Translations under genes and position numbers: made by a program
Part shown: positions 1 through 64,000 of the stretch, piece by piece
Numbering within the stretch: position 1 is the first letter of the stretch
Layout of the letters: every line of letters begins with the position of its first letter
Notes under the pieces: model-generated
What the model was told of the DNA's origin: nothing
What the model saw: only the letters and a program-made list of their open reading frames with translations
Databases searched by the model: none
Assembly (NCBI GenBank): GCA_043228905.1
Contig: JBHGNT010000006.1
Span: 19,840,001-19,904,000 of the forward strand
Source of the DNA: Azolla caroliniana
Taxonomy: Eukaryota; Plantae; Polypodiophyta
Reading direction: 5' to 3'
Length of the DNA: 64,000 nucleotides

Positions 1-834
1 TAGCCAACAAAATGCTTTTGAAGCATGTGAACATTGAACACATTGTTTGGGGAAAAGATGCCCTCATTCACCGAATTGCTGGGTTTTATATTTGAGCTTA
101 TTGACTAGGATTATATATAAAGGGAATAACTACTATTTAGAAAGGGTTCTCTTAATTTTATGACTTTGTTGCTACGGCACAGGGCGATTCATAGCCTATG
201 TAGCCATATGTTGTTCGAGTTTGCACCATCCATGCAAAAAACACTAGAAAATCGATCATAATAAAGGAATCACATGATGATTACTAGGGTAGTTCAACCT
301 ATCTAATCCAGATGGTGGGCGAGTTGAATGCATAGGAAAACACAAAAAGAAAGAGAGATGTATTTGATGAGCTCTCTAGGTAGTGGCAACACCGAATCCA
401 AATCTAGGGACGACGCTACCGTAATCTTAATAACTCTTCTAGTATATATGACCATTGACAACCATGTGGTAGTGATAGGAGCTCAAATCATAAACTTAGA
501 GAAGGGTGACAAGAAAAAAGGAAGCATCGTGGCATTTCGTCGCGACAAGTGGGAGATATATGGTTTGCCACTACTACGTGCAGCTGCATTGCAGTAGCAT
601 TTATTTATTTCTTCGCAAACAAGTGGGACGCATATGGGTTGCCGGGATGTTAAAATATTTGTGAAGCACCAAGAATGTGAGAATGGGGGGGGGGGGGGGG
701 TGCTCTCTCGATCATTCGTGATCGAGCCAATGAGAGAGAGAGAGAGAGTGTCTGTGTGTGACACAAGCAATCCAATCACTAGTGACTCCCCCCACGATGT
801 AAGCAAGATTGTATGTGGACGCACAAAGCACAGC

Positions 835-854
835 CAGTGTTGCCTTTTGACGGC
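835..854 (+). repeat. Left terminal inverted repeat of hAT element
   Basis: Exact reverse complement of 5947-5966; preceded by 8-bp TSD. Confidence 0.95.
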
Positions 855-1150
855 CGTTTTGAACGTTTTTGGCAAATTTAACCGTATATGAAAGTTAATT
901 TTAAAATGAAACCGTCAATCTTGACGGGCATATGTTTTATGAAAACGTAAAAATGAAGGCTTAAAATTTCATAATACCGTCAAATTTTACTAAGACCAAT
1001 ACTATAGTAGTATAGTCCTAGGTAGTAGGAACAAATTGTTCAAGTTGCATTGGGAGTGTAGGAATTTGAAAGGCTCACATATGTCACTAATAACTATGTG
1101 TGTAACAAAAAGGTAAAAAAACTAATAGAGTCTAAATTATGAATCTTTAC

Positions 1151-1202
1151 TTCCCTTTTCCCCCCTTTTCCCCCCTTTTCCCCCATTTTCCCCCATTTTC
1201 CC
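1151..1202. repeat. 10-bp tandem repeat (TTTTCCCCCC/A)n; G-run array on minus strand
   Basis: About five units visible directly. Confidence 0.75.
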
Positions 1203-1313
1203 TGTTTGTTCGTTGCTCCCTCAGCCCTGCACCTTGCTGGAAGCTTGTTGCTCGTTGCCAGCTACTCATAGATTCAACATCTCCTGCAGCAGTCCTCCTC
1301 AACCATCTAAGGT

Positions 1314-1360
<47 letters not shown>

Positions 1361-1821
1361 ATCCATTTTTGCTGCTAGTCTTTCCAGAATGACTGATATC
1401 ATCTGAATAGTTGTGATTATTCATTCCTGTCTTATATGGTTGTGATATGTGCATCACTCGTAGACTTGAACACTGCCAAACAAAAATTCCAAGAAGCGAT
1501 TCAAGTCACCATTATATGTAGATGGATCCGGAGGCTTTTATATTTCAATTTATGACTTTGACAACCAGCCTTCTCAGTGGATGGATACTATCTTTCTGCT
1601 TGTCTGAAATCAAAGTTAAGAAACTGATCTCTCGTCTTGCAGTTAGAAGACAGAATGTGCACGTTGGTCTACAGTTTTCTAATTGCACCCAATCTTCATT
1701 TTTTTGGACATACTTGGCCAATTTCTTGTATCTTCCTTTCAATTCTGTTTTCACTTTGTTCAGGTGCTTGTGCTACCTCTACTTCCTTTTGCTCTTCTAC
1801 AAAAATGGCTGGAGATTTTGC

Positions 1822-2692
1822 ATTACTCAAATAGTTTTGTGATTGTCATTACTCAAATAGTCACTTAAAAACTAACTGAAACAAGAGGGGGGAACATAAC
1901 ATTTGCACTGAAAAAGAAACAACAAAATGTACTGACCTCTTCCACAACGGAAGCAAAGTCTTAGATAACAAAAACACAATCTCCATGATTAAATAAACAT
2001 TAGTACCTCATAGGTTTCATTCAACTCTCTGCAGAGGATGACACTCCACCAAATTGCAACCAAAAGTTCTCTACTTGATTTCAGCCCTCTGTAGTGGAAG
2101 AGACCACGCCAGATGCAACAGACACATTACTTGAATCCAAACCACCAGTACTAACACCACCTTTCCCCTCACCTTGATTGTATACATGCTGAGCAGTGCC
2201 TTGAGAATGGTCATCATAAGTGTTTCCATAGCTTGTCGAGTTTCCATAGCCTTGTTGAGTTGAGGTAGGGTGAGCATAACCAGATTGTGGTGGAGGAATA
2301 GACCCTTGAATAGCATAGTTTGGTGGGGGTTGTATTGGCCCCTGACTACCATATAATGCACTTGATCCTGGTTGTGAAGCTCCATAGCTAGAAGGTTGTT
2401 GGCCATAACTACTTGGTTGTCCATAATTAGTTGGCAACGACCCTTGAGTACCATATCCTTGAGTATTATATCCAGATTGAAGTTGTCCATAACCACCTTG
2501 AGAAGAACCACCAGATCCTGTTGAATCCTCTTGAGGGGGATACCCTGGTTGAAAGGAACCCCCTTGCCCATAGGTTGGAGCAGATTCTTGTTGGTTATAG
2601 CTCGTGAGTTGATGTTGACCATACCCAACTTGTTGACTTGTTTGGCCATATTGATTAAAACCTGGTTGTTTAGCAGCTTCTTGATTAGGCAC
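1822..2692 (-). pseudogene. 5'-truncated retrocopy of a host gene 3' end: SYGQ/P-rich low-complexity coding tail (2081-2692) plus 3'UTR-like sequence
   Basis: Flanked by 16-bp direct repeat TGGCTGGAGATTTTGC (1806-1821, 2693-2708); 203-codon open frame ending in TGA at 2081, then a U-rich UTR-like tract and a short duplicated tail. Source gene (an RNA-binding protein C-terminus?) is inference. Confidence 0.72.
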
Positions 2693-2708
2693 TGGCTGGA
2701 GATTTTGC

Positions 2709-3312
2709 TCTTCCGGTTGATTTTTCTTCTCCAGTTTCTGAAGTATGTTGGTTTCCCCTACTTCCTTTTGCTCTTCTATACCCTTTGATTTCTCCAGCTA
2801 TAATATAGGTATATATATATGATGAAATTTCTTCGAGAATTCACAAATAGTTTGTTGTAAATAGGTGAAAAGAAATCTCCAGAAATTCAATCCAAGGAAC
2901 TGAGACGATAGATCAAACCCTAATGGTGAGAGTCTCTATAAATAGAAGACCCAAATTTAGACCAAAACAAGCAAACTAAAGAAGCAAAATTTAGTTAAAA
3001 AGAAGATGAAAGAGAGAAATTACATTTATTCTCTATTTCTCTTTTCCTTTTTTATTTCTTTTATTCTCGACCTTCAAGCTCTGTCCAACTCGCAGTGACG
3101 AAAATACAAACAGCATAAAAACAAACCAACAAATAAATAAATAAATTCAAGGAAAATATTTCCTCTTGGAATTTGGAAGAATAATATCTGTTATTGGGTT
3201 AATATTATTACAAAATACCCTTTGGTGTAGTATCACGTAATTACAGCTGATACCCTTCGTATTTTTGTTCTAAATTCTAATACGTGACTCCCCCCCCATT
3301 CACACCTTAACA
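2709..3312 (+). mobile_element. LTR-like retroelement fragment in the hAT leader intron (target of the retrocopy; probably also 1400-1821)
   Basis: CTATAAATAG TATA box at 2936-2945, LTR-like end GTGACTCCCCCCCCATTCACACCTTAACA at 3312, possible decayed PBS after it; no TSD or 5' end found. Confidence 0.35.
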
Positions 3313-3588
3313 TCTGAGTTTGAGCCTCGTCCATTGACTTTTTTCCTATTCCCGATGCTCCACTTCAAACCCTTGTTGTTCTGATCCACCCAAATTCTTT
3401 TACTAGTCCATCAAAACTAGTATTGCTCTCCTCTTTAAGGGCAAAAGTTTGGGAATTATATTCATGTAAAATCTCATTGCCCAACAGGTCATAACTAATA
3501 TGTATGGGTTTAATGATGCTAGTGATTGTTTTGAATTGATGGTATGATCTTTTCTTACATGACCCATTGCTTCTTATTCAGAATAATT

Positions 3589-5829
3589 ATGGCTCCTAAA
3601 AGAAAAAACCAACGAACCATCAGTGCGATGTTTGCATGGAAACCACCCAACGATACCAATGACATAAATCTAAACAATGATTTAAATGAGGATATGGATA
3701 TGTTTGGGACTGATTTAGAGAGTTTAACTCGAGAGAGTTGTTCCTCTAATATAACTAAAGAAAAGCCTAAGAGAAAATTCCGTGAAGCATGGAGAGATAA
3801 ATTCCCATGGATAAGATGCATTGTGCAAGGAGACAAAACATTAATGAAATGTGCATGGTGTGAGAAATACGCTAGTCCTGGGCCTTGGGGTCTTGGTTCT
3901 GGATGCATTACTTTGCAACTTGATGCAATTTTGACCCATGTCAACTCAAGTGGTCATAAATTATGTGCATCAAAGTGGATATGTGATGTTGAAGGGAAAG
4001 CAATGTCCATCCCAAAGCATGTATCACAATTAGATGATATTAACAAAAATAAGGTCATAACAACAATGAAACTCATGTACTTTATTGCAAAAAAAGATTT
4101 GTCTATCGCTACATACCAAGAATTATGTGATTTGGCTGTGCTACTAGAGGTGCCTAATATGCCTAAGCAACATGATTATATATCTTATACTAGTAGATAT
4201 GGGGGATATGAATTTTTGGTTGCCTTCGGGAAATATCTTCTAGAAATTCAAAGCTCAAACCTAATAAATTCCCCATACTACTCTTTGATGCTAGATGAAA
4301 GTACTGACAATGGATTAGAGTTGCATCTCATTATGTATGTTACATATTTGCAATGTGGTGGTTGTGGGCCTAAGCAAACTGAATATATGGGTTTGCTGAA
4401 AATTCCCATTGGTAAAGGTAGAACTATATATGAACATGTTAAGCATCTATTAGGCGATCGATGCCTCAACATGAACAAGTTGATCGGATTGGCAACTGAT
4501 GGTGCATCATCAATGATTGGTAGTGAAATTGGAACAGTAACATTAATGAAAAATGATATCCCAAATTTGGTTGGTGTACATTGTATTGCTCATAGAGAAG
4601 CATTGGTTATTTCAGATGTATCTAAAGATATCCCTGAGCTCATTCTTGTAGAAAAAATTGCAAATAAGGTATATGCATGGGCTAACAATAGTACCAAAAG
4701 GACACATGAAATTTTAGAGCTCTTGGAACAAATGCAATTGGATGCTCATAGACCATTACAAATTCATAATATTCGTTGGTTGTCACGTGGTCAAGTCATG
4801 GAAAGACTAGTGAGTATAATGCTTGCAATACTTACTATTTGGAAGAAAGAGAACTTAAACGAGTGGTATAATAAAGCTTGTATCTATAGTGTGCAATTTT
4901 GCTTTTGTATGATGGCTGATGTGTTGCATTTGATGAATATCTTGAGCTTGAAACTTCAAAAAGAGAATTTGGATGTAACTTCAATTGGTGCAGAAATTGA
5001 TATTACAATTTCTAATTTGCGGAGGTCTTTCTTGAGAAATGACACATTTGCGGATGGAACAATGTATTTATCCAAGTTCTTAAGATGTTCTAAAGTTGGG
5101 TTTTTGGAAATAGAGGATAAAGATGGCGTTACATATAGACATGAACTATACTTCAAACAAATTCCTATGGATAAAGCAAGTCAAAATGATCCAAATCCCA
5201 ATATTGCAAAATCTAAGGGAATGAGGCCATTTATAGATAGATCACTTGAAAGTTGTATTAAACTATCTCAAAATTATGTGCAAAATGTTATTGATGGACT
5301 AAATGCAAGATTCCCTGACTTAAGCCTCTTCAATGCAGCAAAATTATTCAGCCCATGCCATTATGCAGATGATGATGTGATTAGGGATAGTAAAGCAAAG
5401 ACATGGTTGGGAATTTTGATTTCTCACTTACAGCCAAATGTTGATGTCAATGCATGTCCTCAAATTTCACATGATGCAAAGGCTTGTGAAATGGAACTCT
5501 ATAGGTTTGTTGACACTTTACGTTTAAATTGTGAAGGCTATACTATGCATGAAGCTTGGCGTATGTTTTGCAAAATGAAGGATTGGCAAGATAGTTTCCC
5601 TCATTTGATGAAATTATGGCAAGCTACTTTGGTTATTCCTTCTAGCACAGTTTCGTGTGAGAGAGGGTTCTCTAAGCAAAATCTCATCAAAGAGATGAAA
5701 AGAAATCGATTGAATATAGAGCATTTAGATGATTTAATGCGAGTCTCATTGAATGGGCCACGCATTGAAGAAATACAATGGGATCGTGTACATGAAATTT
5801 GGAAAGATGCAAAGGATAGAAGGATATAA
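3589..5829 (+). CDS. hAT-family DDE transposase (ZNF862-like), about 746 aa
   Basis: Uninterrupted ORF (track 3544-5829; likely start MAPKRK at 3589 after acceptor TTCAG ending 3581). N-terminal CxxC..H..H zinc finger, catalytic LDESTD, ATDGAS and SCERGFS motifs, CIAH and IRWLS motifs. Confidence 0.92.
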   Translation: MAPKRKNQRTISAMFAWKPPNDTNDINLNNDLNEDMDMFGTDLESLTRESCSSNITKEKPKRKFREAWRDKFPWIRCIVQGDKTLMKCAWCEKYASPGPWGLGSGCITLQLDAILTHVNSSGHKLCASKWICDVEGKAMSIPKHVSQLDDINKNKVITTMKLMYFIAKKDLSIATYQELCDLAVLLEVPNMPKQHDYISYTSRYGGYEFLVAFGKYLLEIQSSNLINSPYYSLMLDESTDNGLELHLIMYVTYLQCGGCGPKQTEYMGLLKIPIGKGRTIYEHVKHLLGDRCLNMNKLIGLATDGASSMIGSEIGTVTLMKNDIPNLVGVHCIAHREALVISDVSKDIPELILVEKIANKVYAWANNSTKRTHEILELLEQMQLDAHRPLQIHNIRWLSRGQVMERLVSIMLAILTIWKKENLNEWYNKACIYSVQFCFCMMADVLHLMNILSLKLQKENLDVTSIGAEIDITISNLRRSFLRNDTFADGTMYLSKFLRCSKVGFLEIEDKDGVTYRHELYFKQIPMDKASQNDPNPNIAKSKGMRPFIDRSLESCIKLSQNYVQNVIDGLNARFPDLSLFNAAKLFSPCHYADDDVIRDSKAKTWLGILISHLQPNVDVNACPQISHDAKACEMELYRFVDTLRLNCEGYTMHEAWRMFCKMKDWQDSFPHLMKLWQATLVIPSSTVSCERGFSKQNLIKEMKRNRLNIEHLDDLMRVSLNGPRIEEIQWDRVHEIWKDAKDRRI

Positions 5830-5946
5830 TATATTGTTTCGTACAAATATTCGATGTATTTACTTTTTGAAGGGCATTTTTTTTGACAAACCGTCAATTT
5901 GACGGGCAAAATTTTTGGAATACCGTTCTCATGACAGGCAATGTTA

Positions 5947-5966
5947 GCCGTCAAAAGGCAACACTG
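5947..5966 (-). repeat. Right terminal inverted repeat of hAT element
   Basis: GCCGTCAAAAGGCAACACTG followed by TSD AGCACAGC. Confidence 0.95.
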
Positions 5967-6002
5967 AGCACAGCTAATTCCACAAGGCAATGGATGTAGG
6001 CT

Positions 6003-6222
6003 ACACACACACACACACTCTCTCTCTCTACACACACACACTCTTTCTCTCTCTACACACACACACACACAAACACACACACTCTTTCTCTCTCTCTCTC
6101 ATGACACATTCTCTTACCTCTACCACTACACGCACACACACACACACGCTCTCTCTCTCTCTCTCATTCTCTCACCGCGTTTCTTTCTTTCGCCAGCACA
6201 CAAACCAACGAATCCCACTTGC

Positions 6223-6257
<35 letters not shown>

Positions 6258-6395
6258 TCTCTCTCTCCCTCTCTCTCCCTCTCTCTCTCTAGCCACGGCT
6301 TGACACGTGCCGAGCCTGGCCACCCTCCACCCCTCCTTCCTCAAGGGCCCAGAGAAGATAATAAAACAAAACACCAAAAAGAAATCCCCAGATAC

Positions 6396-6442
<47 letters not shown>

Positions 6443-6543
6443 GAGTATGAAAACCAGAGCTCTCTCTCTCTACAAAAACAAAAGACTCTCTCTCTCTCTC
6501 TCTACAAAAACAAAAATCTCTCTCCCTCTCTACAAAAACAAAA

Positions 6544-6580
<37 letters not shown>
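6003..6580 (+). repeat. (CA)n/(CT)n microsatellite-rich promoter and 5'UTR of the WRKY gene, with three CT-run+ACAAAAACAAAA units
   Basis: Direct inspection; G-box CACGTG near 6305. Confidence 0.8.
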
Positions 6581-6581
<1 letters not shown>

Positions 6582-6582
6582 G

Positions 6583-7808
6583 ATGGCTGATTCAGCTCAA
6601 TATAACACTTGTTCTGATGGGCCTTACAGACCTGATTACCTTCCTCTTCTTCAAATTCCTCCTCCTTCTCCTCCTTCATCTCTGAATCCACCAGAAGAAG
6701 CAGCGCCGCCCCTCCATCTCATGCGGCCTTCTTCCACCACCGCCTGTATTGCTCCCCCTCCCCCTTCACCTCCCCATTACCTCTCCTCCTCCTCCTCCTC
6801 CTCCTCTTCTGCTCCTCCTCCTCCTCCGCCATTCCATCCATCTCCGCCGCCCTCCTCCCTTTCTTCCATGCAATTCAACCCCCTCTCTTCTTCCTCCTCC
6901 TCCCATGGCTCTGATCCTTTCCTCGAATCCCTTAACGACCCCATATCCTGGCCCTTCTGGAGCCAATACTGCCTGCAGACCTTGGACGATCACGACAGGC
7001 TGGCCCTCCATTCCATGAACAGTCATGATGGTGACTATCTCGGAGAACTGGTCACACCTCCTCCTCCTCCTCCGCCGCCGCCGCAGATCAAGAGCTGGAA
7101 TGGCTCAACCAATACTATTGCTGGCCTGCCCCCGCTCCCTCTCCCTCTCCCTCTCCCTCTCCCTGTGCCTGCAAGTAGCTTCTCCAGGTGCCTGCAGGAG
7201 GGCATGAACATGGACGACATGGATTACAAGAACCTGCTTTTCGAGCAATTCCTGAGATGCGGAAGCAGTAATTCTGCCGACAGTAGCGCTAATCATTATT
7301 CGAAGAAGAACGGGCCGGATCAAGCGGTCCGCACAGGCAGGGCACAGACAGACAGGGACCGATCTAGCGACGGCAGAGCGGGAGGGGCGTCCGTACAGGT
7401 CGGCGGCGGCTCTAGGGCGCAGCAGGACGGCGGAGCGGCCGTACGCCTGGGGGGAGGGGGGTCCGTACAGGGATCGGGTGGGGACGGCGCGCAGCCGGAC
7501 ACGCCTGCGAATTCGTCGCTCTCAAATTCGAGCTTATCTAGTGGTGGTGGTGGTGGTGGTGGTGGTAGAGCAGGAGCAGGGTTATTGAGGAATGTTCGGA
7601 GAAAGCAGGATGCAGGAGAACAGCAGGAGGAGGATGAAGAAGCAGAAGCAGAAGATGAAGATGATGAAGAAGAAGAAGAAGAAGAGGAGGAGGAGGATGG
7701 AGTATGTAATGAAGCTGTGAATGGAGAGGATGGAGGAGGTGTGCAGGCGGCGGAAGCTATGGCGGCGGAAGCTATGGCGGCGGCGGAATCGACACAGAAG
7801 AAGAAGAC
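6583..7808 (+). CDS. WRKY: WRKY gene exon 1 (low-complexity N-terminal region)
   Basis: 409-aa ORF ending at donor AC/GTAAGG (7809). Confidence 0.85.
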
Positions 7809-9528
7809 GTAAGGGAACCTCTTCTCCACGTCACAATTTCTGATAATAATAATAATAATTTTAATATTAATATTAATTTTGTTAAACAAAAAAAGAAGAC
7901 AGATATTTCAAGGCTACTTCATTTCTCATTCCACACTCGATGGATTGTTGTCCGCTTCCCGAAAGATAGATAGATACACACCACGCGTGACCCAACATTT
8001 GCATTGCCTCTCGGACACATACCTAATGGCCTAGAAAACATATGGCCCAAGACATTTATTGCATGGTTCATGTTAAGAGTTTTTCGGCAAGTTTGTACCG
8101 GTTGTGGTGGCTCTTAAAACATAACAAGTTTCTTTGATTCTTTCCAATCATCTTGATATCCTTACCTTATTGGGCTGCCTCACTTACGAAAAGCTCGTAA
8201 TGTTTTAGGTTGTGGCGTGACGAGCCCCTTTAATGTCGACTGCACCCACTTGCACCTACATAGAATTGACTTACTACTGGTTCGCGGATCAATAAGCTCG
8301 CAATGTTAGGGATAGGGTCGACAAACATCCCCCCTACCCAATCCATCACAAGAGGTCTCCATCCTCTAGAGTCCTAGATTCTTGTTGCATAAGCTCATAA
8401 TGTTATTCGTCCGGGGCCGATAACAACTCACAACAATGAACGCTATAGGGAAACATGAGAGGAAAATTATCGCTTACGTAAGCTTCATCATATTGTTGTG
8501 TGTGTATACAACATCTATCATATGTATTAATCATCTAAAAATGAATAATGTGAATGAAATCAGTTTGCCATAGTCTCCTTTGTATATTAATGTTCGCGTT
8601 GCCAATATGTGCAGAAACACCGAGAAGGCACCCAAGGTGAAAGGTCAAAAGCGGCAACGAGAGCCTCGCGTTGCGCTCCTCATCAAGAGCGAAGTGGATC
8701 ACCTTGAAGATGGCTTCCGTTGGCGCAAATATGGTCAGAAAGCTGTAAAGAACAGCCCGTTCCCAAGGTACTTGCCTACCTTATTAGCATTGTCTAGGAA
8801 AGCAATTTCTTGGTGTGAACACTCACATCTTTTCTCGAAATGCTTTTATATGTTTGCAATGTGTATTTTCTTTTGGCTTTTCTCAAGTTCCCTTGTATGT
8901 TGTCGATATATACAAGTTGATTTCTTTGGAATTGTAAATGGTTTAGATTTAAAATCTTGTTGTGATGATCAATTTGTTTACCCTATAAATTACCAGGAGT
9001 TATTACAAATGCACCAATAGCAAGTGTATGGTGAAGAAACGAGTGGAGCGATCGTTTGAGGATCCGACCATGGTTGTCACCACATACGAGGGTCAACACA
9101 ATCACCACAGCCCAGCACTATTACGTGCTGGGATTGTGCCGCCTATTGGGACATTGTCTTCTCACGATAATGCCAGTCGCCTAAATCAACTCCAGTATGC
9201 AGACATTCTTAATAATGTAATGCCAAACTCATCTCAATTCGCTTTCCCTTCCCAAAATTCCTCACAAGAGAACTATCATTTCCAAAATGATCAACAAAAG
9301 CACTACCAAAACCAACCCCAACACATGGCGAACACATCCTTGCCACGTTTAATCCCTCCACCTTCTTTGCAACAAACTCAATTACGACACATTAACCACC
9401 CCAAAACGTTAGATCAATTCAACACAGGAGGCTTGCAGTATGGTCCAATTAGCACGACCACAAACACGAGTGAAGGACTCCTTGAAGATTTGATTTCCTT
9501 TGGTACTAGTGGTACATTATCCTCCTAA
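6583..9528 (+). CDS. WRKY: WRKY transcription factor, group IIc; 3 exons (6583-7808, 8615-8767, 8997-9528), about 636 aa
   Basis: Spliced product gives [72 protein letters not shown] (C-X4-C-X23-HXH); conserved phase-2 PR intron; GT-AG junctions keep frame (1226+153+532=1911 nt); long P/S/G/E low-complexity N-terminus. Confidence 0.93.
8615..8767 (+). CDS. WRKY: WRKY gene exon 2 (WRKYGQK)
   Basis: Acceptor TGCAG ending 8614; donor AG/GTACTT at 8768. Confidence 0.92.
8997..9528 (+). CDS. WRKY: WRKY gene exon 3 (C2H2 zinc finger, Q/N-rich tail)
   Basis: Acceptor TACCAG ending 8996; EGLLEDL motif near C-terminus; TAA at 9526-9528. Confidence 0.92.
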
Positions 9529-12074
9529 TTAACTTTGGAATACCCACATTTTTCCTCCCCCTTCTATTCATTCCCTAGTGAATAACCCAATGCAATATAT
9601 ATACATATATAATGCCTTGTATATAATAATTATAACATAGAATTAATGTGTATATTGAACAATAACTATGCCTAGTTTAATGTTAGTTGAGAACACAGAT
9701 GGGGCTTCTTATTTTGCATATCAACACGTTGTGAGACAATGTGAGTGTAATATGAGGTGGGTGCTTGGTGGCGTTCATGAGCACCACGAGGCATTACTCA
9801 AAGCTAGTTCCAACCAAAAACACAAGTTAACTTACATTACTAATAGCCATGTGCTAGTGTAGCTTAATTTCACATTTGTCAAAACACACATTGTTTCGAA
9901 TAATTGTCTTGATCTAAGTTAGCAAGTGTATTCTCTCTAAATCCACTAGATTTCTATGTCTCTATTTTTTAAGAGTACTTTGAGGATTTTGAGGTCTCAC
10001 ACTTCTCTATCTTTGAGGTTCAAAGTTTGAAGCATCTAGTTTAATCAATGGTATGTTGTTAGATGGAAATGTTCCAAGCAAAGTTCTCTCATAATGCTAT
10101 TAAATATTTTGGGGATGTGGCTCTATTTAAATATTGTTCGTTTAATTTGTGCAATACAATAGCTATGGTCGGCCACAAGTTACAACCCTTGCATGCACGG
10201 TCTGCAAGTTAGTACCTTGAGAATGGTGATAACCTTGGTCTGCTTCGGTAACTAGGTTCCCTAGAACTGGTACTCATGATGGAGATGCATTCGAAAGAGA
10301 ATGGAGAGCACGTAATCCTCAACAAGCCTTCCCATGCCATGATCCACATGTTGCCACCTTTAGATATCATGAACTTTGCCAAAACCATACACAAGCAAGT
10401 GGCTCTATCAAAACCACACCATAGTTTTCAAATTGATGGCTCATTTCTTAATGCTACGTGTTATAGCAATGTGTTACATTCATGATGAATAGTTAGCTAG
10501 ATGACTCTTCCAATTATTTAACTAACATTTTCAAATACTTTCAACCCTTTAAATGTGTATGCTCAATTGGTATAAGACAAGAGTCTTTCGACACTCTATC
10601 CTTGTTTTCATAACTTTGTAAGTCACGATCATGACATTGGCAAAAGAGCTTCCATACATTCTTTCTTTTCAAGGTTTTGTTCTGGTGTGATTTTGGACAA
10701 TGGATTTGAGCTCAGATCTATGAGAACAAGTGTAGTTCTTTGCATTACTATGGTTATGGTAGGATTTATCATCATAAAATGTAGTTACATATAAACTAAA
10801 TTAACTTAAAACAATGAAAACTAACCAACCTCATAAATTGTCGAAAAAGTGCAAAAGGCACGATCACACACATACCCACAGACAATTCAAGTATATATAT
10901 ATATAATAAAAGTCCATGCAAGTCTACTTTGTAAACTATTCTCAAGAATATTTTTTAGTATATGCTCAAGAATATATTAGGCACATACAAAATCGAAAAC
11001 ATGCAAGGATGATATGCCTAAACATCCCTTTCATGAGCAGATAGTTTAAGTGCAAACCTTGATATTGGCACTAGCCATCTCTCTAATATCTTGATTGTCT
11101 TGCTAACCATCTCTCTAATATGGACTCTCTAACTCTCTCTCTCTCTCTCTCTCACTAATTTATTGAGATGCTACATCAATGGTATAAAGAAATGCGCGTG
11201 TTGTAATACCTTATATTTAGTAACTTATGAAAGCCACACTGCATGGTTTCTATTGGCTTGTTAAGTGTAGACGCAATACATGTAGTGGCAATACCTTAGT
11301 TATTTACAAGAATATGATATTGACTTAGGACTCATATCAACATTCATTGTTTGTAACCAATTGGATGTGAGTTGGGCACAATTATCATGGGATATTGGTA
11401 GTTGACATATCCATTTTTTGGTTCAAACAAGGTTGAAGTGTCTTGTTACGTGTGTGTCTATTGAGATACATATACTTGGATGACTAATATCTGTAGACTG
11501 TCTTAATAACAAGTCACATCCTTGAAGGTGAATATCAATATTTGAGCACCCATAGCCCACGTGCATGTTTGAGTTTTGACTGGTGCTATTGTAAGTTCCA
11601 TGATAATGTATTGAAGAAGGAATATGTGAAACCATTCATTTATAGCCACATTAGAAATTAAATACATTGATACCCCTATATGCAATCCTTGATACACTTA
11701 AGCTCCATAACAAAATGTTTTAAGTATGAAGTGAAATAATTTGTTTATAGTCACATAAGAAATTAAAATGCATGGATACTCTACATGTGATTCTTGACAT
11801 GCCATGCCGAAAATGTTCATAATACACCTACTAGGTTCACAACCTTATTTCATAAAAAATTCTTAAATCTCAATGGATTGTATTAAGATGCTGAATTAAC
11901 AAACATCATTATCAAAGTATTGAGCATTAATCAATAACGTATATTTATGTTTTTATTTTCTGATAATATGTGTTAAAAAATGTCTTTACCTTTATGAAAT
12001 TACTTTTTGCAAGTAAGGGTTGAAAACAAGTATTTCATGCATCTTTTACTAAAATAGGAAGACTTCATAGGGGA

Positions 12075-15000
12075 TTGCGGTCCTTGCAGCATCTGCAAGA
12101 GAGAAGGCCATATTCAACTTATATTAGCTCTAGAGTGATACAAGTAGGGAATCAAATTTTGGAATTACAAAAGGTTTCAACTGATTTTACTTATCATAAT
12201 ATACTTTCTGAATGGGCAGAGTGGGGAGAGAAAGTCAATAAACCGTTCTTTGCAATGCATAATCATCATAAGCCGATTGCTAGGATTTCTTGTTTAAAAT
12301 GTCATGATGGCTCTTATACCACTGATCCTAGTCAGATGCGTCAAAAACCTCGAATTATTATGAAAATTTGCTGAAAGCTAGATCCTTTTCTAGAGATGAT
12401 TTGTTTAAACGGGATATTGTATGGTCAAGGATTCCAAATAGAGTACCTATGCAACTTTTAGAATGTCTTTTGAAACCATTAAGCCCTCAAGAGACTCTGA
12501 AAGCGACAAAGACCCTAGCAAAGGATGTTTATCCTAGATTGGATGGGTTGGGGGTTCAATGGTATATAAAGTATTGGGATCTAATAGGCGAGGGACTGAT
12601 CAAAGCTTATCAACAAATTTTAGATTCTGGAAATATGTCACAATATTGGAATGCAGGGTTAATATATATGATTCCCAAATCAAGTGGTCAGTTAGAGGAA
12701 CTTCAAATTTGGAGGCCAATTACTTTGTTGAATGTTATCTATAAGATATTAGCAAAAACGATAGTTAGATGTCTACAACCTTATCTTTCTGAGTTAATTC
12801 ATGTTTCCCAATTGGTTTTATGCAAGAACGGAGTATTTTTGATAATATTATTCTTTTTTGGGAAATGGTTGCCTTCACTAAACTACATAAGCAAGATTTG
12901 GCAGTGTTATTTCTTGATTTTGAGAAAGCTTATGACAAAGTGGATTGGGATTTTATGGAGGGTACTTTGCGTTTTCCAAACAGATGGATTTGAGGAGTTT
13001 CAACATTATATCGTAATGCATACAACTCTCTTCTATTTGTAGGGGATGTTGGTAGGCGTTTCTCTATTTCAAGATATGTAAGATAGGGATGTCCACTTGC
13101 TCCTTTTCTGATTCTACTAGTTTCTAAAGCATTTTCTGTACATTTAAATTCTCATAATGTAAATATCAAAGGTTTAGCACTACCATTTGTTGGCGTGGAT
13201 AGTGAGTTTGCTGATGATACAACTCTCTATGTTCAAGCCTCACAAGTTAATTTGTTGTAGGTTCAAAAAGCTGTGGATGACTTCTGACATGCATCGGGTG
13301 CATTGATTAATTGGGATAAATCATCATGTTTTTGGGTGGCTGAGGGAGATCCGCCAATTAATGTATTTAGTTCAGGATTTACATGGATACATACAGGCCA
13401 TTCTATTAGGTATCTAGGATGTAGAGTGGGTTTGGGATTAAATGCAGAAGATATGGTAACGCCCTTGTTGTTAAGATTAAGAAATAAGTTAATATACTGG
13501 AATAAGGAAAAGGTGTCCTTAGCAGGACGTGTAGTTGTTGCAAAATTGGTGCTTTTGTCCTCGATTTGGTATATTGCATCTACATGGTTGTTTTCTAGGT
13601 CAGCAATGCTTAAAGCTCAACGTCTAGTACGAAATTTTATTTGGGGGAATGCTAGTTCACACACTCCTGTAGCAAAGGTCGTTTGGTCGGTTCTTATACA
13701 TTCTAAACAGAAAGGAGGTTTAGGTTTGATTGATCCCTTAATGCAAAGTAAGGCATTACTGGCTAAACATGTTGTTAGGAGTTTATTGCCCGAAGAGGAG
13801 TTATGGATTCTTCGTTTACATAAGTTTAAGCCATCGGCAGGTGGTCAATGGAGGGATAGTCTTAGATGGTTCTTTAATTCGGATTTTCCTTTACCTAAGT
13901 CGACTGTTGGGTCTTTAAGTTTCTTTAATGGAATTAATCATGCATGGGAAAGTATTCGTCAAGCACTTGTTTTCTTGCCACCAAAAACTTATTCTCAATT
14001 CATGCATCAACCATTGTTATGGAATCCTTTATTTACTGATGAAGCTGCATGTGTTTTGGGTTTATGGCCTAGGTTATCTTGGGTGGCATTGGATAGTGGC
14101 CTTGCCTGTACGGTTGTAGAGTGGCTAAATTTTTTGGAGGCTTTAACGTAGGACCAGAGGAATACGTTGTCTAATTTAAGAGGGGAAAATATTATGTTCT
14201 CTCAAGTGTCCACGGTATTTCAGGTAACAATGCCAACTATGCAATTCGATCATTTTCAGAATTGGTATGGTATGTTTTCGTCTCTTAATATACTTATAAG
14301 AGCTCGTTTATACCATCAAAATGGCAACCTTTATTTTTATGAAGTTTTGGATAATGGTAGGCTGTTTTTAGTGGAGGTGGAGGCTCCATTATGTTTTCTC
14401 CAATTAGTTACCAGTGTGAGTAATTGCTCGATTAGATAAAAAGACTTTATAGATCCTAATCCCTTAATTGCTAAATATTCATCTCATATTTGGGTTTTAT
14501 AATCTAGGCCAATTGCTGATTTGCATTGGAATCCGTCTGATTATGGTTGGAAGCTGTCCAGATCTGACACTTCGCAAACGAAGGTCTTCCCATTCTTCAC
14601 ATATTCTGTGGCGTTTGGAAGGAATTTTCTTTTAAAGTAGATTGAATCAGTACTTGCGGGGAAAAAATATTGGGTGGAAGGTAGTGTGTCATCCTCGCAT
14701 ATGTTGAAGTTCTGGAAACAATTTTCGTCACTTAAGTGTATGAATAAGGTATTACATTTTCGATGGTTGATGATTCATTATGCCTTGCCAGTAGGAGGTT
14801 TATTGAGGGGAATTATGCCTGATAGATCATGTGTTATGTGTGGGTTTGCAGTTGAGTCATTGCATCATGTTTTTTGGGAATGTCTTGCGGCCAAAAGTTT
14901 TTGGTTTTGAATTCTTAGGTTATTAGGTCGTAAGTATAGGTCAACAATTTTCATGTGGGGTGCAATATTAGAATTTGGTGAAAATGGCGAGAGGGTTATT

Positions 15001-16088
15001 GTGGAAATATTTTGAAGCAGATTTACTTATTTTAACTTTTAGAACGATGAATGAAGACGGGGACGGAGGCAGATACAAATTTTCATGACGGTCTAAGGAG
15101 TGTGTATATACAAGAAAGTGTTGAAAATGTAGAGGATTTTGATGGAAAATGGCGAGATGGTTGATGTGGATTTTTTTTTGAAGCAAACTTATTTATTTTT
15201 AGTTTTTAGAATGACGAGTGAAGATAGTGGCAGAGGCAGAAGCAAGGTTTCATGAGGGTTTGAGGAGAGTGGATTCATTTTGGTTTTTTTGTAGGTACAT
15301 GACTCGGGCAATGAATGGCAAGATGGTTGTAGTGGAAAATGAAGTTGATTTAATTTTGAAAGGATGAGTGAAGATGGTGGCGGAGGTAGAAGCAAGGTTT
15401 CATGAGAGTGGATTCATTCTAGTTTTTGTAGGTACAAGACCCGGACAATGAATGGCAAGATGTTTGTAGTAGAAAATGAAGTTGATTTAATTTTGAAAGG
15501 ATGAGTGAGGATGCTGTAGAGAGTTGAAGCAGAATTTCACGAGTGGATGAGGACAACTGATTCGTTTTGCTTGTTGTCTATACAAGATTTTGATGCAAAA
15601 TGGCGAGATAGTTGATGTGGAAGTTTTGTGAAGCAACCTTATTTACTTTCAATTTTCAGAACGATGAGTGAAGATAGTGGCGGAGGTAGAAGCAAGGTTT
15701 TATGAGTTCATCGATTGTGGAGTTCATGTTTACGAACCAAGTTTGGTAAGATGCGAGAAATTTCGAGGATTCATTCGAATTCTAGTGTAGAAGCTGAAGC
15801 AAGTGCAAAGACACTAAAAATGCAAGGAGATTCTGAAGGGACGTGAGATGCATGTTGAGATTGAAAGAAAGGGGCTGTTTGGATGAAACATTATTCTTGG
15901 ATGTCGAATATGAATAAGGTTGGCTAGAAAAAAATTTATTTATCTTTATCTAGAAAGATTGGCTACGGTCAGTTAACATGGCTACACAATATTCATTGTA
16001 ATGTTGGATTATCTTGTATCTTGCCTTTGGCCACTTTAATTTTAATACTAATGGAGGATAGTTTTTAATGTAAAAAAAAAAAAAAAAA
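12075..16088 (+). mobile_element. Decayed 5'-truncated L1/Tx1-type LINE (ORF2 reverse transcriptase, C-terminal zinc finger, poly(A) tail)
   Basis: WRPITLLNVIYKILAK, DFEKAYDKVDW, GCPLAP, FADDT, YLG and CVMC..ESLHHVFWEC motifs over several broken frames; poly(A) at about 16072-16088; no TSD found. Confidence 0.88.
14975..15710 (+). repeat. Degenerate 140-170-bp tandem array (about 5 units) interrupting the LINE 3' end
   Basis: GATGAGTGAAGATAGTGGCGGAGGTAGAAGCAAGGTTTCATGA-like core near 15045, 15212, 15363, 15500 and 15663. Confidence 0.75.
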
Positions 16089-16585
16089 CAAGTGCAAGAC
16101 ATGCAAGTTTATTATGAACATGGTCATATATAGAGAGAGCATTCTTATCTTATAAGGTTGTGCCATTGTGTTTTAAGCAATTAAGGGTAATGCACAATTA
16201 AAGAATGAGATGATAACACTTTTGGCAACCATGATGAGATGGTAAACTCGGTACATGAACTTGATGCATGTAGATTCATCATTGAGAATTAGGAGGATGG
16301 CTTGAAAGATCACAACTAAGGAGGCAATAAGAAGCACATGATATAGATAAATGGGAAAACATTGCATTCCTAGAAGACAATGCAATTGGGGATAAACCGA
16401 CAAGTCACTAACTTAGTCAAAGTGGTATATGAACATAACCTCGTACACATGTCTCGTATTTCAGTTGATCCTTGGATTTTGGTAAAGGAGTTGAAGACCC
16501 GATTGTGTAATGAACTAGGAAGAATTTTTGGAGAGTGCTCCAACTCTTCTTAAAATCACTAACGAGAATTTAGGGTTTGAAATAT

Positions 16586-16856
16586 TGTGAATATGGAGCC
16601 GGCCCCAGTTGGCTAACAAGTAGAAATGAATAAAAATAAAAAATAGAAATAGCAAAGACAGAGACACAGAGTTTTAATGTGGAAACCCTAAATGGGAAAA
16701 ACCACGTGAGCCCATAGTCTCCAAACAGAATCACTATATGAGGGTGTGTACAAGACTCGAAGCCACAACCTTGGTCTGATCTTCATCTCAATAGACGGAT
16801 ATACAGAGAGAGAGAGAGAGAGAGCAGGAAGTAGAAGAACACTCTAATAATAATGA

Positions 16857-16903
<47 letters not shown>

Positions 16904-16950
16904 CCCTAGCTTTATACGTACATACATACATACATACATACATACATACA

Positions 16951-16999
<49 letters not shown>

Positions 17000-19150
17000 G
17001 TATTTACAAATATAGCCATGCATCGGCTTCAACCGACTTGCCTCCAATTAGATTGATCAAATTGGCTCCTAGCTTAGTCGACTTCTGGCCGGATAAACTC
17101 TCCTCCCTTCAGGAGGGACCTATTTTCCACAACAAACTCCCCTTCACTCATGTATAGGAAAGTTGACCAAGCTAACCTTCAACCCGCACGCTTTCAGCTT
17201 GTCTATAGTCAATGCCTTCGTCAACATGTCCGATCCATTATCATCCGTATGGATAATTTCAAGAGCGAATTCCTTTTCCTCCACTCTCTCTCGTAGCCAA
17301 TGATATCTTCTTTGGATATGTTTGGTTTGAGAGTGGTAGGAAACATTCCTTGCGAGGTGGATGTCACTTTCGTTGTAGCGGTGTAGTAGAAATTGATCCT
17401 GCTTCATTCCCAACTCACTCATGAAATCTCTCATCCATATTACTTCCGTGCCGGCTTCTACAACAACCATGTACTCAGCAGCGTCTATGGTGAATAGAGC
17501 CACAACCTTTTGCGGCCTCGATCTCCAAGAGACGGCTCCCCATGCATAAGTCATCACATACCCCGATGTGGATCGACTGGTATCAACATCAACAAACATG
17601 TTAGAGTTTGTAAACCCTTCGAGCACAGGTTTACCCGAGCTGTATCTAAGGCATACACTCGAGGTGCCTTTCAGGTATCAGAGCACCCACTTCACTACAT
17701 CCCAATGCTCCTTTCCAAGATTTCTCATGTAACGGTTGACCATTCTGATAACATACGCAATGTCTGGCCTGGTACATACCATATAACATACATCAGGCTT
17801 TCGACGACTAAGGCATATGGAATCTTCCTCATCTTAGCTTTATCTCTTTCAGACTTTAGACACCGGCTTGACATTTTGCATATTGAATCTCTGAGCACCT
17901 TTGTCATGTATTTCTCTTTTGATAACCATAACATGTTCTTTGTCCGGTCCTGGACTATGTGCATTCCCAGGATTTGCTTTGTTGGACCTATATCTTTCAT
18001 TGCAAAGGACTTACTCAAAGCCCTCTTCAGACTCACAATTTCCTTCAAGTCCTACCCGACAATAAGCATATTATCAACATACAACAGGAAGATCAACAAA
18101 TCTCCTCCACCATACTTCTTCACAAAGACACAGTGGTCAACTTGTGTTTTGTGGAATTTATGTTCCATCATGAAGGATTCAAGCTTCTTGTACCATTGGC
18201 GGGGAGCTTGTTTTAACCCATATAAGCTCTTCCTTAGCCGGCATACAAGATTTTATTTTCCCTTCCCCTAAAATCGTTTAGGTTGTTGCATGTAGATCTC
18301 TTCCTCCAGATCTCCACATAGGAATGCAGTCTTGACATCCAACTGCTCTTTCTTAGCCGACATACAAGGTTTTCTTTTCCCTTCTCCTCAAATACTTTGG
18401 GTTGCTGCATGTAGATCTCTTCCTCCAAATCTCCTTTGCCGGGGAGCTTTTTTCAGCCCATATAAGCTCTTCTATAGCCGGCATACAATGTTTTCTTTTC
18501 CCTTCTCCTCATGACCAATCCTTTAGGTTGCTGCATGTAGATCTCTTCCTCCAGATCTCCATGCAGGAATGCAATCTTGACATCCAACTGCTCTATCTCC
18601 AAGTTCATTTTGGTCGCAATGCTCAGAGCATTCCTAATGGATGTCATCTTGACTACCGGGGCAAATATTTTGTCGAAATCCATATCCTTATTTTGTTGGA
18701 AACCCTTCACCACAATTCGGGCATTGTACCTGGGTGGATTTCTGCTTTCACCCGGTTTCAACTTTTATACCCACTTATTTCGAAGTGCCTTCTTTCCTTT
18801 TGGCAACTCAATCAATTCATATGTGTGGTTATCATGCAAGGATCCCATTTCATCTTGCATGGCATTGTACCACTCTTTGATGTGGGTATCTATCATGGCT
18901 TCCTCGAAGCTTTGCGGTCCCCCTTCTTCAGTCAGCAACACACTATCTTTGTCTACAAATCGACGAGGGGATCTCCTTTATCTTAGGGGGTACCTTCTTC
19001 CGTCAGTAGCCAATTCTAGTTTGACTGCATTAGTCGGCTCTTCATCTGAATCTAATTTGGCTTCATTGGTTGGCTGCCTTCTACTGGTCAGTTCTTCATG
19101 TGCATCACCCGATTGCATTTTGCCGGCCAGCTCCCAATGCTTTGGTGTCG
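16586..19150 (-). mobile_element. Decayed Ty1/Copia 3' half (element A): RT/RNase H remnants, PPT and 3' LTR (16586-17134)
   Basis: STSGYVMTY, TKHIQRRYHWLRE and FAPVVKMTSIR motifs; PPT next to LTR end CAACA; LTR shares GTGGAAACCC..GGGAAAAACCACG with elements E/F. Confidence 0.85.
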
Positions 19151-19309
19151 GTTGAGCTGAACGGCGTAGCCGAGTGGAAGAATGGGTCAATTGTGGGAGT
19201 AACAAGGGCAATGCTAGAGGAGAAGAGCATGCCCAAATTCTACTGGGTCGAAGCGGTTCGAACCGCGGTCTACATCCAAAACCGTATCGGGGAAAAGGTG
19301 TCAGCACAC

Positions 19310-20415
19310 TGTCGCGGTATTCTGCGGGTACGTGTAGGATCTTAGGTGGGACCGCGGGGGTCTTGGACTAGGGAGACGGATGGTGGAGTCCGTAAGCTTT
19401 GTAGGCTTTGGGCCGGAATTGGCTTCGGGATCCAACGAATGTAGGGTTTACAAGGAATATGGACCCGACTAAAATATGTTACAAGTTAGATAGATATACA
19501 CTAACATGAATATATATTACAAGAATATGTAGGGTTTAAAAAGACGGTTCACCGCGAATATGGACCCGACTCAAATATGTTACAAGGAAGATAGATATAC
19601 ACTAACATGAATATATATTACAAGAGTTTTACAACAAGACGGTTACATGCCCGAATCCGGTGGCTATTACAAACAATCGGCTAATACATCAGGATAAGAA
19701 TGGGGACTGGTGAAGGCGAGTCAAGTAGGCCGCCGGGACCGCGATGTCCATCATTGGTCACCCCCTGAAGACGATGGAGTGTTCCCGTGCCACTTCGCCC
19801 TCCCTTCTCAAACCGGACGCTATGCGAAACGCTCTCCCTCTAGGAGAGGAAACCGAACCTCCAAGTGCCGCCACGGGAATGCCGAAGAACCGCTATTGTA
19901 GAAACCCCAAACCAAAACACTAACTCGACCAAGAAGAAGGTAAACCCAAAACCCCAAGCTTATAAAACCTAGATCACATGAAGAAACCCGAAACCCTCAA
20001 TCCCCCATAATCTCTCACAAGATGAAGAACGAGACGAAGTACTAAACCTCCACTCAAGAAGAAGGAATCATACCCATAAGACAAAGAAGATGAAGACCAA
20101 AAGGAAACCCTAAAACGAAATAGAGTGAAAGACCAAAGTGGAAACCCTAAGAATAAGATGAAGAGGAAGAACACTACCAAACCCTAGACCTAAGTGGTAT
20201 ACCCTCCTAACTCAAAATGGGCAACCCCTCTACAAGGGACCATCCCTTCCTTTTATAGAACAAGGAGGGAGGAACGTTACAATGTGGGATCAATACCCCC
20301 CCCCCCCCCCCTTATTCTATACACCGTTTCCTACTATGCATGTGCACATGTTGCACACCACCGACTTGACCTATTCCACCCTGGTTTCACACTATAGCCG
20401 GAAATCTTCACGACA
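19310..20415 (-). mobile_element. Solo LTR of the Gypsy lineage inserted in the integrase of element B
   Basis: TGTCG...TCTTCACGACA termini (same end as the G1 LTR); 4-bp TSD ACAC (19306-19309, 20416-20419); removal restores VSAHELYF. Confidence 0.85.
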
Positions 20416-22995
20416 ACACGAGCTGTATTTCAGGCGGAAGCCGAACTTACGACACCTGAGGGTATTCGACAACATTGCGTATGTGCATGTGCCGGATGAG
20501 AAGTGAAGGAAGTTGGACCCGAAGTCGGAGAAGTGCATATTGGTCGGCTAATCACATGAACAAAAGGGGTATAAGTGTTATAACCCCTGGATTCCGACCA
20601 CTCGACAACTCCAATCATGGTACTCTTTAACGACTCTGACTCCGACCCCCGACAACTCCAACCACCCGTTCACGGAGGATGAGGCCAGTGAACTCGACAT
20701 GATTCGGGAAGAAGAGGAAGAAAAAGACTTCGGTACTCTGGAAGAGAGTATGATCTCATTCCGGTTGAGTGGGCCGAATGAGAGACTGAGTTGGATCGAC
20801 CAATCAGATGAAGAGTTGGCGAGTGGTGAGGACTCGGTCATGCACTCCTCGTGTAAAGAACCGAAGAGACGATACACGTGAAAGAAAAAGGGGAACAAGA
20901 AGATATATACAAGGTGAAGTATAATGTGGACGGTTTAGTTAACTGGTACATGGCCCGACTAGTGGCCAAGGGCTATGCATGGACCCACGGAATCGACTAC
21001 GATGAGACCTTCGCACCGGTAGCGAAGATGATGACGGTTCGTGTGGTGCTGGTTGTCGCAGCGGCAAGGGGGTGGCATCTCCACCAAATGGATGTGAAGA
21101 ACGCATTTCGTCAAATGATGTTGAAGAACAAGTGTATATGATCCAGCCCCCCGGATTTCAGTCGGAGATGAACATGTCGGCAATGTGCCAACTAAAGAAG
21201 TCGCTTTACGACCTAAAGCAAGCCCCACGTGCCTGGAATTCTAAGATCACGCACTGGTTGTCTAAGACGGGGTTTGTGGCCTCCAAGTCTGACTCACCAC
21301 TGTTCATTCAGAAGGGTCCGAAAGGTCCAGTATGCATCCTGCTATGTCGACGACTTGGTCGTCATTGGACCCGACCTCGCTGAAATCGGCCAAGTGAAGT
21401 CCCAATTGTCGGGAGCATTTGAGATGAAGGACCTAGGGACCTTCACTACTTCCTCGGGATCGAAGTGATCCATACCCCTGATGACATATTGTTGTCTCAA
21501 CGACACACTGTGTTGAATATGTTGTTCAAGTTTGGCATGACTGATTACCGACCGGTCTCAACACCCCTTGACCGGAATTTGAAGCTACGTCTTGACTCCG
21601 GAAACGGCTTGCAACGAGAAACAATTCTGACAAATTTTTGGAACCCTCATATACCTGACTATCACCCGCCTCGACATTAGCTATCCAGTCAGAGTGATCA
21701 ACCAATTTATGAGAAGCCGACCATCGAGCACCTTTAGTGCGCGCATCGACTATTACGATATGTGAGCGGCACTAAGGATTGGGGACTATTGTACCGACAC
21801 GGTGTAACCAAATGGTTAGTCAGTAATACTGATGTCGACTAAGCCGGTGATGCATCGGATCATCTGTCAACATCCGGATTCATGTTTTCTCTCGAGAGCA
21901 TGGATGTTGCATGGAGCCAAGAAGCAACCAACAGTGGCTCTATCAAGCACTGAGGCTGAGTACTAAGGAGCCAAGAAGCAATATGACTTCGGTGGCAACT
22001 GTAAGACCTTTAGATCAAAGTATTGACTCTGATCCCGATCTACTGCGACAATATCAATAGCATGCAACTGGCCAAGTACCCCGTGTTCCATGCTCGCACA
22101 AAGCACATCGTAGTGCATTATCACTTCGTGCACGAGAATATCCTGAGTGGTGAAGTCGAATTCCAATATGTTTGAACCGATCGGCAAGTTGTCGAGATCT
22201 ACACCAAGCCACTCGGATCAGACAAGTTGTAGCACTTTTCGGAAATGCTTTCAACGTGCCGCACTTGAGGAGGAGAACCGGAACAGGAACCGGTAGAACA
22301 GGTAAAAGCACAACCGAAGAAAAGGAGAACGAAACCGAAACAAGGGGAGACAAGGAGAAAAAGGGAGTTGAGTCGACCGAAGAAGTCGGCACATCCAATG
22401 AAGTCGAAACAAGTGGAGGAGCCGACCAGAAGATGAAGGCTAAGACCTGAACATGGTCTCATGTTGTGAAGGGCCTTAAGGTTGAAGATGAATTGGAGAC
22501 AACCAATTCGGACAAGAGCTAGAACGAATCGGAGGCAATCTATTCAGTTGAACAGTTCGATTCAGAGGAGCTGAATCACTTAAAGGCCAAAGGGAAGAGA
22601 AGGCAGTGAAAATCGACGCCGACACGGAGGAGCCGACAGGTTAAGAAGCGCCGAAGTCACAACAGCGAAGGAGTTGAGATGGGTATGATGAGCAGACAAG
22701 CCGATCGAGAAGGTTGAGGTGCGCGGAACCAGATGGGTCGTGGAAAGCGGGACCGAACAGGTCGAGGTATGTGAGCAAGGCGTGAAGACGCCAAGAGAAG
22801 CCAGAGGCAAGGACCTGCAACGACAAACACCACGATCCGACCTCAAGTTCAACTTGAGGGGGAGTGTTGAGCAAAAAAGTTCAACATGATCCGGATTGGT
22901 TGAATAAACCAGAGCCGGATTGTAATCCGGAAAGAAGAACCGTATTAGTGTCCGGATCGGTATTCGTGACGAAGAGCTAGAGCGACATCTGGAAC

Positions 22996-23171
22996 TGTTG
23001 AGAATCAAACTCAACTTCCCATAGAGACAGTGTTCATACTAACTAGTGGACATCATACTAGGCTAGAATTGTAATTAGTAGAAAGGGCACTTGCCCTAGA
23101 TCAATTGGTATTTAAACCAACCTTTTGTAACTTAGTTATTGTTGGATGTAATATACAGTTTCTTGGTTTAG

Positions 23172-23214
<43 letters not shown>

Positions 23215-23276
23215 CTCACGTGCACATACACACACAGAGTCCTTCCTTTGCACAGAATTACTCTCTATTCTTTACA
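22996..23276 (+). mobile_element. Solo LTR (family of element D) inserted in the LTR of element B
   Basis: Highly similar to 23941-24227; TG..CA ends; TSD GGAAC/AGAAC (1 mismatch). Confidence 0.85.
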
Positions 23277-23940
23277 AGAACCAAGAGCCGGATCAGTATG
23301 TAACTAGTAGGCCGTTAGAGGCCTACGGTCCTAGCCTATTAGATAGGCTTATTTTTGGGAGTTTGTGTCATGGCTCAATATGAGCATTGAAGTACTTGTC
23401 AGTACTTCTGTTGGTCCTTTTAAGGACTCGTATAAAAGTGCTCACAGAGCACATTGTATGTACTGAGTGTTTACAAGTTATTTTTTAATAGAGTTTTTTT
23501 GTGTTATGCTCTCTTGGTTTCTCTTGCGTACTCTCTGTGTATTTCCAAGCTTTCCATTAAACCTTCATATATTCTCTGCTATTATCCAACTGAGCTGGTT
23601 GTGTCTATACGCTTCCACACGCTATTCTTCACACTGAGAAATATGCATTTTGTTGCATGGGATGCCAACTTGGTCCTCTTCTCCCTAGGGATGAATGCAT
23701 AGGCTTTGCATCTGAATATGTGGATCCTATCGTAGGTCGGTTGTTTGCATGACCATAATGCATGTGGCACTTCCAACTGCATTTCCCTCGACAGTGATAG
23801 ATTTATCAAATAGATTGTCGTCTGCAATGCCTCAACCCAAAATTCTAGGTTTAGTTCGGAGTGTTAGAGCATTGCTGTCACCCTCTCATGGATCGTTCGG
23901 TTGATCCATTCTGCTACTCCATTTTGCATGGGTGTGTATG

Positions 23941-26900
23941 TGTTGAGAACCGAACTCAACTTCCCATAGAGATATTGTTCACACTAGCTAGTGGACATCA
24001 TACTAGGCTAGTTTTGTAATTAGTAGAAAGGGCACTTGCCCTAGACTAGTTGGTATTTAAACCAACTCCTTGTAACTTAGTTATTGTTGAATGCAATTTA
24101 TCTTTTTGCTAATATAGCTTCTTGGTCTAAGCTCTCTCTCTCCCTCTCTTTGTTTGCCTTACGTGCACTCACACACACAGAGCTCGCTTCCGTTGCATAG
24201 CACCACCTACATCTCTCACTCTTTACATGGTATCAGAGCGTGTGGTTTTCTGATCGAGATTATTCAAATGATTTGCGCTGCACATCGACGATCAACAGAA
24301 TCGGTTCAAGTAACAGAGAAGAAATCGACACCGTGAACACTCATATGGGAAGCGTCGTTCCTATAGAGAAGCTCGATAGAAAAAACTTCGCATCTTGGGA
24401 ATACAAGATGCATCAATACCTTGTCAGACAAGGTTATTGGAGCTATATAGAGGGATCTCACGAAACACAACCCAACCCAACACACATCAACTACCTGCCT
24501 GGGAGCAGGCCGCAAGCCGTGTGCTAGATTCGATTACCTTGCATCATGTGTCCATGATCACATGCTCGGCTATATTCGAGAGGCGAAAACATCGAAAGAA
24601 GCTTGGGGCAATCTCAAGAAGATTTTTGTGGCCAATACGGTTGCACGAAAGCTCCAACTCCGACAGGAGTTGAATAACATGCAACAGAGGGAATGACAAT
24701 CATCAGTTATACCTTGAAGATCAAGGAGTTGTGTGATGCCCTCGGGTCAATAAATGTCATCGTCGATGATGAAGAAATGGTGAAAATATGCTTCGGCAGA
24801 TTGGCATCTCGATTCGGCATGATCAAATCTGCCATTCTCGCAAGGCAGAACCCACCTTCCTTTTTCGACCTTCAATCTATACTACTCGTGGAGGAAAATC
24901 ACGCTCGACAAAGGAGCGACACACCAAATGGTCAGATGCTCTACTCCCAGTCGGGTGATAGAAGAGTATTCGATTGAGGAAATAGAGGTAAATTCGGCCG
25001 AGGGCGACCAGAGTCAATCGACCCGAGAACGCAACTCCCACCAATGGCAAGACGATAGGAACAATCCTAGGGAGTGTTGTTCGGTCGACAATTACTACTT
25101 GCCAACACAGTATAAGACGAACGTTCGTCCCGAACGTTCTATCAAGAAGTTGTGGTTAGCCGAATAGATACTAATTATCTGTAAACTTATCGGTGATAAA
25201 AGACATAGAGATCGTGACTTATGTAATATAGTTTAGACAGAAAGAAATAGATGGCAAAAAGTAATCCGTACACAGAGATTTCCTAATCAAACTTTATATT
25301 ACTAAATACAATGATAAATTTTAACAACGCCTTTGGTTTCCTTTTATAGGCAACCCGAAGGTCTTTTCTCATCAAGAAATCCTACTGCCTATAATTATCA
25401 AGAATTACAAAACTTCGTAACTAACTATGTCCTATTCGGCTATTTGCTGAGTCATCGATCCGAACTGTCGATCCAACTCCGAACATCCTTCCGACTCCGA
25501 CGTATCTATACTTGTCCGGGTAAGAGGGAGTTCGGCAAAAGGGGGAGGCATCCTGCCGGACTGAGCCATCACATCAACTTGATCGAATGCGGATATTGTG
25601 GGAAACTCAGCCACTACGAAGTGGAGTGCTGAAAGAAGCAATGAGAGTCGGCGTCGATTAGTCGACAACTCACGAACTATGCCACGAATTCCGACTATGA
25701 AGACCATGGCGGGATGTTCGTAATGAGGCATAAAGAACATTCGATGTTAGCACAGGGCCTGACAAGCACCTCCTCCTTAGATGATGTATGGTTTGTAGAC
25801 TCAGGAGCATCCAATCACATGACATCTCATGAAGATTGGTTCCGAGAGTTGAGAAAGCCCAATTGATCCGTCTATGTAGAAAATGAAGACGACACAACTC
25901 ATTCGACTCGGCATATCGGAAATGTCCCATTCGGGAACGAGGACAAACAAACTTACCTAAAGAACGTACTGCATGTCCCAACCATCACAAAAAATTTGGT
26001 CTCAGTAGGCCAAATTGTCGAACAAGGCATGCAAGTATGATTCAATAATGAAGGGTGCTTTATTGAGAAAGAAGGCCGATTAGTCGCTCACGATTGAAGA
26101 GAAGGCCAAATGTTCATCCTCGAATCGAACAAGATGAAGTCGGCCATGTTCATGAAAGGCCTCAAACTCGAACTGGCTTGAAACTATGGCACAAGCAAAT
26201 TGGTGACATCAATCTCCAAAAGCTTAAAGGAATGGAGTCGTAATTGGACTCCCGACATTTACCGAAAAGGAGATAGTTGGTGCATGTGAAGCCTGCCAAT
26301 TCGGCAAACAACACCGACAACCATTCCCGAAAGAGAGGAATGTGGGCAAAGGGATCCTGGATGTAGTACATTAAGATGTGTGGGAACCATCCCAAATGAC
26401 AACATTCGGTGGTTGCCGATATTATGTCACGTTCATCGATGACTTCTCGAGGCATGTTCTGATCTATCCTATTCGGCAAAAGAGTGATGTGTTTGGACAC
26501 TTCCAAAGGTTTAAAAACGAAGTCAAAAAAGCTACAAATCGGCATGTTCGGTGCCTTCGATCAGATGGAGGCAAGGAGTATTTCTCGGACGATTTTACAA
26601 CATATCTTTGAAAGGAAGGAATTCGCCAAGAATTCTCATGCCAACACACACCTCACCAAAACAAAGTAGCTGAATGAAAGAATCGGCACATAGTAGAAGT
26701 GGCAAGGGCCATGATGAACGAGAAAAACCTGCCGAAATCGTACTAGGCAGAAGCGACTCGGAATCGGCCGAACATGAGATAGAAGACGAAGATCAACTGA
26801 GGCGCATATTCAAATAAACTCTGATTACAACAAGGCTGAGTGGACCACACGAGCCCCCGAGTGACCAAAGCATATCTCGGCCGAGTCCAAAGCTAGATAA

Positions 26901-28534
26901 AGGAAAGGACAAAATGCTGGAATACGAAGATCCGATCGACAACGAGTCAACTCACTCCCTTGACAGTGAATTCGAAGGCCTTGACATCCCAATCATCCGG
27001 ACAAATGGAGCCAAGAAGGCCATAGCCTCTGCAAACGAGAAGCTCCATCGCTCCACTCGAGAGAAAAACCTAGTCAGTCGCTTCGACTATGATGAGTATA
27101 TGGCATACCACTATGCCTTTATGATGAAGGTGGCAACTGTCCGAGAACCAGAAACCTTTTCCGAGGCAGCCAAGGATCCACGATGGATCAAAGACATGAA
27201 CGAGCTCCATTACTTCCTCAGTATCGAAGTAATTCGGACACCAGTTCGGATATTGATCTCTCAACGGCATTACATTCTCAACTTACTCTATAAGTTCAGG
27301 ATGATTGAGTGCCAACTTGTGTCTACTCCCCTCGACCGAAATCTCAAACTCAATGCCGATTCTGGAACAAAAAGTTGTGAGCCGATTCAGCATCGACAAC
27401 TTATCGGCAGTTTAATCTATCTAACCATCACATGACCCGACCTCAATTATTCGGTTGGTTTTCTTAGCCAAATCATGTAGAAACCTTGAAATGTTCATCT
27501 TGATTTCACTAAGAGAGTACTAAGGTACGTCCGTGGGATGATGGATTTCGGCATCGTGTACAAATCGGACATGACCATTCGACTCGAAGGGTACACAGAT
27601 GCAGACTAGGTCGGTTACAAAGCTTATCGACGATCCACATCCGGATTTGTCTTCTCCCTCGGCAACGGAGTGATCTCCTAGAGCAACAAAAGTAGCCAAA
27701 TAGTCGCATTGTGAGCACAAAGGCTGAATACAGGGGCGCGATAGTTGCTGCATGCGAAGCCTTCTGGCTGAAGCGCATATTGAAGGATCTGGGCGTTCCC
27801 ATCAAGGATCTGATTCTCCTATACTACGACAATATGAGCAGTATGTACCTGGCTTGTAACCTTGTCTTCCACGCGTAGAGTAAGCATATCGAAGTGCACT
27901 ATACTTCATCTGGGAGTGCGTTTAGGCTGGAGATGTCGATTTACAACACATCAACACGAATCTTTAGGTGTCTGACATCTTCACAAAAGCCCTGGGTTAT
28001 GACAAGTTGTGGTAGTTCACGACAAATCTTGGTCTCTCGATCTCAAAGTAGCCGCGCTTGAGGGGGAGCACCAAGAAACGACAATAACCGCTGCGACATG
28101 GAACAAGGAGCACGAAGCACACGAACAACACGAAGCACCCAAACAGTCAAAGTTGTGTTGACTAACCTTCCGAAAGCTGATTCAACCGAATCGAAAATTT
28201 TTGAGGATTGAACCAAACCACCTTTTTGACATCTAGAAGTTGTGTTTGAAGGGGTGTGTTGAGAACCAAACTCAACTTCCCATAGAGATAGTGTTCACAC
28301 TAGCCAATGGACATCAGACTAGGCTAGTTTTGTAATTAGTAGAAAGGGCATTTGCCCTAGACTAGTTGGTATTTAAACCAACTCCTTGTAACTTAGCTAC
28401 TGTTGCTAACACAACTTCTTGGTCTAAGCTCTCTCTCTCTCTCTCCCTCTCTATGTTTGCCTTACATGCACTCACTCTCACACACAGAGCTCGCGTCCGT
28501 TGCACAACACCACCTACATCTCTCACTCTTTAGA
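23941..28534 (+). mobile_element. Decayed two-LTR Ty1/Copia (element D) with internal deletions
   Basis: LTRs 23941-24227 and 28257-28534; iMet PBS TGGTATCAGAGC at 24228-24239; TSD GTATG (23936-23940, 28535-28539); gag, PR, INT, RT and RH remnants with many stops. Confidence 0.9.
25075..25525. mobile_element. 451-bp insertion (probable solo LTR of another family) in the gag of element D
   Basis: 5-bp TSD GGGAG (25070-25074, 25526-25530); termini TGTT...TAAGA (decayed TAACA). Confidence 0.7.
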
Positions 28535-29269
28535 GTATGGAATGGTCTTTTGGTGTTGGATCCCTTTTTCGGACAGGTACTGTTTGAATGCTCGGGAAGT
28601 GTATTCACCTTTGTTGTCAGATTGGAGTGTTTTTACTCAGTATCCTGATCAATTCTCCACTTCAGCTATCCACCAAGTGAAGATCTCGAGTGCTTCGTCT
28701 TTCGACCTAATCAAGTAGGCCCAGACCTTCCATGTACTATCATCTACAAATGTGATGAAGTATCGGGAGCCTCCTAGTGATCGTTCAGGCATAGGCCCAC
28801 ATATATCTATGTGCATGATCTTTGTCTCGAGCTTCTAGATGTAACCTATCTCCATTAGAGGATCTAATCCGGCTTGAGACATATGACCAAGACGCTCGTG
28901 CAATAGTTTTGGATCCTGCAGTTTGGCGATGTTCACTTCCCCTTCTGGACTCATCTCCATTAGTGGATACAAGTTATTGTACTTATATCCATTTCCAATA
29001 TTTAGATTTCCTCGGTTGATCATCCATGTCGACTCATTGAGAGTCTTTCCGTACCCGTCTTCGGCTAACATGTTGATGGAGACCAAACTCTTTTTGAGCT
29101 CGGGTATGTGCTAGACTTGGTGCAGGGTGATCGTTAATACTTTCTAATAGATATGTAGATATGTTACATATGTTTCTATAATTTAAATGTAAATTTGATG
29201 TTTGAATTGAGATGGCTTATTCCCCTCTATCTTAAGGTGTTGAACTCTTAGAAGTTCTCTAATACGAAG

Positions 29270-30089
29270 GGGGATTTCCACCACGTATATGCTCTGTACT
29301 TGATGTTGTTGATGTTACGGTGCTAACGGACAAAATGACTATTGATGTAGATTAGTTGTTGTCAGTCTACAAAGTAACCAAAGTAAAAGGGAAGATGAAG
29401 ATCAAGCATGTACATCCTGAAATTTATGAGGACTGCATGATGTTTCATCAAAAAGTGCGTCAAGAGATATTAGTCAACAACGCGTTGTCCGTTGCCTTCG
29501 CTAGAGCATTTACATACGAGAATTGTACATCTACAAGGGAATTGACTTACAACCTTTTGTATTGGCTAGCATGGGCGCTTGCAAGTGAGATATTGATAGA
29601 TAGAGCGTTGCTGCAAGATGGGAAATTTACAACAAAAGATGGCAAGAATGTGGAACATGACAATTGATGATGCAACTACCGACTCTCGGCAAATAATGAA
29701 GAAGAGACCAAACTATCATTTCCACATACCAATGTTGATTGATGGTGAGACATTGTTTCAGTGACTAAAGAAAAATGTCAATGAAGCATGTGAGACGTTG
29801 GAAGCCGCAAAGGCTGACCTAGAAAATTCAACATTAATTATTGCCATGGAAAACAAGGTCAACATGGCAATCATAGAAATACGGAGGAAGATTGATATTG
29901 CCAAGCGTGGGCTTGAAAGGAACAAGTCGTTGGATCCCGAGCATAGGATCCAACAATGAACTTCTAGGGCTTAAACATGTTGTAAACAATGATGTTCTAG
30001 ACCTCTAGGTAAGATCATTACTTCTTTCAATATCTTCATTGCTAGTTAGTTCATCCTCTTTGCAGGAACGATACCTCAATCGAGAAGAC
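29270..30089 (+). pseudogene. Decayed uncharacterised, probably spliced gene with coiled-coil C-terminus; last exon continues at 48876-48959 and 54374-54438
   Basis: ORF remnants (29356-29667 and onward), GT..AG intron-like segment 30009-30065; an open terminal frame is restored when elements C and F are removed. Confidence 0.45.
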
Positions 30090-30547
30090 CGAACAATTAG
30101 TTCTTTCAATATCTTCATTGCTAGTTAGTTCATCCTCTTTGCTGTAAAAAGTAACGTGCGGAAGCAAATATGAAGACCGAACAGAAGGAAGGAAACTCAG
30201 GTTCAATGGAGAGCTTGAGCTTAAACGGTATACGTGGGAGAGACAGAGAGAGTGAACTCAAAAAACTATATTCAACAATAATACTCAATCTGTACATAAG
30301 ACGTGCTCAGTGAGCACTTTTATACAAGTCCTAAAAGGACTGACCGAAGTACTGACAGTACTTCAATGCTCATCAAGAGCTCCTACACTAACTCCCAAAT
30401 ATATTCCTCACGGAATATCTTTCCTAACGGCCTCCCGGTTTATGCACTCGGCCTAACCGATTGGTCCCAACCGATCCGGTCCTCAGCTTCTTCAGCCGAT
30501 CCGGCCGATGTTGAGCTTGTCTCTCAACACTCCCCCTCAAGCTCAAC

Positions 30548-31642
30548 TCAAGGCTCTTCGGGATCCTCGGGCTCATAGCTCCGGTTCCTCCTAGCTTCAC
30601 GCCTCGCTCGCGCTCCTCGACCTGTTCGACTCCGCGCGCTTCGACCCTTCCGGTCGGCTTGTTTGCTCATGTGGCCCTCATCAGCTCTTCTGTCGTTGCG
30701 GTGTTGACGCTTCTTCTGCTGCCTTTTCTTCCGCTTGGGCCTCGGTTGATTCAGCGTGTCTGAATCAAACATACGAACCGACTCGGCTACCTCCGATCGG
30801 TCTTCGCTCTCATCCGAGTTGGCTGTCTCCAACTCGTCTTCGGTCTTCTCGCCCTCGATGGCGTCATCCTCCTCATGCGTGGTTGGCTTCGGCTCTCTCC
30901 TTCGGTTGCTCCCCTTCTGTCTGCTTCCGAACTTTTCCGCGGGTTCGCCCTCGGCTTCTTCAGCCGATCTGATGTCGAACTTGTCAACCGACTCGGTGTC
31001 GCGGTGTCCGCTCCTTTCCTGCTGCCTTGCTTGGTCGTTCGGGACTGTTCTCCCCCTCAAGTTCGGCACGTCAAGGTGACGCAACTCGAGCGCACCTGAG
31101 AATTGCCGCAACTTGTCCAGACCAAGTGGCTTGGTGAAGATGTCGGCAGCCTGCCGATCCGTCGGAACATACTGAAGTTTGACTTCACCGGAAAGGACAC
31201 GCTCACGGACGAAATGGTAGTGCACCTCAATGTGCTTGGTCCGTGCATGGAAAACAGGGTTTTTCGCGAGCTGGATGCTGCTGAGGTTGTCGCAGTAGAT
31301 CGTCGTCGGATCGGACACCTCCTCTTGCAGGTCCTTAAGTAGCCGCTTCAACCATATGGCTTCGCATGTCGCGACAGCCGCTCCTCGGTACTCTGCTTCG
31401 GTGCTCGACAGTGCAACTGTCGGTTGCTTCTTACTTCTCCATGCGATCGCGGCACTCCCGAGGGAGAACGCGTATCCGGACGTGGATCGGCGATCGGCGG
31501 CGTTGCCAGCCCAATCAGCATCGGTGTAGCCGACTAACCGCGTGGCTGCACCGGTCCGATATAGCAGTCCCCGGTCCTTAGTGCCGTTGACATACCAAAG
31601 TATGCGTTGTGCACACTGAAGGTGCTCCTCGGTAGGTCGCGC
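30548..31642 (-). pseudogene. Element C pol 3' part: RT end, RNase H and about 170-aa charged C-terminal extension
   Basis: IYCDNLSSIQLAKNPVFHARTKHIEVHYHFVRE and ADIFTKPL motifs; frame stays open to 30548. Confidence 0.85.
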
Positions 31643-31777
31643 TGTCGGGGTAGTTGTGGTTCGTGCGGCAAAGTCGCGGGGACTAAGGTTAAGGGGAGTT
31701 GAAGAAACTTAAGTTTAATAAGGCTTGTATGGTGATGATAGAATGGTTAAGGATAGTAAGATGAAGAGTTACAAGTA

Positions 31778-31822
<45 letters not shown>

Positions 31823-32024
31823 CGAGAGAGAGACGAGCATAGATAAAAGATAGAGACAATGTATGATTCAAGAAAGAAGATTGAGACAAAGTATGATTCT
31901 AGAAAGAAGATCGAGACAAAGTATGATTCAAAGAACAAGAGTATATGATATAAACATGATGTATATTAAAAATATAATATTTTACCAACTTTACAATCCT
32001 TGATCGCAAGATGAATCTTTTCAA

Positions 32025-32097
32025 TACCGACCCTTGATTTGAACCCTCGACCTCAACTTCGAAACGAGAGGTTCTCCACCCAATGAGCTAGTCTTCT
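32025..32097 (-). promoter_or_regulatory. tRNA-like Pol III A/B-box module in G1 3' LTR (element sense); twin at 44123-44199
   Basis: Minus strand TAGCTCATTGG ... GGTTCAAATC with tRNA-like spacing. Confidence 0.55.
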
Positions 32098-32794
32098 TCA
32101 ATTGATTGTATTATTTTTTTCACTCTCTCTTGATTCCTTCATTCCCTTTTGTTTTCCTTTCCCCTCTTTTTATAAGTATTTCCATGCATATGGTAATGTC
32201 ATGCATGTAATGCATGAGTTACATCTGATGCATGATCGCCATTTGGCGCACATGCATTGCATGTGATGCATGATAGCCATCATGCTCATTTGAGCTCCCA
32301 TGTATTGGGATAAGTATAATGATGGATATAACCGTATGTTATATATAGGGCTCGGCCACAACCGAGAAATAGGATTAACTTTCAGAAAACAGGAATTACA
32401 AAATACACGAAGATAATGGGGAGAAGAGTACACAGGATATTTTACGTGGAAAACCCTAAGTGGGAAAAACCACGGGAGTCCTCAAACTCCAACTATCACT
32501 ATATGCAGAGATGTACAATGATGAAGCTACAAGGCAACAACCTTGAGCTCACTGTCTTCGCCACAGGCGGCGGTAATACACTGAGGCAACGACCTCTTCG
32601 TCTCTCTCTCTCTCTCTCTCTCTCTCGCGGCTGCTCTCACTTCGCCTAAAAATGAGCAACAACATAAAACTGTTTGCCCTAAGTCATATTTATACACATA
32701 TGACTTTCGGGCTATTTACAAATATAGCCTCAAGGGGCCCTTGGCAAACATATTCACAAATATGTCCCCGCATCCGGATCTCTCTCCGGGTACA

Positions 32795-32990
32795 TTCGTC
32801 ATCCGGCTCCGTAACCGGGGTCTTCGTCATCCGGCTCCGTAACCGGGGTCTTCGTCATCCGGCTCCGTAACCGGGGTCTTCGTCATCCGGCTCCGTAACC
32901 GGGGTCTTCGTCATCTGGCTCCGTAACCGGGGTCTTCGTCATCCGGCTCCGTAACCGGGGTCTTCATCATCCGGCTCCGTAACCGGGGTC
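32795..32990 (-). repeat. 28-bp tandem repeat x7 in U3 of element E (twin array 37711-37893)
   Basis: Unit TTCGTCATCCGGCTCCGTAACCGGGGTC. Confidence 0.92.
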
Positions 32991-33141
32991 TTCATCATCC
33001 GGATCCGTATCCGGGTACTCTTCATCCGGCTTCATGCCGGGTACTCTTCATCGTCTGGTTCCGTAACCGCAACCGGGCTTGCCGTTATTCATCTTCGGAC
33101 ATCCCATCCGGAGGGACCGTAAATCCCAACAAACTCCCCCT

Positions 33142-36100
33142 TCACTTCGGCATGGGATGTCTCTCCAATCCGATCCTCTTCCGGCATGCTTCCAGCTTGT
33201 CGGGTGTAAGTACCTTGGTCAGCATATCCGACCCGTTCTCGTCCGTGTGGATCTTCGTCAGCACGAACTCCTTGTCTTCTATCCTTTCCCGGATCCAGTG
33301 ATATCTTCGCTGGATGTGCTTCGTCCGGGAGTGATAGGCCGCGTTCTTCGCAAGGTGGATGGCACTCTGACTGTCGCAGTAGAGTCGGTACTCCTCTTGC
33401 CGTATTCCGAGCTCTCTAATGAAGTCCTTCATCCATATTATTTCCTTGGCGGCTTCAACAGCCGCCATGTACTCCGCCTCTGTGGTTGACAACGCAACCG
33501 TCTTCTGCAGCCTCGACTGCCACGAAACAGCTCCCCCTCCATACGTCATCACATACCCTGATGTGGACCGGCTGGTATCTGCATCAGCCGACATATCAGA
33601 ATCAGTAAAGCCGTCGAGTTCGGGCTTACCGGAGCCGAATCGGAGGCACACGTTTGCCGTGCCCTTCAGGTATCGGAGTATCCACTTGGCCGCGTTCCAA
33701 TGCTCTCTGCCGGGATTGCTCATGTACCGGCTCACCACTCCGACTGCATATCCTATGTCCGGTCTCGTACACACCATGGCGTACATCAAGCTCCCGACGG
33801 CTGAGGCATACGGCACTTCCATCATATCCTCCTTTTCAGCCTTTGTCTTGGGACTTTGCTTGCTGGTCAGCTTGCAGTTTGCCGGGAGGGTCGATCCGAC
33901 CGGTCTTGCTTCCGACATGTTGAACCGTTGAAGCACCTTTGTCACGTACTTCTCCTGTGACAGCCACAACTGCTTCTTCTTCCGGTCCCGGATGATGTGC
34001 ATCCCTAGTATTTGCCTCGCCGGACCCAGGTCCTTCATTGAGAAGGTTCGGTGAAGCGCTTTCTTCAGCGCCCGTATCTTGACCTGGTCCCGTCCGACGA
34101 TCAACATGTCGTCCACGTACAGGAGGAGTATTAGAGAGTCTCCTCCTTCGAACTTCTTCACAAACACGCAGTGGTCGGACTGCGTTTTGAGGTACCCTTC
34201 GTCGGTCATGAAGGAGTCAAACTTTCGGTACCATTGCCGGGGAGCCTGCTTTAGTCCGTAAAGGCTCTTCTTCAACCGGCATACCAGGTGCTCCTTCCCT
34301 TTCTTCTCGAATCCTTCCGGTTGCTGCATGTAGATCTCTTCTTCGAGGTCACCGTGAAGGAATGCCGTCTTCACGTCCATCTGTTCTACCTCGAGGTCCA
34401 TGCTTGCCGCTATGCTCAGCACCGTCCGGATGGAGGTCATCTTCACTACCGGGGCAAATATCTCGTCGAAGTCGACGCCCTTCTTCTGCTGGAACCCCTT
34501 CACCACGATCCTGGCTTTGTATCTCGGGGGGTTTCCGGCATCTCCCGGTTTCAGCTTGAACACCCACTTGTTTCGAAGTGCCCGCTTTCCTTTCGGCAAC
34601 TCCACAAGTTCATATGTGTGGTTCTCATGCAGGGAATCCATCTCATCCTGCATGGCACTCAACCACCTGCGGCTCTGGGTGTCGTGCTTTGCTTCTTCAA
34701 AGCTCTCCGGCTCCCCCTCGTCGGTTAGCAGCACGTGCTCTGGTTCCGGAAATCTCCGGGGGGCCCTTCTCTCTCTTAGAGGATATCTCCTTTCCGGAGC
34801 TTCAGTAACCGGTTCTTCCGATTCTTCTTCATCCGAATCAATTTCGGGATCGGGGCCGGTTCCGGTATTATTTTCATCTTCTTCGGCCGGTTCTGTTTCT
34901 TCACCGTCTTCGGCCGGATCCTCGAGTGCTAACCGGTCTCTTGCCGGTCGGGACTGCTCCTCGTAGAGTTGATCCTCACCGGTCGACTTGGAGCTCTTCA
35001 TCTTCTTCTCCGACTCCCAGTCGGCGAGTGTCTTGTCCTCCATGAAGATGATATCTCGACTCCTGAATATCTTCTTGTCGACCGGGTCCCATACTCGGTA
35101 GCCGAACTCGTCGTCGCCGTAACCGAGGAATATGCATTGCCGGGTCTTTGGATCTAGCTTTCCTCTCCGGTCCTTTGCCACATGCACGTATGCGAGACAC
35201 CCGAACACTTTCAGATGCCGGTAGGACACTTCCTTACCGGTCCACACTTTCTGCGGCGTGTCTCCGTCCAAAGGTACTGAGGGTGATCTGTTTATCACGT
35301 ATGTCGCCGTCGACATTGCCTCAGCCCAAAACCCCTTGGGTAATTTCGCATGCGCCAGCATACTCCGGACCCTCTCCATTATGGTCCGGTTCATCCTCTC
35401 GGCCAGCCCGTTCAGTTCCGGCGTCTTCGGCACAGTAAACTCGAGCCGGATTCCCTTCGAGCGACAGTACTCCTGGAACTGCCCCCGGTATTCCCCTCCG
35501 TTATCCGCTCGTATCGCTTTCAGCTTCTTGCCGGATTCCCTTTCCACTCTCGCGTGGAGTTCTTTGAAGACGGACAATACTTGGTCCTTTGTCTTCAACG
35601 GTGCCGTCCACAGTCTTCGGCTGTGATCATCTATGAATGTTACGAAGTACTGGGCTCTGCCATGTGACTTCGTTTCTACCTGACACACGTCGGTGTGCAC
35701 CAACTCCAATGGTGCGCTACGTCTCGTCGGTGGCCTTGAGTGGAAGGAGGTTCGGTTCTGCTTACCGGCCAGGCAATCGGTGCACTTCTCCAGGTGCACA
35801 TGCTTCACTGGGATAAGGTTGTCTTCTGCAAGCCTCTTCATCCCCTTCTCACTCATGTGACACAGTCTTTTGTGCCACAGCTCACCGGCAGTGTCGGCTG
35901 CCACATTCAGCTCTTCCGGACATAACCGGGCATTCATCAGGTACAGTGTGTTGTCTTTCCGGGCCCGAGCCACTATCAGGCTCCCTTTGCTGAACTTCAT
36001 GACACCATTCCGGATGCTACCCGTGTAGCCTTCATCATCTAGCCTCCCGGCCGAGATCAGGTTCAATCGGACCTCCGGAACGTGTCGCACATCTTTCAGC

Positions 36101-37215
36101 AGCATCTTGCATCCGATTGATGTCATCAGCCACACGTCTCCTATGCCGGCAATCCGGCACGTACCTTCATTTCCCATCCGGACACAGCCATGCTCACCGG
36201 CTGTGTAGGATGAGAAGTATTTCTTCTCCGGGGTCAGGTGGAACGACGCTCCGGAATCGACCACCCAGGTCATCTCTACACCGGCAAGGTTCAGCTCCCT
36301 CTCTTCGGTAATGAGCATTATCTCTTCTTCACTTGCCGCGAGTGCCGTCGTTCCTTTCCGGTCCTGCCCTCGCCGATCCGAACCTCTCCGGTCCGTGGCT
36401 CCCCGGTATGCACCGTTTCTCTCCGGTGATTTCTTCGAATCGGTGTCGTCGACTCCGTTGTCTTTTCGGTAATGCCGACAATTCTTCCGGAAGTGCCCCG
36501 GCTTCCCACAGTGGAAGCATGTTGGCCTTCCTCTTGACTGCGACCGGGTTCCCGACTTCTCCCGTCTTTGCGGACTCCGGTTCCACTGTCTTCCCCGTTC
36601 TGATTCGGTAAGCAGCGCCTTCGAGTCGGAGGCCGGTTCTTTATCTCTCCGACGCGCTTCTTCGTTCAAAATACTTGTCTTTACCGTTTGTAGAGACAAG
36701 TTATCTTCGGTGCAGGAGGTGCTGAGAGTCACCACCAAGTTCTCCCAGCTGTCCGGCAATGTACACATCAGGATGATGGCTTGCATTGCATCCTCCAACG
36801 GGAACTTGATCGCCGCAAGCTGGTTCACGAATCCCATGAACGTGCTTACGTGTTCCACCATATTCTCGCCGTCCCGGTACTTGAGGTTCACTATCTTCCT
36901 CATCAGGGAGGTCCGGTTCAACGCATTCTTCCTCTCATAGAGGCCCGACAGCTTCTTCCACATCTCATAGGCGTTCGTATCGTTCGCCACATGTTGCAGG
37001 ACACTTACATCGACATATTGCCGGATCGTCGCTACGGCTTTCCGGTTCAGGAGCTTCCACTCCGACTCTATTACCCCCTTGGGTATCTCGGCATTGTCGA
37101 TCGGTTCGTATAGATCTCGGACGATGAGAAGGTCTTCCATCTTTATCTTCCAGTCGGCGTAGTTCTGTGAGTTCAACACCATCATGCCCGGAGGCCCACT
37201 ACCGCCGCCTTCCAT
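33142..37215 (-). CDS. Copia Gag-Pol polyprotein (1357 aa, intact)
   Basis: CCHC knuckle CFHCGKPGHFRKNC, protease WVVDSGAS, integrase DDE, RT YVDD, RNase H. Confidence 0.96.
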   Translation of the reverse strand: MEGGGSGPPGMMVLNSQNYADWKIKMEDLLIVRDLYEPIDNAEIPKGVIESEWKLLNRKAVATIRQYVDVSVLQHVANDTNAYEMWKKLSGLYERKNALNRTSLMRKIVNLKYRDGENMVEHVSTFMGFVNQLAAIKFPLEDAMQAIILMCTLPDSWENLVVTLSTSCTEDNLSLQTVKTSILNEEARRRDKEPASDSKALLTESERGRQWNRSPQRREKSGTRSQSRGRPTCFHCGKPGHFRKNCRHYRKDNGVDDTDSKKSPERNGAYRGATDRRGSDRRGQDRKGTTALAASEEEIMLITEERELNLAGVEMTWVVDSGASFHLTPEKKYFSSYTAGEHGCVRMGNEGTCRIAGIGDVWLMTSIGCKMLLKDVRHVPEVRLNLISAGRLDDEGYTGSIRNGVMKFSKGSLIVARARKDNTLYLMNARLCPEELNVAADTAGELWHKRLCHMSEKGMKRLAEDNLIPVKHVHLEKCTDCLAGKQNRTSFHSRPPTRRSAPLELVHTDVCQVETKSHGRAQYFVTFIDDHSRRLWTAPLKTKDQVLSVFKELHARVERESGKKLKAIRADNGGEYRGQFQEYCRSKGIRLEFTVPKTPELNGLAERMNRTIMERVRSMLAHAKLPKGFWAEAMSTATYVINRSPSVPLDGDTPQKVWTGKEVSYRHLKVFGCLAYVHVAKDRRGKLDPKTRQCIFLGYGDDEFGYRVWDPVDKKIFRSRDIIFMEDKTLADWESEKKMKSSKSTGEDQLYEEQSRPARDRLALEDPAEDGEETEPAEEDENNTGTGPDPEIDSDEEESEEPVTEAPERRYPLRERRAPRRFPEPEHVLLTDEGEPESFEEAKHDTQSRRWLSAMQDEMDSLHENHTYELVELPKGKRALRNKWVFKLKPGDAGNPPRYKARIVVKGFQQKKGVDFDEIFAPVVKMTSIRTVLSIAASMDLEVEQMDVKTAFLHGDLEEEIYMQQPEGFEKKGKEHLVCRLKKSLYGLKQAPRQWYRKFDSFMTDEGYLKTQSDHCVFVKKFEGGDSLILLLYVDDMLIVGRDQVKIRALKKALHRTFSMKDLGPARQILGMHIIRDRKKKQLWLSQEKYVTKVLQRFNMSEARPVGSTLPANCKLTSKQSPKTKAEKEDMMEVPYASAVGSLMYAMVCTRPDIGYAVGVVSRYMSNPGREHWNAAKWILRYLKGTANVCLRFGSGKPELDGFTDSDMSADADTSRSTSGYVMTYGGGAVSWQSRLQKTVALSTTEAEYMAAVEAAKEIIWMKDFIRELGIRQEEYRLYCDSQSAIHLAKNAAYHSRTKHIQRRYHWIRERIEDKEFVLTKIHTDENGSDMLTKVLTPDKLEACRKRIGLERHPMPK

Positions 37216-37509
37216 TTTCTGTGTTACCGTTGCTCTGATACCAGTTTGTTATATATAGGGCTCGGCCACAACCGAGAAATAGGATTAACTTTCAGAAAAC
37301 AGGAATTACAAAATACACGAAGATAATGGGGAGAAGAGTACACAGGATATTTTACGTGGAAAACCCTAAGTGGGAAAAACCACGGGAGTCCTCAAACTCC
37401 AACTATCACTATATGCAGAGATGTACAATGATGAAGCTACAAGGCAACAACCTTGAGCTCACTGTCTTCGCCACAGGCGGCGGTAATACACTGAGGCAAC
37501 GACCTCTTC

Positions 37510-37544
<35 letters not shown>

Positions 37545-38044
37545 GGTTGCTCTCACTTCGCCTAAAAATGAGCAACAACATAAAACTGTTTGCCCTAAGT
37601 CATATTTATACACATATGACTTTCGGGCTATTTACAAATATAGCCTCAAGGGGCCCTTGGCAAACATATTCACAAATATGTCCCCGCATCCGGATCTCTC
37701 TCCGGGTACATTCGTCATCCGGCTCCGTAACCGGGGTCTTCGTCATCCGGCTCCGTAACCGGGGTCTTCGTCATCCGGCTCCGTAACCGGGGTCTTCGTC
37801 ATCCGGCTCCGTAACCGGGGTCTTCGGGACCGGGGTCTTCGTCATCCGGCTCCGTAACCGGGGTCTTCATCATCCGGCTCCGTAACCGGGGTCTTCATCA
37901 TCCGGATCCGTATCCGGGTACTCTTCATCCGGCTTCATGCCGGGTACTCTTCATCGTCTGGTTCCGTAACCGCAACCGGGCTTGCCGTTATTCATCTTCG
38001 GACATCCCATCCGGAGGGACCGTAAATCCCAACACCGTAAAACA

Positions 38045-38250
38045 AATAACCTAGCTTAGTGGTGTATGGTTTGTGCTTGATATACAAGGTTGAGGGTTCA
38101 AGTCCCTCAATTTTACTTAATACAATATATAGCTTCATTCTTATATCATGAAGCACATTTATTACACACTTTTACAAATAAATAGCCTAGCCTAGTGGTA
38201 TGTACATTGTACATCGTATATAAGGATGTGGCTTCAAGTCTCTCAAATAT
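38045..38250 (+). promoter_or_regulatory. Two tandem tRNA-like A/B-box modules (136-bp period) in G1 3' LTR, antisense to the element
   Basis: A boxes TAGCTTAGTGG (38052) and TAGCCTAGTGG (38188); perfect T-arm GAGGG-TTCAAGT-CCCTC in unit 1. Confidence 0.65.
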
Positions 38251-38298
38251 TATTAAATACAACATTTAAGCTCATTTTTATATCGTGATGCACATTCT

Positions 38299-41200
38299 TC
38301 ACGACACCCACCCCCTCTGAACTTGCACATTGGTTGTGCAGAGTTCGTCCAACACTTCTTCCGATTCTTTTAGTTCTTCTACTTCTTCATAAAATTCAGG
38401 CTCTAATGACTCCCTCCTTTTAAATATTTTAATCCTTTTTCCTGCAATTGGGATACGAATTTCTGTCCCATCTAATTCATTGAGGAAATATGTGGCTTTA
38501 TCTGTTATTTTCCTAACTTCATAAGGTCCAAACCATCTTTTTGCAAACTTCCGAATAGTACTGTATTGATTATCTAGGCTATTATCATATACTAATACCC
38601 AATCTCCCTCTTGCACCTTTCTTGGTCGTATTCTTTTCATCTTGTCAAATCTGTCCTTATTCTTGATTCTTGCCTCTTTCAATCTAGTAGCTACTTTTTC
38701 TATGTCTTCTATCCTTGATTGAAGTTGTCGTATTCGAACCGCAAGTAAATCTTCCCTACTCATTTCCGATTCCCAAGGCAACACAGCCCATGTAGTTATC
38801 TTTTCTTCAATTGGCATTATTGGCTTCTGTCCTGTGATTAATTCTGCAGGCATATATCCAGTAACAGTGCTGTGAGTTGTCCTATCAGCCCATAGTGCAT
38901 AGGGTAAGGTTTTTGGCCAATCACTAACCCGTCCTCTACATGCCTTTGCCAAAGCTTTGACTATTGGCCCATGTCCCCTTTCTACCTTTCCATTAGCTTC
39001 TGGATTGTACGCCGTTGTCAAAGAAAGCCGAATTCCTATTTTGTCGAAAAAATCTTGAGCTTCCGCAGAATTGAGTTCTCCCCTATCTGCCACTATCTTC
39101 CCGATACATCCATATCTACAAACAATGTCCTCCAAGATGAATTGACATACTCCTAATGTCCCTTTTGTTCTCAATGAACGACCTTCCACTTGATTTGTTA
39201 GATCTTCTCTAGCAAGAACCAAGTATCTCTTTTGTCCTACTCCAAGTGGCATTGTTACCAAATCTATCATCCACTTGTAATGCACCCCCGGTGAGTATGT
39301 TGGGTGTAATTCATCACAAAATTTTACATTTGAATAATATTGACAAGTGGGACAAGTTTCCACATACTTTTTTATTTGCTCATAGTATCGAGGCCACCAA
39401 AATCGTTCTTTAATCTTACTGAAAGTGGCCCACACTCTTCGATGACCAGCCCATTCTTTGTCATGCAGCTCTTTGATTATCTCCTTTCTTTGCCCTTCAG
39501 AACCTATTACTCTTTGCGGGTTTCCAGTCTTGGTTTTCGGATGTCGCCATAGATATCCTTCATGCAGGAAGAACTTATGGGCTTTCTTGCGAAACTGTGC
39601 GAACTCTTTTCCAGATCGACCTTTGTACTTGTCAGGGGTTTGTAGGTATTTCCCTATTTCCTTGAATTCTTCTTCATACTCCTCTTCTAGAAACTGCATT
39701 CCTCCTTCCCGAGTAATGCTTGTGGTAAGGACTGTTTGTTCTTTGTCCTCATCGTCCGAGTCTGGAATCTCCTCTTCCTCATACCTTGCTCTTGATAACA
39801 TATCTGCTACTGCATTTCTATTCCCAGAGATATGTCGAACTTCAGGGTTGATTGATCTAATATAGATACACCATCTTAACATGGCTTGATCTGGATACCT
39901 TTCTTCCCTATCTTGTTGGCTTATCACCCATCCAATTCCAATGGGACTAGAGTCTACTGTGAGATATATGGGTCGGGTGTAGTCTGGTTGCTTTAATGGT
40001 GGAGCTTGTGCCAAGTAGTACTTCAATTTCTTCATTGCCTCTGAATGCTCTTCACTCCATTCAAATGTCTCTCCTTTTCTCAGGAGTCTATATAAAGGTT
40101 CAGATAAATGGGCATAATGCGGAATCCATTTACAGTAAAAAACACATACCCCCAGAAACCTTCGTACTTCTGAGATGGATGTACATTCCTCTTGCATATT
40201 TTGAATTGCATTGACCTTGGTTGGGGATGGCTTTCTCCCATACGGGCCACACATATGACCAACTATTAATATCTCTTTTGACCCAAATATTGACTTCGCC
40301 CCTGATAAGGTCAAATGCACTTCTTCCATCCTTGATAGCACCTTCTCACAATCCTTGATATGATCAGCAACGAATTGACGGAAACCACTTTCGTCCAATT
40401 CCTCGTTCTTCTCTTCCTCCTTGCATCCCTTAATTGGAACATCATCTAGAAAAGGCATTGTAATATGAGGAATAAAATCACGAAGTACCTTGTTCATTCC
40501 ATTCATCATCTACGCCACTGAGTTGGTCGCTCCTTGCGGCAAGGTGCACATCCGTACTAACCCTATAGGTGTCTTGATAGAAGTTATATCTCGACTTTTG
40601 ATAGCAAGTTGAAATTGATCATACCCGGAATAAAGGTCTCCCATTGAATATATAGCTCTTCCTGCAAACATCTCAGCAAACTCATCCACAATTGGCCCTA
40701 CTCCCGAGTTTCGGATTGTTACCTTATTCACGGGTTGCATATCTTAGATAAATCGGAGTCGCCCATCTTTCTTTAACACAGTGAACCATCGACTCGAGTA
40801 AGGAGCGTTCAATGGTTCCAAGATACCCATCCTTATCTTTTCTTTCAAAAGTTCTAATAGTTGAGGGATTCTAGCCCTAGGCATGGGTATTGGCTTAAAG
40901 TTCCATGGAATATGAGGGATAGTGAATATAACCATGGGCTCCACAATTTCTGGATCCACACACCCTATTTCTTCCGGTTGGAATGCCAACGCCTTTCCAT
41001 GCCTTTTTAACATCTCCCTGAACTGCTTTTCTTCAACGGGTAATAGGAAGTCACCCCCTCCTATTTTCATCCCTTGTATTGTTTCCGGAGTAAACACATG
41101 TCCTACCTTTCGTGGGTCTCTGATCATTGGCTCTGTGGCTGCTTCTTTGATTGCCTTTTCACTATCCCCTGGAAGTGGAGCAGCAATAGGACGAACCTTC

Positions 41201-41583
41201 TTCTCCACTGTCTTGTACTTTGTTAGTACATGTGCTTCATGATCCTTTCGAGCAACTTCTTCAATGACCTCATACATCTTGATTGAATGGATAGGAACTT
41301 GGATTTCGTTGTCTTCTTCCATTGCTTCCAAATGAGTTATTGTATCTTCAAAACTTAATTCTTCAAACATATCCTGAATTTCTTCATCATCATCTATTAA
41401 TCCAGAACACTTAAAGTACTCGAAAGCATTTTGTATTTTATTATTATTTACTTTTAGTATAAAAGTAGCACCATTAGATGAGATTGTACAAGGAATATCT
41501 TTATTTACATTATTATTTATGGGGTTTTCTTTTATGCTCGAGCTATCACAGCCCCTACCTGTAAAAGCCCTATCTAAAAATCC
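38299..41583 (-). pseudogene. G1 pol (RT, internally deleted RNase H, integrase) in the -1 frame relative to gag-PR
   Basis: ORF pieces 40744-41370, 40510-40740 and 38299-40509 in one frame separated by single stops; DLYSGYDQ, LPQGATNS, FLDD, HHCC, YNPEANGKVER and GPY motifs. Confidence 0.88.
41519..41583 (-). promoter_or_regulatory. Putative -1 programmed ribosomal frameshift signal (G GAT TTT plus pseudoknot)
   Basis: Slippery heptamer 41583-41577 immediately before the gag-PR stop, 6-nt spacer, 12-bp stem, loop GGGG complementary to downstream CCCC; -1 frame open into pol. Confidence 0.7.
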
Positions 41584-43688
41584 TGGGAAAACACTTCATC
41601 CATCTCTTGAATTGGATGTTCCCTCAAGCATTCTTTGTTTCTTTCATGGTTGGGTCTCACGGTTAAGAATTGGACAATCTTTCTTCCATCTTGACTTTTG
41701 ATTCTCGCGAAAGCCGAACCATCATCAATAACCTTTGTTTCCATCCTCACTGCGGTGATGTAGGGCTAGCCAAGGATGACGGGGTAGGTTGATCGATCCT
41801 GCACAAAGAAATTTTGATTCACCGAGACATCACCAATTGTTACCTTCACACTAGGACATGCTCCGAATAGATCCTCCGTAGTTTCTGTGGCAGCTCTTAT
41901 TTTCCACCCATGATTCTTGTCGATCGGCCATCGTCCTCGAGCGTAAAATTCCGATGACATCATGTTAATCTCTGATCCATGATCGATCAAAGCAATACAT
42001 GGAATTTGCTGCTCCCCAATTTTTGCAGGTGCCTCCGTTGTTGCTCGAGCCCAATGGTCCCTTGTATAGTGACTCCTATCCCCTTCATGGACGCCAACAT
42101 CATTCTGGTTTTTTACACTTGCAGCATTGATGGTGCCACCATACAAATCTTGGAGTGTTGCTGCACACCCTCCCGTAATTTCCTCCGTCACCTGTCTCTT
42201 CCTTCTAATAATATCTATGATAACTTCATGAAATTCTTTCTTTGCTATACCCAACACTTCTCTTAAAGTAAATTCTACCTTAATATTTAATATTCTTGTT
42301 TCTAGTACCTTTTTTATATCCGTCGTTGTTTCTATGTCTGAGGCAAGCTTGAAAGATGGGCCTGTCTTTCCTTTTACTTTATCAGCTTCCTTCGGCTCAA
42401 TAGCACCCTTTTCCATCTCCCTTCTCTTTTGTTCTCGTGTCTCATGTCTCTTTGTCGGATCAGCTTCCTCAACTCTCTTCCGCTTCTCTTCCACTAGCAC
42501 ATCTTGTGCATTCACTTGGGCGAATGCTGATAGCGCGTCTACTGGATCATTCCATCCAGTGAAGTTTCGTATTTCATCTCCCGCTCTTTTTAATTCATCC
42601 ACTCGAACCTTCCCTTTTCTTGCATAATCCATCACATCTTGCCAAAAGCCAGATCCACCATATGAGTCTTCTACGCGCAATCCTAAGGTTGCCACGGATT
42701 GTATCGCTTGAGTCGTTTCTCTCTCGGCATCTTCCATTAGCCTTTTCATTCCTCCTCGCCCGAAGTTGAGTTGAAGTGGTTGTCGAGTCTCAGTTGAGTG
42801 AATCTTGCCATCTTGATAATAGATTTTATTATGATTAAGAGCATCCCTATGCTCTTGACAATCTTTCTTCTGGTGGTCGATACTATCACACCACATACAC
42901 CTTCGGACCATTCCACCTCCCTGCCTTGATGAAGTCGAGCTTTGTCCCGATTCTAGCTTCGTCACTTTGATCGACAAGTCTTTCATGCCTTTCACTAATT
43001 CGTGTAAGAGTGATTCTTCTACTTTCTTTTCTCCCGACTCATTCCCCATTTCTTCATCATTTCTGTCGGGCAACTCCATAAACCATAACTTTCTTTTGCA
43101 GAAATGGGTGCACGTCCTTTTCACCTCCTCCCAGTCTTCGGTAAGTCCACTTGGACTGTTCTGATCTTCTAAAAGCATTCCCAAGTCCTTCCTGTCTTTA
43201 ATATTAGTAGCTTGTAGAAACAATATGACTTTATCTGGCACTATTATATTTCTATCTCTAACATTTAGTTGCTCAAATCTTTCAGAAAACTCTTTTAATA
43301 CTTCCAAAACACTTAAATGTTTATTAGACTCTACCCAATCCATGAAGGCTCGCCTTGTCATCCTTGACATATCGTTGAGGTTGTATTCATTTAGCAATGC
43401 TCTTTCAAAAGTCACCCATGTCTGATGTTCCCTTTGTAGCTCCTGGATCCTTTCTTGTAGCCCAATCGCAGCGACTCGACTAAAGCTATTAATTTTTGCA
43501 GCTTCGTCAACACCGCGTTTAAGCATTTCTTCATTATAAATCTTCAGAAATCTTGTTAAATTTATACCTTCGAAGATTCCTACTCGTGCGAGAATATTGT
43601 CGACGGCTTTGTCGATGCTTGCCATCATCCCTTGTTCTCGCATCACTCGTTCCATCATCCTACACATAAGCCTCATTTGCTCCTCCAT
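41574..43688 (-). pseudogene. G1 gag-protease ORF (one premature TAG at 41766-41768; natural stop 41574-41576)
   Basis: CMWCDSIDHQKKDC knuckle, ALIDHGSEIN aspartic protease; frame continues past the TAG to ...SQDF*. Confidence 0.88.
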
Positions 43689-43706
43689 TTGCTCCTTGTC
43701 GCCGCC

Positions 43707-43724
43707 TTCACGTCGGGTTCACCA
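43707..43724 (-). promoter_or_regulatory. Primer-binding site complementary to the tRNA-Trp 3' end
   Basis: TGGTGAACCCGACGTGAA 4 nt inside the 5' LTR; matches the plant cytosolic tRNA-Trp end ...TTCACGTCGGGTTCACCA (recalled from memory). Confidence 0.82.
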
Positions 43725-43863
43725 AATGTGTCAGGGTAGTTGTGGTTCGTGCGGCGAAGTCGCGGGGACTAAGGTTAAGGGGAGTTGAAGAAACTTAAGT
43801 TTAATAAGGCTTGTATGGTGATGATAGAATGGTTAAGGATAGTAAGATGAAGAGTTGCAAGTA

Positions 43864-43920
<57 letters not shown>

Positions 43921-44443
43921 CGAGAGAGAGACGAGCATAGATAAAAGATAGAGACAATGTATGATTCAAGAAAGAAGATTGAGACAAAGTATGATTCTAG
44001 AAAGAAGATCGAGACAAAGTATGATTCAAAGAACAAGAGTATATGATATAAACATGATGTATATTAAAAATATAATATTTTACCAACTTTACAATCCTTG
44101 ATCGCAAGATGAATCTTTTCAATACCGACCCTTGATTTGAACCCTCGACCTCAACTTCGAAACGAGAGGTTTCTTATCCACCCAATGAGCTAGTCTTCTT
44201 CAATTGATTGTATTATTTTTTTCACTCTCTCTTGATTCCTTCATTCCCTTTTGTTTTCCTTTCCCCTCTTTTTATAAGTATTTCCATGCATATGGTAATG
44301 TCATGCATGTAATGCATGAGTTACATCTGATGCATGATCGCCATTTGGCGCACATGCATTGCATGTGATGCATGATAGCCATCATGCTCATTTGAGCTCC
44401 CATGTATTGGGATAAGTATAATGATGGATATAACTGTAAAACA

Positions 44444-44650
44444 AATAACCTAGCTTAGTGGTGTATGGTTTGTGCTTGATATACAAGGTTGAGGGTTCAA
44501 GTCCCTCAATTTTACTTAATACAATATATAGCTTCATTCTTATATCATGAAGCACATTTATTACACACTTTTACAAATAAATAGCCTAGCCTAGTGGTAT
44601 GTACATTGTACATCGTATATAAGGATGTGGCTTCAAGTCTCTCAAATATT
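44444..44650 (+). promoter_or_regulatory. Two tandem tRNA-like A/B-box modules in G1 5' LTR U3
   Basis: A box 44451-44461, stem-loop TTGTG-CTTGATA-TACAA 44470-44486, T-arm 44491-44507, then TTTT; second unit A box 44587-44597. Confidence 0.65.
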
Positions 44651-44709
44651 ATTAAATACAACATTTAAGCTCATTTTTATATCGTGAAGCACATTCTTCA
44701 CGACAGCGC

Positions 44710-47700
44710 CATGAACTGATTGATCACCCCGACCGGATAACTGAGGTCGGGTCGGGTGATGGTCAAGTATATAAGGCTTCCGACAATTTGTCAGAACCTC
44801 GTCGGGTCGCATACCTTTCCCGTATCGGGACGAAGCTTGACGGTTCTGTCCAGAGGAGTTGAGATGGACTTACAATCGGCCATCCCGAATTTGAAGAGCA
44901 TACTCAGCACGTAATGACGTTGGCTGATCAATATGCCTTCGGGGGTACGGACCACTTCGATCCCAAGGAAGTAATGAAGGTCCCCTAGATCCTTCATGTC
45001 GAACGATGCCGCAAGTTGGAGCTTCACGCAGTCGATTTCACCTAGGTCGGCGTCGGTGATGACCAAGTCATCAACATACAGTAAAATACTAACCGGTCCG
45101 AGTCGACCTTTCCGGATGAACAGGGAAGAGTCCGATTTTGACGTGACGAAGCCCATCCGACGCAGTTGTTGCATGATCTTCGCGTTCCAGGCACGCGGGG
45201 CTTGCTTCAGTCCGTAAAGGGACTTCTTCAGTCGGCATACTGCCGAGGAGTTCGTTCCAGAGTGAAATCCGGGGGGCTGTACCATGTACACCTGTTCCTC
45301 AAGGTCACCTTGCAGGAACGCATTCTTTACATCCATCTTATGTAAGTGCCACCCCTTCGCCGCAGCTACTGCCCACAAAACACGGACGGTCGTCATTTTC
45401 GCGACCGGCGCAAACATCTCATCGTAGTCGATGCTGTGTTTCTGTGCGTAGCCCTTTGCCACTAGCCGAGCCTTGTACCGGTTGACCGAGCTATCGGTGT
45501 TGTACTTGACCTTGTACACCCACCTACACCCGATCGGCTTCACAGCTCTTGGTGCGTCAACCAGGTCCCAGGTCCCGTTCTCCGCCAATGCGTGCATCTC
45601 TTCCTCCGTCGCGGCACGCCAATTCGCGTTTTTAGCCGCTTCTGCGTAGCTCTCCGGCTCACGCACTTCCGCTACACGGGTCATGTACGCATAATGATGC
45701 GCCATGTACTCGTTGTATCCGAACCGCACAACTGAGTTCTTTTGGCGGGTAGATCGGCGTAATCTCACATTAGCCGATGTCGAGGCCTTCTCGATCGACG
45801 CGGTCTTCATCTTTAAAGACCTGTCACCAGTTCCCTCGGAGTCGAACTTGCGTCGGTCTGACTCGTTCCTTTCCGTGCCGGAATCCGACACCTTCTTCTT
45901 CCCTTTCTCTTTGCGCGTAAGCCATCTCCTCGGCTTCCTGCGCGGGGAATGCACGGCCGAGTCTCCACTACTCGCCGGCTCTTCATCGGACTGGTCGTAC
46001 CGACTCAGTCGTCCAATCGGTCCACTTAACCGGAGTGAAATCGGACTCTCTTCGCGAGTCTCGATTTCGGGCTCATCCGGAGGCATCTCGGCCTCGCTGA
46101 CCTCATCGTCAGAGCTCGGATTGGAGTCGAGGTTCGTAGTCGGGGGCAGGTACCAAGACGCGGACTCGTCAAACACAACATCGCGGTTGACACGCGCTTG
46201 TTTGGTGCGAGGGTTATAGCACTTATAACCCTTCTGCTCGTCCGAGTAATCAACCAAGATGCATTTCTCGGCCTTTGCGTCCAGCTTCCTCCTTTTCTCC
46301 TTCGGTACATGCACATACGCAATGCTACCAAACACCCTCAAGTGTCGCAAGTTCGGCTTCGTTCCGAAATATAGCTCGTGCGCCGACACTTTGTCTCCGA
46401 TCCGGTTCTGGATGTATACCGTGGTCCTTACCGCCTCGGCCCAATAGAACTTGGGCAAGCTCTTCTCCTCCAGCATTGCCCGTGCCGCTTCCACAACTGA
46501 CCGATTCTTTCTCTCAGCCACGCCGGTCTGCTCTGGCGTGTATCCACAACTGAATTCGCGGCGAATTCCCATTTGTTGTAGGTAACCGTTGAATTGACCG
46601 GAAAAGTACTCTTTCCCGCCATCCGACCGCAGGCACTTGATCTTTCGTCCCGTTTCGGTTTCCACGAACCCTTTGAGGTCCCGGAAATAGTCGAAGACTT
46701 CGCTCTTCCTCTCAATGAGGTAGATCCACGTGTGCCGCGTGTGGTCGTCGATGAAGGAGACGAAATATCGGCTCCCGCCAAGACTAACGTTTTGTGCCGG
46801 CCCCCACACATCCGAGTGTATAAGGTCAAGCTTGTTCCGGCTCCGGTTTCGCTCGTTGGGGAAAGGAAGTCGGTGTTGCTTCCCGAGCTGGCAGGCTTCA
46901 CAAATTTGTGCCTTTCAGCCACTAAACTTGGGCAATCCGAACACTACCTGTTTCGATTGCAGATCTTGAAGCCGCTGGTGGTTGACGTGGCCTATCCGCT
47001 TGTGCCACAAGTCGATGTCTGACTCGGTCTTTTGTCCCTTTGCGAACATTGCGGTGCCGCCGTCAGTGGAGTCGAGGATGAACATCCTCCCGTCTCTGCG
47101 CCCTTGCGCAATCACACGGCTTCTTCCTCAATGAAGCACCCGAGGTGTGTAAACCGAACCTCCATCCCTTGGTCGATGATCTGTCCGACCGAGACCAAGT
47201 TCTTCGTGATTGTCGGAACGTGCAGCACGTTCATGAGTTTCCCTTTCTGCCCGACATGGCTAAGGGGAACTTCTCCGACATTTGCGATCGGATGCGGAGT
47301 GTCGTCTCCAGTTGCGACTACTCCAGGTTGTATCGGTTTTTCAAGGTACGAGAACCACTCCTTATGGCTCGTCATGTGGTTTGACGCGCCGGAGTCTATG
47401 TACCACACCTCGTCCGATCTCGGGGTGTTCTGTTTCATTGAGTTTGCTTCGTGTCTCGTCACGAAGACAGACCCTTCTCCGGCTCTCCCGGAGTCTTCGG
47501 CGTAGTGTGATCGTTGCCGATTTCCCTTGTCGGTATGTCTGGAGCCGTTCCCGGAACCAGTTCTCTCCGAATCGGCGCGCTTCTTCCAGCACTCACTTTC
47601 CCTGTGGCCTTTCTTGCCACAGTACCAACACTCCTCGATGGACTTCCCTTGCCGGTTCTCATCGCTTCGACTCCCCCTGTTTCCGGAGGGTCCGGAGTTG

Positions 47701-48416
47701 TTGTCGGTATCACTTCAGTGCCTTCTTTCTTGATCTCGTCGGCCGCCTCCATTGCGTGCCAACTCGCCTCGTCCTCCACGTCCACGGGGCCTATCTCCCT
47801 TAGTGTATAGCATTCTGTTGTCGGTGTGCGTGCTTGTAGACGCACCCGCGTGGTTCTCCTCTACCAGGAGCATCGACTGTAAGTCGAAAAAGGACGGCGT
47901 ATTCTCCCGGGTACACATAGCCATTCGGAACGCTCCGAACTTCGACGCCAAACCTCCGAGACAGATCTGGACCATCTCGCTCTCCTCAATGTTCACCTCT
48001 ATGGAGGCAAGGGAGTTGCAGATATCCTTGATCTTCGAGGTATAGTCCGCCACCGACAAGTCGCGTTGTCGTAGGTTGCTCAACTCCTGTCGGAGCTGAA
48101 GCTTCCTAGCTGTGGTGCTCGCGGCGAAGATCTTCTTCAGATTTTCCCACGCACCCTTCGGCGTCTTTGCATCCCGAACATAGCTCAATAGCTGTTCGCC
48201 CACACACGACGTGAAGCAGTATAATACCCTGCTCGCCGATTGCTCCCACGACGGGAAGTCTCTGTGTGTCGATTCGGGTGCCGCGTCATTAGCTCCTTCG
48301 ACATAACTCCAGTAGTCGTGCCCGAGCAGGTACTGGTGCATCTTGTAGGACCAAGACGCGTAGTTGGTTCTGTCGAGCTTCTCTGTTGGAAGCGAGCTCG
48401 CCATGCCTCTATCCAT
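44710..48416 (-). pseudogene. Element C gag-pol 5' part (gag, protease, integrase, RT) with several stops and frameshifts
   Basis: ORF pieces 47715-48416, 47112-47462 (WYIDSGASNHM) and 44791-46809 (integrase, RT LLYVDD). Confidence 0.88.
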
Positions 48417-48959
48417 CGTTCTTCTCGTTCTTCTTCGTCAAGCTGTGTCGGCTGCAGAGAGGTTCTCAACCCTCGCGCTCTAATACCATGTAAAAAGTAA
48501 CGTGCGAAAGCAAGTATGAAGACCGAACAGAAGGAAGGAAACTCAGGTTCAATGGAGAGCTTGAGCTTAAATGGTATACGCGGGAGACACAGAGAGAGTG
48601 AACTCAAAAAACAATATTCAACAATAATACTCAATCTGTACATAAGACGTGCTCAGTGAGCACTTTTATACAAGTCCTAAAAGGACTGACCGAAGTACTG
48701 ACAGTACTTCAATGCTCATCAAGAGCTCCTACACTAACTCCCAAATATATTCCTCACGGAATATCTTTCCTAACGGCCTCCCGGTTTATGCACTCGGCTT
48801 AACCAATCGGTCCCAACCGATCCGGTCCTCGGCTTCTTCAGCCGATCCGGCCGATGTTGAGCTTGTCTCTCAACATACCTCAATCGAGAAGACAAAGTAC
48901 ATTGCCTTAAAAAGAAACTACAGTTTGTGGAAGGAATGGTAAGAATAAAACAAGAATAC

Positions 48960-51900
48960 TGTTGAAAACGAATGCTCGGCCACAACCGAGGAATAGGATC
49001 AACACTTGAAAACAGAAATACAGAATGCACGAGACTATAGAAAGAGAGAGTACACAGAATGTTTTACGTGGAAAACCCTAAATGGGAAAAAACCACGGGA
49101 GTTCTCAGACTCCAACCATCACTATGAACAGGGATATACAATGGTGAGGCTACAAGGCAACAACCTTGTGCTCACTGTCTTCGCCACAGGCGGCGGCAGT
49201 ACACAGAGGCAACGACCTCTTCGTCTCTCTCTCGGCTACTCACTTTTCTCTCTCTCTCTCAAAATGAGCAACAACATAAAACTGTTTGCCCTAAGTCATA
49301 TTTATACACATATGACTTTCGGGCTATTTACAAACATAGCCTCAAGGGCTCTTGGTAAACATATTCACAAATATGTCCCCGCATCCGGATCTCTCTCCGG
49401 GTACATTCGTCATCCGGCTCTGTAACCGGGGTCTTCATCATCCGGAGCCGTATCCGGGTACTCTTCATCCGGCTTCATGCCGGGTACTCTTCATCATCCG
49501 GTTCCGCATCCGGGTACTCTTCATCCGGCTCTGGTTCCGTAACAGTCTCCGGGCTTGCCGTCATTCATCTCCGGACATCCCATCCGGAGGGACCGAAATC
49601 CCAACAAACTCCCCCTTCACTTCGGCATGGGATGTCTCTCCAACCCGATCCTCTTCCGGCATGCTTCCAGCTTGTCGGGTGTGAGCACTTTGGTCAACAT
49701 ATCTGAGCCGTTCTCGTCCGTGTGGATCTTCGTCAGCACGAACTCCTGGTCTTCTATCCTTTCCCGGATCCAGTGATATCTTCGCTGGATGTGCTTCGTC
49801 CGGGAGTGGTAGGCCGCGTTCTTCGCAAGGTGGATGGCACTCTGACTGTCGCAGTAGAGTCGGTACTCCTCCTGCTGGATACCGAGCTCTCTAATGAAGT
49901 CCTTCATCCATATTATTTCCTTGCTGGCTTCAACAGCCGCCATGTACTCCGCCTCCGTGGTTGACAACGCAACCGTCTTCTGCAGCCTCGACTGCCACGA
50001 AACAGCTCCACCTGCATACGTCATCACATACCCTGATGTGGACCGGCTGGTATCTGCATCAGCCGACATATCCGAATCGGTAAAGCCGTCGAATTCGGGT
50101 TTACCGGAGCCGAATCGGAGGCACACGTTTGCCGTGCCCTTCAGGTATCGCAGTATCCACTTGACCGCCTTCCAGTGCTCTTTGCCGGGATTGCTCATGT
50201 ACCGGCTCACCACTCCAACTGCATATCCTATGTCCGGTCTTGTACACACCATTGCGTACATCAAGCTTCCGACGGCAGAGGCATATGGTACTGTCATCAT
50301 GTCCTCCTTCTCAGCCTTTGTCTTGGGGCTTTGCTTGCTGGACAACCTGCAGTTTGCCGGTAGGGTTGACCCGACCGGTCTTGCTTCCGACATGTTGAAC
50401 CGGTGAAGCACCTTTGTCACGTACTTCTCCTGTGACAGCCACAACTGCTTCTTCTTCCGGTCCCGGATGATGTGCATCCCTAGTATTTGCCTCGCCGGAC
50501 CCAGGTCCTTCATTGAGAAGGTTCGGTGAAGTGCCTTCTTCAGCATCCGTATCTTGACCTGGTCCCGTCCGACGATCAACATGTCGTCCACGTACAGGAG
50601 GAGTATTAGAGAGTCTCCTCCTTCGAACTTCTTCACAAACACGCAGTGATCAAACTGCGTTTTGTGGTACCCTTCGTCGGTCATGAAGGAGTCGAACTTC
50701 CGGTACCATTGCCGGGGAGCCTGCTTCAGTCCGTAAAGGCTCTTCTTCAACCGGCATACCAGGTGCTCCTTCCCTTTCTTCTCGAATCCTTCCGGTTGCT
50801 GCATGTAGATCTCTTCTTCGAGGTCACCGTGAAGGAATGCCGTCTTCACGTCCATCTGTTCTACCTCGAGGTCCATGCTTGCCGCTATGCTCAGCACCGT
50901 CCGGATGGAGGTCATCTTCACTACCGGGGCAAATATCTCGTCGAAGTCGACGCCCTTCTTCTGCTGGAACCCCTTCACCACGATCCTGGCTTTGTATCTC
51001 GGGGGGTTTCCGGCATCTCCCGGTTTCAGCTTGAACACCCACTTGTTTCGAAGTGCCCGCTTTCCTTTCGGCAACTCCACAAGTTCATATGTGTGGTTCT
51101 CATGCAGGGAATCCATCTCCTCTTGCATGGCACTTAACCACCTGCGGCTATGGGTGTCAAGCTTTGCTTCTTCAAAACTCTCCGGCTCCCCCTCGTCGGT
51201 CAGCAGCACGTGCTCAGGTTCCGGAAATCTCCGGGGGGCCCTTCTCTCTCTTAGAGGATATCTCCGTTCCGGAGCTTCGGTAACCGGCTCCTCCGTTTCC
51301 TCTTCATCCGAATCCATTTCGGGATCGGGGCCAGTTCCGGTATCAGTTTCATCTTCCTCGGCCGGTTCTGTTTCTTCACCGTCTTCGGCCGGATCCTCGA
51401 GTGCTAACCGGTCCCTTGCCGGTCGGGACTGCTCCTCGTAGAGTTTATCCTCACCGGTCGACTTGGAGCTCTTCATCTTCTTCTCCGACTCCCAGTCGGC
51501 GAGTGTCTTGTCCTCCATGAAGATGATATCTCGACTCCTGAATATCTTCTTGTCGACCGGCTCCCATACTCGGTAGCCGAACTCATCGTCGCCGTAACCG
51601 AGGAATATGCATGGCCGGGTCTTTGGATCCAACTTTCCTCTCCGGTCCTTTGCCACATGCACGTATGCGAGACACCCGAACACCTTCAGATGCCGGTAGG
51701 ACACTTCCTTACCGGTCCACACTTTCTGCGGCGTGTCTCCGTCCAAAGGTACTGAGGGTGATCTATTTATCACATACGTCGCCGTCGACATTGCCTCAGC
51801 CCAAAATCCCTTGGGTAATTTCGCATGCGCCAGCATACTCCGGACCCTCTCCATTATGGTCCGGTTCATCCTCTCGGCCAGCCCGTTCAGTTCCGGCGTC

Positions 51901-54368
51901 TTCGGCACAGTAAACTCGAGCCGGATTCCCTTCGAGCGACAGTACTCCTGGAACTGCCCCCGGTATTCCCCTCCGTTATCCGCTCGTATCGCTTTCAGCT
52001 TCTTGCCGGATTCCCTTTCCACTCTCGCGTGGAGTTCTTTGAAGACGGACAATACTTGGTCCTTTGTCTTCAACGGTGCCGTCCACAACTTCCGGCTATG
52101 GTCATCTATGAATGTTACGAAGTATTGGGCTCCGCCATGTGACTTCGTTTCTACCTGACACACATCAGTGTGCACCAACTCCAGTGGTACACTACGTCTC
52201 GTCGGTGGCCTTGAGTGGAAGGAGGTCCGGTTTTGCTTACCGGCCAGGCAATCGGTGCACTTCTCCAGGTGCACATGCTTCACTGGAATGAGGTTGTCTT
52301 CTGCAAGCCTCTTCATCCCCTTCTCACTCATGTGGCACAGTCTCTTGTGCCACAGCTCACCGGCAGTGTCGGCTGCCACGTTCAGCTCCTCCGGACATAG
52401 CCGGGAATTCATCAGGTACAGTGTGTTGACCTTCCGGGCCCGAGCCACTATCAGGCTCCCCTTGCTGAACTTCATGACACCGTTCCGGATGCTACCCGTG
52501 TAGCCTTCATCATCTAGCCTCCCGGCCGAGATCAGGTTCAATCGGACCTCCGGAACGTGTCGAACATCCTTCAGCAGCATCTTGCATCCGGTTGATGTCA
52601 TCAGCCACACGTCTCCTATGCCGGCTATCCGGCACGTACCTTCATTTCCCATCCGGACACAGCCGTGCTCACCGGCTGTGTAGGATGAGAAGTATTTCTT
52701 CTCCGGGGTCAGGTGGAACGACGCTCCGGAATCAACCACCCAGGTCGTCTCGTCGCCGACAACGTTTAGTTCACCTTCTTCGGTGATGAGCATGATTTCT
52801 TCTTCACTTGCCGCGAGTGCCGTCGTTCCTTTCCGGTCCTGCCCTCGCCGATCCGGACCTCTCCGGTCCGTGGCTCCCCGGTATGCACCGTTTCTCTCCG
52901 GTGACTTCTTCAAATCGGTGTCGTCGACTCCGTTTTCCTTTCGGTAATGCCGACAATTCTTCCGGAAGTGCCCCGGCTTCCCACAGTGGAAGCATGTGGG
53001 TCTTCCTCTTGACTGCGACCGGGTCCCCGACTTCTCCCGTCTTTGCGGAGTCCGGTTCCATTGTCTTCCCCGTTCCGATTCGATAAGCAGCGCCTTTGGG
53101 TCGGAGGCCGGTTCCTTATCTCTCCGACGCGCTTCTTCGTTCAAAATACTTGTCTTTACCGTTTGTAGGGACAAGTTATCTTCCGTGCAGGAGGTGCTGA
53201 GAGTCACCACCAAGTTCTCCCAGCTGTCCGGCAATGTACACATCAGGATGATGGCTTGCATTGCATCCTCCAACGGGAACTTGATCGCCGCAAGCTGGTT
53301 CACGAATCCCATGAACGTGCTCACGTGTTCCACCATATTCTCGCCGTCCCGGTACTTGAGGTTCACTATCTTCCTCATCAGGGAGGTCCGGTTCAACGCA
53401 TTCTTCCTCTCATAGAGGCCCGACAGCTTCTTCCACATCTCATATGCGTTCGTATCGTTCGCCACATGTTGCAGGACACTTACATCGACATATTGCCGGA
53501 TCGTCGCTACGGCTTTCCGGTTCAGGAGCTTCCACTCCGACTCTATTACCCCCTTGGGTATCTCGGCATTGTCGATCGGTTCGTACAGGTCTCGGACGAT
53601 GAGAAGGTCCTCCATCTTTATCTTCCAGTCGGCGTAGTTCTGTGAGTTCAACACCATCATGCCCGGAGGCCCACTACCGCCGCCTTCCATTTTCTGTGTT
53701 ACCGTCGCTCTGATACCACTTTGTTGAAAACGAATGCTCGGCCACAACCGAGGAATAGGATCAACACTTGAAAACAGAAATACAGAATGCACGAGACTAT
53801 AGAAAGAGAGAGTACACAGAATGTTTTACGTGGAAAACCCTAAATGGGAAAAAACCACGGGAGTTCTCAGACTCCAACCATCACTATGAACAGGGATATA
53901 CAATGGTGAGGCTACAAGGCAACAACCTTGTGCTCACTGTCTTCGCCACAGGCGGCGGCAGTACACAGAGGCAACGACCTCTTCGTCTCTCTCTCGGCTA
54001 CTCACTTTTCTCTCTCTCTCTCAAAATGAGCAACAACATAAAACTGTTTGCCCTAAGTCATATTTATACACATATGACTTTCGGGCTATTTACAAACATA
54101 GCCTCAAGGGCTCTTGGTAAACATATTCACAAATATGTCCCCGCATCCGGATCTCTCTCCGGGTACATTCGTCATCCGGCTCTGTAACCGGGGTCTTCAT
54201 CATCCGGAGCCGTATCCGGGTACTCTTCATCCGGCTTCATGCCGGGTACTCTTCATCATCCGGTTCCGCATCCGGGTACTCTTCATCCGGCTCTGGTTCC
54301 GTAACAGTCTCCGGGCTTGCCGTCATTCATCTCCGGACATCCCATCCGGAGGGACCGAAATCCCAACA
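48960..54368 (-). mobile_element. Intact, very young Ty1/Copia (element F, sister of E)
   Basis: 647-bp LTRs 48960-49606 and 53722-54368 with no difference seen; TSD AATAC (48955-48959, 54369-54373); iMet PBS 53707-53718; PPT; intact ORF. Confidence 0.97.
49617..53690 (-). CDS. Copia Gag-Pol polyprotein (1357 aa from MEGGG, intact)
   Basis: Same domain set as, and near identity to, 33142-37215; the track extension to 53792 lies in the LTR/PBS. Confidence 0.96.
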   Translation of the reverse strand: MEGGGSGPPGMMVLNSQNYADWKIKMEDLLIVRDLYEPIDNAEIPKGVIESEWKLLNRKAVATIRQYVDVSVLQHVANDTNAYEMWKKLSGLYERKNALNRTSLMRKIVNLKYRDGENMVEHVSTFMGFVNQLAAIKFPLEDAMQAIILMCTLPDSWENLVVTLSTSCTEDNLSLQTVKTSILNEEARRRDKEPASDPKALLIESERGRQWNRTPQRREKSGTRSQSRGRPTCFHCGKPGHFRKNCRHYRKENGVDDTDLKKSPERNGAYRGATDRRGPDRRGQDRKGTTALAASEEEIMLITEEGELNVVGDETTWVVDSGASFHLTPEKKYFSSYTAGEHGCVRMGNEGTCRIAGIGDVWLMTSTGCKMLLKDVRHVPEVRLNLISAGRLDDEGYTGSIRNGVMKFSKGSLIVARARKVNTLYLMNSRLCPEELNVAADTAGELWHKRLCHMSEKGMKRLAEDNLIPVKHVHLEKCTDCLAGKQNRTSFHSRPPTRRSVPLELVHTDVCQVETKSHGGAQYFVTFIDDHSRKLWTAPLKTKDQVLSVFKELHARVERESGKKLKAIRADNGGEYRGQFQEYCRSKGIRLEFTVPKTPELNGLAERMNRTIMERVRSMLAHAKLPKGFWAEAMSTATYVINRSPSVPLDGDTPQKVWTGKEVSYRHLKVFGCLAYVHVAKDRRGKLDPKTRPCIFLGYGDDEFGYRVWEPVDKKIFRSRDIIFMEDKTLADWESEKKMKSSKSTGEDKLYEEQSRPARDRLALEDPAEDGEETEPAEEDETDTGTGPDPEMDSDEEETEEPVTEAPERRYPLRERRAPRRFPEPEHVLLTDEGEPESFEEAKLDTHSRRWLSAMQEEMDSLHENHTYELVELPKGKRALRNKWVFKLKPGDAGNPPRYKARIVVKGFQQKKGVDFDEIFAPVVKMTSIRTVLSIAASMDLEVEQMDVKTAFLHGDLEEEIYMQQPEGFEKKGKEHLVCRLKKSLYGLKQAPRQWYRKFDSFMTDEGYHKTQFDHCVFVKKFEGGDSLILLLYVDDMLIVGRDQVKIRMLKKALHRTFSMKDLGPARQILGMHIIRDRKKKQLWLSQEKYVTKVLHRFNMSEARPVGSTLPANCRLSSKQSPKTKAEKEDMMTVPYASAVGSLMYAMVCTRPDIGYAVGVVSRYMSNPGKEHWKAVKWILRYLKGTANVCLRFGSGKPEFDGFTDSDMSADADTSRSTSGYVMTYAGGAVSWQSRLQKTVALSTTEAEYMAAVEASKEIIWMKDFIRELGIQQEEYRLYCDSQSAIHLAKNAAYHSRTKHIQRRYHWIRERIEDQEFVLTKIHTDENGSDMLTKVLTPDKLEACRKRIGLERHPMPK

Positions 54369-55538
54369 AATACGACCTTACCGTTCGTGCTCCCTTACCA
54401 AAAGTATCAATTGGAGGGCAAAGTAAATTGAATGTGTAGTCCACATGCATCGCATGGGGACTAGCCATTGAGGACAATGTTACCATGTTGGTACACCTCC
54501 AAAAGTGCCAACATACATATCATTCATATGTTTTGTTATGGTATATCGCACTTCATCAATGTGTGTGGAGGATTGCTCACCAAATATCCCTGAAGAGTGG
54601 ACAAAATAGACACGTAAGTTTGGTACTCTATTACATCTACAAATGTATAAATGAAAGTATATGTTATGGTAGTAGTTAATTAGTACATAACAAAGTTCGT
54701 AGTAGAGTTGTAGCTAATTAACTTGAAGTTGGAACAGTCCTCTAACCGCTAAATAGCAAAGTCCGTTGTCGTGAAGGATTCCTACCATATGAGGAAACAA
54801 AGTCGGATGCGTGAGAACGCGGGTGTGCACAAGTGCACGTCTTTTGTACAATATGTAAATAGCATAATAATGATAGGGTTTTGGTGATTACTATGAAAGA
54901 ACTATTCGATAGGTACTTTAATACCACACGGATGGAGAAGAATAAAGAGGATTGATGGGAGAGAATCGAGGGGAGATTTGTGAGAAAATCGGTTATGATA
55001 AAGACGATGTAATGGCCTTCCCTTGTGCTATAAAAGGGGAGGCCTTGAACTGTTTTGGGGATCCAAGATTTGGGAGAACAAAGCCCTGCCCATTTGAGTG
55101 CCAAAGTTCTCTCTCCTCTCTCTGTACCGTGCTCTCTACTGCGGAACAAGAAGGTGAATCCTCTGCTCGCGCTGGAAGTCCGCGTGCTCCCGAGTAGAGG
55201 ATCATCACTCTATGTGTGTGTGCGTCTATTGAGCTAAGAGAGAGCTCCTTCCCCGGCTGCGCCCGGTTGTACTCATTGTGTGTTCTACACCTAATCGAAC
55301 CGAGACTCGTTGTTCTGACTCTATGTTCTTTTCTTATGTTTTTCGTTCTATTTTGTTCTATTTTGTTCTGTGTCTGTTTGTGTCCAAGCAACGTTAGGAT
55401 CTCTCAAGGTCGCATGCAAGTGGAGACAGTCGGTTGGCTCCACTTCCCTTTTTCTTCCTCTGTGTTCAACTCCTTGCTTCAAGACCCTCGTGGTCCTGCC
55501 CCATTTCTATCCATACGCGCGGAAAAGTGTGACATCTT

Positions 55539-55556
55539 TGGTGAACCCGACGTGAA
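55539..55556 (+). promoter_or_regulatory. Primer-binding site complementary to tRNA-Trp
   Basis: TGGTGAACCCGACGTGAA, identical to the G1 PBS, 4 nt after the LTR end. Confidence 0.82.
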
Positions 55557-56130
55557 AGGGGGTGGCAGAGGAGTTCGAAGATGAGTGGAAGTGAACTCAC
55601 TGAAGCAATGACGGTGGCTGTAGACCACCTAGTTAACGCTCGCGAGGGCACGAGCACCCTTGATAGGGCCATTGAAACGATGGTCGACAAGATATGCCGA
55701 TTTAATGGGAAAGACGCAACAAGCTACCTGGAGGCCTACAGGGCGGAGATGTTGATGAGGAATATTCCCAAGGATAGATGGTTGTCTGGATTCCCTCGGG
55801 TCGTAATGCCGAGCATCCATGCGGAGGTGCTCAAAGTGCAAGCGGACTGTCGTAATTGGGCAGACTTCGAAGGGTGGCTGCTCGAGAAGTACGGCTTCGA
55901 TGATTTTCTCCAGCTATCAAAGAAATATTTCATGGATTGGGTCAAGAGCCCCGGCAAAGGCCGGAACACATCGGCGCTCCTTTAGGATTTCGAGTCGTGA
56001 TTCACGCAACTCTCAACACTGGACCGGACCATGCTTGATATGAGCAAGGTTCTGATGTTTGTTAAGTCTGTCGACTTGCTCGATCGCGATAACGTTGGTC
56101 TCCTCTTGGAGACGGACGAAGGGCTCACGA

Positions 56131-57020
56131 TGTCGTGAAAATACGACAAAGACACATGAACTTGAGGCAGGACCCTAGGGCCTCCGACCAAAGGATACCA
56201 AATTCGTGCGTTTGTATTAAAAAATTAACGAAAATGAGAAAGTTTGGTAAATTTCATCAGCAAAGAAAAAGAAAAATTACAATCTATCCCAAGATTGGGA
56301 TTTTAGAAGTTTAGGCTTAAAGAGATTAATAGATAAGAAAAATTAGAGTTTTTGAGAGATATGGCTTCCGTAAGGAAAATTAGGGTTTATGCGAGAGATG
56401 GCTTCGATAAGAAAAAAGAATAGGGTTAGCCTTTTTCATGATAGCTTTTTCCTTCCCTTCGTCTCTCTCCTTTTCTCACCCAGTTGCATCCGTCCACACA
56501 TGACATTTACTTTAATTGCATGGCCTCTACGTTCAGTTGCATGCGTCCACACATGACCTTTACTTTAGTTGCATAGGCTCTACGTTCAGTTGCATGTATC
56601 CACACATGACCTTTACTTTAATTGCATGGCCTCTACATTCAATTGCATGCGTCCACACATGACCGTTACTTTAGTTGCATAGCCTCTACGTTCAGTTGCA
56701 TACGTCCACACATGACCGTTACTTTAGTTAAAAAACATAAAGTTCGGCCCGTGCATGATCCGTACGATCGTCCCGACCGATCCGTGTGTCCCGACCGACC
56801 CGTGATCGACCCGTGCGTCGCGACCGATCCATGCGTCCCGTTCCGGACGTTCCAAAACCGTTTCGAGCAATTCATCCACACTCGTCTATCTAGGTAGTTC
56901 GACCCAAATCACCTTGATTGTTTTGTGCTCCAAACACACAGATATGAAGTAATAGGTTCTAGGTCTTCTCATATATTGTTGGATCCGATGTTTTTCATAT
57001 CGTGTGTGAAGAATCACACA
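56131..57020. mobile_element. Solo LTR (Gypsy lineage) in G2 gag
   Basis: TGTCGTGAA...CACACA termini; 4-bp TSD ACGA/ACGG; removal rejoins the gag GLT-x-DWA segment. Confidence 0.75.
56481..56728. repeat. 53-bp tandem repeat, about 4.7 units, inside the solo LTR
   Basis: Unit CAGTTGCATGCGTCCACACATGACCTTTACTTTAGTTGCATAGGCTCTACGTT at 56481, 56534, 56587, 56640 and 56693. Confidence 0.88.
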
Positions 57021-59100
57021 ACGGTTGATTGGGCCGCAGTTAAAGGACTATGCAGTCATATCGACAAACGACGAAAACTAGAAAACGTGAGGCCATCGAC
57101 AGTTGGTCCAACTGCGGACACAAGGGCTAAGTTGGCGCCGACCCGGACGGAGGAAACGAGAAGGTGGCTCAAGTCGAGCCAAGTTCCGACCACCATGGTC
57201 GTGGGACTGTCCGGAGGCATGGTTCTAAAGGAGCTGATGAAGATGGTGCGCGATCTCCAGATTGCTCAGGCCCGAAGGGACGGCGGAGGTCAATCGTGTG
57301 ACCGACAGACGCCAGTTAACCAATGGTGTATATGGTGTGATCTCATTGGCCACGCCCGAAGAGATTGCGCCGACTTCGGCGAAGCGCTTAGGAGTAACGT
57401 GGTGTACTTTTGGAATGGTCGGGTGTAGACAAGCGACACCCGAAGGCCGCTCGAAGTAAACACCAAACGAGGTGGCATGAAGAGGATAATGGAGGAGGCA
57501 GCGACGCGTCATGTCGAGGTCATTCAATACTCGGCCTCGGTTGGCATCCGTATGGGCGGAGAAAAAACCACTGGCTCCGGGGCTAACTCCGGATTTTGGT
57601 CGGTAGTACTAGAGGGTTTCCCTAGAAAGAAGCTGAAGGAGGAAGTGAACCGCACTGAGAGGTGGGTTCATGACGTCACCGGATGAAGCGATCCGGTTGA
57701 GGAGAAGACCGGCTTCGTAGAAGCCGCGTGCCAGAACTACGAAGTTTTGGTCGATGACAAGTGGGCCGAAAAGGCCGGAGGGGCAGGTGAGGTATGACAC
57801 CCGAAGCGGACCCAAGAGAAGTGATTCACAAGAGAAAGAAAAGGGGAAGTTTCCGAGCTTCCGATTAAGCTCGGAGATAAAGAAAATGACGGACCTAGAG
57901 GAGCGAATCCTCGATAATCGCATGGAACTCACGTTGTGGGAAGTGCTAGGAATAGCAAAGAAAGAGTTCCACGACGGCATCGTCGATCTCGTAAAGAGAA
58001 AATGGCTCGTGATAGAGCTACAACCGGAGAAACTGGTCGAAGTAAGGACGGCACTACTCGACGAGATGGCAATGGAAGATGCGTTTACCGAGAGCCACTA
58101 CATGAAGCCACATTGGGCGAGAGCAACAACGGAGACCCCGGTTCGGATCCGGTGGAACCGGTGGTGGCATTGATCGACCATGGGTCAGAAATTAACCTAA
58201 TATCCATGGACTTTTATAAGAAGGGAAAATGGCCGATTAACACCAACCATGAGTGGAAGATACGTGCGGTTGGGCGAGCCACAGAGGAGCTGCACAGAGC
58301 GTGCCCAAATGTCCGTGTAAGGGTCGGCGACATCGAGATAGACCATCACTTTTTTGTGCAAGAAACATCCTTCCGGTCATCCTCAGCGAACCCTACATCA
58401 AAGCAGCTTGAATGGAGACCAAGGTGTTGGACAACAGCTTTGCATACACGAGGGTGAAGAGCAAGGACAGACGACACTCCGTCCAATTTCTGACGGTCCA
58501 CCCAAACCATGAGCATAATCGGGATACTCTCAGCAACGATAGCCGAGAGGATTGGGGCTATCAAGGCGTGGGGCCACGATAGTTCCCACAACCAGAACAA
58601 ACCCCACACCTGTACCATAGGTAGGAAATTTTGGATCTCCATTAATGGAGGTTGTACCATAACCGGCATCCACGACCGAGAGAAGAGGCATGTCGAATGA
58701 CGCTTGAGGGCATGCAGTGCCTTGGGCCCCGATGACGAGATCGGTGGTGTTGTGGAGGCGGTTTCATTCTATGACATCCTTGGAGAAATCGCGAGGGTAG
58801 CCAAAGAGGATCTGAGTGAAGATCGGATGATTTTGGTCAATTCAGTGGAGATGTACGAAGTCATCACAGACTTTGGGATGATGTTCGGGTCGGATCGGAC
58901 GGCCCGAGTTGACACCAAGTACAAGATTGTGGACCGGAAGGTGAGACTAGTCACGGCTCCCTTGCCGGAGGACAGTTGGGAACGGATGAAAGGGGTCGCG
59001 ACAGACCTGAGTTTACGAATCCGGCTGGCATAGGACACCGGTTCACCGACGAGACGTTGCGGAAGCTCAAGATCGGTGGGGCTAGCTTCTTACTGCCCGT

Positions 59101-62100
59101 TGTCGTGTTGTTCCGCTTGCGCATGAGAGACTAAGGCAGAATTGCAAGGGCCTTGAACCGAGGAATAACCGAATAGAGGGAGGAGTGACGCAGGAACAAT
59201 GGCCGAGCCACACACACACTCAAATACACATAGCTCGCAACTGATGCGACAACGGAAAAAAAACAAGATGAATATATATATATATATATGATTAGGGTTA
59301 CAAGCGGTAGGCCAGTGAGCGACAACGCTCTAACACTCACACACACACAGAGAAACGCGAGATGGAGACTCTGCCGGAAGCACTCAGGCTTTCCACGAAG
59401 CAGAGGCAACCTCCCGAAAACCTGCAGAGCGCAACAGTAGAGGAAGACAGAGGAGAAGGGCTTGGTCCCGGTTCGACAGCACTTCATCCTCGACAGAACG
59501 CGATACCGACTCCGCCCCTATCCCTCTCTTATATAGCCCAAGGAAGGAAAGACGGTAGAACCAATCACACCACCATTATTCTCTATCCTTTCGGACAGAG
59601 ATACTCCTCGATTTCCTACCTAATAAATACGTGTTACCTAGGATATTCGCATCGGCCGGTCTGTACCTAACTATGTACAATATATCAAACTTTGTGCCCG
59701 CGTGCAAGGGCTAGTTCACGCACAATATTCCCGGATTCCGCCTCGGGACGATTTACTTCTCGACATCCGCCCCCATCAAACCACGCATCCACCGGTATGC
59801 GCCAACTAGACCTTAGCCGGAGAAACCGGCCCGTTCTCATCATTCGTTCTCCAAATCGTTGTCCTTCCCGATCCGGTCATCACTGTCATCCACGCTCTCT
59901 GGGTCCGGTTCGTCCTCATGCCGCTTCTTGAATGCCTTGATCCTCTTCCCGGACATCGGCACGGCTATCCTTGTTTCGTCGAGCTCCACGAGATGGTAGG
60001 TGCCGTTGTTGTTTGCGCTTGTGATTGCGTAAGGCCCGAACCACCTCCTCGCAAATTTCCGCATCGCCTTGTGCTAGTTGTCGAGGCTGCTATCGTAGAC
60101 CAGAACCCATTCACCTTCCTCGATTTTCTTCAGTTGCAGTCGGTGAGTCCGGTTGAATCATCCCTTGTTCCTTGCCCTCGCCGTACGCAGCTTCGTCATT
60201 GCTTGTTCCACGTCCTCCAGTCTTCGCTCAAGCTGTCGAATTCGTGCCGCTAACAGCTCCTCCCGGCTCATCTCATCTCTCCAGCCCACCGCGGCCCACG
60301 AGGAGATCGTTCGCTCCATCGGCATGATCAGCTTTTGCCCGTACATCAGCTCTGTCGGCATGAACCCGGTTACCGAACTGTGCGTAGCTCGGTCCACCCA
60401 CAACGCATAAGGCAGGAGCTATGCCCAATTTCCGACTTGGCCTCCACATGCCCGTACTATCGCTTTTACGATTGGCCCGTGCCCGCACTCCACCTTCCCG
60501 TTCGCCCCCGGATTGTACGCCATGGTGAGTGAGAGTTTAACCCCCAACCGATCAAACAGCTCTTCGGCCTCATGCGCGTCCAGTTCTCCCTGATCAGCTA
60601 TGATCTTCCCTACGCACCCGTACCGGCATACCACCTCTTCGATTAGGAACCAACACATGACCGCGGTCATTTTGTTCTGTAATGCGCGGCCCTCCACCTA
60701 GTTCGTCAGGTCCTCTCGTGCTAGCACAAGGTATCGCACCTGCCCTACTCCCATCGGCATCGTCACCATATCCACCATCCACTTGAAGTGGACGGTCGGC
60801 GAGTAAGTCCGGTGCAGATTGTCCCGATGTCGGATTATGGAGTGCATCTGGCAGCTTTCACAAGTCGTCACGAACTTATGCACGTCCCGGTATAGTCCCG
60901 GCCACTAGTACTTCTCCTCCAACTTCTTGAACATGGCCCATGTCCCGCGATGTTCGGCCCAAGGACTCCCATGGTACGCTGTCACCAATGCCTCCTGCTC
61001 TTCCTTCCTTGCCACTACCCGGAGTGGGACATCGTCTCGCTTCTTCACCCGGCCGCTAATGTCGGTTAATGTATAGCCTCCGTTTTCGGAGAACCAGAAT
61101 TTCATGTCTACAGTATAGGGTTTCCTTCCTATGGTACACTTGTGGGGTTTTTCTAGGGTGTCCGAACTATCGCATCCCCACGCCATGATAGCCCTCTCTA
61201 AAACTCCCCTTGACCTTCGCCGCCGAGGGTCTCGCGGTTGCGTTCGTGGTTCGTCCCCACCGTTAGAAATTGGACGGAGTACCGCCCATCTTGGCTCTTC
61301 ACTCGGGCATATGTTGAACCGTTATCTAGCACCTTCGTCTCCATGCGTGCCACCATGATGTACGGTTCGCCAAGGATCACCGGGTGTGAGGATGTCTCCT
61401 GCACAAAGAAGTGTTGATCAATCTCAACATCGCCATTCTTCACTCGTACATTTGGGCAGTCCCCGTGTAGTTCCTCCGTGGCGCGCGTCGCCACTCATAT
61501 TTTCCACCCGTGCTTGGTGTTGATCAGTAAACCCTTCTTGTAGAAGTCCATGGACATCAGATTGATCTCCGAACCGTGGTCTACCAACGCCACCACCAAC
61601 TTCTGGACGTCTCCGATCCGAACGGGGGTCTCCGTAGTGGCTCTAGCCCAATGCAGCCTCGAATAGTGGCTTTCCGCCAACTCGTCCTCCAGGGCCATAT
61701 CTTCCAGGTGCGTCGTTCGCACCTCCACCGGCTTCTCCGGCTCCGGCTCAGTCGAAAGTCATTTCCGCTTCACCAAGTCCACGATGGAGTCGTGGAACTC
61801 CTTCTTGGCGATCCTGAGCACTTCCCTTAACAACAGCTCCACCTTGTTGTCGAGGATTCGTTCCTCCAGGACCTTTCGTAGATTCGTCGTCCTTTCTATC
61901 TCGGTGCTCAGCTGGTAACCGACCTTCTTTGTCTTGTCCGGTGCGCCAATGGTATCGGCGTCATTCTGCTTCGACCTGAACCGGGTCTCGTACCACTGCG
62001 TGGGTCCGGCCCCTCCGGCTTTTACCAAAACCTCGTAGTTCTGGCACACGGCTTCCACAAAGCTGGTCTTTTCCTTGACCAGGTCGTACCACCCAGTGAC

Positions 62101-63772
62101 CTCTCGGACCCGCCTTTCCACGTGCTTCGCTTCCTCCTTCCTCAACCACACACCGACGAGGCCTTCTAGCACCAACGACCAAAACCCGGAGTCCTTCATC
62201 CTCCGGCCTTCGTCACCCCCGACCCAGATTCTTGCCGACACTGAGTAGTGGATGGTCTCTACATGGCGTGCCGCCGCTTCTTCCATCAGGCACTTCATTC
62301 CTCCGCATCCGGTGTTCAACACCAGGGCTCTCCGGGCCTCACTAGCATGCACCCGCCCGTTCCACAGGTACACCACGGTAGCCCTGAGCGCTTCCACGAA
62401 GTCGCCGCAATCCTTCCGGTTGTGACCGACCGCGTCACACCACAAGCACCGATGCCCAGTCGGAGGCCTTCGGTCACAAGGCCTGCTCGCCGCCGCCCCT
62501 CCTTCCCTGTGCAATCTAGAGGCCTCATACCATTTGCGTCAGCTCTTCCAGAGCCGCTCCTCCGGACGGACCTTTGACCACGTTGGTCGAGGTCGAGCCT
62601 GTCTCGAGCCAATCCCGAGTTTCCTCCCTTCGCACCGACAGTGGTCCCTCGAGCTTCCTTGCCACAACAGATCCCGCCTCCAATGAGCCCTTGTCGCCCC
62701 ACTCACACCATTTGTCGAAACAGCCGCAGACTCTTTTCACCACGGCCCAGTCGGTCGTCAGGCCGTCGTCTGTCTCCAGCAAAAGACCCACTTGCCCCCG
62801 ATCCTGCATGTCCACACCCTTTACGAACAACAGAACCCGGCTCATATCTAGTATGGTCATGTCCAGTGCCGAGAGCCATGCAAAGCGTTCCTCAAACTCC
62901 CGGAGGAGCACCAACGCGTTTCTCCCCTATTCAGGTGTCTCCACCCACTCCATGAAGTCCCGCTTCGATAGCCGAAGTGCGTCATCAAGCCCATACTTCT
63001 CAAAGAGCCGACCTTCAGATTCTTCCCAAGTTTGGCACTCAGCCCGCACCTCGAGCACCTCCACGTGGATGCCCGGCATTGCCACCTGAGGGAATCGGCC
63101 AGCCACCTATCCTCCAGAATGTCCCTCATTACCATTTCGGCTCGGTAGGCCTCTAGATAGCTCGTGGCGTGCTTCCCACCGAACCGGCCTATTGTACCAA
63201 CAATCGCTTTGATGGCCCTATCGAGGGTGCATGTGGCCTCACGCACACTCACGATCCGATCAACGGCAGAAGCCATATATATATATATATATATATGATT
63301 AGGGTTACAACCGGCATACCAGTGAGCGACAACGCTCTAACACTCACACGCACACACAGAAACGCGAGATGGAGACTCTGCTGGAAGCACTCGGGCTTTC
63401 CACGAAGCAGAGGCAACCTCCCAAAAACCTGCAGGGCACAACAACAGAGGAAGATAGAGGAGAAGGGCTCGGTCCCGGTCCGACAGCACTTCGTCCTTGA
63501 CAGAACACGATGCCGACTCTGCCCCTTTCCCTCTCTTTTATAGTCCAAGGAGGGAAAGACGTTAGAACTGGTCACACCACCATTATTCTCTGTCCTTTCG
63601 GACAGAGATACTCCTCGATTTTCTACCTAATGAATACGCGCTACCTAGGATACTCGCATCGGCCGGTCTGTACCTAACTATGTACAATACATCAAACTTA
63701 GTGCCCACATGTAAGGGCTGGTTCACGCACACTATTCCCGGATTCCGCCTCGGGACGGTTTTCTTCTCGACA
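59101..63772 (-). mobile_element. Deleted Ty3/Gypsy (G3): gag-PR-integrase only, inserted antisense in G2 pol
   Basis: 3' LTR 59101-59765, PPT 59766-59777, truncated 5' LTR about 63277-63772; 4-bp TSD CCGT (59097-59100, 63773-63776); no RT/RNase H between 61060 and integrase. Confidence 0.88.
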
Positions 63773-64000
63773 CCGTGGAGGAGGACCGGTTTCGGAGGAT
63801 ACTCGAAAGGCACAGGAAAGCCTTTGCATTCTTGCCGGGGGAGATCAGGTGCTTAGACCCGACTATCGTTGAATCGATGGTGATCTGCACGGTACCGCAC
63901 GTGTCGTGGAGTCTCAAACCGATTCCGGTACTAAGGGCTCACATCCCAAAGTTGATGGAGCTGCTCAAACAGAAAGTGGAGATGGGCATCCTCGAGTTGT

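What the first reader, a model, noticed from the sequence alone, without database searches (positions are those of the whole stretch)
1806..2797. Autonomous hAT transposon carries a retroposed prion-like (SYGQ-rich) host-gene tail
Seen: an 871-bp antisense insert (1822-2692) bounded by a perfect 16-bp direct repeat. It holds a stop-free 203-codon S/Y/G/Q/P-rich frame, its TGA and a UTR-like tract, and ends in a duplicated ACTATTTGAGTAAT tail instead of poly(A). The frame is fused to 35 upstream target codons that begin right after a possible acceptor (TATTATAG/CTG at 2797). Established: long TSDs and 5' truncation typify LINE target-primed insertion; SYGQ tails typify FET- and KH-type RNA-binding proteins. 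Inference: a host mRNA 3' end was retrocopied into a transposon leader intron and can now spread by cut-and-paste, possibly as an expressed chimeric exon or an antisense RNA source against the parent gene. Many Gln codons survive without C-to-T stops, so it is recent or selected.
Basis: partly seen in the sequence, partly recalled or inferred. Interest (0 to 1): 0.75.

Follow-up and report, generated by a model that had tools for sequence, protein, structure and literature searches.

The report
Jumping gene with a rewritable cargo slot
This is an intact plant cut-and-paste transposon whose front section has been overwritten again and again with pieces of host genes, several of them intron-free mRNA copies likely written in by a repeat-targeting retrotransposon; the prion-like tail is likely a passive passenger, and its sequence suggests the element was loaded in a related species and then crossed into this one.

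Summary
The SYGQ tail is the last-exon and 3'UTR end of a host KH-domain gene. It sits antisense in a hAT present in 8 copies, each with its own 8-bp TSD.

It is one of six host pieces in the leader: an unnamed 3' exon, gene X twice, the KH tail, a CAMTA 5' region and an OTU remnant. The '35 target codons' and the 'acceptor' are therefore host cargo.

Sister subfamilies with a 95-99.6% identical transposase carry different cargo right behind the same (CT)n tract. RPS7, RPL21 and Ub-S27a are precisely spliced, which shows an RNA step for those three. LINEs here end in, and often start at, (GA)n, which likely explains the antisense polarity. For the KH piece itself an RNA origin is only likely (single exon, no poly(A)), and the 16-mer is not a clean TSD.

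No chimeric or transposase RNA was seen in a relative's samples, and the open frame needs no selection (P=0.28). The cargo is nearly identical to organism C's host gene but differs from this genome's at 33 sites, pointing to cross-species transfer. No earlier scan note covered this.

The parts
827..834 (.). 8-bp target-site duplication AGCACAGC, left copy
835..854 (+). 5' terminal inverted repeat of the hAT (20 bp exact)
1303..1315 (+). family-conserved motif with a predicted splice donor (AAG|GTAG, 1311/1312); 45 genome matches vs 8 for the control pattern
   Evidence: splicing predicted, not seen in reads
1316..1357 (+). (CT)21 tract; cargo begins right behind it in all 7 cargo subfamilies (in subfamily B the tract is (TG)n)
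1362..1717 (-). cargo piece 1: 3' exon/UTR-like piece of an unnamed host gene (85% to C6:22195701 and C1400 over 1432-1722); organism-C mRNA reads lie antisense to the transposase
1717..1823 (-). cargo piece 2: 'gene X' (EEQKEV-repeat coding gene), left part; 0 differences to an organism-C contig; not found in G000
1806..1821 (.). 16-mer, native copy (belongs to gene X)
1822..1831 (.). templated junction filler; matches the tract at 1847-1861 and also an inverted arm just downstream of the captured end in the host gene
1832..2694 (-). cargo piece 3: 3' half of the last exon (203 codons, TGA 2083-2081) plus 3'UTR of a host KH-domain gene
2693..2710 (.). second copy of the 16-mer plus TC, standing where gene X has 16-mer + AT + 40 nt
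2711..2780 (-). cargo piece 4: gene X, right part
2781..3384 (-). cargo piece 5: 5' region of a CAMTA (CG-1 domain) gene, ending at its start codon (ATG lost) and retaining an 88-nt GT-AG intron (2936-3023)
3390..3437 (-). remnant of the oldest cargo, an OTU-domain gene (C2:3760935)
3541..3581 (+). pyrimidine tract and predicted acceptor (CAG|, 3581) 7 nt before the transposase ATG
   Evidence: predicted only
3589..5829 (+). intact 746-aa hAT transposase ORF
5947..5966 (-). 3' terminal inverted repeat
5967..5974 (.). 8-bp target-site duplication, right copy

Best explanation
The SYGQ tail is a likely passive piece of a host KH-domain gene riding in the leader of an intact, recently multiplied hAT transposon whose cargo slot behind a (CT)n tract has been overwritten repeatedly with host sequence, likely by a (GA)n/(CT)n-targeting LINE machinery that copies mRNAs 3' end first, and this version was likely loaded in a related species and later crossed into this genome. 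Steps: (1) SHOWN: at least 7 cargo states share one slot, and RPS7, RPL21 and Ub-S27a cargos lack 4, 1 and 1 GT-AG introns. (2) SHOWN: newer cargo overwrites older (RPS7 keeps a 35-nt RPL21 3'UTR stub; A, B, C, D and G keep OTU stubs). (3) INFERRED: a nick at or near the (CT)n strand primes reverse transcription on an RNA 3' end, so cargo lands antisense to the transposase; short microhomologies join the far end and delete old cargo. (4) INFERRED: the KH piece came in the same way or by a template jump in one compound event; the CAMTA piece came from DNA or unspliced RNA. (5) SHOWN: the loaded element then transposed at least 8 times. (6) PREDICTED: the cargo is spliced out of the transposase mRNA and so tolerated. 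(7) INFERRED: capture happened in an organism-C-like lineage, followed by introgression or horizontal transfer.
For: Copies and TSDs: 8 of 8 insert-bearing copies have distinct 8-bp TSDs; 6 of 7 unsplit copies keep the 746-aa ORF; 7 compared copies differ by 0.06-0.35%. Cargo swaps; names by Pfam/PDB. Splicing: RPS7 maps to 5 host exons on C20, RPL21 to 2 on C21, Ub-S27a to 2 on C8, with GT-AG ends and seamless joins. LINE link: 13 of 30 top zf-RVT loci have (GA)>=6 starting 380-480 nt downstream on their own strand; (CT) in those bins 0; the other 100-nt bins hold 0-1. Six copies have a (GA)n tract at or within about 25 nt of their 5' boundary. An independent RPS7 retrocopy on C11 ends at the same base as the hAT's RPS7 cargo and runs straight into (GA)n. 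KH RNA coverage falls off at the cargo end; 6 molecules begin at 1847 in 1 of 3 runs. Foreign donor: in organism-C run X11 one 827-nt contig over 1874-2694 links both host and element flanks and has 2 other letters plus a 6-nt insertion; G000's host gene has 33 substitutions there. Organism-A run X6 shows G000's own host alleles (7 of 7 listed sites). Gene X has 0 differences in X11 and 5-6 per 48-101 nt in X3/X6. Host-vs-cargo differences are mostly synonymous (pN/pS 0.04-0.26, 5 genes); copy-private ones are less so (0.40-1.73 in 4 genes; KH 0 synonymous, 5 not). Passive: transposase depth is 0 over nearly all of the CDS (0.4-0.6 in one bin); KH reads carry host-type letters (176/176, 288/289); no chimeric junction reads.
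Against: The KH piece does not abut (CT)n, spans no intron and has no poly(A). Its 10-nt tail also matches an inverted arm downstream of the captured end, which a first-strand RNA copy cannot supply. The neighbouring CAMTA piece keeps an intron (4 spliced reads in X21), and the FCF1 piece of subfamily F is sense and runs into an apparent intron, so DNA-templated capture also occurs. (GA)n after LINEs could partly be decayed poly(A); several tails are A-rich (PMC3812793 passages). (GA)n is common genome-wide and 17 of 30 LINE loci lack it at that position. Cargo-free older copies have a different leader, so the slot's empty ancestor was not seen. The RNA runs are from organism C, 12-13% of each read, and are not shown to carry the element. 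Contig depth is not copy number, and species labels are coded and unverified.
Confidence: 0.62

Rival explanations
1. One reading: a single classical LINE insertion of the KH mRNA end, with a 16-bp TSD, into an already loaded leader, now expressed as a chimeric exon or antisense RNA.
For: One exact 16-mer in the covered stretch of the gene X donor and two in the element; 2-nt 5' microhomology; cargo end near the RNA 3' end; a CAMTA upstream region points at the KH frame.
Against: The donor has 42 nt where the element has TC. No 1821-to-2709 empty-site joint in 5 DNA runs or in G000. The CAMTA ATG is lost. No chimeric reads. P(no stop | neutral) = 0.28. The TSD part alone remains about even odds; the expression part is unsupported.
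Confidence: 0.13
2. DNA-only Pack-type capture: gap repair after excision stalls at the microsatellite and switches template to genomic DNA, including pre-existing retrocopies; no RNA step occurs at the element.
For: Intron-retaining CAMTA and sense FCF1 pieces; microhomology and templated filler at junctions, as described for Pack-TIR gap filling (PMC8277862 passages); inverted-arm match of the tail.
Against: Three spliced cargos. The only free RPS7 retrocopy found (C11, also on C694) lacks the cargo's 5' part, has a deletion and is only 91% alike. Strong antisense, 3'-end-first polarity. Parents lie on many chromosomes rather than nearby.
Confidence: 0.17
3. The cargo was captured inside this lineage long ago and has simply diverged from, or lost, its parents; no cross-species transfer.
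For: Gene X is missing from G000 although organism-A reads hold it, so the assembly or the search is incomplete; coded species labels cannot be checked.
Against: Subfamily A is under 0.6% from subfamily B in the transposase, yet its cargo is 5-10% from local parents with a synonymous bias and almost identical to organism C's genes. Organism-A runs show only the diverged host alleles.
Confidence: 0.08

Closest known systems
mRNAs retroposed into bat Helitrons (PMC4224331; passages read)
   Same: LINE-type retrocopies (including ribosomal RPLP0) inserted into a DNA transposon and then amplified; promoter fragment plus retrocopy chimeras; sequential captures.
   Different: Those have poly(A), TSDs and empty sites, in a rolling-circle element in mammals. 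Here the carrier is an intact-ORF hAT, cargo replaces earlier cargo at one slot, and the anchor is (CT)n with at most a few A's.
Histone H3 transduplication by hAT elements in Dothideomycete fungi (PMC6710886; passages read)
   Same: A hAT with TIRs and 8-bp TSD carries an intron-less copy of a housekeeping gene and amplifies it.
   Different: One cargo gene, RIP-inactivated; the passages read give no serial replacement, no microsatellite anchor and no donor-species signal.
Pack-TIR / Pack-MULE gap-filling and FoSTeST capture (PMC8277862; passages read)
   Same: TIR element holding host fragments, microhomology at breakpoints, template switching at repetitive regions, multicopy spread.
   Different: Described there as DNA-templated with a cis bias; here several cargos are spliced, donors are on other chromosomes, and the carrier keeps its transposase.
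Microsatellite-targeting non-LTR retrotransposons (HERO, Togen, Tx1 and R1 clades; PMC4640811 passages) and plant L1 mobilisation of mRNA (PMC3472496 abstract and opening)
   Same: Non-LTR elements that insert into simple repeats; plant L1s proposed to copy mRNAs in trans.
   Different: The LINEs here are zf-RVT-bearing, plant-L1-like (clade not tested). (GA)n targeting in them, and its use on a DNA transposon's leader, was not found in my searches.

Membership tests
Autonomous hAT DNA transposon | short TIRs and 8-bp TSD | tested here: met
   20-bp TIR; 8-bp TSD in all 16 complete copies examined plus the split copy
Autonomous hAT DNA transposon | intact transposase with hAT dimerisation domain | tested here: met
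   746 aa, PF05699 above cut-off; intact in 6 of 7 unsplit A copies
Autonomous hAT DNA transposon | transposase expressed and active now | tested here: inconclusive
   about 0 depth in two organism-C poly(A) runs; copies 0.06-0.35% apart; no RNA from the window's organism was laid
LINE-made processed pseudogene (KH insert) | intron loss | tested here: inconclusive
   the insert lies inside one exon
LINE-made processed pseudogene (KH insert) | poly(A) tail | tested here: not met
   10-nt templated filler instead
LINE-made processed pseudogene (KH insert) | TSD with a clean empty site | tested here: inconclusive
   16-mer duplicated, but 42 nt of donor replaced by 2 nt beside it; no empty-site element found
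LINE-made processed pseudogene (KH insert) | 3' end at the mRNA 3' end | tested here: inconclusive
   6 molecules begin at 1847 (depth 8) in X21 only; coverage tails off near 1832-1884 in all three runs
Processed retrocopy (sister cargos RPS7, RPL21, Ub-S27a) | precise loss of GT-AG introns | tested here: met
   4, 1 and 1 introns
Pack-type TIR element | host gene fragments from several loci between TIRs, multicopy | tested here: met
Pack-type TIR element | non-autonomous carrier, DNA-templated capture (recalled as typical of Pack-MULEs) | tested here: not met
   intact ORF and spliced cargos; only the CAMTA and FCF1 pieces look DNA-templated
Microsatellite-targeting LINE | repeat tract on both sides of insertions | tested here: met
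   13 of 30 3' ends; 6 of 18 examined copies with (GA)n at the 5' boundary, the rest unresolved or without it
Microsatellite-targeting LINE | endonuclease specificity for (CT)n; empty-site proof | not testable with these tools
   needs biochemistry or orthologous empty sites
Horizontal transfer or introgression of a TE | element far more alike between species than host genes | tested here: met
   cargo vs organism-C host 2 substitutions + 6 nt, vs G000 host 33 substitutions + 9 nt, over 1874-2694
Horizontal transfer or introgression of a TE | species phylogeny, patchy distribution, route | not testable with these tools
   organisms are coded; no relative genomes are held
FET-family prion-like protein | SYGQ domain linked to RRM and zinc finger (recalled) | tested here: not met
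   the parent has KH_1 exons upstream of the low-complexity last exon

The most novel reading that the evidence does not exclude
The (CT)n tract is an adaptive, reusable landing pad. The hAT borrows a microsatellite-targeting LINE to rewrite its own leader with pieces of essential, highly expressed host mRNAs (ribosomal proteins, ubiquitin, KH, CAMTA). Each rewrite camouflages it from small-RNA silencing and starts a new burst, including invasion of a sister species, and the stacked cargo records which genome each burst began in.
Probability: 0.15. Interest if true: 0.88.

Novelty: new variant of a known kind. Interest (0 to 1): 0.64.

Why it matters
Retrocopies inside DNA transposons are known but are reported as isolated events. 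Here one young family with intact transposases shows at least seven cargo states at one slot, with overwritten stubs that order them, so the capture mechanism (RNA vs DNA template, priming site, replacement) can be tested directly. It links two TE classes through a microsatellite. The cargo also works as a donor label: it shows which lineage the element came from, something usually missing in transposon-transfer studies, and it places a relative's gene fragments in this genome. The sister subfamilies are a natural experiment for the gene-capture camouflage hypothesis. The prion-like composition itself appears incidental.

Tried and rejected
Gene X in G000: DNA searches, three patterns and a 35-aa protein search found only the 8 element copies or unrelated hits, although organism-A contigs hold it.

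Errors of mine: the pattern was mis-specified and found 1 match (redone). One search used wrong coordinates and hit the transposase (redone). The no-stop simulation and the stop check included the stop codon and are void (corrected).

Selection on the KH frame was rejected: the low pN/pS is shared by all five cargos and fits a diverged functional donor; private KH changes are 5 non-synonymous, 0 synonymous. The C11 RPS7 retrocopy was rejected as donor of subfamily B. Rfam found no family in L160, L068, L126, L157 or L055. Pfam gave nothing for the FCF1 piece or the G-cargo parent; FCF1 was named by PDB search, and 'renalase-like' for G is recalled. The transposase tree is poorly resolved within A and B (A apart from most B at support 80; L165 and L166 were dropped for short coverage). 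Scan look-ups gave nothing relevant.

Literature searches combined these terms: hAT, retrocopy, captured gene fragments; retroposition, microsatellite, fern; microsatellite-targeting, GA repeats; Pack-MULE, retrogene; Azolla (a guess), hAT, horizontal transfer; Tx1; donor species, introgression; camouflage. They found precedents for retrocopies in DNA transposons but no report of this family or of a serially overwritten slot. The library lacks most subscription papers and Repbase, and no supplements were read. In the 2026 review PMC13317346 a term search gave 0 hits for hAT, retrocop and microsatellite.

Full report
OBSERVATION. The sequence features are as described. The 16-mer repeat is exact (1806-1821, 2693-2708), the tail is duplicated, and the minus-strand frame has 203 + 35 codons with TGA at 2083-2081. 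About 0.009 exact 16-mer pairs are expected in the element by chance. The carrier is a hAT at 835-5966 with 20-bp TIRs, TSD AGCACAGC and a 746-aa transposase. The window is G000:C6:19840001-19904000 of a 523-Mb plant genome; the host looks fern-like to me, which is an untested impression.

PARENT AND COPIES. A DNA search gave 11 matches of 11 candidates: 7 full copies, one copy split by a ~10-kb insertion (two matches), the parent at C4:20460414-20461285 (95%, 828/872) and a C3 locus. All 8 copies lie in hATs with different 8-bp TSDs; 6 of 7 unsplit copies keep the full ORF. Seven compared copies differ by 0.06-0.35%. The parent has KH_1 exons upstream, and the captured part lies wholly in its last exon and 3'UTR, so intron loss cannot be tested for this piece.

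THE FLANKS ARE ALSO CARGO. Window 2781-3384 is 90% identical to the 5' region of a CAMTA gene on C3 (CG-1 hits) and stops at its ATG, which is lost. Organism-C poly(A) reads splice 2936-3023 (GT-AG on the minus strand, 4 reads in X21), an intron the element retains. Reads and contigs reveal 'gene X', which joins 1717-1823 to 2711-2780 through 40 other letters (27, 59 and 40 reads in three runs). Gene X thus has one exact 16-mer in this stretch, followed by AT + 40 nt; the element has a second 16-mer followed by TC. The duplication is real, but it is either a TSD plus a separate 42-to-2 change or a re-copying during template switching. No empty-site joint was seen in 5 DNA runs or G000. Window 1432-1722 is 85% like C6:22195701, and 3390-3437 is an OTU-gene stub. 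The 10-nt tail fits slippage on the tract at 1847-1861 (3-4 nt microhomologies) or an inverted arm 7-17 nt past the captured end in the host gene (11/11).

A REWRITABLE SLOT. Many copies share the transposase region but not 1320-3390. The donor motif occurs 45 times (control 8). Behind its (CT)n tract I found: A, this cargo (8 copies plus one rearranged); B, RPS7 (7); C, Ub-S27a (12 matches at >=98%, some partial); D, RPL21 (4); E, OTU (4, one with an extra non-coding insert between two (CT)n tracts); F, RPL21 stub + FCF1 piece (2); G, a 3' exon of a C1 gene (2). Names come from Pfam. RPS7, RPL21 and Ub-S27a lack 4, 1 and 1 GT-AG introns of their host genes, so an RNA step is shown for them. 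B keeps 35 nt of RPL21 3'UTR and D's distal leader, and A, B, C, D and G keep OTU stubs of 48 to about 213 nt, so new cargo overwrites old. The transposase tree places E, F and G deeper, then D and C, then B and A (0.4-0.6% apart). In 6 of 7 subfamilies the orientable cargo is antisense; F's FCF1 piece is sense and appears unspliced. Two deeper copies have a different, cargo-free leader. I examined only the copies returned among the best 40 candidates per search, so counts are lower bounds.

LIKELY AGENT. Of 30 top zf-RVT loci (of 150 scored, 5568 candidates), 13 have (GA)>=6 starting 380-480 nt downstream on their own strand; (CT) is 0 there and other bins hold 0-1. Six of 18 examined copies also have (GA)n at the 5' boundary, and one sits in another LINE's tail. 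A free RPS7 retrocopy on C11 ends at the same base as cargo B and runs into (GA)n. Target-primed reverse transcription from the (CT)n strand would put an mRNA's 3' end next to the tract, antisense to the transposase, as seen (established TPRT geometry, recalled; the application is inference). Against: some tails are A-rich and could be decaying poly(A) (PMC3812793 passages); the KH piece is not at the tract; CAMTA and FCF1 look DNA-templated. I put RNA origin of the KH piece at about 0.6.

PASSIVE, NOT SELECTED. Cargo and G000 parent differ at 25 of 609 coding sites, and a neutral simulation leaves the frame open 28% of the time. In organism-C RNA (12-13% of three runs; the transposase was covered by two) transposase depth is 0 apart from 0.4-0.6 in one bin. 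KH reads carry letters that differ from the element at fixed sites (176/176, 131/131, 288/289), opposite-strand reads are about 1% and of the same type, and loose ends at 2694 and 2711 are host continuations. These samples are not shown to carry the element, so expression in a carrier is untested.

FOREIGN DONOR. Host-vs-cargo differences are mostly synonymous for all five coding cargos (pN/pS RPS7 0.14, RPL21 0.26, Ub-S27a 0.04, OTU 0.10, KH 0.26), as expected if the donors were functional orthologs from another lineage. For A this is direct. In organism-C run X11 one 827-nt contig (1874-2694, depth 67.9) is entered from both a host flank (22.9) and an element junction contig (34.3; 30 letters on its short side, one under the tool's bridging rule). 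It differs from the window by 2 letters and a 6-nt insertion, and gene X by 0. G000's host gene has 33 substitutions there. Organism-A run X6 shows G000's alleles at 7 of 7 listed sites and an element-to-host depth ratio of 7.9 (depth is only a rough guide). Run X10 agrees (663-nt contig, 1 difference; a CAMTA-region contig with 5 differences where G000 has 26); X10 and X11 are one sample. So A was likely loaded in an organism-C-like genome and entered this one recently. Introgression and horizontal transfer cannot be separated, and transfer of B-G is inferred from pN/pS only.

COMPARISON AND NOVELTY. Precedents exist: retrocopies in bat Helitrons (PMC4224331, passages), intron-less H3 in fungal hATs (PMC6710886, passages), Pack-TIR template switching (PMC8277862, passages), microsatellite-targeting LINEs (PMC4640811, passages), plant L1 mobilising mRNA (PMC3472496, abstract and opening) and camouflage by captured genes (bioRxiv 10.1101/777037, passages). 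Nine searches and a term search of a 2026 review (PMC13317346) found no account of a serially overwritten, microsatellite-anchored slot in an intact hAT; subscription papers, Repbase and supplements were not seen. Verdict: new variant of a known kind, interest 0.64, confidence in the full mechanism 0.62.

Noticed in passing
window 6584-9530 (+): WRKY-type gene (WRKY motif exons at about 8574-9528; name recalled from sequence); the hAT ends about 620 bp upstream of its likely ATG.
   Followed up: no
L172-L200 (e.g. L179, L195, L198, L173): Two LINE families whose copies end in, and often begin at, (GA)n tracts; one copy sits in another LINE's tail. A candidate microsatellite-targeting plant L1 lineage of interest by itself.
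   Followed up: partly
L162:2440-3154 (G000:C11:17031439-17032153; also C694): Free, 5'-truncated RPS7 retrocopy inside an intron of an ankyrin-like gene (name recalled), with (GA)n in place of poly(A).
   Followed up: partly
L161:2648-3145 (C16) and L156:1942-2287 (C4): LTR-retrotransposon-like sequences carry about 500 bp of the hAT B/D leader and a Ub-S27a 5' fragment.
   Followed up: no
L068 cargo; L160:3061-3982 (C11): Non-coding, hairpin-like host sequence inserted between two (CT)n tracts ahead of OTU cargo; no Rfam match; a 254-bp part recurs in B and D leaders.
   Followed up: partly
L021:3493 / L022:3501 (C17:18421992-18432001): One A copy is split by a ~10-kb insertion that begins TG and ends CA (LTR-like) at window position about 2750-2754, inside gene X cargo.
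   Followed up: no
L063 (C14:2802446-2805891): A-type copy with an inversion and deletion that removes 1567-3165, including the KH piece.
   Followed up: partly
window 1717-1823, 2711-2780: Gene X (EEQKEV-repeat protein, well expressed in organism C, present in organism-A contigs) was not found in G000: a possible assembly gap or search miss.
   Followed up: yes
window 32600-54000 (-): Long ORFs (up to 1402 aa) and repeated termini at about 32.6 kb and 37.5 kb suggest stacked LTR retrotransposons.
   Followed up: no
L059 and L066 (C5:12.98 Mb and 13.00 Mb): Two B copies share the same TSD and flank, so they are a segmental or assembly duplicate and not independent insertions.
   Followed up: partly
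run X9 (organism B): A third species label also holds the A element nearly unchanged (junction contig 1717-1996, 0 differences) with diverged host CAMTA alleles.
   Followed up: partly

Follow-up and report, generated by a model that had tools for sequence, protein, structure and literature searches.

A predicted −1 ribosomal frameshift signal after the protease of Phygy-like Gypsy retrotransposons, and a sister sub-family with pol in the +1 frame

Elements of a Phygy-like lineage of Gypsy retrotransposons, represented by the element G1 in Azolla caroliniana, end their Gag-protease (Gag-PR) frame directly after the heptamer G_GAU_UUU and carry pol in the −1 frame. We propose, with a probability of roughly 0.88, that a minority of ribosomes slips by −1 on this heptamer with the aid of a downstream pseudoknot, which would yield a Gag-PR-Pol protein; this reading is built on the comparison of sequences. 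The relation of the two frames, the heptamer, the position of the stop and the complementarity of the stem arms recur across families. The −1 signal is a known type of signal in an undescribed place. A sister sub-family has pol in the +1 (= −2) frame, and a pseudoknot-linked −2 form would be new.

The window, by which we mean the whole analysed stretch of 64,000 nucleotides, contains G1 and two older copies, G2 and G3. An earlier note on this DNA had claimed that gag-PR of G1 ends at G GAT TTT TAG with the −1 frame open from there. This was confirmed at 41583-41574 on the minus strand, and the stem arms, the loop GTAGGGG and the downstream CCCC that it had described are all present at 41570-41519. 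The features of G1 and the junctions of the other two copies are the following.

44705 to 31643, minus strand: G1 Gypsy element, its 3′ LTR split by a Copia insertion
43728..44705, minus strand: G1 5′ LTR, from blastn to a full copy and a self-match within the window
43708..43724, minus strand: G1 primer binding site, complementary to the 3′ end of tRNA-Trp; tRNA-Trp genes match it
41574..43688, minus strand: G1 gag-protease frame (DUF4100), with a premature stop at 41766-41768
about 42070-41600, minus strand: G1 C-terminal domain of retropepsin fold, the fold modelled from the same region of a sister copy
41577..41583, minus strand: G1 slippery heptamer G_GAU_UUU (G GAT TTT), read directly and conserved in relatives
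41571..41576, minus strand: G1 6-nt spacer, its first codon being the gag-PR stop TAG (41576-41574)
41559..41570, minus strand: 5′ arm of G1 pseudoknot stem 1, GGGCTTTTACAG, predicted pairing
41552..41558, minus strand: G1 7-nt loop GTAGGGG, with the 5′ arm of stem 2 (GGGG)
41540..41551, minus strand: 3′ arm of G1 pseudoknot stem 1, CTGTGATAGCTC, predicted pairing
41525..41539, minus strand: G1 A-rich loop 3, read from the sequence
41519..41524, minus strand: 3′ arm of G1 stem 2, CCCCAT, in which CCCC pairs and AU is a possible extension
38299..41577, minus strand: G1 pol (linker, RT, RNase H, integrase) in the −1 frame, domains taken from an intact sister
38034..38306, minus strand: first piece of the G1 3′ LTR, interrupted by the Copia insertion
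31643..32336, minus strand: second piece of the G1 3′ LTR
61142..61207, minus strand: G3 junction, an old copy with a mutated heptamer, a 6-nt spacer, the same geometry and a GUGGGG/CCCCAC stem 2
58549..58607, plus strand: G2 junction, an old copy with the slippery site partly deleted and the stems retained

G1 belongs to a young Phygy-like Gypsy family but has itself decayed. Past the junction, 277 codons of its −1 frame are open; pol is damaged by stops at 40744-40746 and 40510-40512 and by a deletion near 39893, and the 3′ arm of stem 1 carries one private substitution relative to 27 identical sister copies. The window also holds two Copia-type copies with uninterrupted ORFs, at 33142-37248 (nested within the G1 3′ LTR) and at 49617-53825, which are 94% identical to each other; the LTRs of the latter (48960-49608 and 53722-54370) are 100% identical. 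A 764-aa ORF at 3535-5829 presumably belongs with hAT transposases, which it resembles in its motifs. We interpret 6451-9528 as a host gene that, in view of its WRKYGQK motif, probably encodes a WRKY transcription factor, and 12332-14151 as LINE-like fragments.

The earlier note had given G_GAG_TTT as the slippery site of G3 and had described G2 as having lost its U-run. The letters read so in both copies, but neither state is that of its family. The G3 site is a private mutation, as GGAGTTT is found in 0/29 other G3-like loci, which carry GGATTTT in 24 cases, GGATTTC in 1, GGGTTTT in 1 and other sequences in 3. At the G2 site about 7 nt have been deleted in this copy only, and 25/29 G2-like loci carry GGATTTT. 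The odd sites of both copies are thus the result of decay, and the use of a different heptamer by G3 was ruled out. Folded singly, the three window copies do not exceed their shuffles (z −1.33, 0.10 and −1.49), so the evidence for the signal has to come from the family.

Copies in the same genome were collected with a 301-base G1 query, which gave 300 candidates, of which 40 were scored and 30 fetched; this set is biased towards the junction, since the query contained it. All 29 copies other than G1 end gag-PR at G GAT TTT TAG. Their −1 frame overlaps only six open codons upstream and is open to the end of the locus in 24/29. The exact 20-mer spanning the junction of the G1 family occurs 101 times in the genome. 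Twelve full copies, chosen for both frames being open, have paired LTRs of 95.8-100% identity and a gag-PR of 703-704 aa, and nine of them combine a 704-aa gag-PR with 1152 pol codons in −1. A second set was drawn from metagenomes with peptide seeds of the protease region only, and 80/170 loci were kept. Of these 80 loci, most of which come from one assembly series and are not independent hosts, 63 have pol in −1 and 2 in +1, none has it in frame and 15 lack it; among the 65 scorable loci the −1 pol is open from the slip site in 61 and broken in 2. A single gag-pol frame, for which the earlier note had proposed to look in young copies, is hence seen in 0/29 copies of the same genome and in 0/65 scorable metagenome loci. 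The loci L164 and L168, in which the end of gag-PR almost abuts the polypurine tract and the LTR start, probably derive from the G1 family as non-autonomous elements that lack pol. A search of viral contigs for relatives found none.

Homologous proteins include moss, liverwort and fern records, under the names Physcomitrium, Riccia, Adiantum and Calypogeia. Among the 120 listed of 194 found, 59 end in [DG]F directly before the stop, 30 in [DG]F plus five residues, 2 in VFx and 29 otherwise. Protease, RT and the integrase zinc-binding domain stand in one frame in P0184, a distant singleton (44% identity) with a 1374-aa ORF, which either represents a genuine family with fused frames or is a single copy that carries an indel. 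Fifteen long proteins (P0123-P0137), all with Riccia or Physcomitrium predicted-protein names, join the protease to pol. Judged by their sequences, they are likely annotation artefacts, in which the gene models would skip the frameshift junction at varying points.

Such gene models, which bridge the junction, can also be read in favour of splicing. Pol could be reached through an intron as in Ogre, which has one between GAG-PROT and RT (PMC6317226), with the acceptor-like TTTTTAG at the G1 junction as the 3′ splice site and the stems as its regulators. The cut points of the gene models vary, however, and often delete the C-terminus of the protease. Pol is open directly from the heptamer and the linker is conserved as protein, which leaves no room for an intron. 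Removal of the junction by splicing was an objection that the earlier note had raised. A splice acceptor at this place was found unlikely: the stop behind the heptamer is TAG in no more than 13/34 junction types, TAA and TGA being common, and splicing at TTTTTAG was rejected on this variable stop. Four contig sets covering gag-PR and the junction contain no joint, and one contig, guessed to be RNA, spans the junction ungapped; these data are neutral as evidence. Taken together, we regard access to pol by splicing as very improbable.

The heptamer itself is constrained beyond its coding function. Selection by amino acids only gave 27 non-redundant junctions. G precedes GAT in 26 of these (9.4 expected), although ten different amino acids are encoded there, Asp is encoded with a final T in 27 (15.5 expected) and Phe by TTT in 24 (13.2 expected); P values for these counts are inflated by the relatedness of the junctions. 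The following stop is TAG in 13, TAA in 9 and TGA in 5 of them. Only 10/71 DF pairs elsewhere are encoded as G_GAT_TTY. Synonymous change amounts to 23/97 within the signal versus 3417/6527 in the rest of pol, a reduction to about half. The canonical −1 pattern X_XXY_YYZ is thus found in the zero frame inside the overlap, the G_GA class being accepted, and the 3′ structure expected 5-9 nt downstream is found as a predicted pseudoknot.

For the structure, 9 loci without the heptamer and 2 cut by contig ends were removed from the 80 metagenome loci, and the remaining 69 represent 34 junction types. The predicted geometry consists of a 6-nt spacer, a 12-nt arm, a 7-nt loop, a second 12-nt arm, a loop of about 10-18 nt and a stem 2 of 4-8 bp, and the 6-nt spacing holds in most of the 34 types. 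For both stems, the arms of the same junction pair better than swapped arms (0/100000 permutations). Changes on both sides are seen at 11/12 stem-1 pairs and 4/6 stem-2 pairs, RNAalifold recovers the outer 8 bp of stem 1, and the junction is the top-scoring site within 600 nt in 27/34 types. The predicted stem 2 has matched variants such as ACAGGG/CCCUGU, GCGAGA/UCUCGC, GCAGGA/UCCUGC and CAAGG/CCUUG; in the G1 family it has only four firm pairs. In a fixed-column count it is paired in only 63%, because the length of loop 3 varies. In 16 disjoint sister pairs, pairing is kept at 22/29 changed stem-1 positions, against 8.7 under a uniform null and 22 under a transition-only null; since the result equals the latter, the tree-independent covariation is only suggestive. 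An Rfam scan returned three chance-level matches on two loci only and no family match.

Covariation by itself does not reveal function, and the stems might serve packaging or dimerisation, or an in-frame RNA might be made by transcriptional or reverse-transcription slippage. What speaks against these explanations is that the stems stand at a fixed distance of 6 nt from a heptamer that is conserved at synonymous sites, and that the U-run at the junction is only 3-6 long, which is short for polymerase slippage. We consider them very unlikely.

The earlier note had placed the shift after the protease, and modelling of the protein bears this out. The last 165 aa of ORF1 gave a model with a pLDDT of 88.5, which among PDB folds matches Ddi1 and retroviral proteases best (E 3e-7); the shift therefore lies after the protease. 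This domain was found by fold search only, as sequence searches of the PDB did not detect it, and its Pfam support is weak (6/40 members). The catalytic motif of retropepsins is D-[ST]-G. The putative motif of the present elements is D-H-G, located at 41980-41995 on the minus strand of the window and in the homologues, with the Asp conserved in at least 90%. Compared with Physcomitrium proteins, the protease region shows an identity of about 55-65%.

The assignment of the lineage as Phygy-like Gypsy is made by target site duplications and primer site. Among the 12 full G1-family copies, 4-bp NCGN duplications are exact in 10, have one mismatch in 1 and are missing in 1; they are clear in 4/7 copies of the +1 sub-family. 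All five tested loci with the motif complementary to the primer site are tRNA-Trp(CCA) genes. The tRNA-Trp 3′ motif has 63 matches genome-wide, with clusters at G000:C8:17796786-17823371 and C16:4989495-5105657 and many matches spaced about 1.2 kb apart on C8; these clusters are probable arrays of tRNA-Trp, the primer of the elements. Phygy is characterised by a 4-bp NCGN duplication and a tRNA-Trp primer binding site, with the ORF organisation given as ‘not determined’ (PMC6317226 supplement 5). The G1 family measures about 7.3-7.6 kb, slightly short of the Phygy range of 7656-9968 bp, and the +1 family about 7.9-8.0 kb. An intact sister has DUF4100 in ORF1 and, by Pfam, only RT, RNase H and integrase in ORF2, with neither a chromodomain nor an additional RNase H, and the ORFs of full G1-family copies fill the interior from LTR to LTR. 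The earlier note had taken a switch after the protease to be an unusual layout for plant LTR elements. This fits the REXdb Gypsy table, which lists no lineage with GAG-PROT overlapping RT as the prevailing form (PMC6317226 supplement 5).

By analogy with known signals (PMC5009743, PMC7618472), the −1 shift would proceed as follows. The pseudoknot would resist unwinding while GAU and UUU are being decoded, and the ribosome would pause. Tandem slippage would then move tRNA-Phe from UUU to UUU and tRNA-Asp from GAU to GGA. Some ribosomes would re-pair on GGA UUU and go on into pol, whereas the others would terminate at once; the adjacent stop may stimulate the slip. The expected outcome is a high ratio of Gag-PR to Gag-PR-Pol.

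The locus L148 has a gag-PR frame of 761 codons and 1106 pol codons in +1. A relative with about 70% identity exists in the Azolla genome (L213-L250 and L183-L212; for example G000:C8 near 1484840). There, pol is in +1 in 24/30 loci, the remaining six being broken or unscored, and an exact 19-mer of the junction occurs 78 times; an assembly error as the cause of the L148 frame was thereby ruled out. Eight full copies were fetched and seven parsed; their LTRs are 99.5-100% identical, and a gag-PR of 724 aa is combined with 1150 pol codons in +1 in 5/7. The junction reads CAG GTT TTT GAC TAG with TGA in the −1 frame in 27/30 loci, so that the −1 frame stops immediately, and stem 1 starts 5 nt past the heptamer AG_GUU_UUU. 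In a protease tree the +1 pair nests among −1 elements (98/98 clade; midpoint root, no outgroup).

We find it somewhat probable, from these sequences and by analogy, that a −2 slip driven by the same pseudoknot gives access to pol in the +1 sub-family. According to a re-pairing table, the A-site pairing in a −2 slip is lost with GAU and UUU is retained with GUU. The −2 slip is the best reading, ranked above +1 slippage and re-initiation at an AUG, because GUU keeps the UUU pairing, the site is that of PRRSV and shorter spacers favour −2.

Since +1 and −2 slips yield the same frame, ribosomes could also slip by +1, either within the U-run or upon reaching the stop of GAC_UAG. For L148, a +1 slip would allow the A-site UUU to pair with UUU again, and the stop lies one codon further. 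In the 78-copy family of the Azolla genome, however, a +1 slip would put tRNA-Phe on UUG, while −2 keeps UUU in both members, and the retained 3′ pseudoknot with its spacer shortened by 1 nt fits backward slippage (PMC3458567). A +1 slip is therefore unlikely. Alternatively, translation of pol might start at a nearby AUG, through re-initiation or internally, or pol might not be made at all, the elements being mobilised in trans by −1 families and the pseudoknot being a relic. An in-frame AUG does lie 15-27 nt upstream of the junction in both +1 representatives and in 0/33 other junction types, but the two AUGs are not homologous in position and derive from NAT-GAT codon pairs of gag. Pol is also under purifying selection (dN/dS 0.09 in the core and 0.20 in the linker, L148 versus the Azolla +1 family), and no stems tested were more stable than those of the sub-family (z about −3). 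These points make initiation at the AUG, or the absence of a pol product, quite doubtful.

If the −2 slip is accepted, a living lineage would have switched from −1 to −2, both driven by the pseudoknot. The switch would have taken two linked changes, from G_GAU_UUU to G_GUU_UUU in the site and from 6 to 5 nt in the spacer, and the lineage would have converged on the arterivirus site without a viral protein; we lean towards this scenario. L119 (1255-1330), a single low-coverage contig, has G_GUU_UUC, a 6-nt spacer and pol in −1. It is possibly an intermediate state, and the GUU site thus occurs with the −1 layout too; a search of the Azolla genome for this type gave one short match only. A distant protease ORF from Calypogeia fissa (P0222) ends in KVFY before its stop and resembles the +1 sub-family; on its sequence it is possibly an independent +1/−2 type.

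A −1 switch after the protease would fill in the expression strategy, listed as ‘not determined’, of an LTR lineage that is abundant in non-seed plants. The family provides natural variants of the predicted pseudoknot by the dozen, all read by plant ribosomes, and suggests a reason for which gene-finding programs may place invented introns over such junctions. The sister sub-families form a natural pair with the same structure, in which one base of the slip site and one base of the spacer differ and the pol frame is altered. The pair is suited to testing spacer length as the setter of shift direction, shown so far, in the sources consulted, only in engineered or protein-stimulated systems. If true, the −2 reading would mean that a −2 shift stimulated by RNA structure occurs naturally in a eukaryotic retroelement, and evolution would have confirmed the mRNA-tension model. 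A search of the openly accessible literature found no description of this signal, and the accessible portions of PMC7466625 and PMC12885004 do not mention frameshifts. The 2003 survey by Gao et al. found only +1-frame plant cases, as summarised in the 2016 review (PMC5009743).

Retroviruses and coronaviruses (the long stem 1 of the IBV type; MMTV and HTLV pro-pol) likewise combine a heptamer, a spacer of 5-9 nt and an H-type pseudoknot; here, in contrast, there is a single shift, with the protease in the Gag frame, in a plant LTR retrotransposon. A single shift with the protease in the Gag frame is also the arrangement of the avian sarcoma-leukosis viruses. Heptamers of the G_GA type and spacers of 5-9 nt are established for −1 signals, and shifts after the protease exist in beta- and deltaretroviruses (PMC5009743). 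The same G_GAU_UUU is decoded by plant ribosomes in an umbravirus and a dianthovirus (PEMV RNA2 and RCNMV), and in PEMV a nearby zero-frame stop stimulates shifting (PMC5009743). These viruses are described as using a bulged stem-loop and long-range pairing kilobases away, whereas a compact local pseudoknot is predicted here. Among the plant Gypsy lineages of REXdb (PMC6317226), Ogre and Retand have Gag-PR separate from RT as here, but Ogre by an intron and Retand mostly by a single stop, while Tcn1 and Selgy have overlapping frames that meet before the protease.

For the +1 sub-family, the closest parallel is the −2/−1 signal for nsp2TF in arteriviruses. The PRRSV site is AG_GUU_UUU or GG_GUU_UUU (PMC7618472, PMC4937337, PMC6675879), the A-site re-pairs in −2 and the −1 frame stops immediately, and all these features are seen in the sub-family. 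In the PRRSV accounts consulted, shifting depends on nsp1beta/PCBP at a C-rich motif that lies 10-11 nt past the site, with no obvious structure, whereas the sub-family has a pseudoknot at 5 nt; a C-rich motif is absent 10-11 nt downstream of its heptamer, where stem 1 occupies the position. The +1 site may therefore act like the arterivirus site, but is not a member of that group. In Trichomonas vaginalis viruses and phage tail-assembly genes, relatives also differ between −1 and −2; these are not retroelements, and the relevant part of PMC5009743 mentions for them no case in which the spacer is shortened while the pseudoknot is conserved. On the slippery sequence U6A, Lin, Gilbert and Brierley (2012) observed a −2 optimum at spacers 1-2 nt shorter than for −1, pseudoknots included (PMC3458567). 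Their −1/−2 switching was obtained in synthetic constructs, whereas here natural sister elements differ in this manner.

Follow-up and report, generated by a model that had tools for sequence, protein, structure and literature searches.

tRNA-Type A and B Boxes in the LTRs of Azolla Gypsy Retrotransposons as Possible TFIIIC Docking Sites beside a Pol II Promoter

LTRs of autonomous Gypsy retrotransposons in the genome of Azolla caroliniana carry units with tRNA-type A and B boxes. The units are real, span lineages, and are probably selected. Judging from sequence, the boxes were likely captured from SINE or tRNA heads and are likely kept by selection at the level of the element as a DNA dock for TFIIIC that would hold the Pol II promoter open, a reading to which we give about an even chance.

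Results

Element G1 and its surroundings

The window, i.e., the whole analysed stretch of 64,000 nt, belongs to a genome of 523 Mb and is filled with nested retroelements. An old Copia (30143-48875) contains the Gypsy element designated as G1 (31643-44705, minus strand), and a second Copia (32337-38034) lies in the 3' LTR of G1 (Table 1). This copy of G1 is broken; most full-length copies exceed it in length by 179 nt. Elements of the G1 family are 7.5 kb long, with an internal region of about 5.6 kb coding for gag of about 710 aa (DUF4100) and pol of about 1156 aa (RT, RNase H, and integrase). Ten full-length relatives of G1 were fetched; their LTR pairs differ at 0-15 sites, both the gag (DUF4100) and pol frames are open in seven of them, and matching 4-bp NCGN duplications flank nine, one being mismatched. 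No Chromo match was obtained in a domain search of the gag and pol ORFs of the family. A preference for insertion at NCGN is described as a hallmark of Phygy (PMC6317226). Because of the NCGN duplications, the open gag and pol frames, and the near-identical LTR pairs, the G1 family is regarded as a young, coding, Phygy-like non-chromovirus, the trees being computed from the fetched elements only. An 8-bp inverted repeat is present at the LTR terminus of G1 (44682-44703) as a hairpin at the U3 start. Elsewhere in the window, a 764-aa ORF with hAT dimerisation and zinc-finger matches was found (3535-5829, plus strand), as were tandem repeats with a unit of 28 nt in the Copia LTR (32771-33069) and of 53 nt (56481-56745).

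Table 1. Features of element G1 and of its LTR units; positions are those of the window
Feature	Position	Strand	Remarks
G1 5' LTR	43729..44705	-	977 bp, TG..CA
G1 3' LTR, U3-start part with units 1 and 2	38040..38306	-	A boxes 38052, 38188
G1 3' LTR, rest	31643..32336	-	with TATA (32166-32176) and module 3 (32035-32090)
G1 PBS	43708..43724	-	complementary to 3' end of the genome's own tRNA-Trp(CCA)
G1 internal region	38307..43728	-	gag-like ORF (DUF4100) 41766-43718; pol in pieces (RNase H, integrase 38299-40509)
G1 polypurine tract	38307..38317	-	
G1 target-site duplication GCGC, 4 bp	44706..44709, partner 31639-31642	.	inside pol gene of the older Copia (30143-48875)
Copia inside G1 3' LTR	32337..38034	-	5-bp duplication 32332-32336 / 38035-38039, 13-17 nt upstream of unit-1 A box
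G1 5' LTR TATA box (predicted Pol II promoter)	44270..44277	-	174 nt from unit-1 A box; similar position in sister families
CATG/TGCA-rich core between TATA and unit 1	44285..44410 (approximate limits)	.	common to families G1s, I, C
Unit 1	44451..44513	+	A box 44451-44461, B box 44494-44504 (spacing 43), T-hairpin 44491-44507, TTTT 44510-44513; antisense to G1
Unit 2	44587..44643	+	A box 44587-44597, B box 44630-44640; tandem copy, 136 nt from unit 1
Module 3	44133..44192	-	A box 44182-44192, B box 44133-44143; sense, downstream of TATA

The three A/B-box units of the G1 LTRs

An earlier note on this DNA had described three tRNA-like modules in both G1 LTRs, and all of them are where it had placed them. 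As G1 lies on the minus strand, units 1 and 2 are antisense to it, and module 3, facing the opposite way, is sense. All three are repeated in the 3' LTR, with A and B boxes at 38052/38095, 38188/38231, and 32080/32035, respectively. Their occurrence is beyond chance in both pattern searches and shuffles. The A..B pattern of unit 1 has 256 matches in the genome versus none for the reversed pattern, and the pattern matches were placed inside G1 LTRs in 30 of 30 cases. A scoring matrix trained on 50 tRNA gene types of the same genome gave 29.6, 19.0, and 26.7 for unit 1, unit 2, and module 3, respectively; the maximum of 100 LTR shuffles is 16.9 and the median of true tRNAs is 27.6. The units are rejected as tRNA genes, in agreement with the earlier note, since ARAGORN predicted no tRNA gene at them and the Rfam tRNA model reached 21.2 bits (cut-off 29) while covering its positions 8-63 only. 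Large tandem clusters of tRNA genes for Lys, Ile-TAT, and Trp (63 Trp-type matches) are located on G000:C5, C8, and C16 (L041, L058, L206-L210, and L228), and a near-complete tRNA-Arg(TCT)-like copy ending with CCA lies beside a divergent Gypsy (L193:4640-4705 and L194:4838-4910).

Unit 2 had been considered more decayed. Its B box is indeed changed in the window copy, but the change is private to that element, and 26 of 28 LTRs of the family are intact here. Module 3 is optional, having been detected in 13 of 30 loci that were selected through unit 1; its spacing is 49 in the window copy and 45 in 26 of 29 copies, and TTTT follows 62 nt past the B box. A core does lie between the modules, as had been noted, but what was called enhancer-like holds the element's own TATA box, and module 3 is therefore situated downstream of TATA, in the predicted transcribed leader. 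The tandem antisense duplicate and the optional sense unit of G1 flank the promoter on both sides.

Distribution in two Gypsy lineages

A search with the Trp PBS gave 1,231 genome matches and revealed sister families A, B, C, E, F, H, I, and G1s. The antisense U3 unit is carried by A, B, C, H, I, and G1s, while E and F are without it. Family I has a second antisense unit and a sense unit besides the first, as in G1. A looser A..B pattern has 2,493 matches, many of them in the self-primed chromovirus K. This family encodes a Chromo domain (E = 3e-14), and its PBS is complementary to LTR position 218, 33 nt past TATA, i.e., to its own R region. From its chromodomain and self-priming PBS, K appears to be a chromovirus, probably of the Tcn1 type. 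The RT-RNase H identity is 27% between G1-type elements and K, and 69-74% among the module-bearing Phygy-like families. At least 2,493 + 812 exact A..B pattern matches exist genome-wide; these are mostly LTR units, with a few other tRNA-like sequences.

Presence of the unit (score of at least 16) was determined in LTR loci that were picked by PBS or PPT alone, blind to the module, and that do not represent independent families. Of the loci defined by the Trp PBS, 34 of 50 have the unit, as do 26 of 30 defined by the chromovirus PPT and none of 30 controls, which were defined by the iMet PBS motif and in which it was sought within 900 nt upstream of the PBS. Every positive locus has the unit antisense and with a spacing of 43-44, except for secondary matches in two overlapping array loci. 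A TATA-like site was found in 18 of 19 LTRs, always with the A box 112-272 nt upstream of it. In 19 of 19 modules, the stretch of 50 nt preceding the A box is more A+T-rich than the LTR. A related family (L365, L367) has its A/B unit in sense orientation in U3, upstream of TATA. At L263-L265 (G000:C1:3016846-3017650), PPT and LTR start form a tandem array with a 354-nt period and a unit in each repeat.

On the integrase tree of the fetched elements, the unit was gained or lost at least five times; L292 was left out of inference because its two LTRs disagree (it is likely chimeric). G1-type units occur also on contigs of three other organisms, and among the matches listed, 40 of 98, the variants of unit 1 fall in the spacer. 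Metagenome relatives carry the unit in nine of 36 usable related 3' LTR stretches (from 80 loci), where its absence is an upper bound because the contigs are truncated. A module lying 1.4 kb upstream of family-B PBSs is not from the B LTR but from family C LTRs that adjoin B elements. Family B is gag-only and non-autonomous, and its LTRs L132 and L134 contain a palindromic B box with A boxes on both sides at 42-43 nt, which is possibly a bidirectional unit.

Conservation of the boxes

Between families, 12 modules show pairwise identity of 0.72 in the A box, 0.80 in the B box, and 0.76 in AGGT preceding the B box, compared with 0.34 in the spacer and 0.34-0.36 in the flanks; these modules, and the cassette sets below, are units that pass the box score, a selection that favours box conservation. 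The spacing of the 12 units is constant at 43-44 between families. When LTRs of families A and C, B and C, and H and C were compared, the module was the only BLAST match, in two cases extending at most about 40 nt into the flank. Four homologous cassette sets have 37 changes in 88 columns of the boxes versus 87 in 104 columns of the spacer (0.42 vs. 0.84 per column, p = 4e-4). In the same sets, TA+AGGT, which is outside the scoring matrix, has six changes in 24 (p = 0.001, chosen post hoc). The position of AGGT is that of the GTC signature in extended tRNA B boxes (PMC3159450). The tandem duplicates within G1 differ at 2 of 22 box positions vs. 29 of 96 others, a trend only (p = 0.058); this is the gapped value, used because ungapped counts for unit 1/unit 2 and flanks are inflated by indels. 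The earlier note had asked whether boxes and stems are better conserved than flanks; between families this holds for the boxes, but the cloverleaf is not conserved.

Within families, no such signal was obtained. In 22 young K copies, conservation of the boxes does not exceed that of spacer plus flank (5/22 vs. 15/51 shared variants, p = 0.81; the power is low), and C56 of the B box is changed to T in three of the 22. Paired LTRs were found for 22 of 40 fetched loci, and 19 pairs were anchored. Their post-insertion transitions are not less frequent in the boxes, with 12 of 213 C/G sites vs. 145 of 2918 (p = 0.63), so that the predicted methylation dip between modules left no trace in this proxy of mutation rate. 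These null results fit selection acting only during replication of master copies, and they also fit neutrality.

Origin of the units

A third A..B pattern with 806 genome matches led to a free tRNA-type SINE (L463-L488, e.g., L465:1487-1700). It is about 200 nt long, has an A-rich tail and target duplications, and resides in GA microsatellites; its 3' half contains a second A/B unit, inverted. Chromovirus family M (L478, L485-L487, L489, and L490), classed from integrase and chromodomain fragments only, has the SINE head antisense at the LTR start, 83-89% alike. The head comprises the SINE 5' end to just past the B box and occupies the same place as the unit of K. Being common to the free SINE and the M LTR, it links the LTR units to SINE heads and points to SINE capture, the data being compatible with either direction of transfer. 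Since the free SINE has target duplications, such heads are likely working Pol III promoters in this genome. The G1 units match both SINE units at only 10-14 of 32 spacer positions and are therefore considered old, older than the SINE-like heads. They gave no match to any SINE or tRNA compared (52 tRNA types, an incomplete set), and none of these types stands out as the donor. Unlike a SINE insertion, they consist of heads only, within LTR sequence, with no body, A-rich tail, or target duplication.

Alternatively, the units could be passengers: heads of SINEs or tRNAs that repeatedly landed in U3 and were spread by cassette swapping, with boxes conserved because those of the donors were. The free SINE with the similar head in one chromovirus LTR family, the patchy distribution of units on the tree, and the lack of within-family and post-insertion conservation are all in line with this. 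However, orientation, position, and exact spacing are equal in the two lineages with 27% RT identity, the boxes exceed the spacer in conservation inside sets that share flanks by descent, the G1 tandem duplicates show the same trend, and unit 1 scores above the median of true tRNAs in spite of the age of the G1 units. We consider the passenger explanation unlikely. Neutrally decaying old SINE insertions, which the earlier note had named as the case against it, are thus partly true as to origin, but the neutral decay is disfavoured.

RNA-level explanations

The units could also be Pol III genes whose short antisense RNAs matter, e.g., as hairpin or small RNAs tuning silencing. Both boxes are kept, not B alone, and TTTT occurs 5-91 nt from the B box in 10 of 12 units. 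Strong private hairpins are predicted in three families (z = -4.0 in C, -3.7 in A146, and -5.6 in K185), and there is a precedent in simian foamy virus (SFV), whose LTR A/B-box units yield miRNAs (PMC3993851). No fold is shared, however. The median z is -1.1 on both strands, with 7 of 24 below -2 on each, and hence no strand-specific folding; control LTR windows fold at least as well. The G1 units fold weakly (z = -1.8, -0.7, and -0.7), and K and B are without a terminator inside the LTR. A conserved cloverleaf was rejected, as pairing amounts to 56.4% versus 57.1% in shuffled sequences with no covariation, and the anticodon stem noted in G1 has a mismatch in another subfamily. Because the boxes are kept and the cloverleaf is lost, the tRNA-mimic RNAs suggested earlier are unsupported. 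An antisense RNA as the function is improbable, about as much so as passengers.

Far less probable is that, when genomic RNA is reverse-transcribed, its antisense tRNA-like sequence pairs with the D and T arms of the primer tRNA. Pairing with primer tRNA arms has reportedly been seen for HIV-1 U3-R, and Ty3 has a bipartite PBS with comparable pairing. The antisense orientation in U3 would fit, and the geometry of the unit is that of tRNA-Trp; however, tRNA-Trp ranks only 3rd to 37th of 52 tRNA types in similarity to the units (30th for unit 1), and the frequent presence of the unit in the self-primed chromovirus, with its PBS complementary to the R region of the element itself, largely refutes this explanation. 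It is equally improbable that the units are mainly landing pads for Pol III-targeting elements: the Copia in the G1 3' LTR was inserted where the SINE 5' end (-13) predicts the Pol III start, but this is a single event, no cluster of breaks at -10 to -20 was found in 78 distinct loci picked by boxes alone, and the iMet-primed elements have no unit within the 900 nt upstream of their PBS.

Discussion

With promoter bases conserved, the fold drifting, and the unit kept in a lineage free of a tRNA primer, the simplest function is at the DNA level. The Pol III/TFIIIC insulators proposed in the earlier note gain indirect support as far as TFIIIC-type boxes are kept beside the promoter, by conservation across unalignable LTRs and in two Gypsy lineages; the RNA half of the proposal does not. 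TFIIIC, once bound to the B box, brings TFIIIB to the DNA upstream of the A box; in yeasts, TFIIIC-only sites function as barriers (PMC3159450). At the LTR units, TFIIIC would likewise bind the B box and place TFIIIB upstream of the A box, which in the antisense orientation would be the A+T-rich side toward the TATA of the LTR, about one nucleosome away. An open patch or barrier formed in this way would help master copies in repeat-rich chromatin to be transcribed by Pol II. Pol III RNA would be a short by-product; unit 1 ends at TTTT, 5 nt past the B box. A more far-reaching version, which we hold as possible but tentative, is that autonomous Gypsy elements of two distant lineages have repeatedly made captured SINE or tRNA heads into portable TFIIIC insulators standing back-to-back with the Pol II promoter. 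Such an element-encoded anti-silencing device would be present at more than 3,000 sites, its U3 cassette being swapped between families.

Several results speak against a function. Presence is patchy (9/36 relatives), E and F are without the unit, and the boxes show neither a signal within families nor reduced C-to-T decay; the unit is dispensable, and one related family has it in sense orientation. Intact boxes do not prevent methylated clusters of tRNA genes from being silent in Arabidopsis (PMC7544208), and by analogy most genomic copies of the unit may be unoccupied under any model.

According to Kojima (PMC10886601), Pol III promoters suit only miniature elements, and autonomous LTR elements must use Pol II. 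The coding elements described here keep Pol III boxes that are unable to make element RNA. If the boxes bind TFIIIC, they would represent a cis-acting resistance of transposons to silencing, and sister families with and without the unit, in either orientation, would offer a natural test of TFIIIC barriers in plants. No demonstration of TFIIIC barriers in plants was found in the literature searched. The scattered A..B copies could also act as competitors for Pol III factors or influence the layout of chromatin domains.

Comparison with known systems

In the Phygy account (Neumann 2019, PMC6317226), features shared with G1 are the NCGN 4-bp duplication and a short element filled by gag-pol; no chromodomain was found in G1. 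Family K resembles Tcn1-type chromoviruses (Novikova 2010, PMC2864245) in chromodomain and self-priming. Taken together, the kinds of element found are suggestive of a non-seed land plant. The available parts of these two accounts mention no tRNA-like LTR units. Likewise, no description of A/B units in autonomous plant LTR/Gypsy elements was found in the open-access literature searched.

The nearest known parallels are Helenus and Cassandra, for composition and origin, and foamy-virus LTR units, for setting. Helenus, Cassandra, and Ajax, TRIMs of the TRIMp3 type, are non-coding elements of 0.3-1.3 kb in which a Pol III promoter for element RNA was shown (Cassandra) or proposed (Helenus, Ajax) (Kojima 2024, PMC10886601). 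As in these TRIMs, tRNA-derived A/B boxes are present in both LTRs, conservation is around the boxes, there is no functional tRNA, and an origin from a SINE inserted into an LTR was proposed there. G1 differs from Helenus and TRIMp3 in being a gag-pol element of 7.5 kb that has a TATA box of its own; up to three units occur per LTR, the main ones antisense and upstream of TATA. The Pol III promoter of Helenus is proposed to make the element RNA, which the G1 units would not, the U3 units being antisense and module 3 optional with its terminator soon after the B box. The same source states that "not a few" Repbase LTRs hold tRNA-like parts, in an analysis limited to TRIMs shorter than 1 kb.

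Simian foamy virus LTRs (PMC3993851) are similar in that A/B-box Pol III units lie inside the LTR of an autonomous retroelement. The SFV units make defined hairpin miRNAs, whereas here there is no cross-family fold, tRNA geometry is kept, and the units face away from the element. Analogues of our working model are ETC sites, chromosome-organizing clamps of S. pombe, and tDNA insulators (PMC3159450), where B-box DNA acts via TFIIIC with no useful RNA, as may be the case at the LTR units. Unlike those fixed host loci, the boxes described here are carried and copied by mobile elements.
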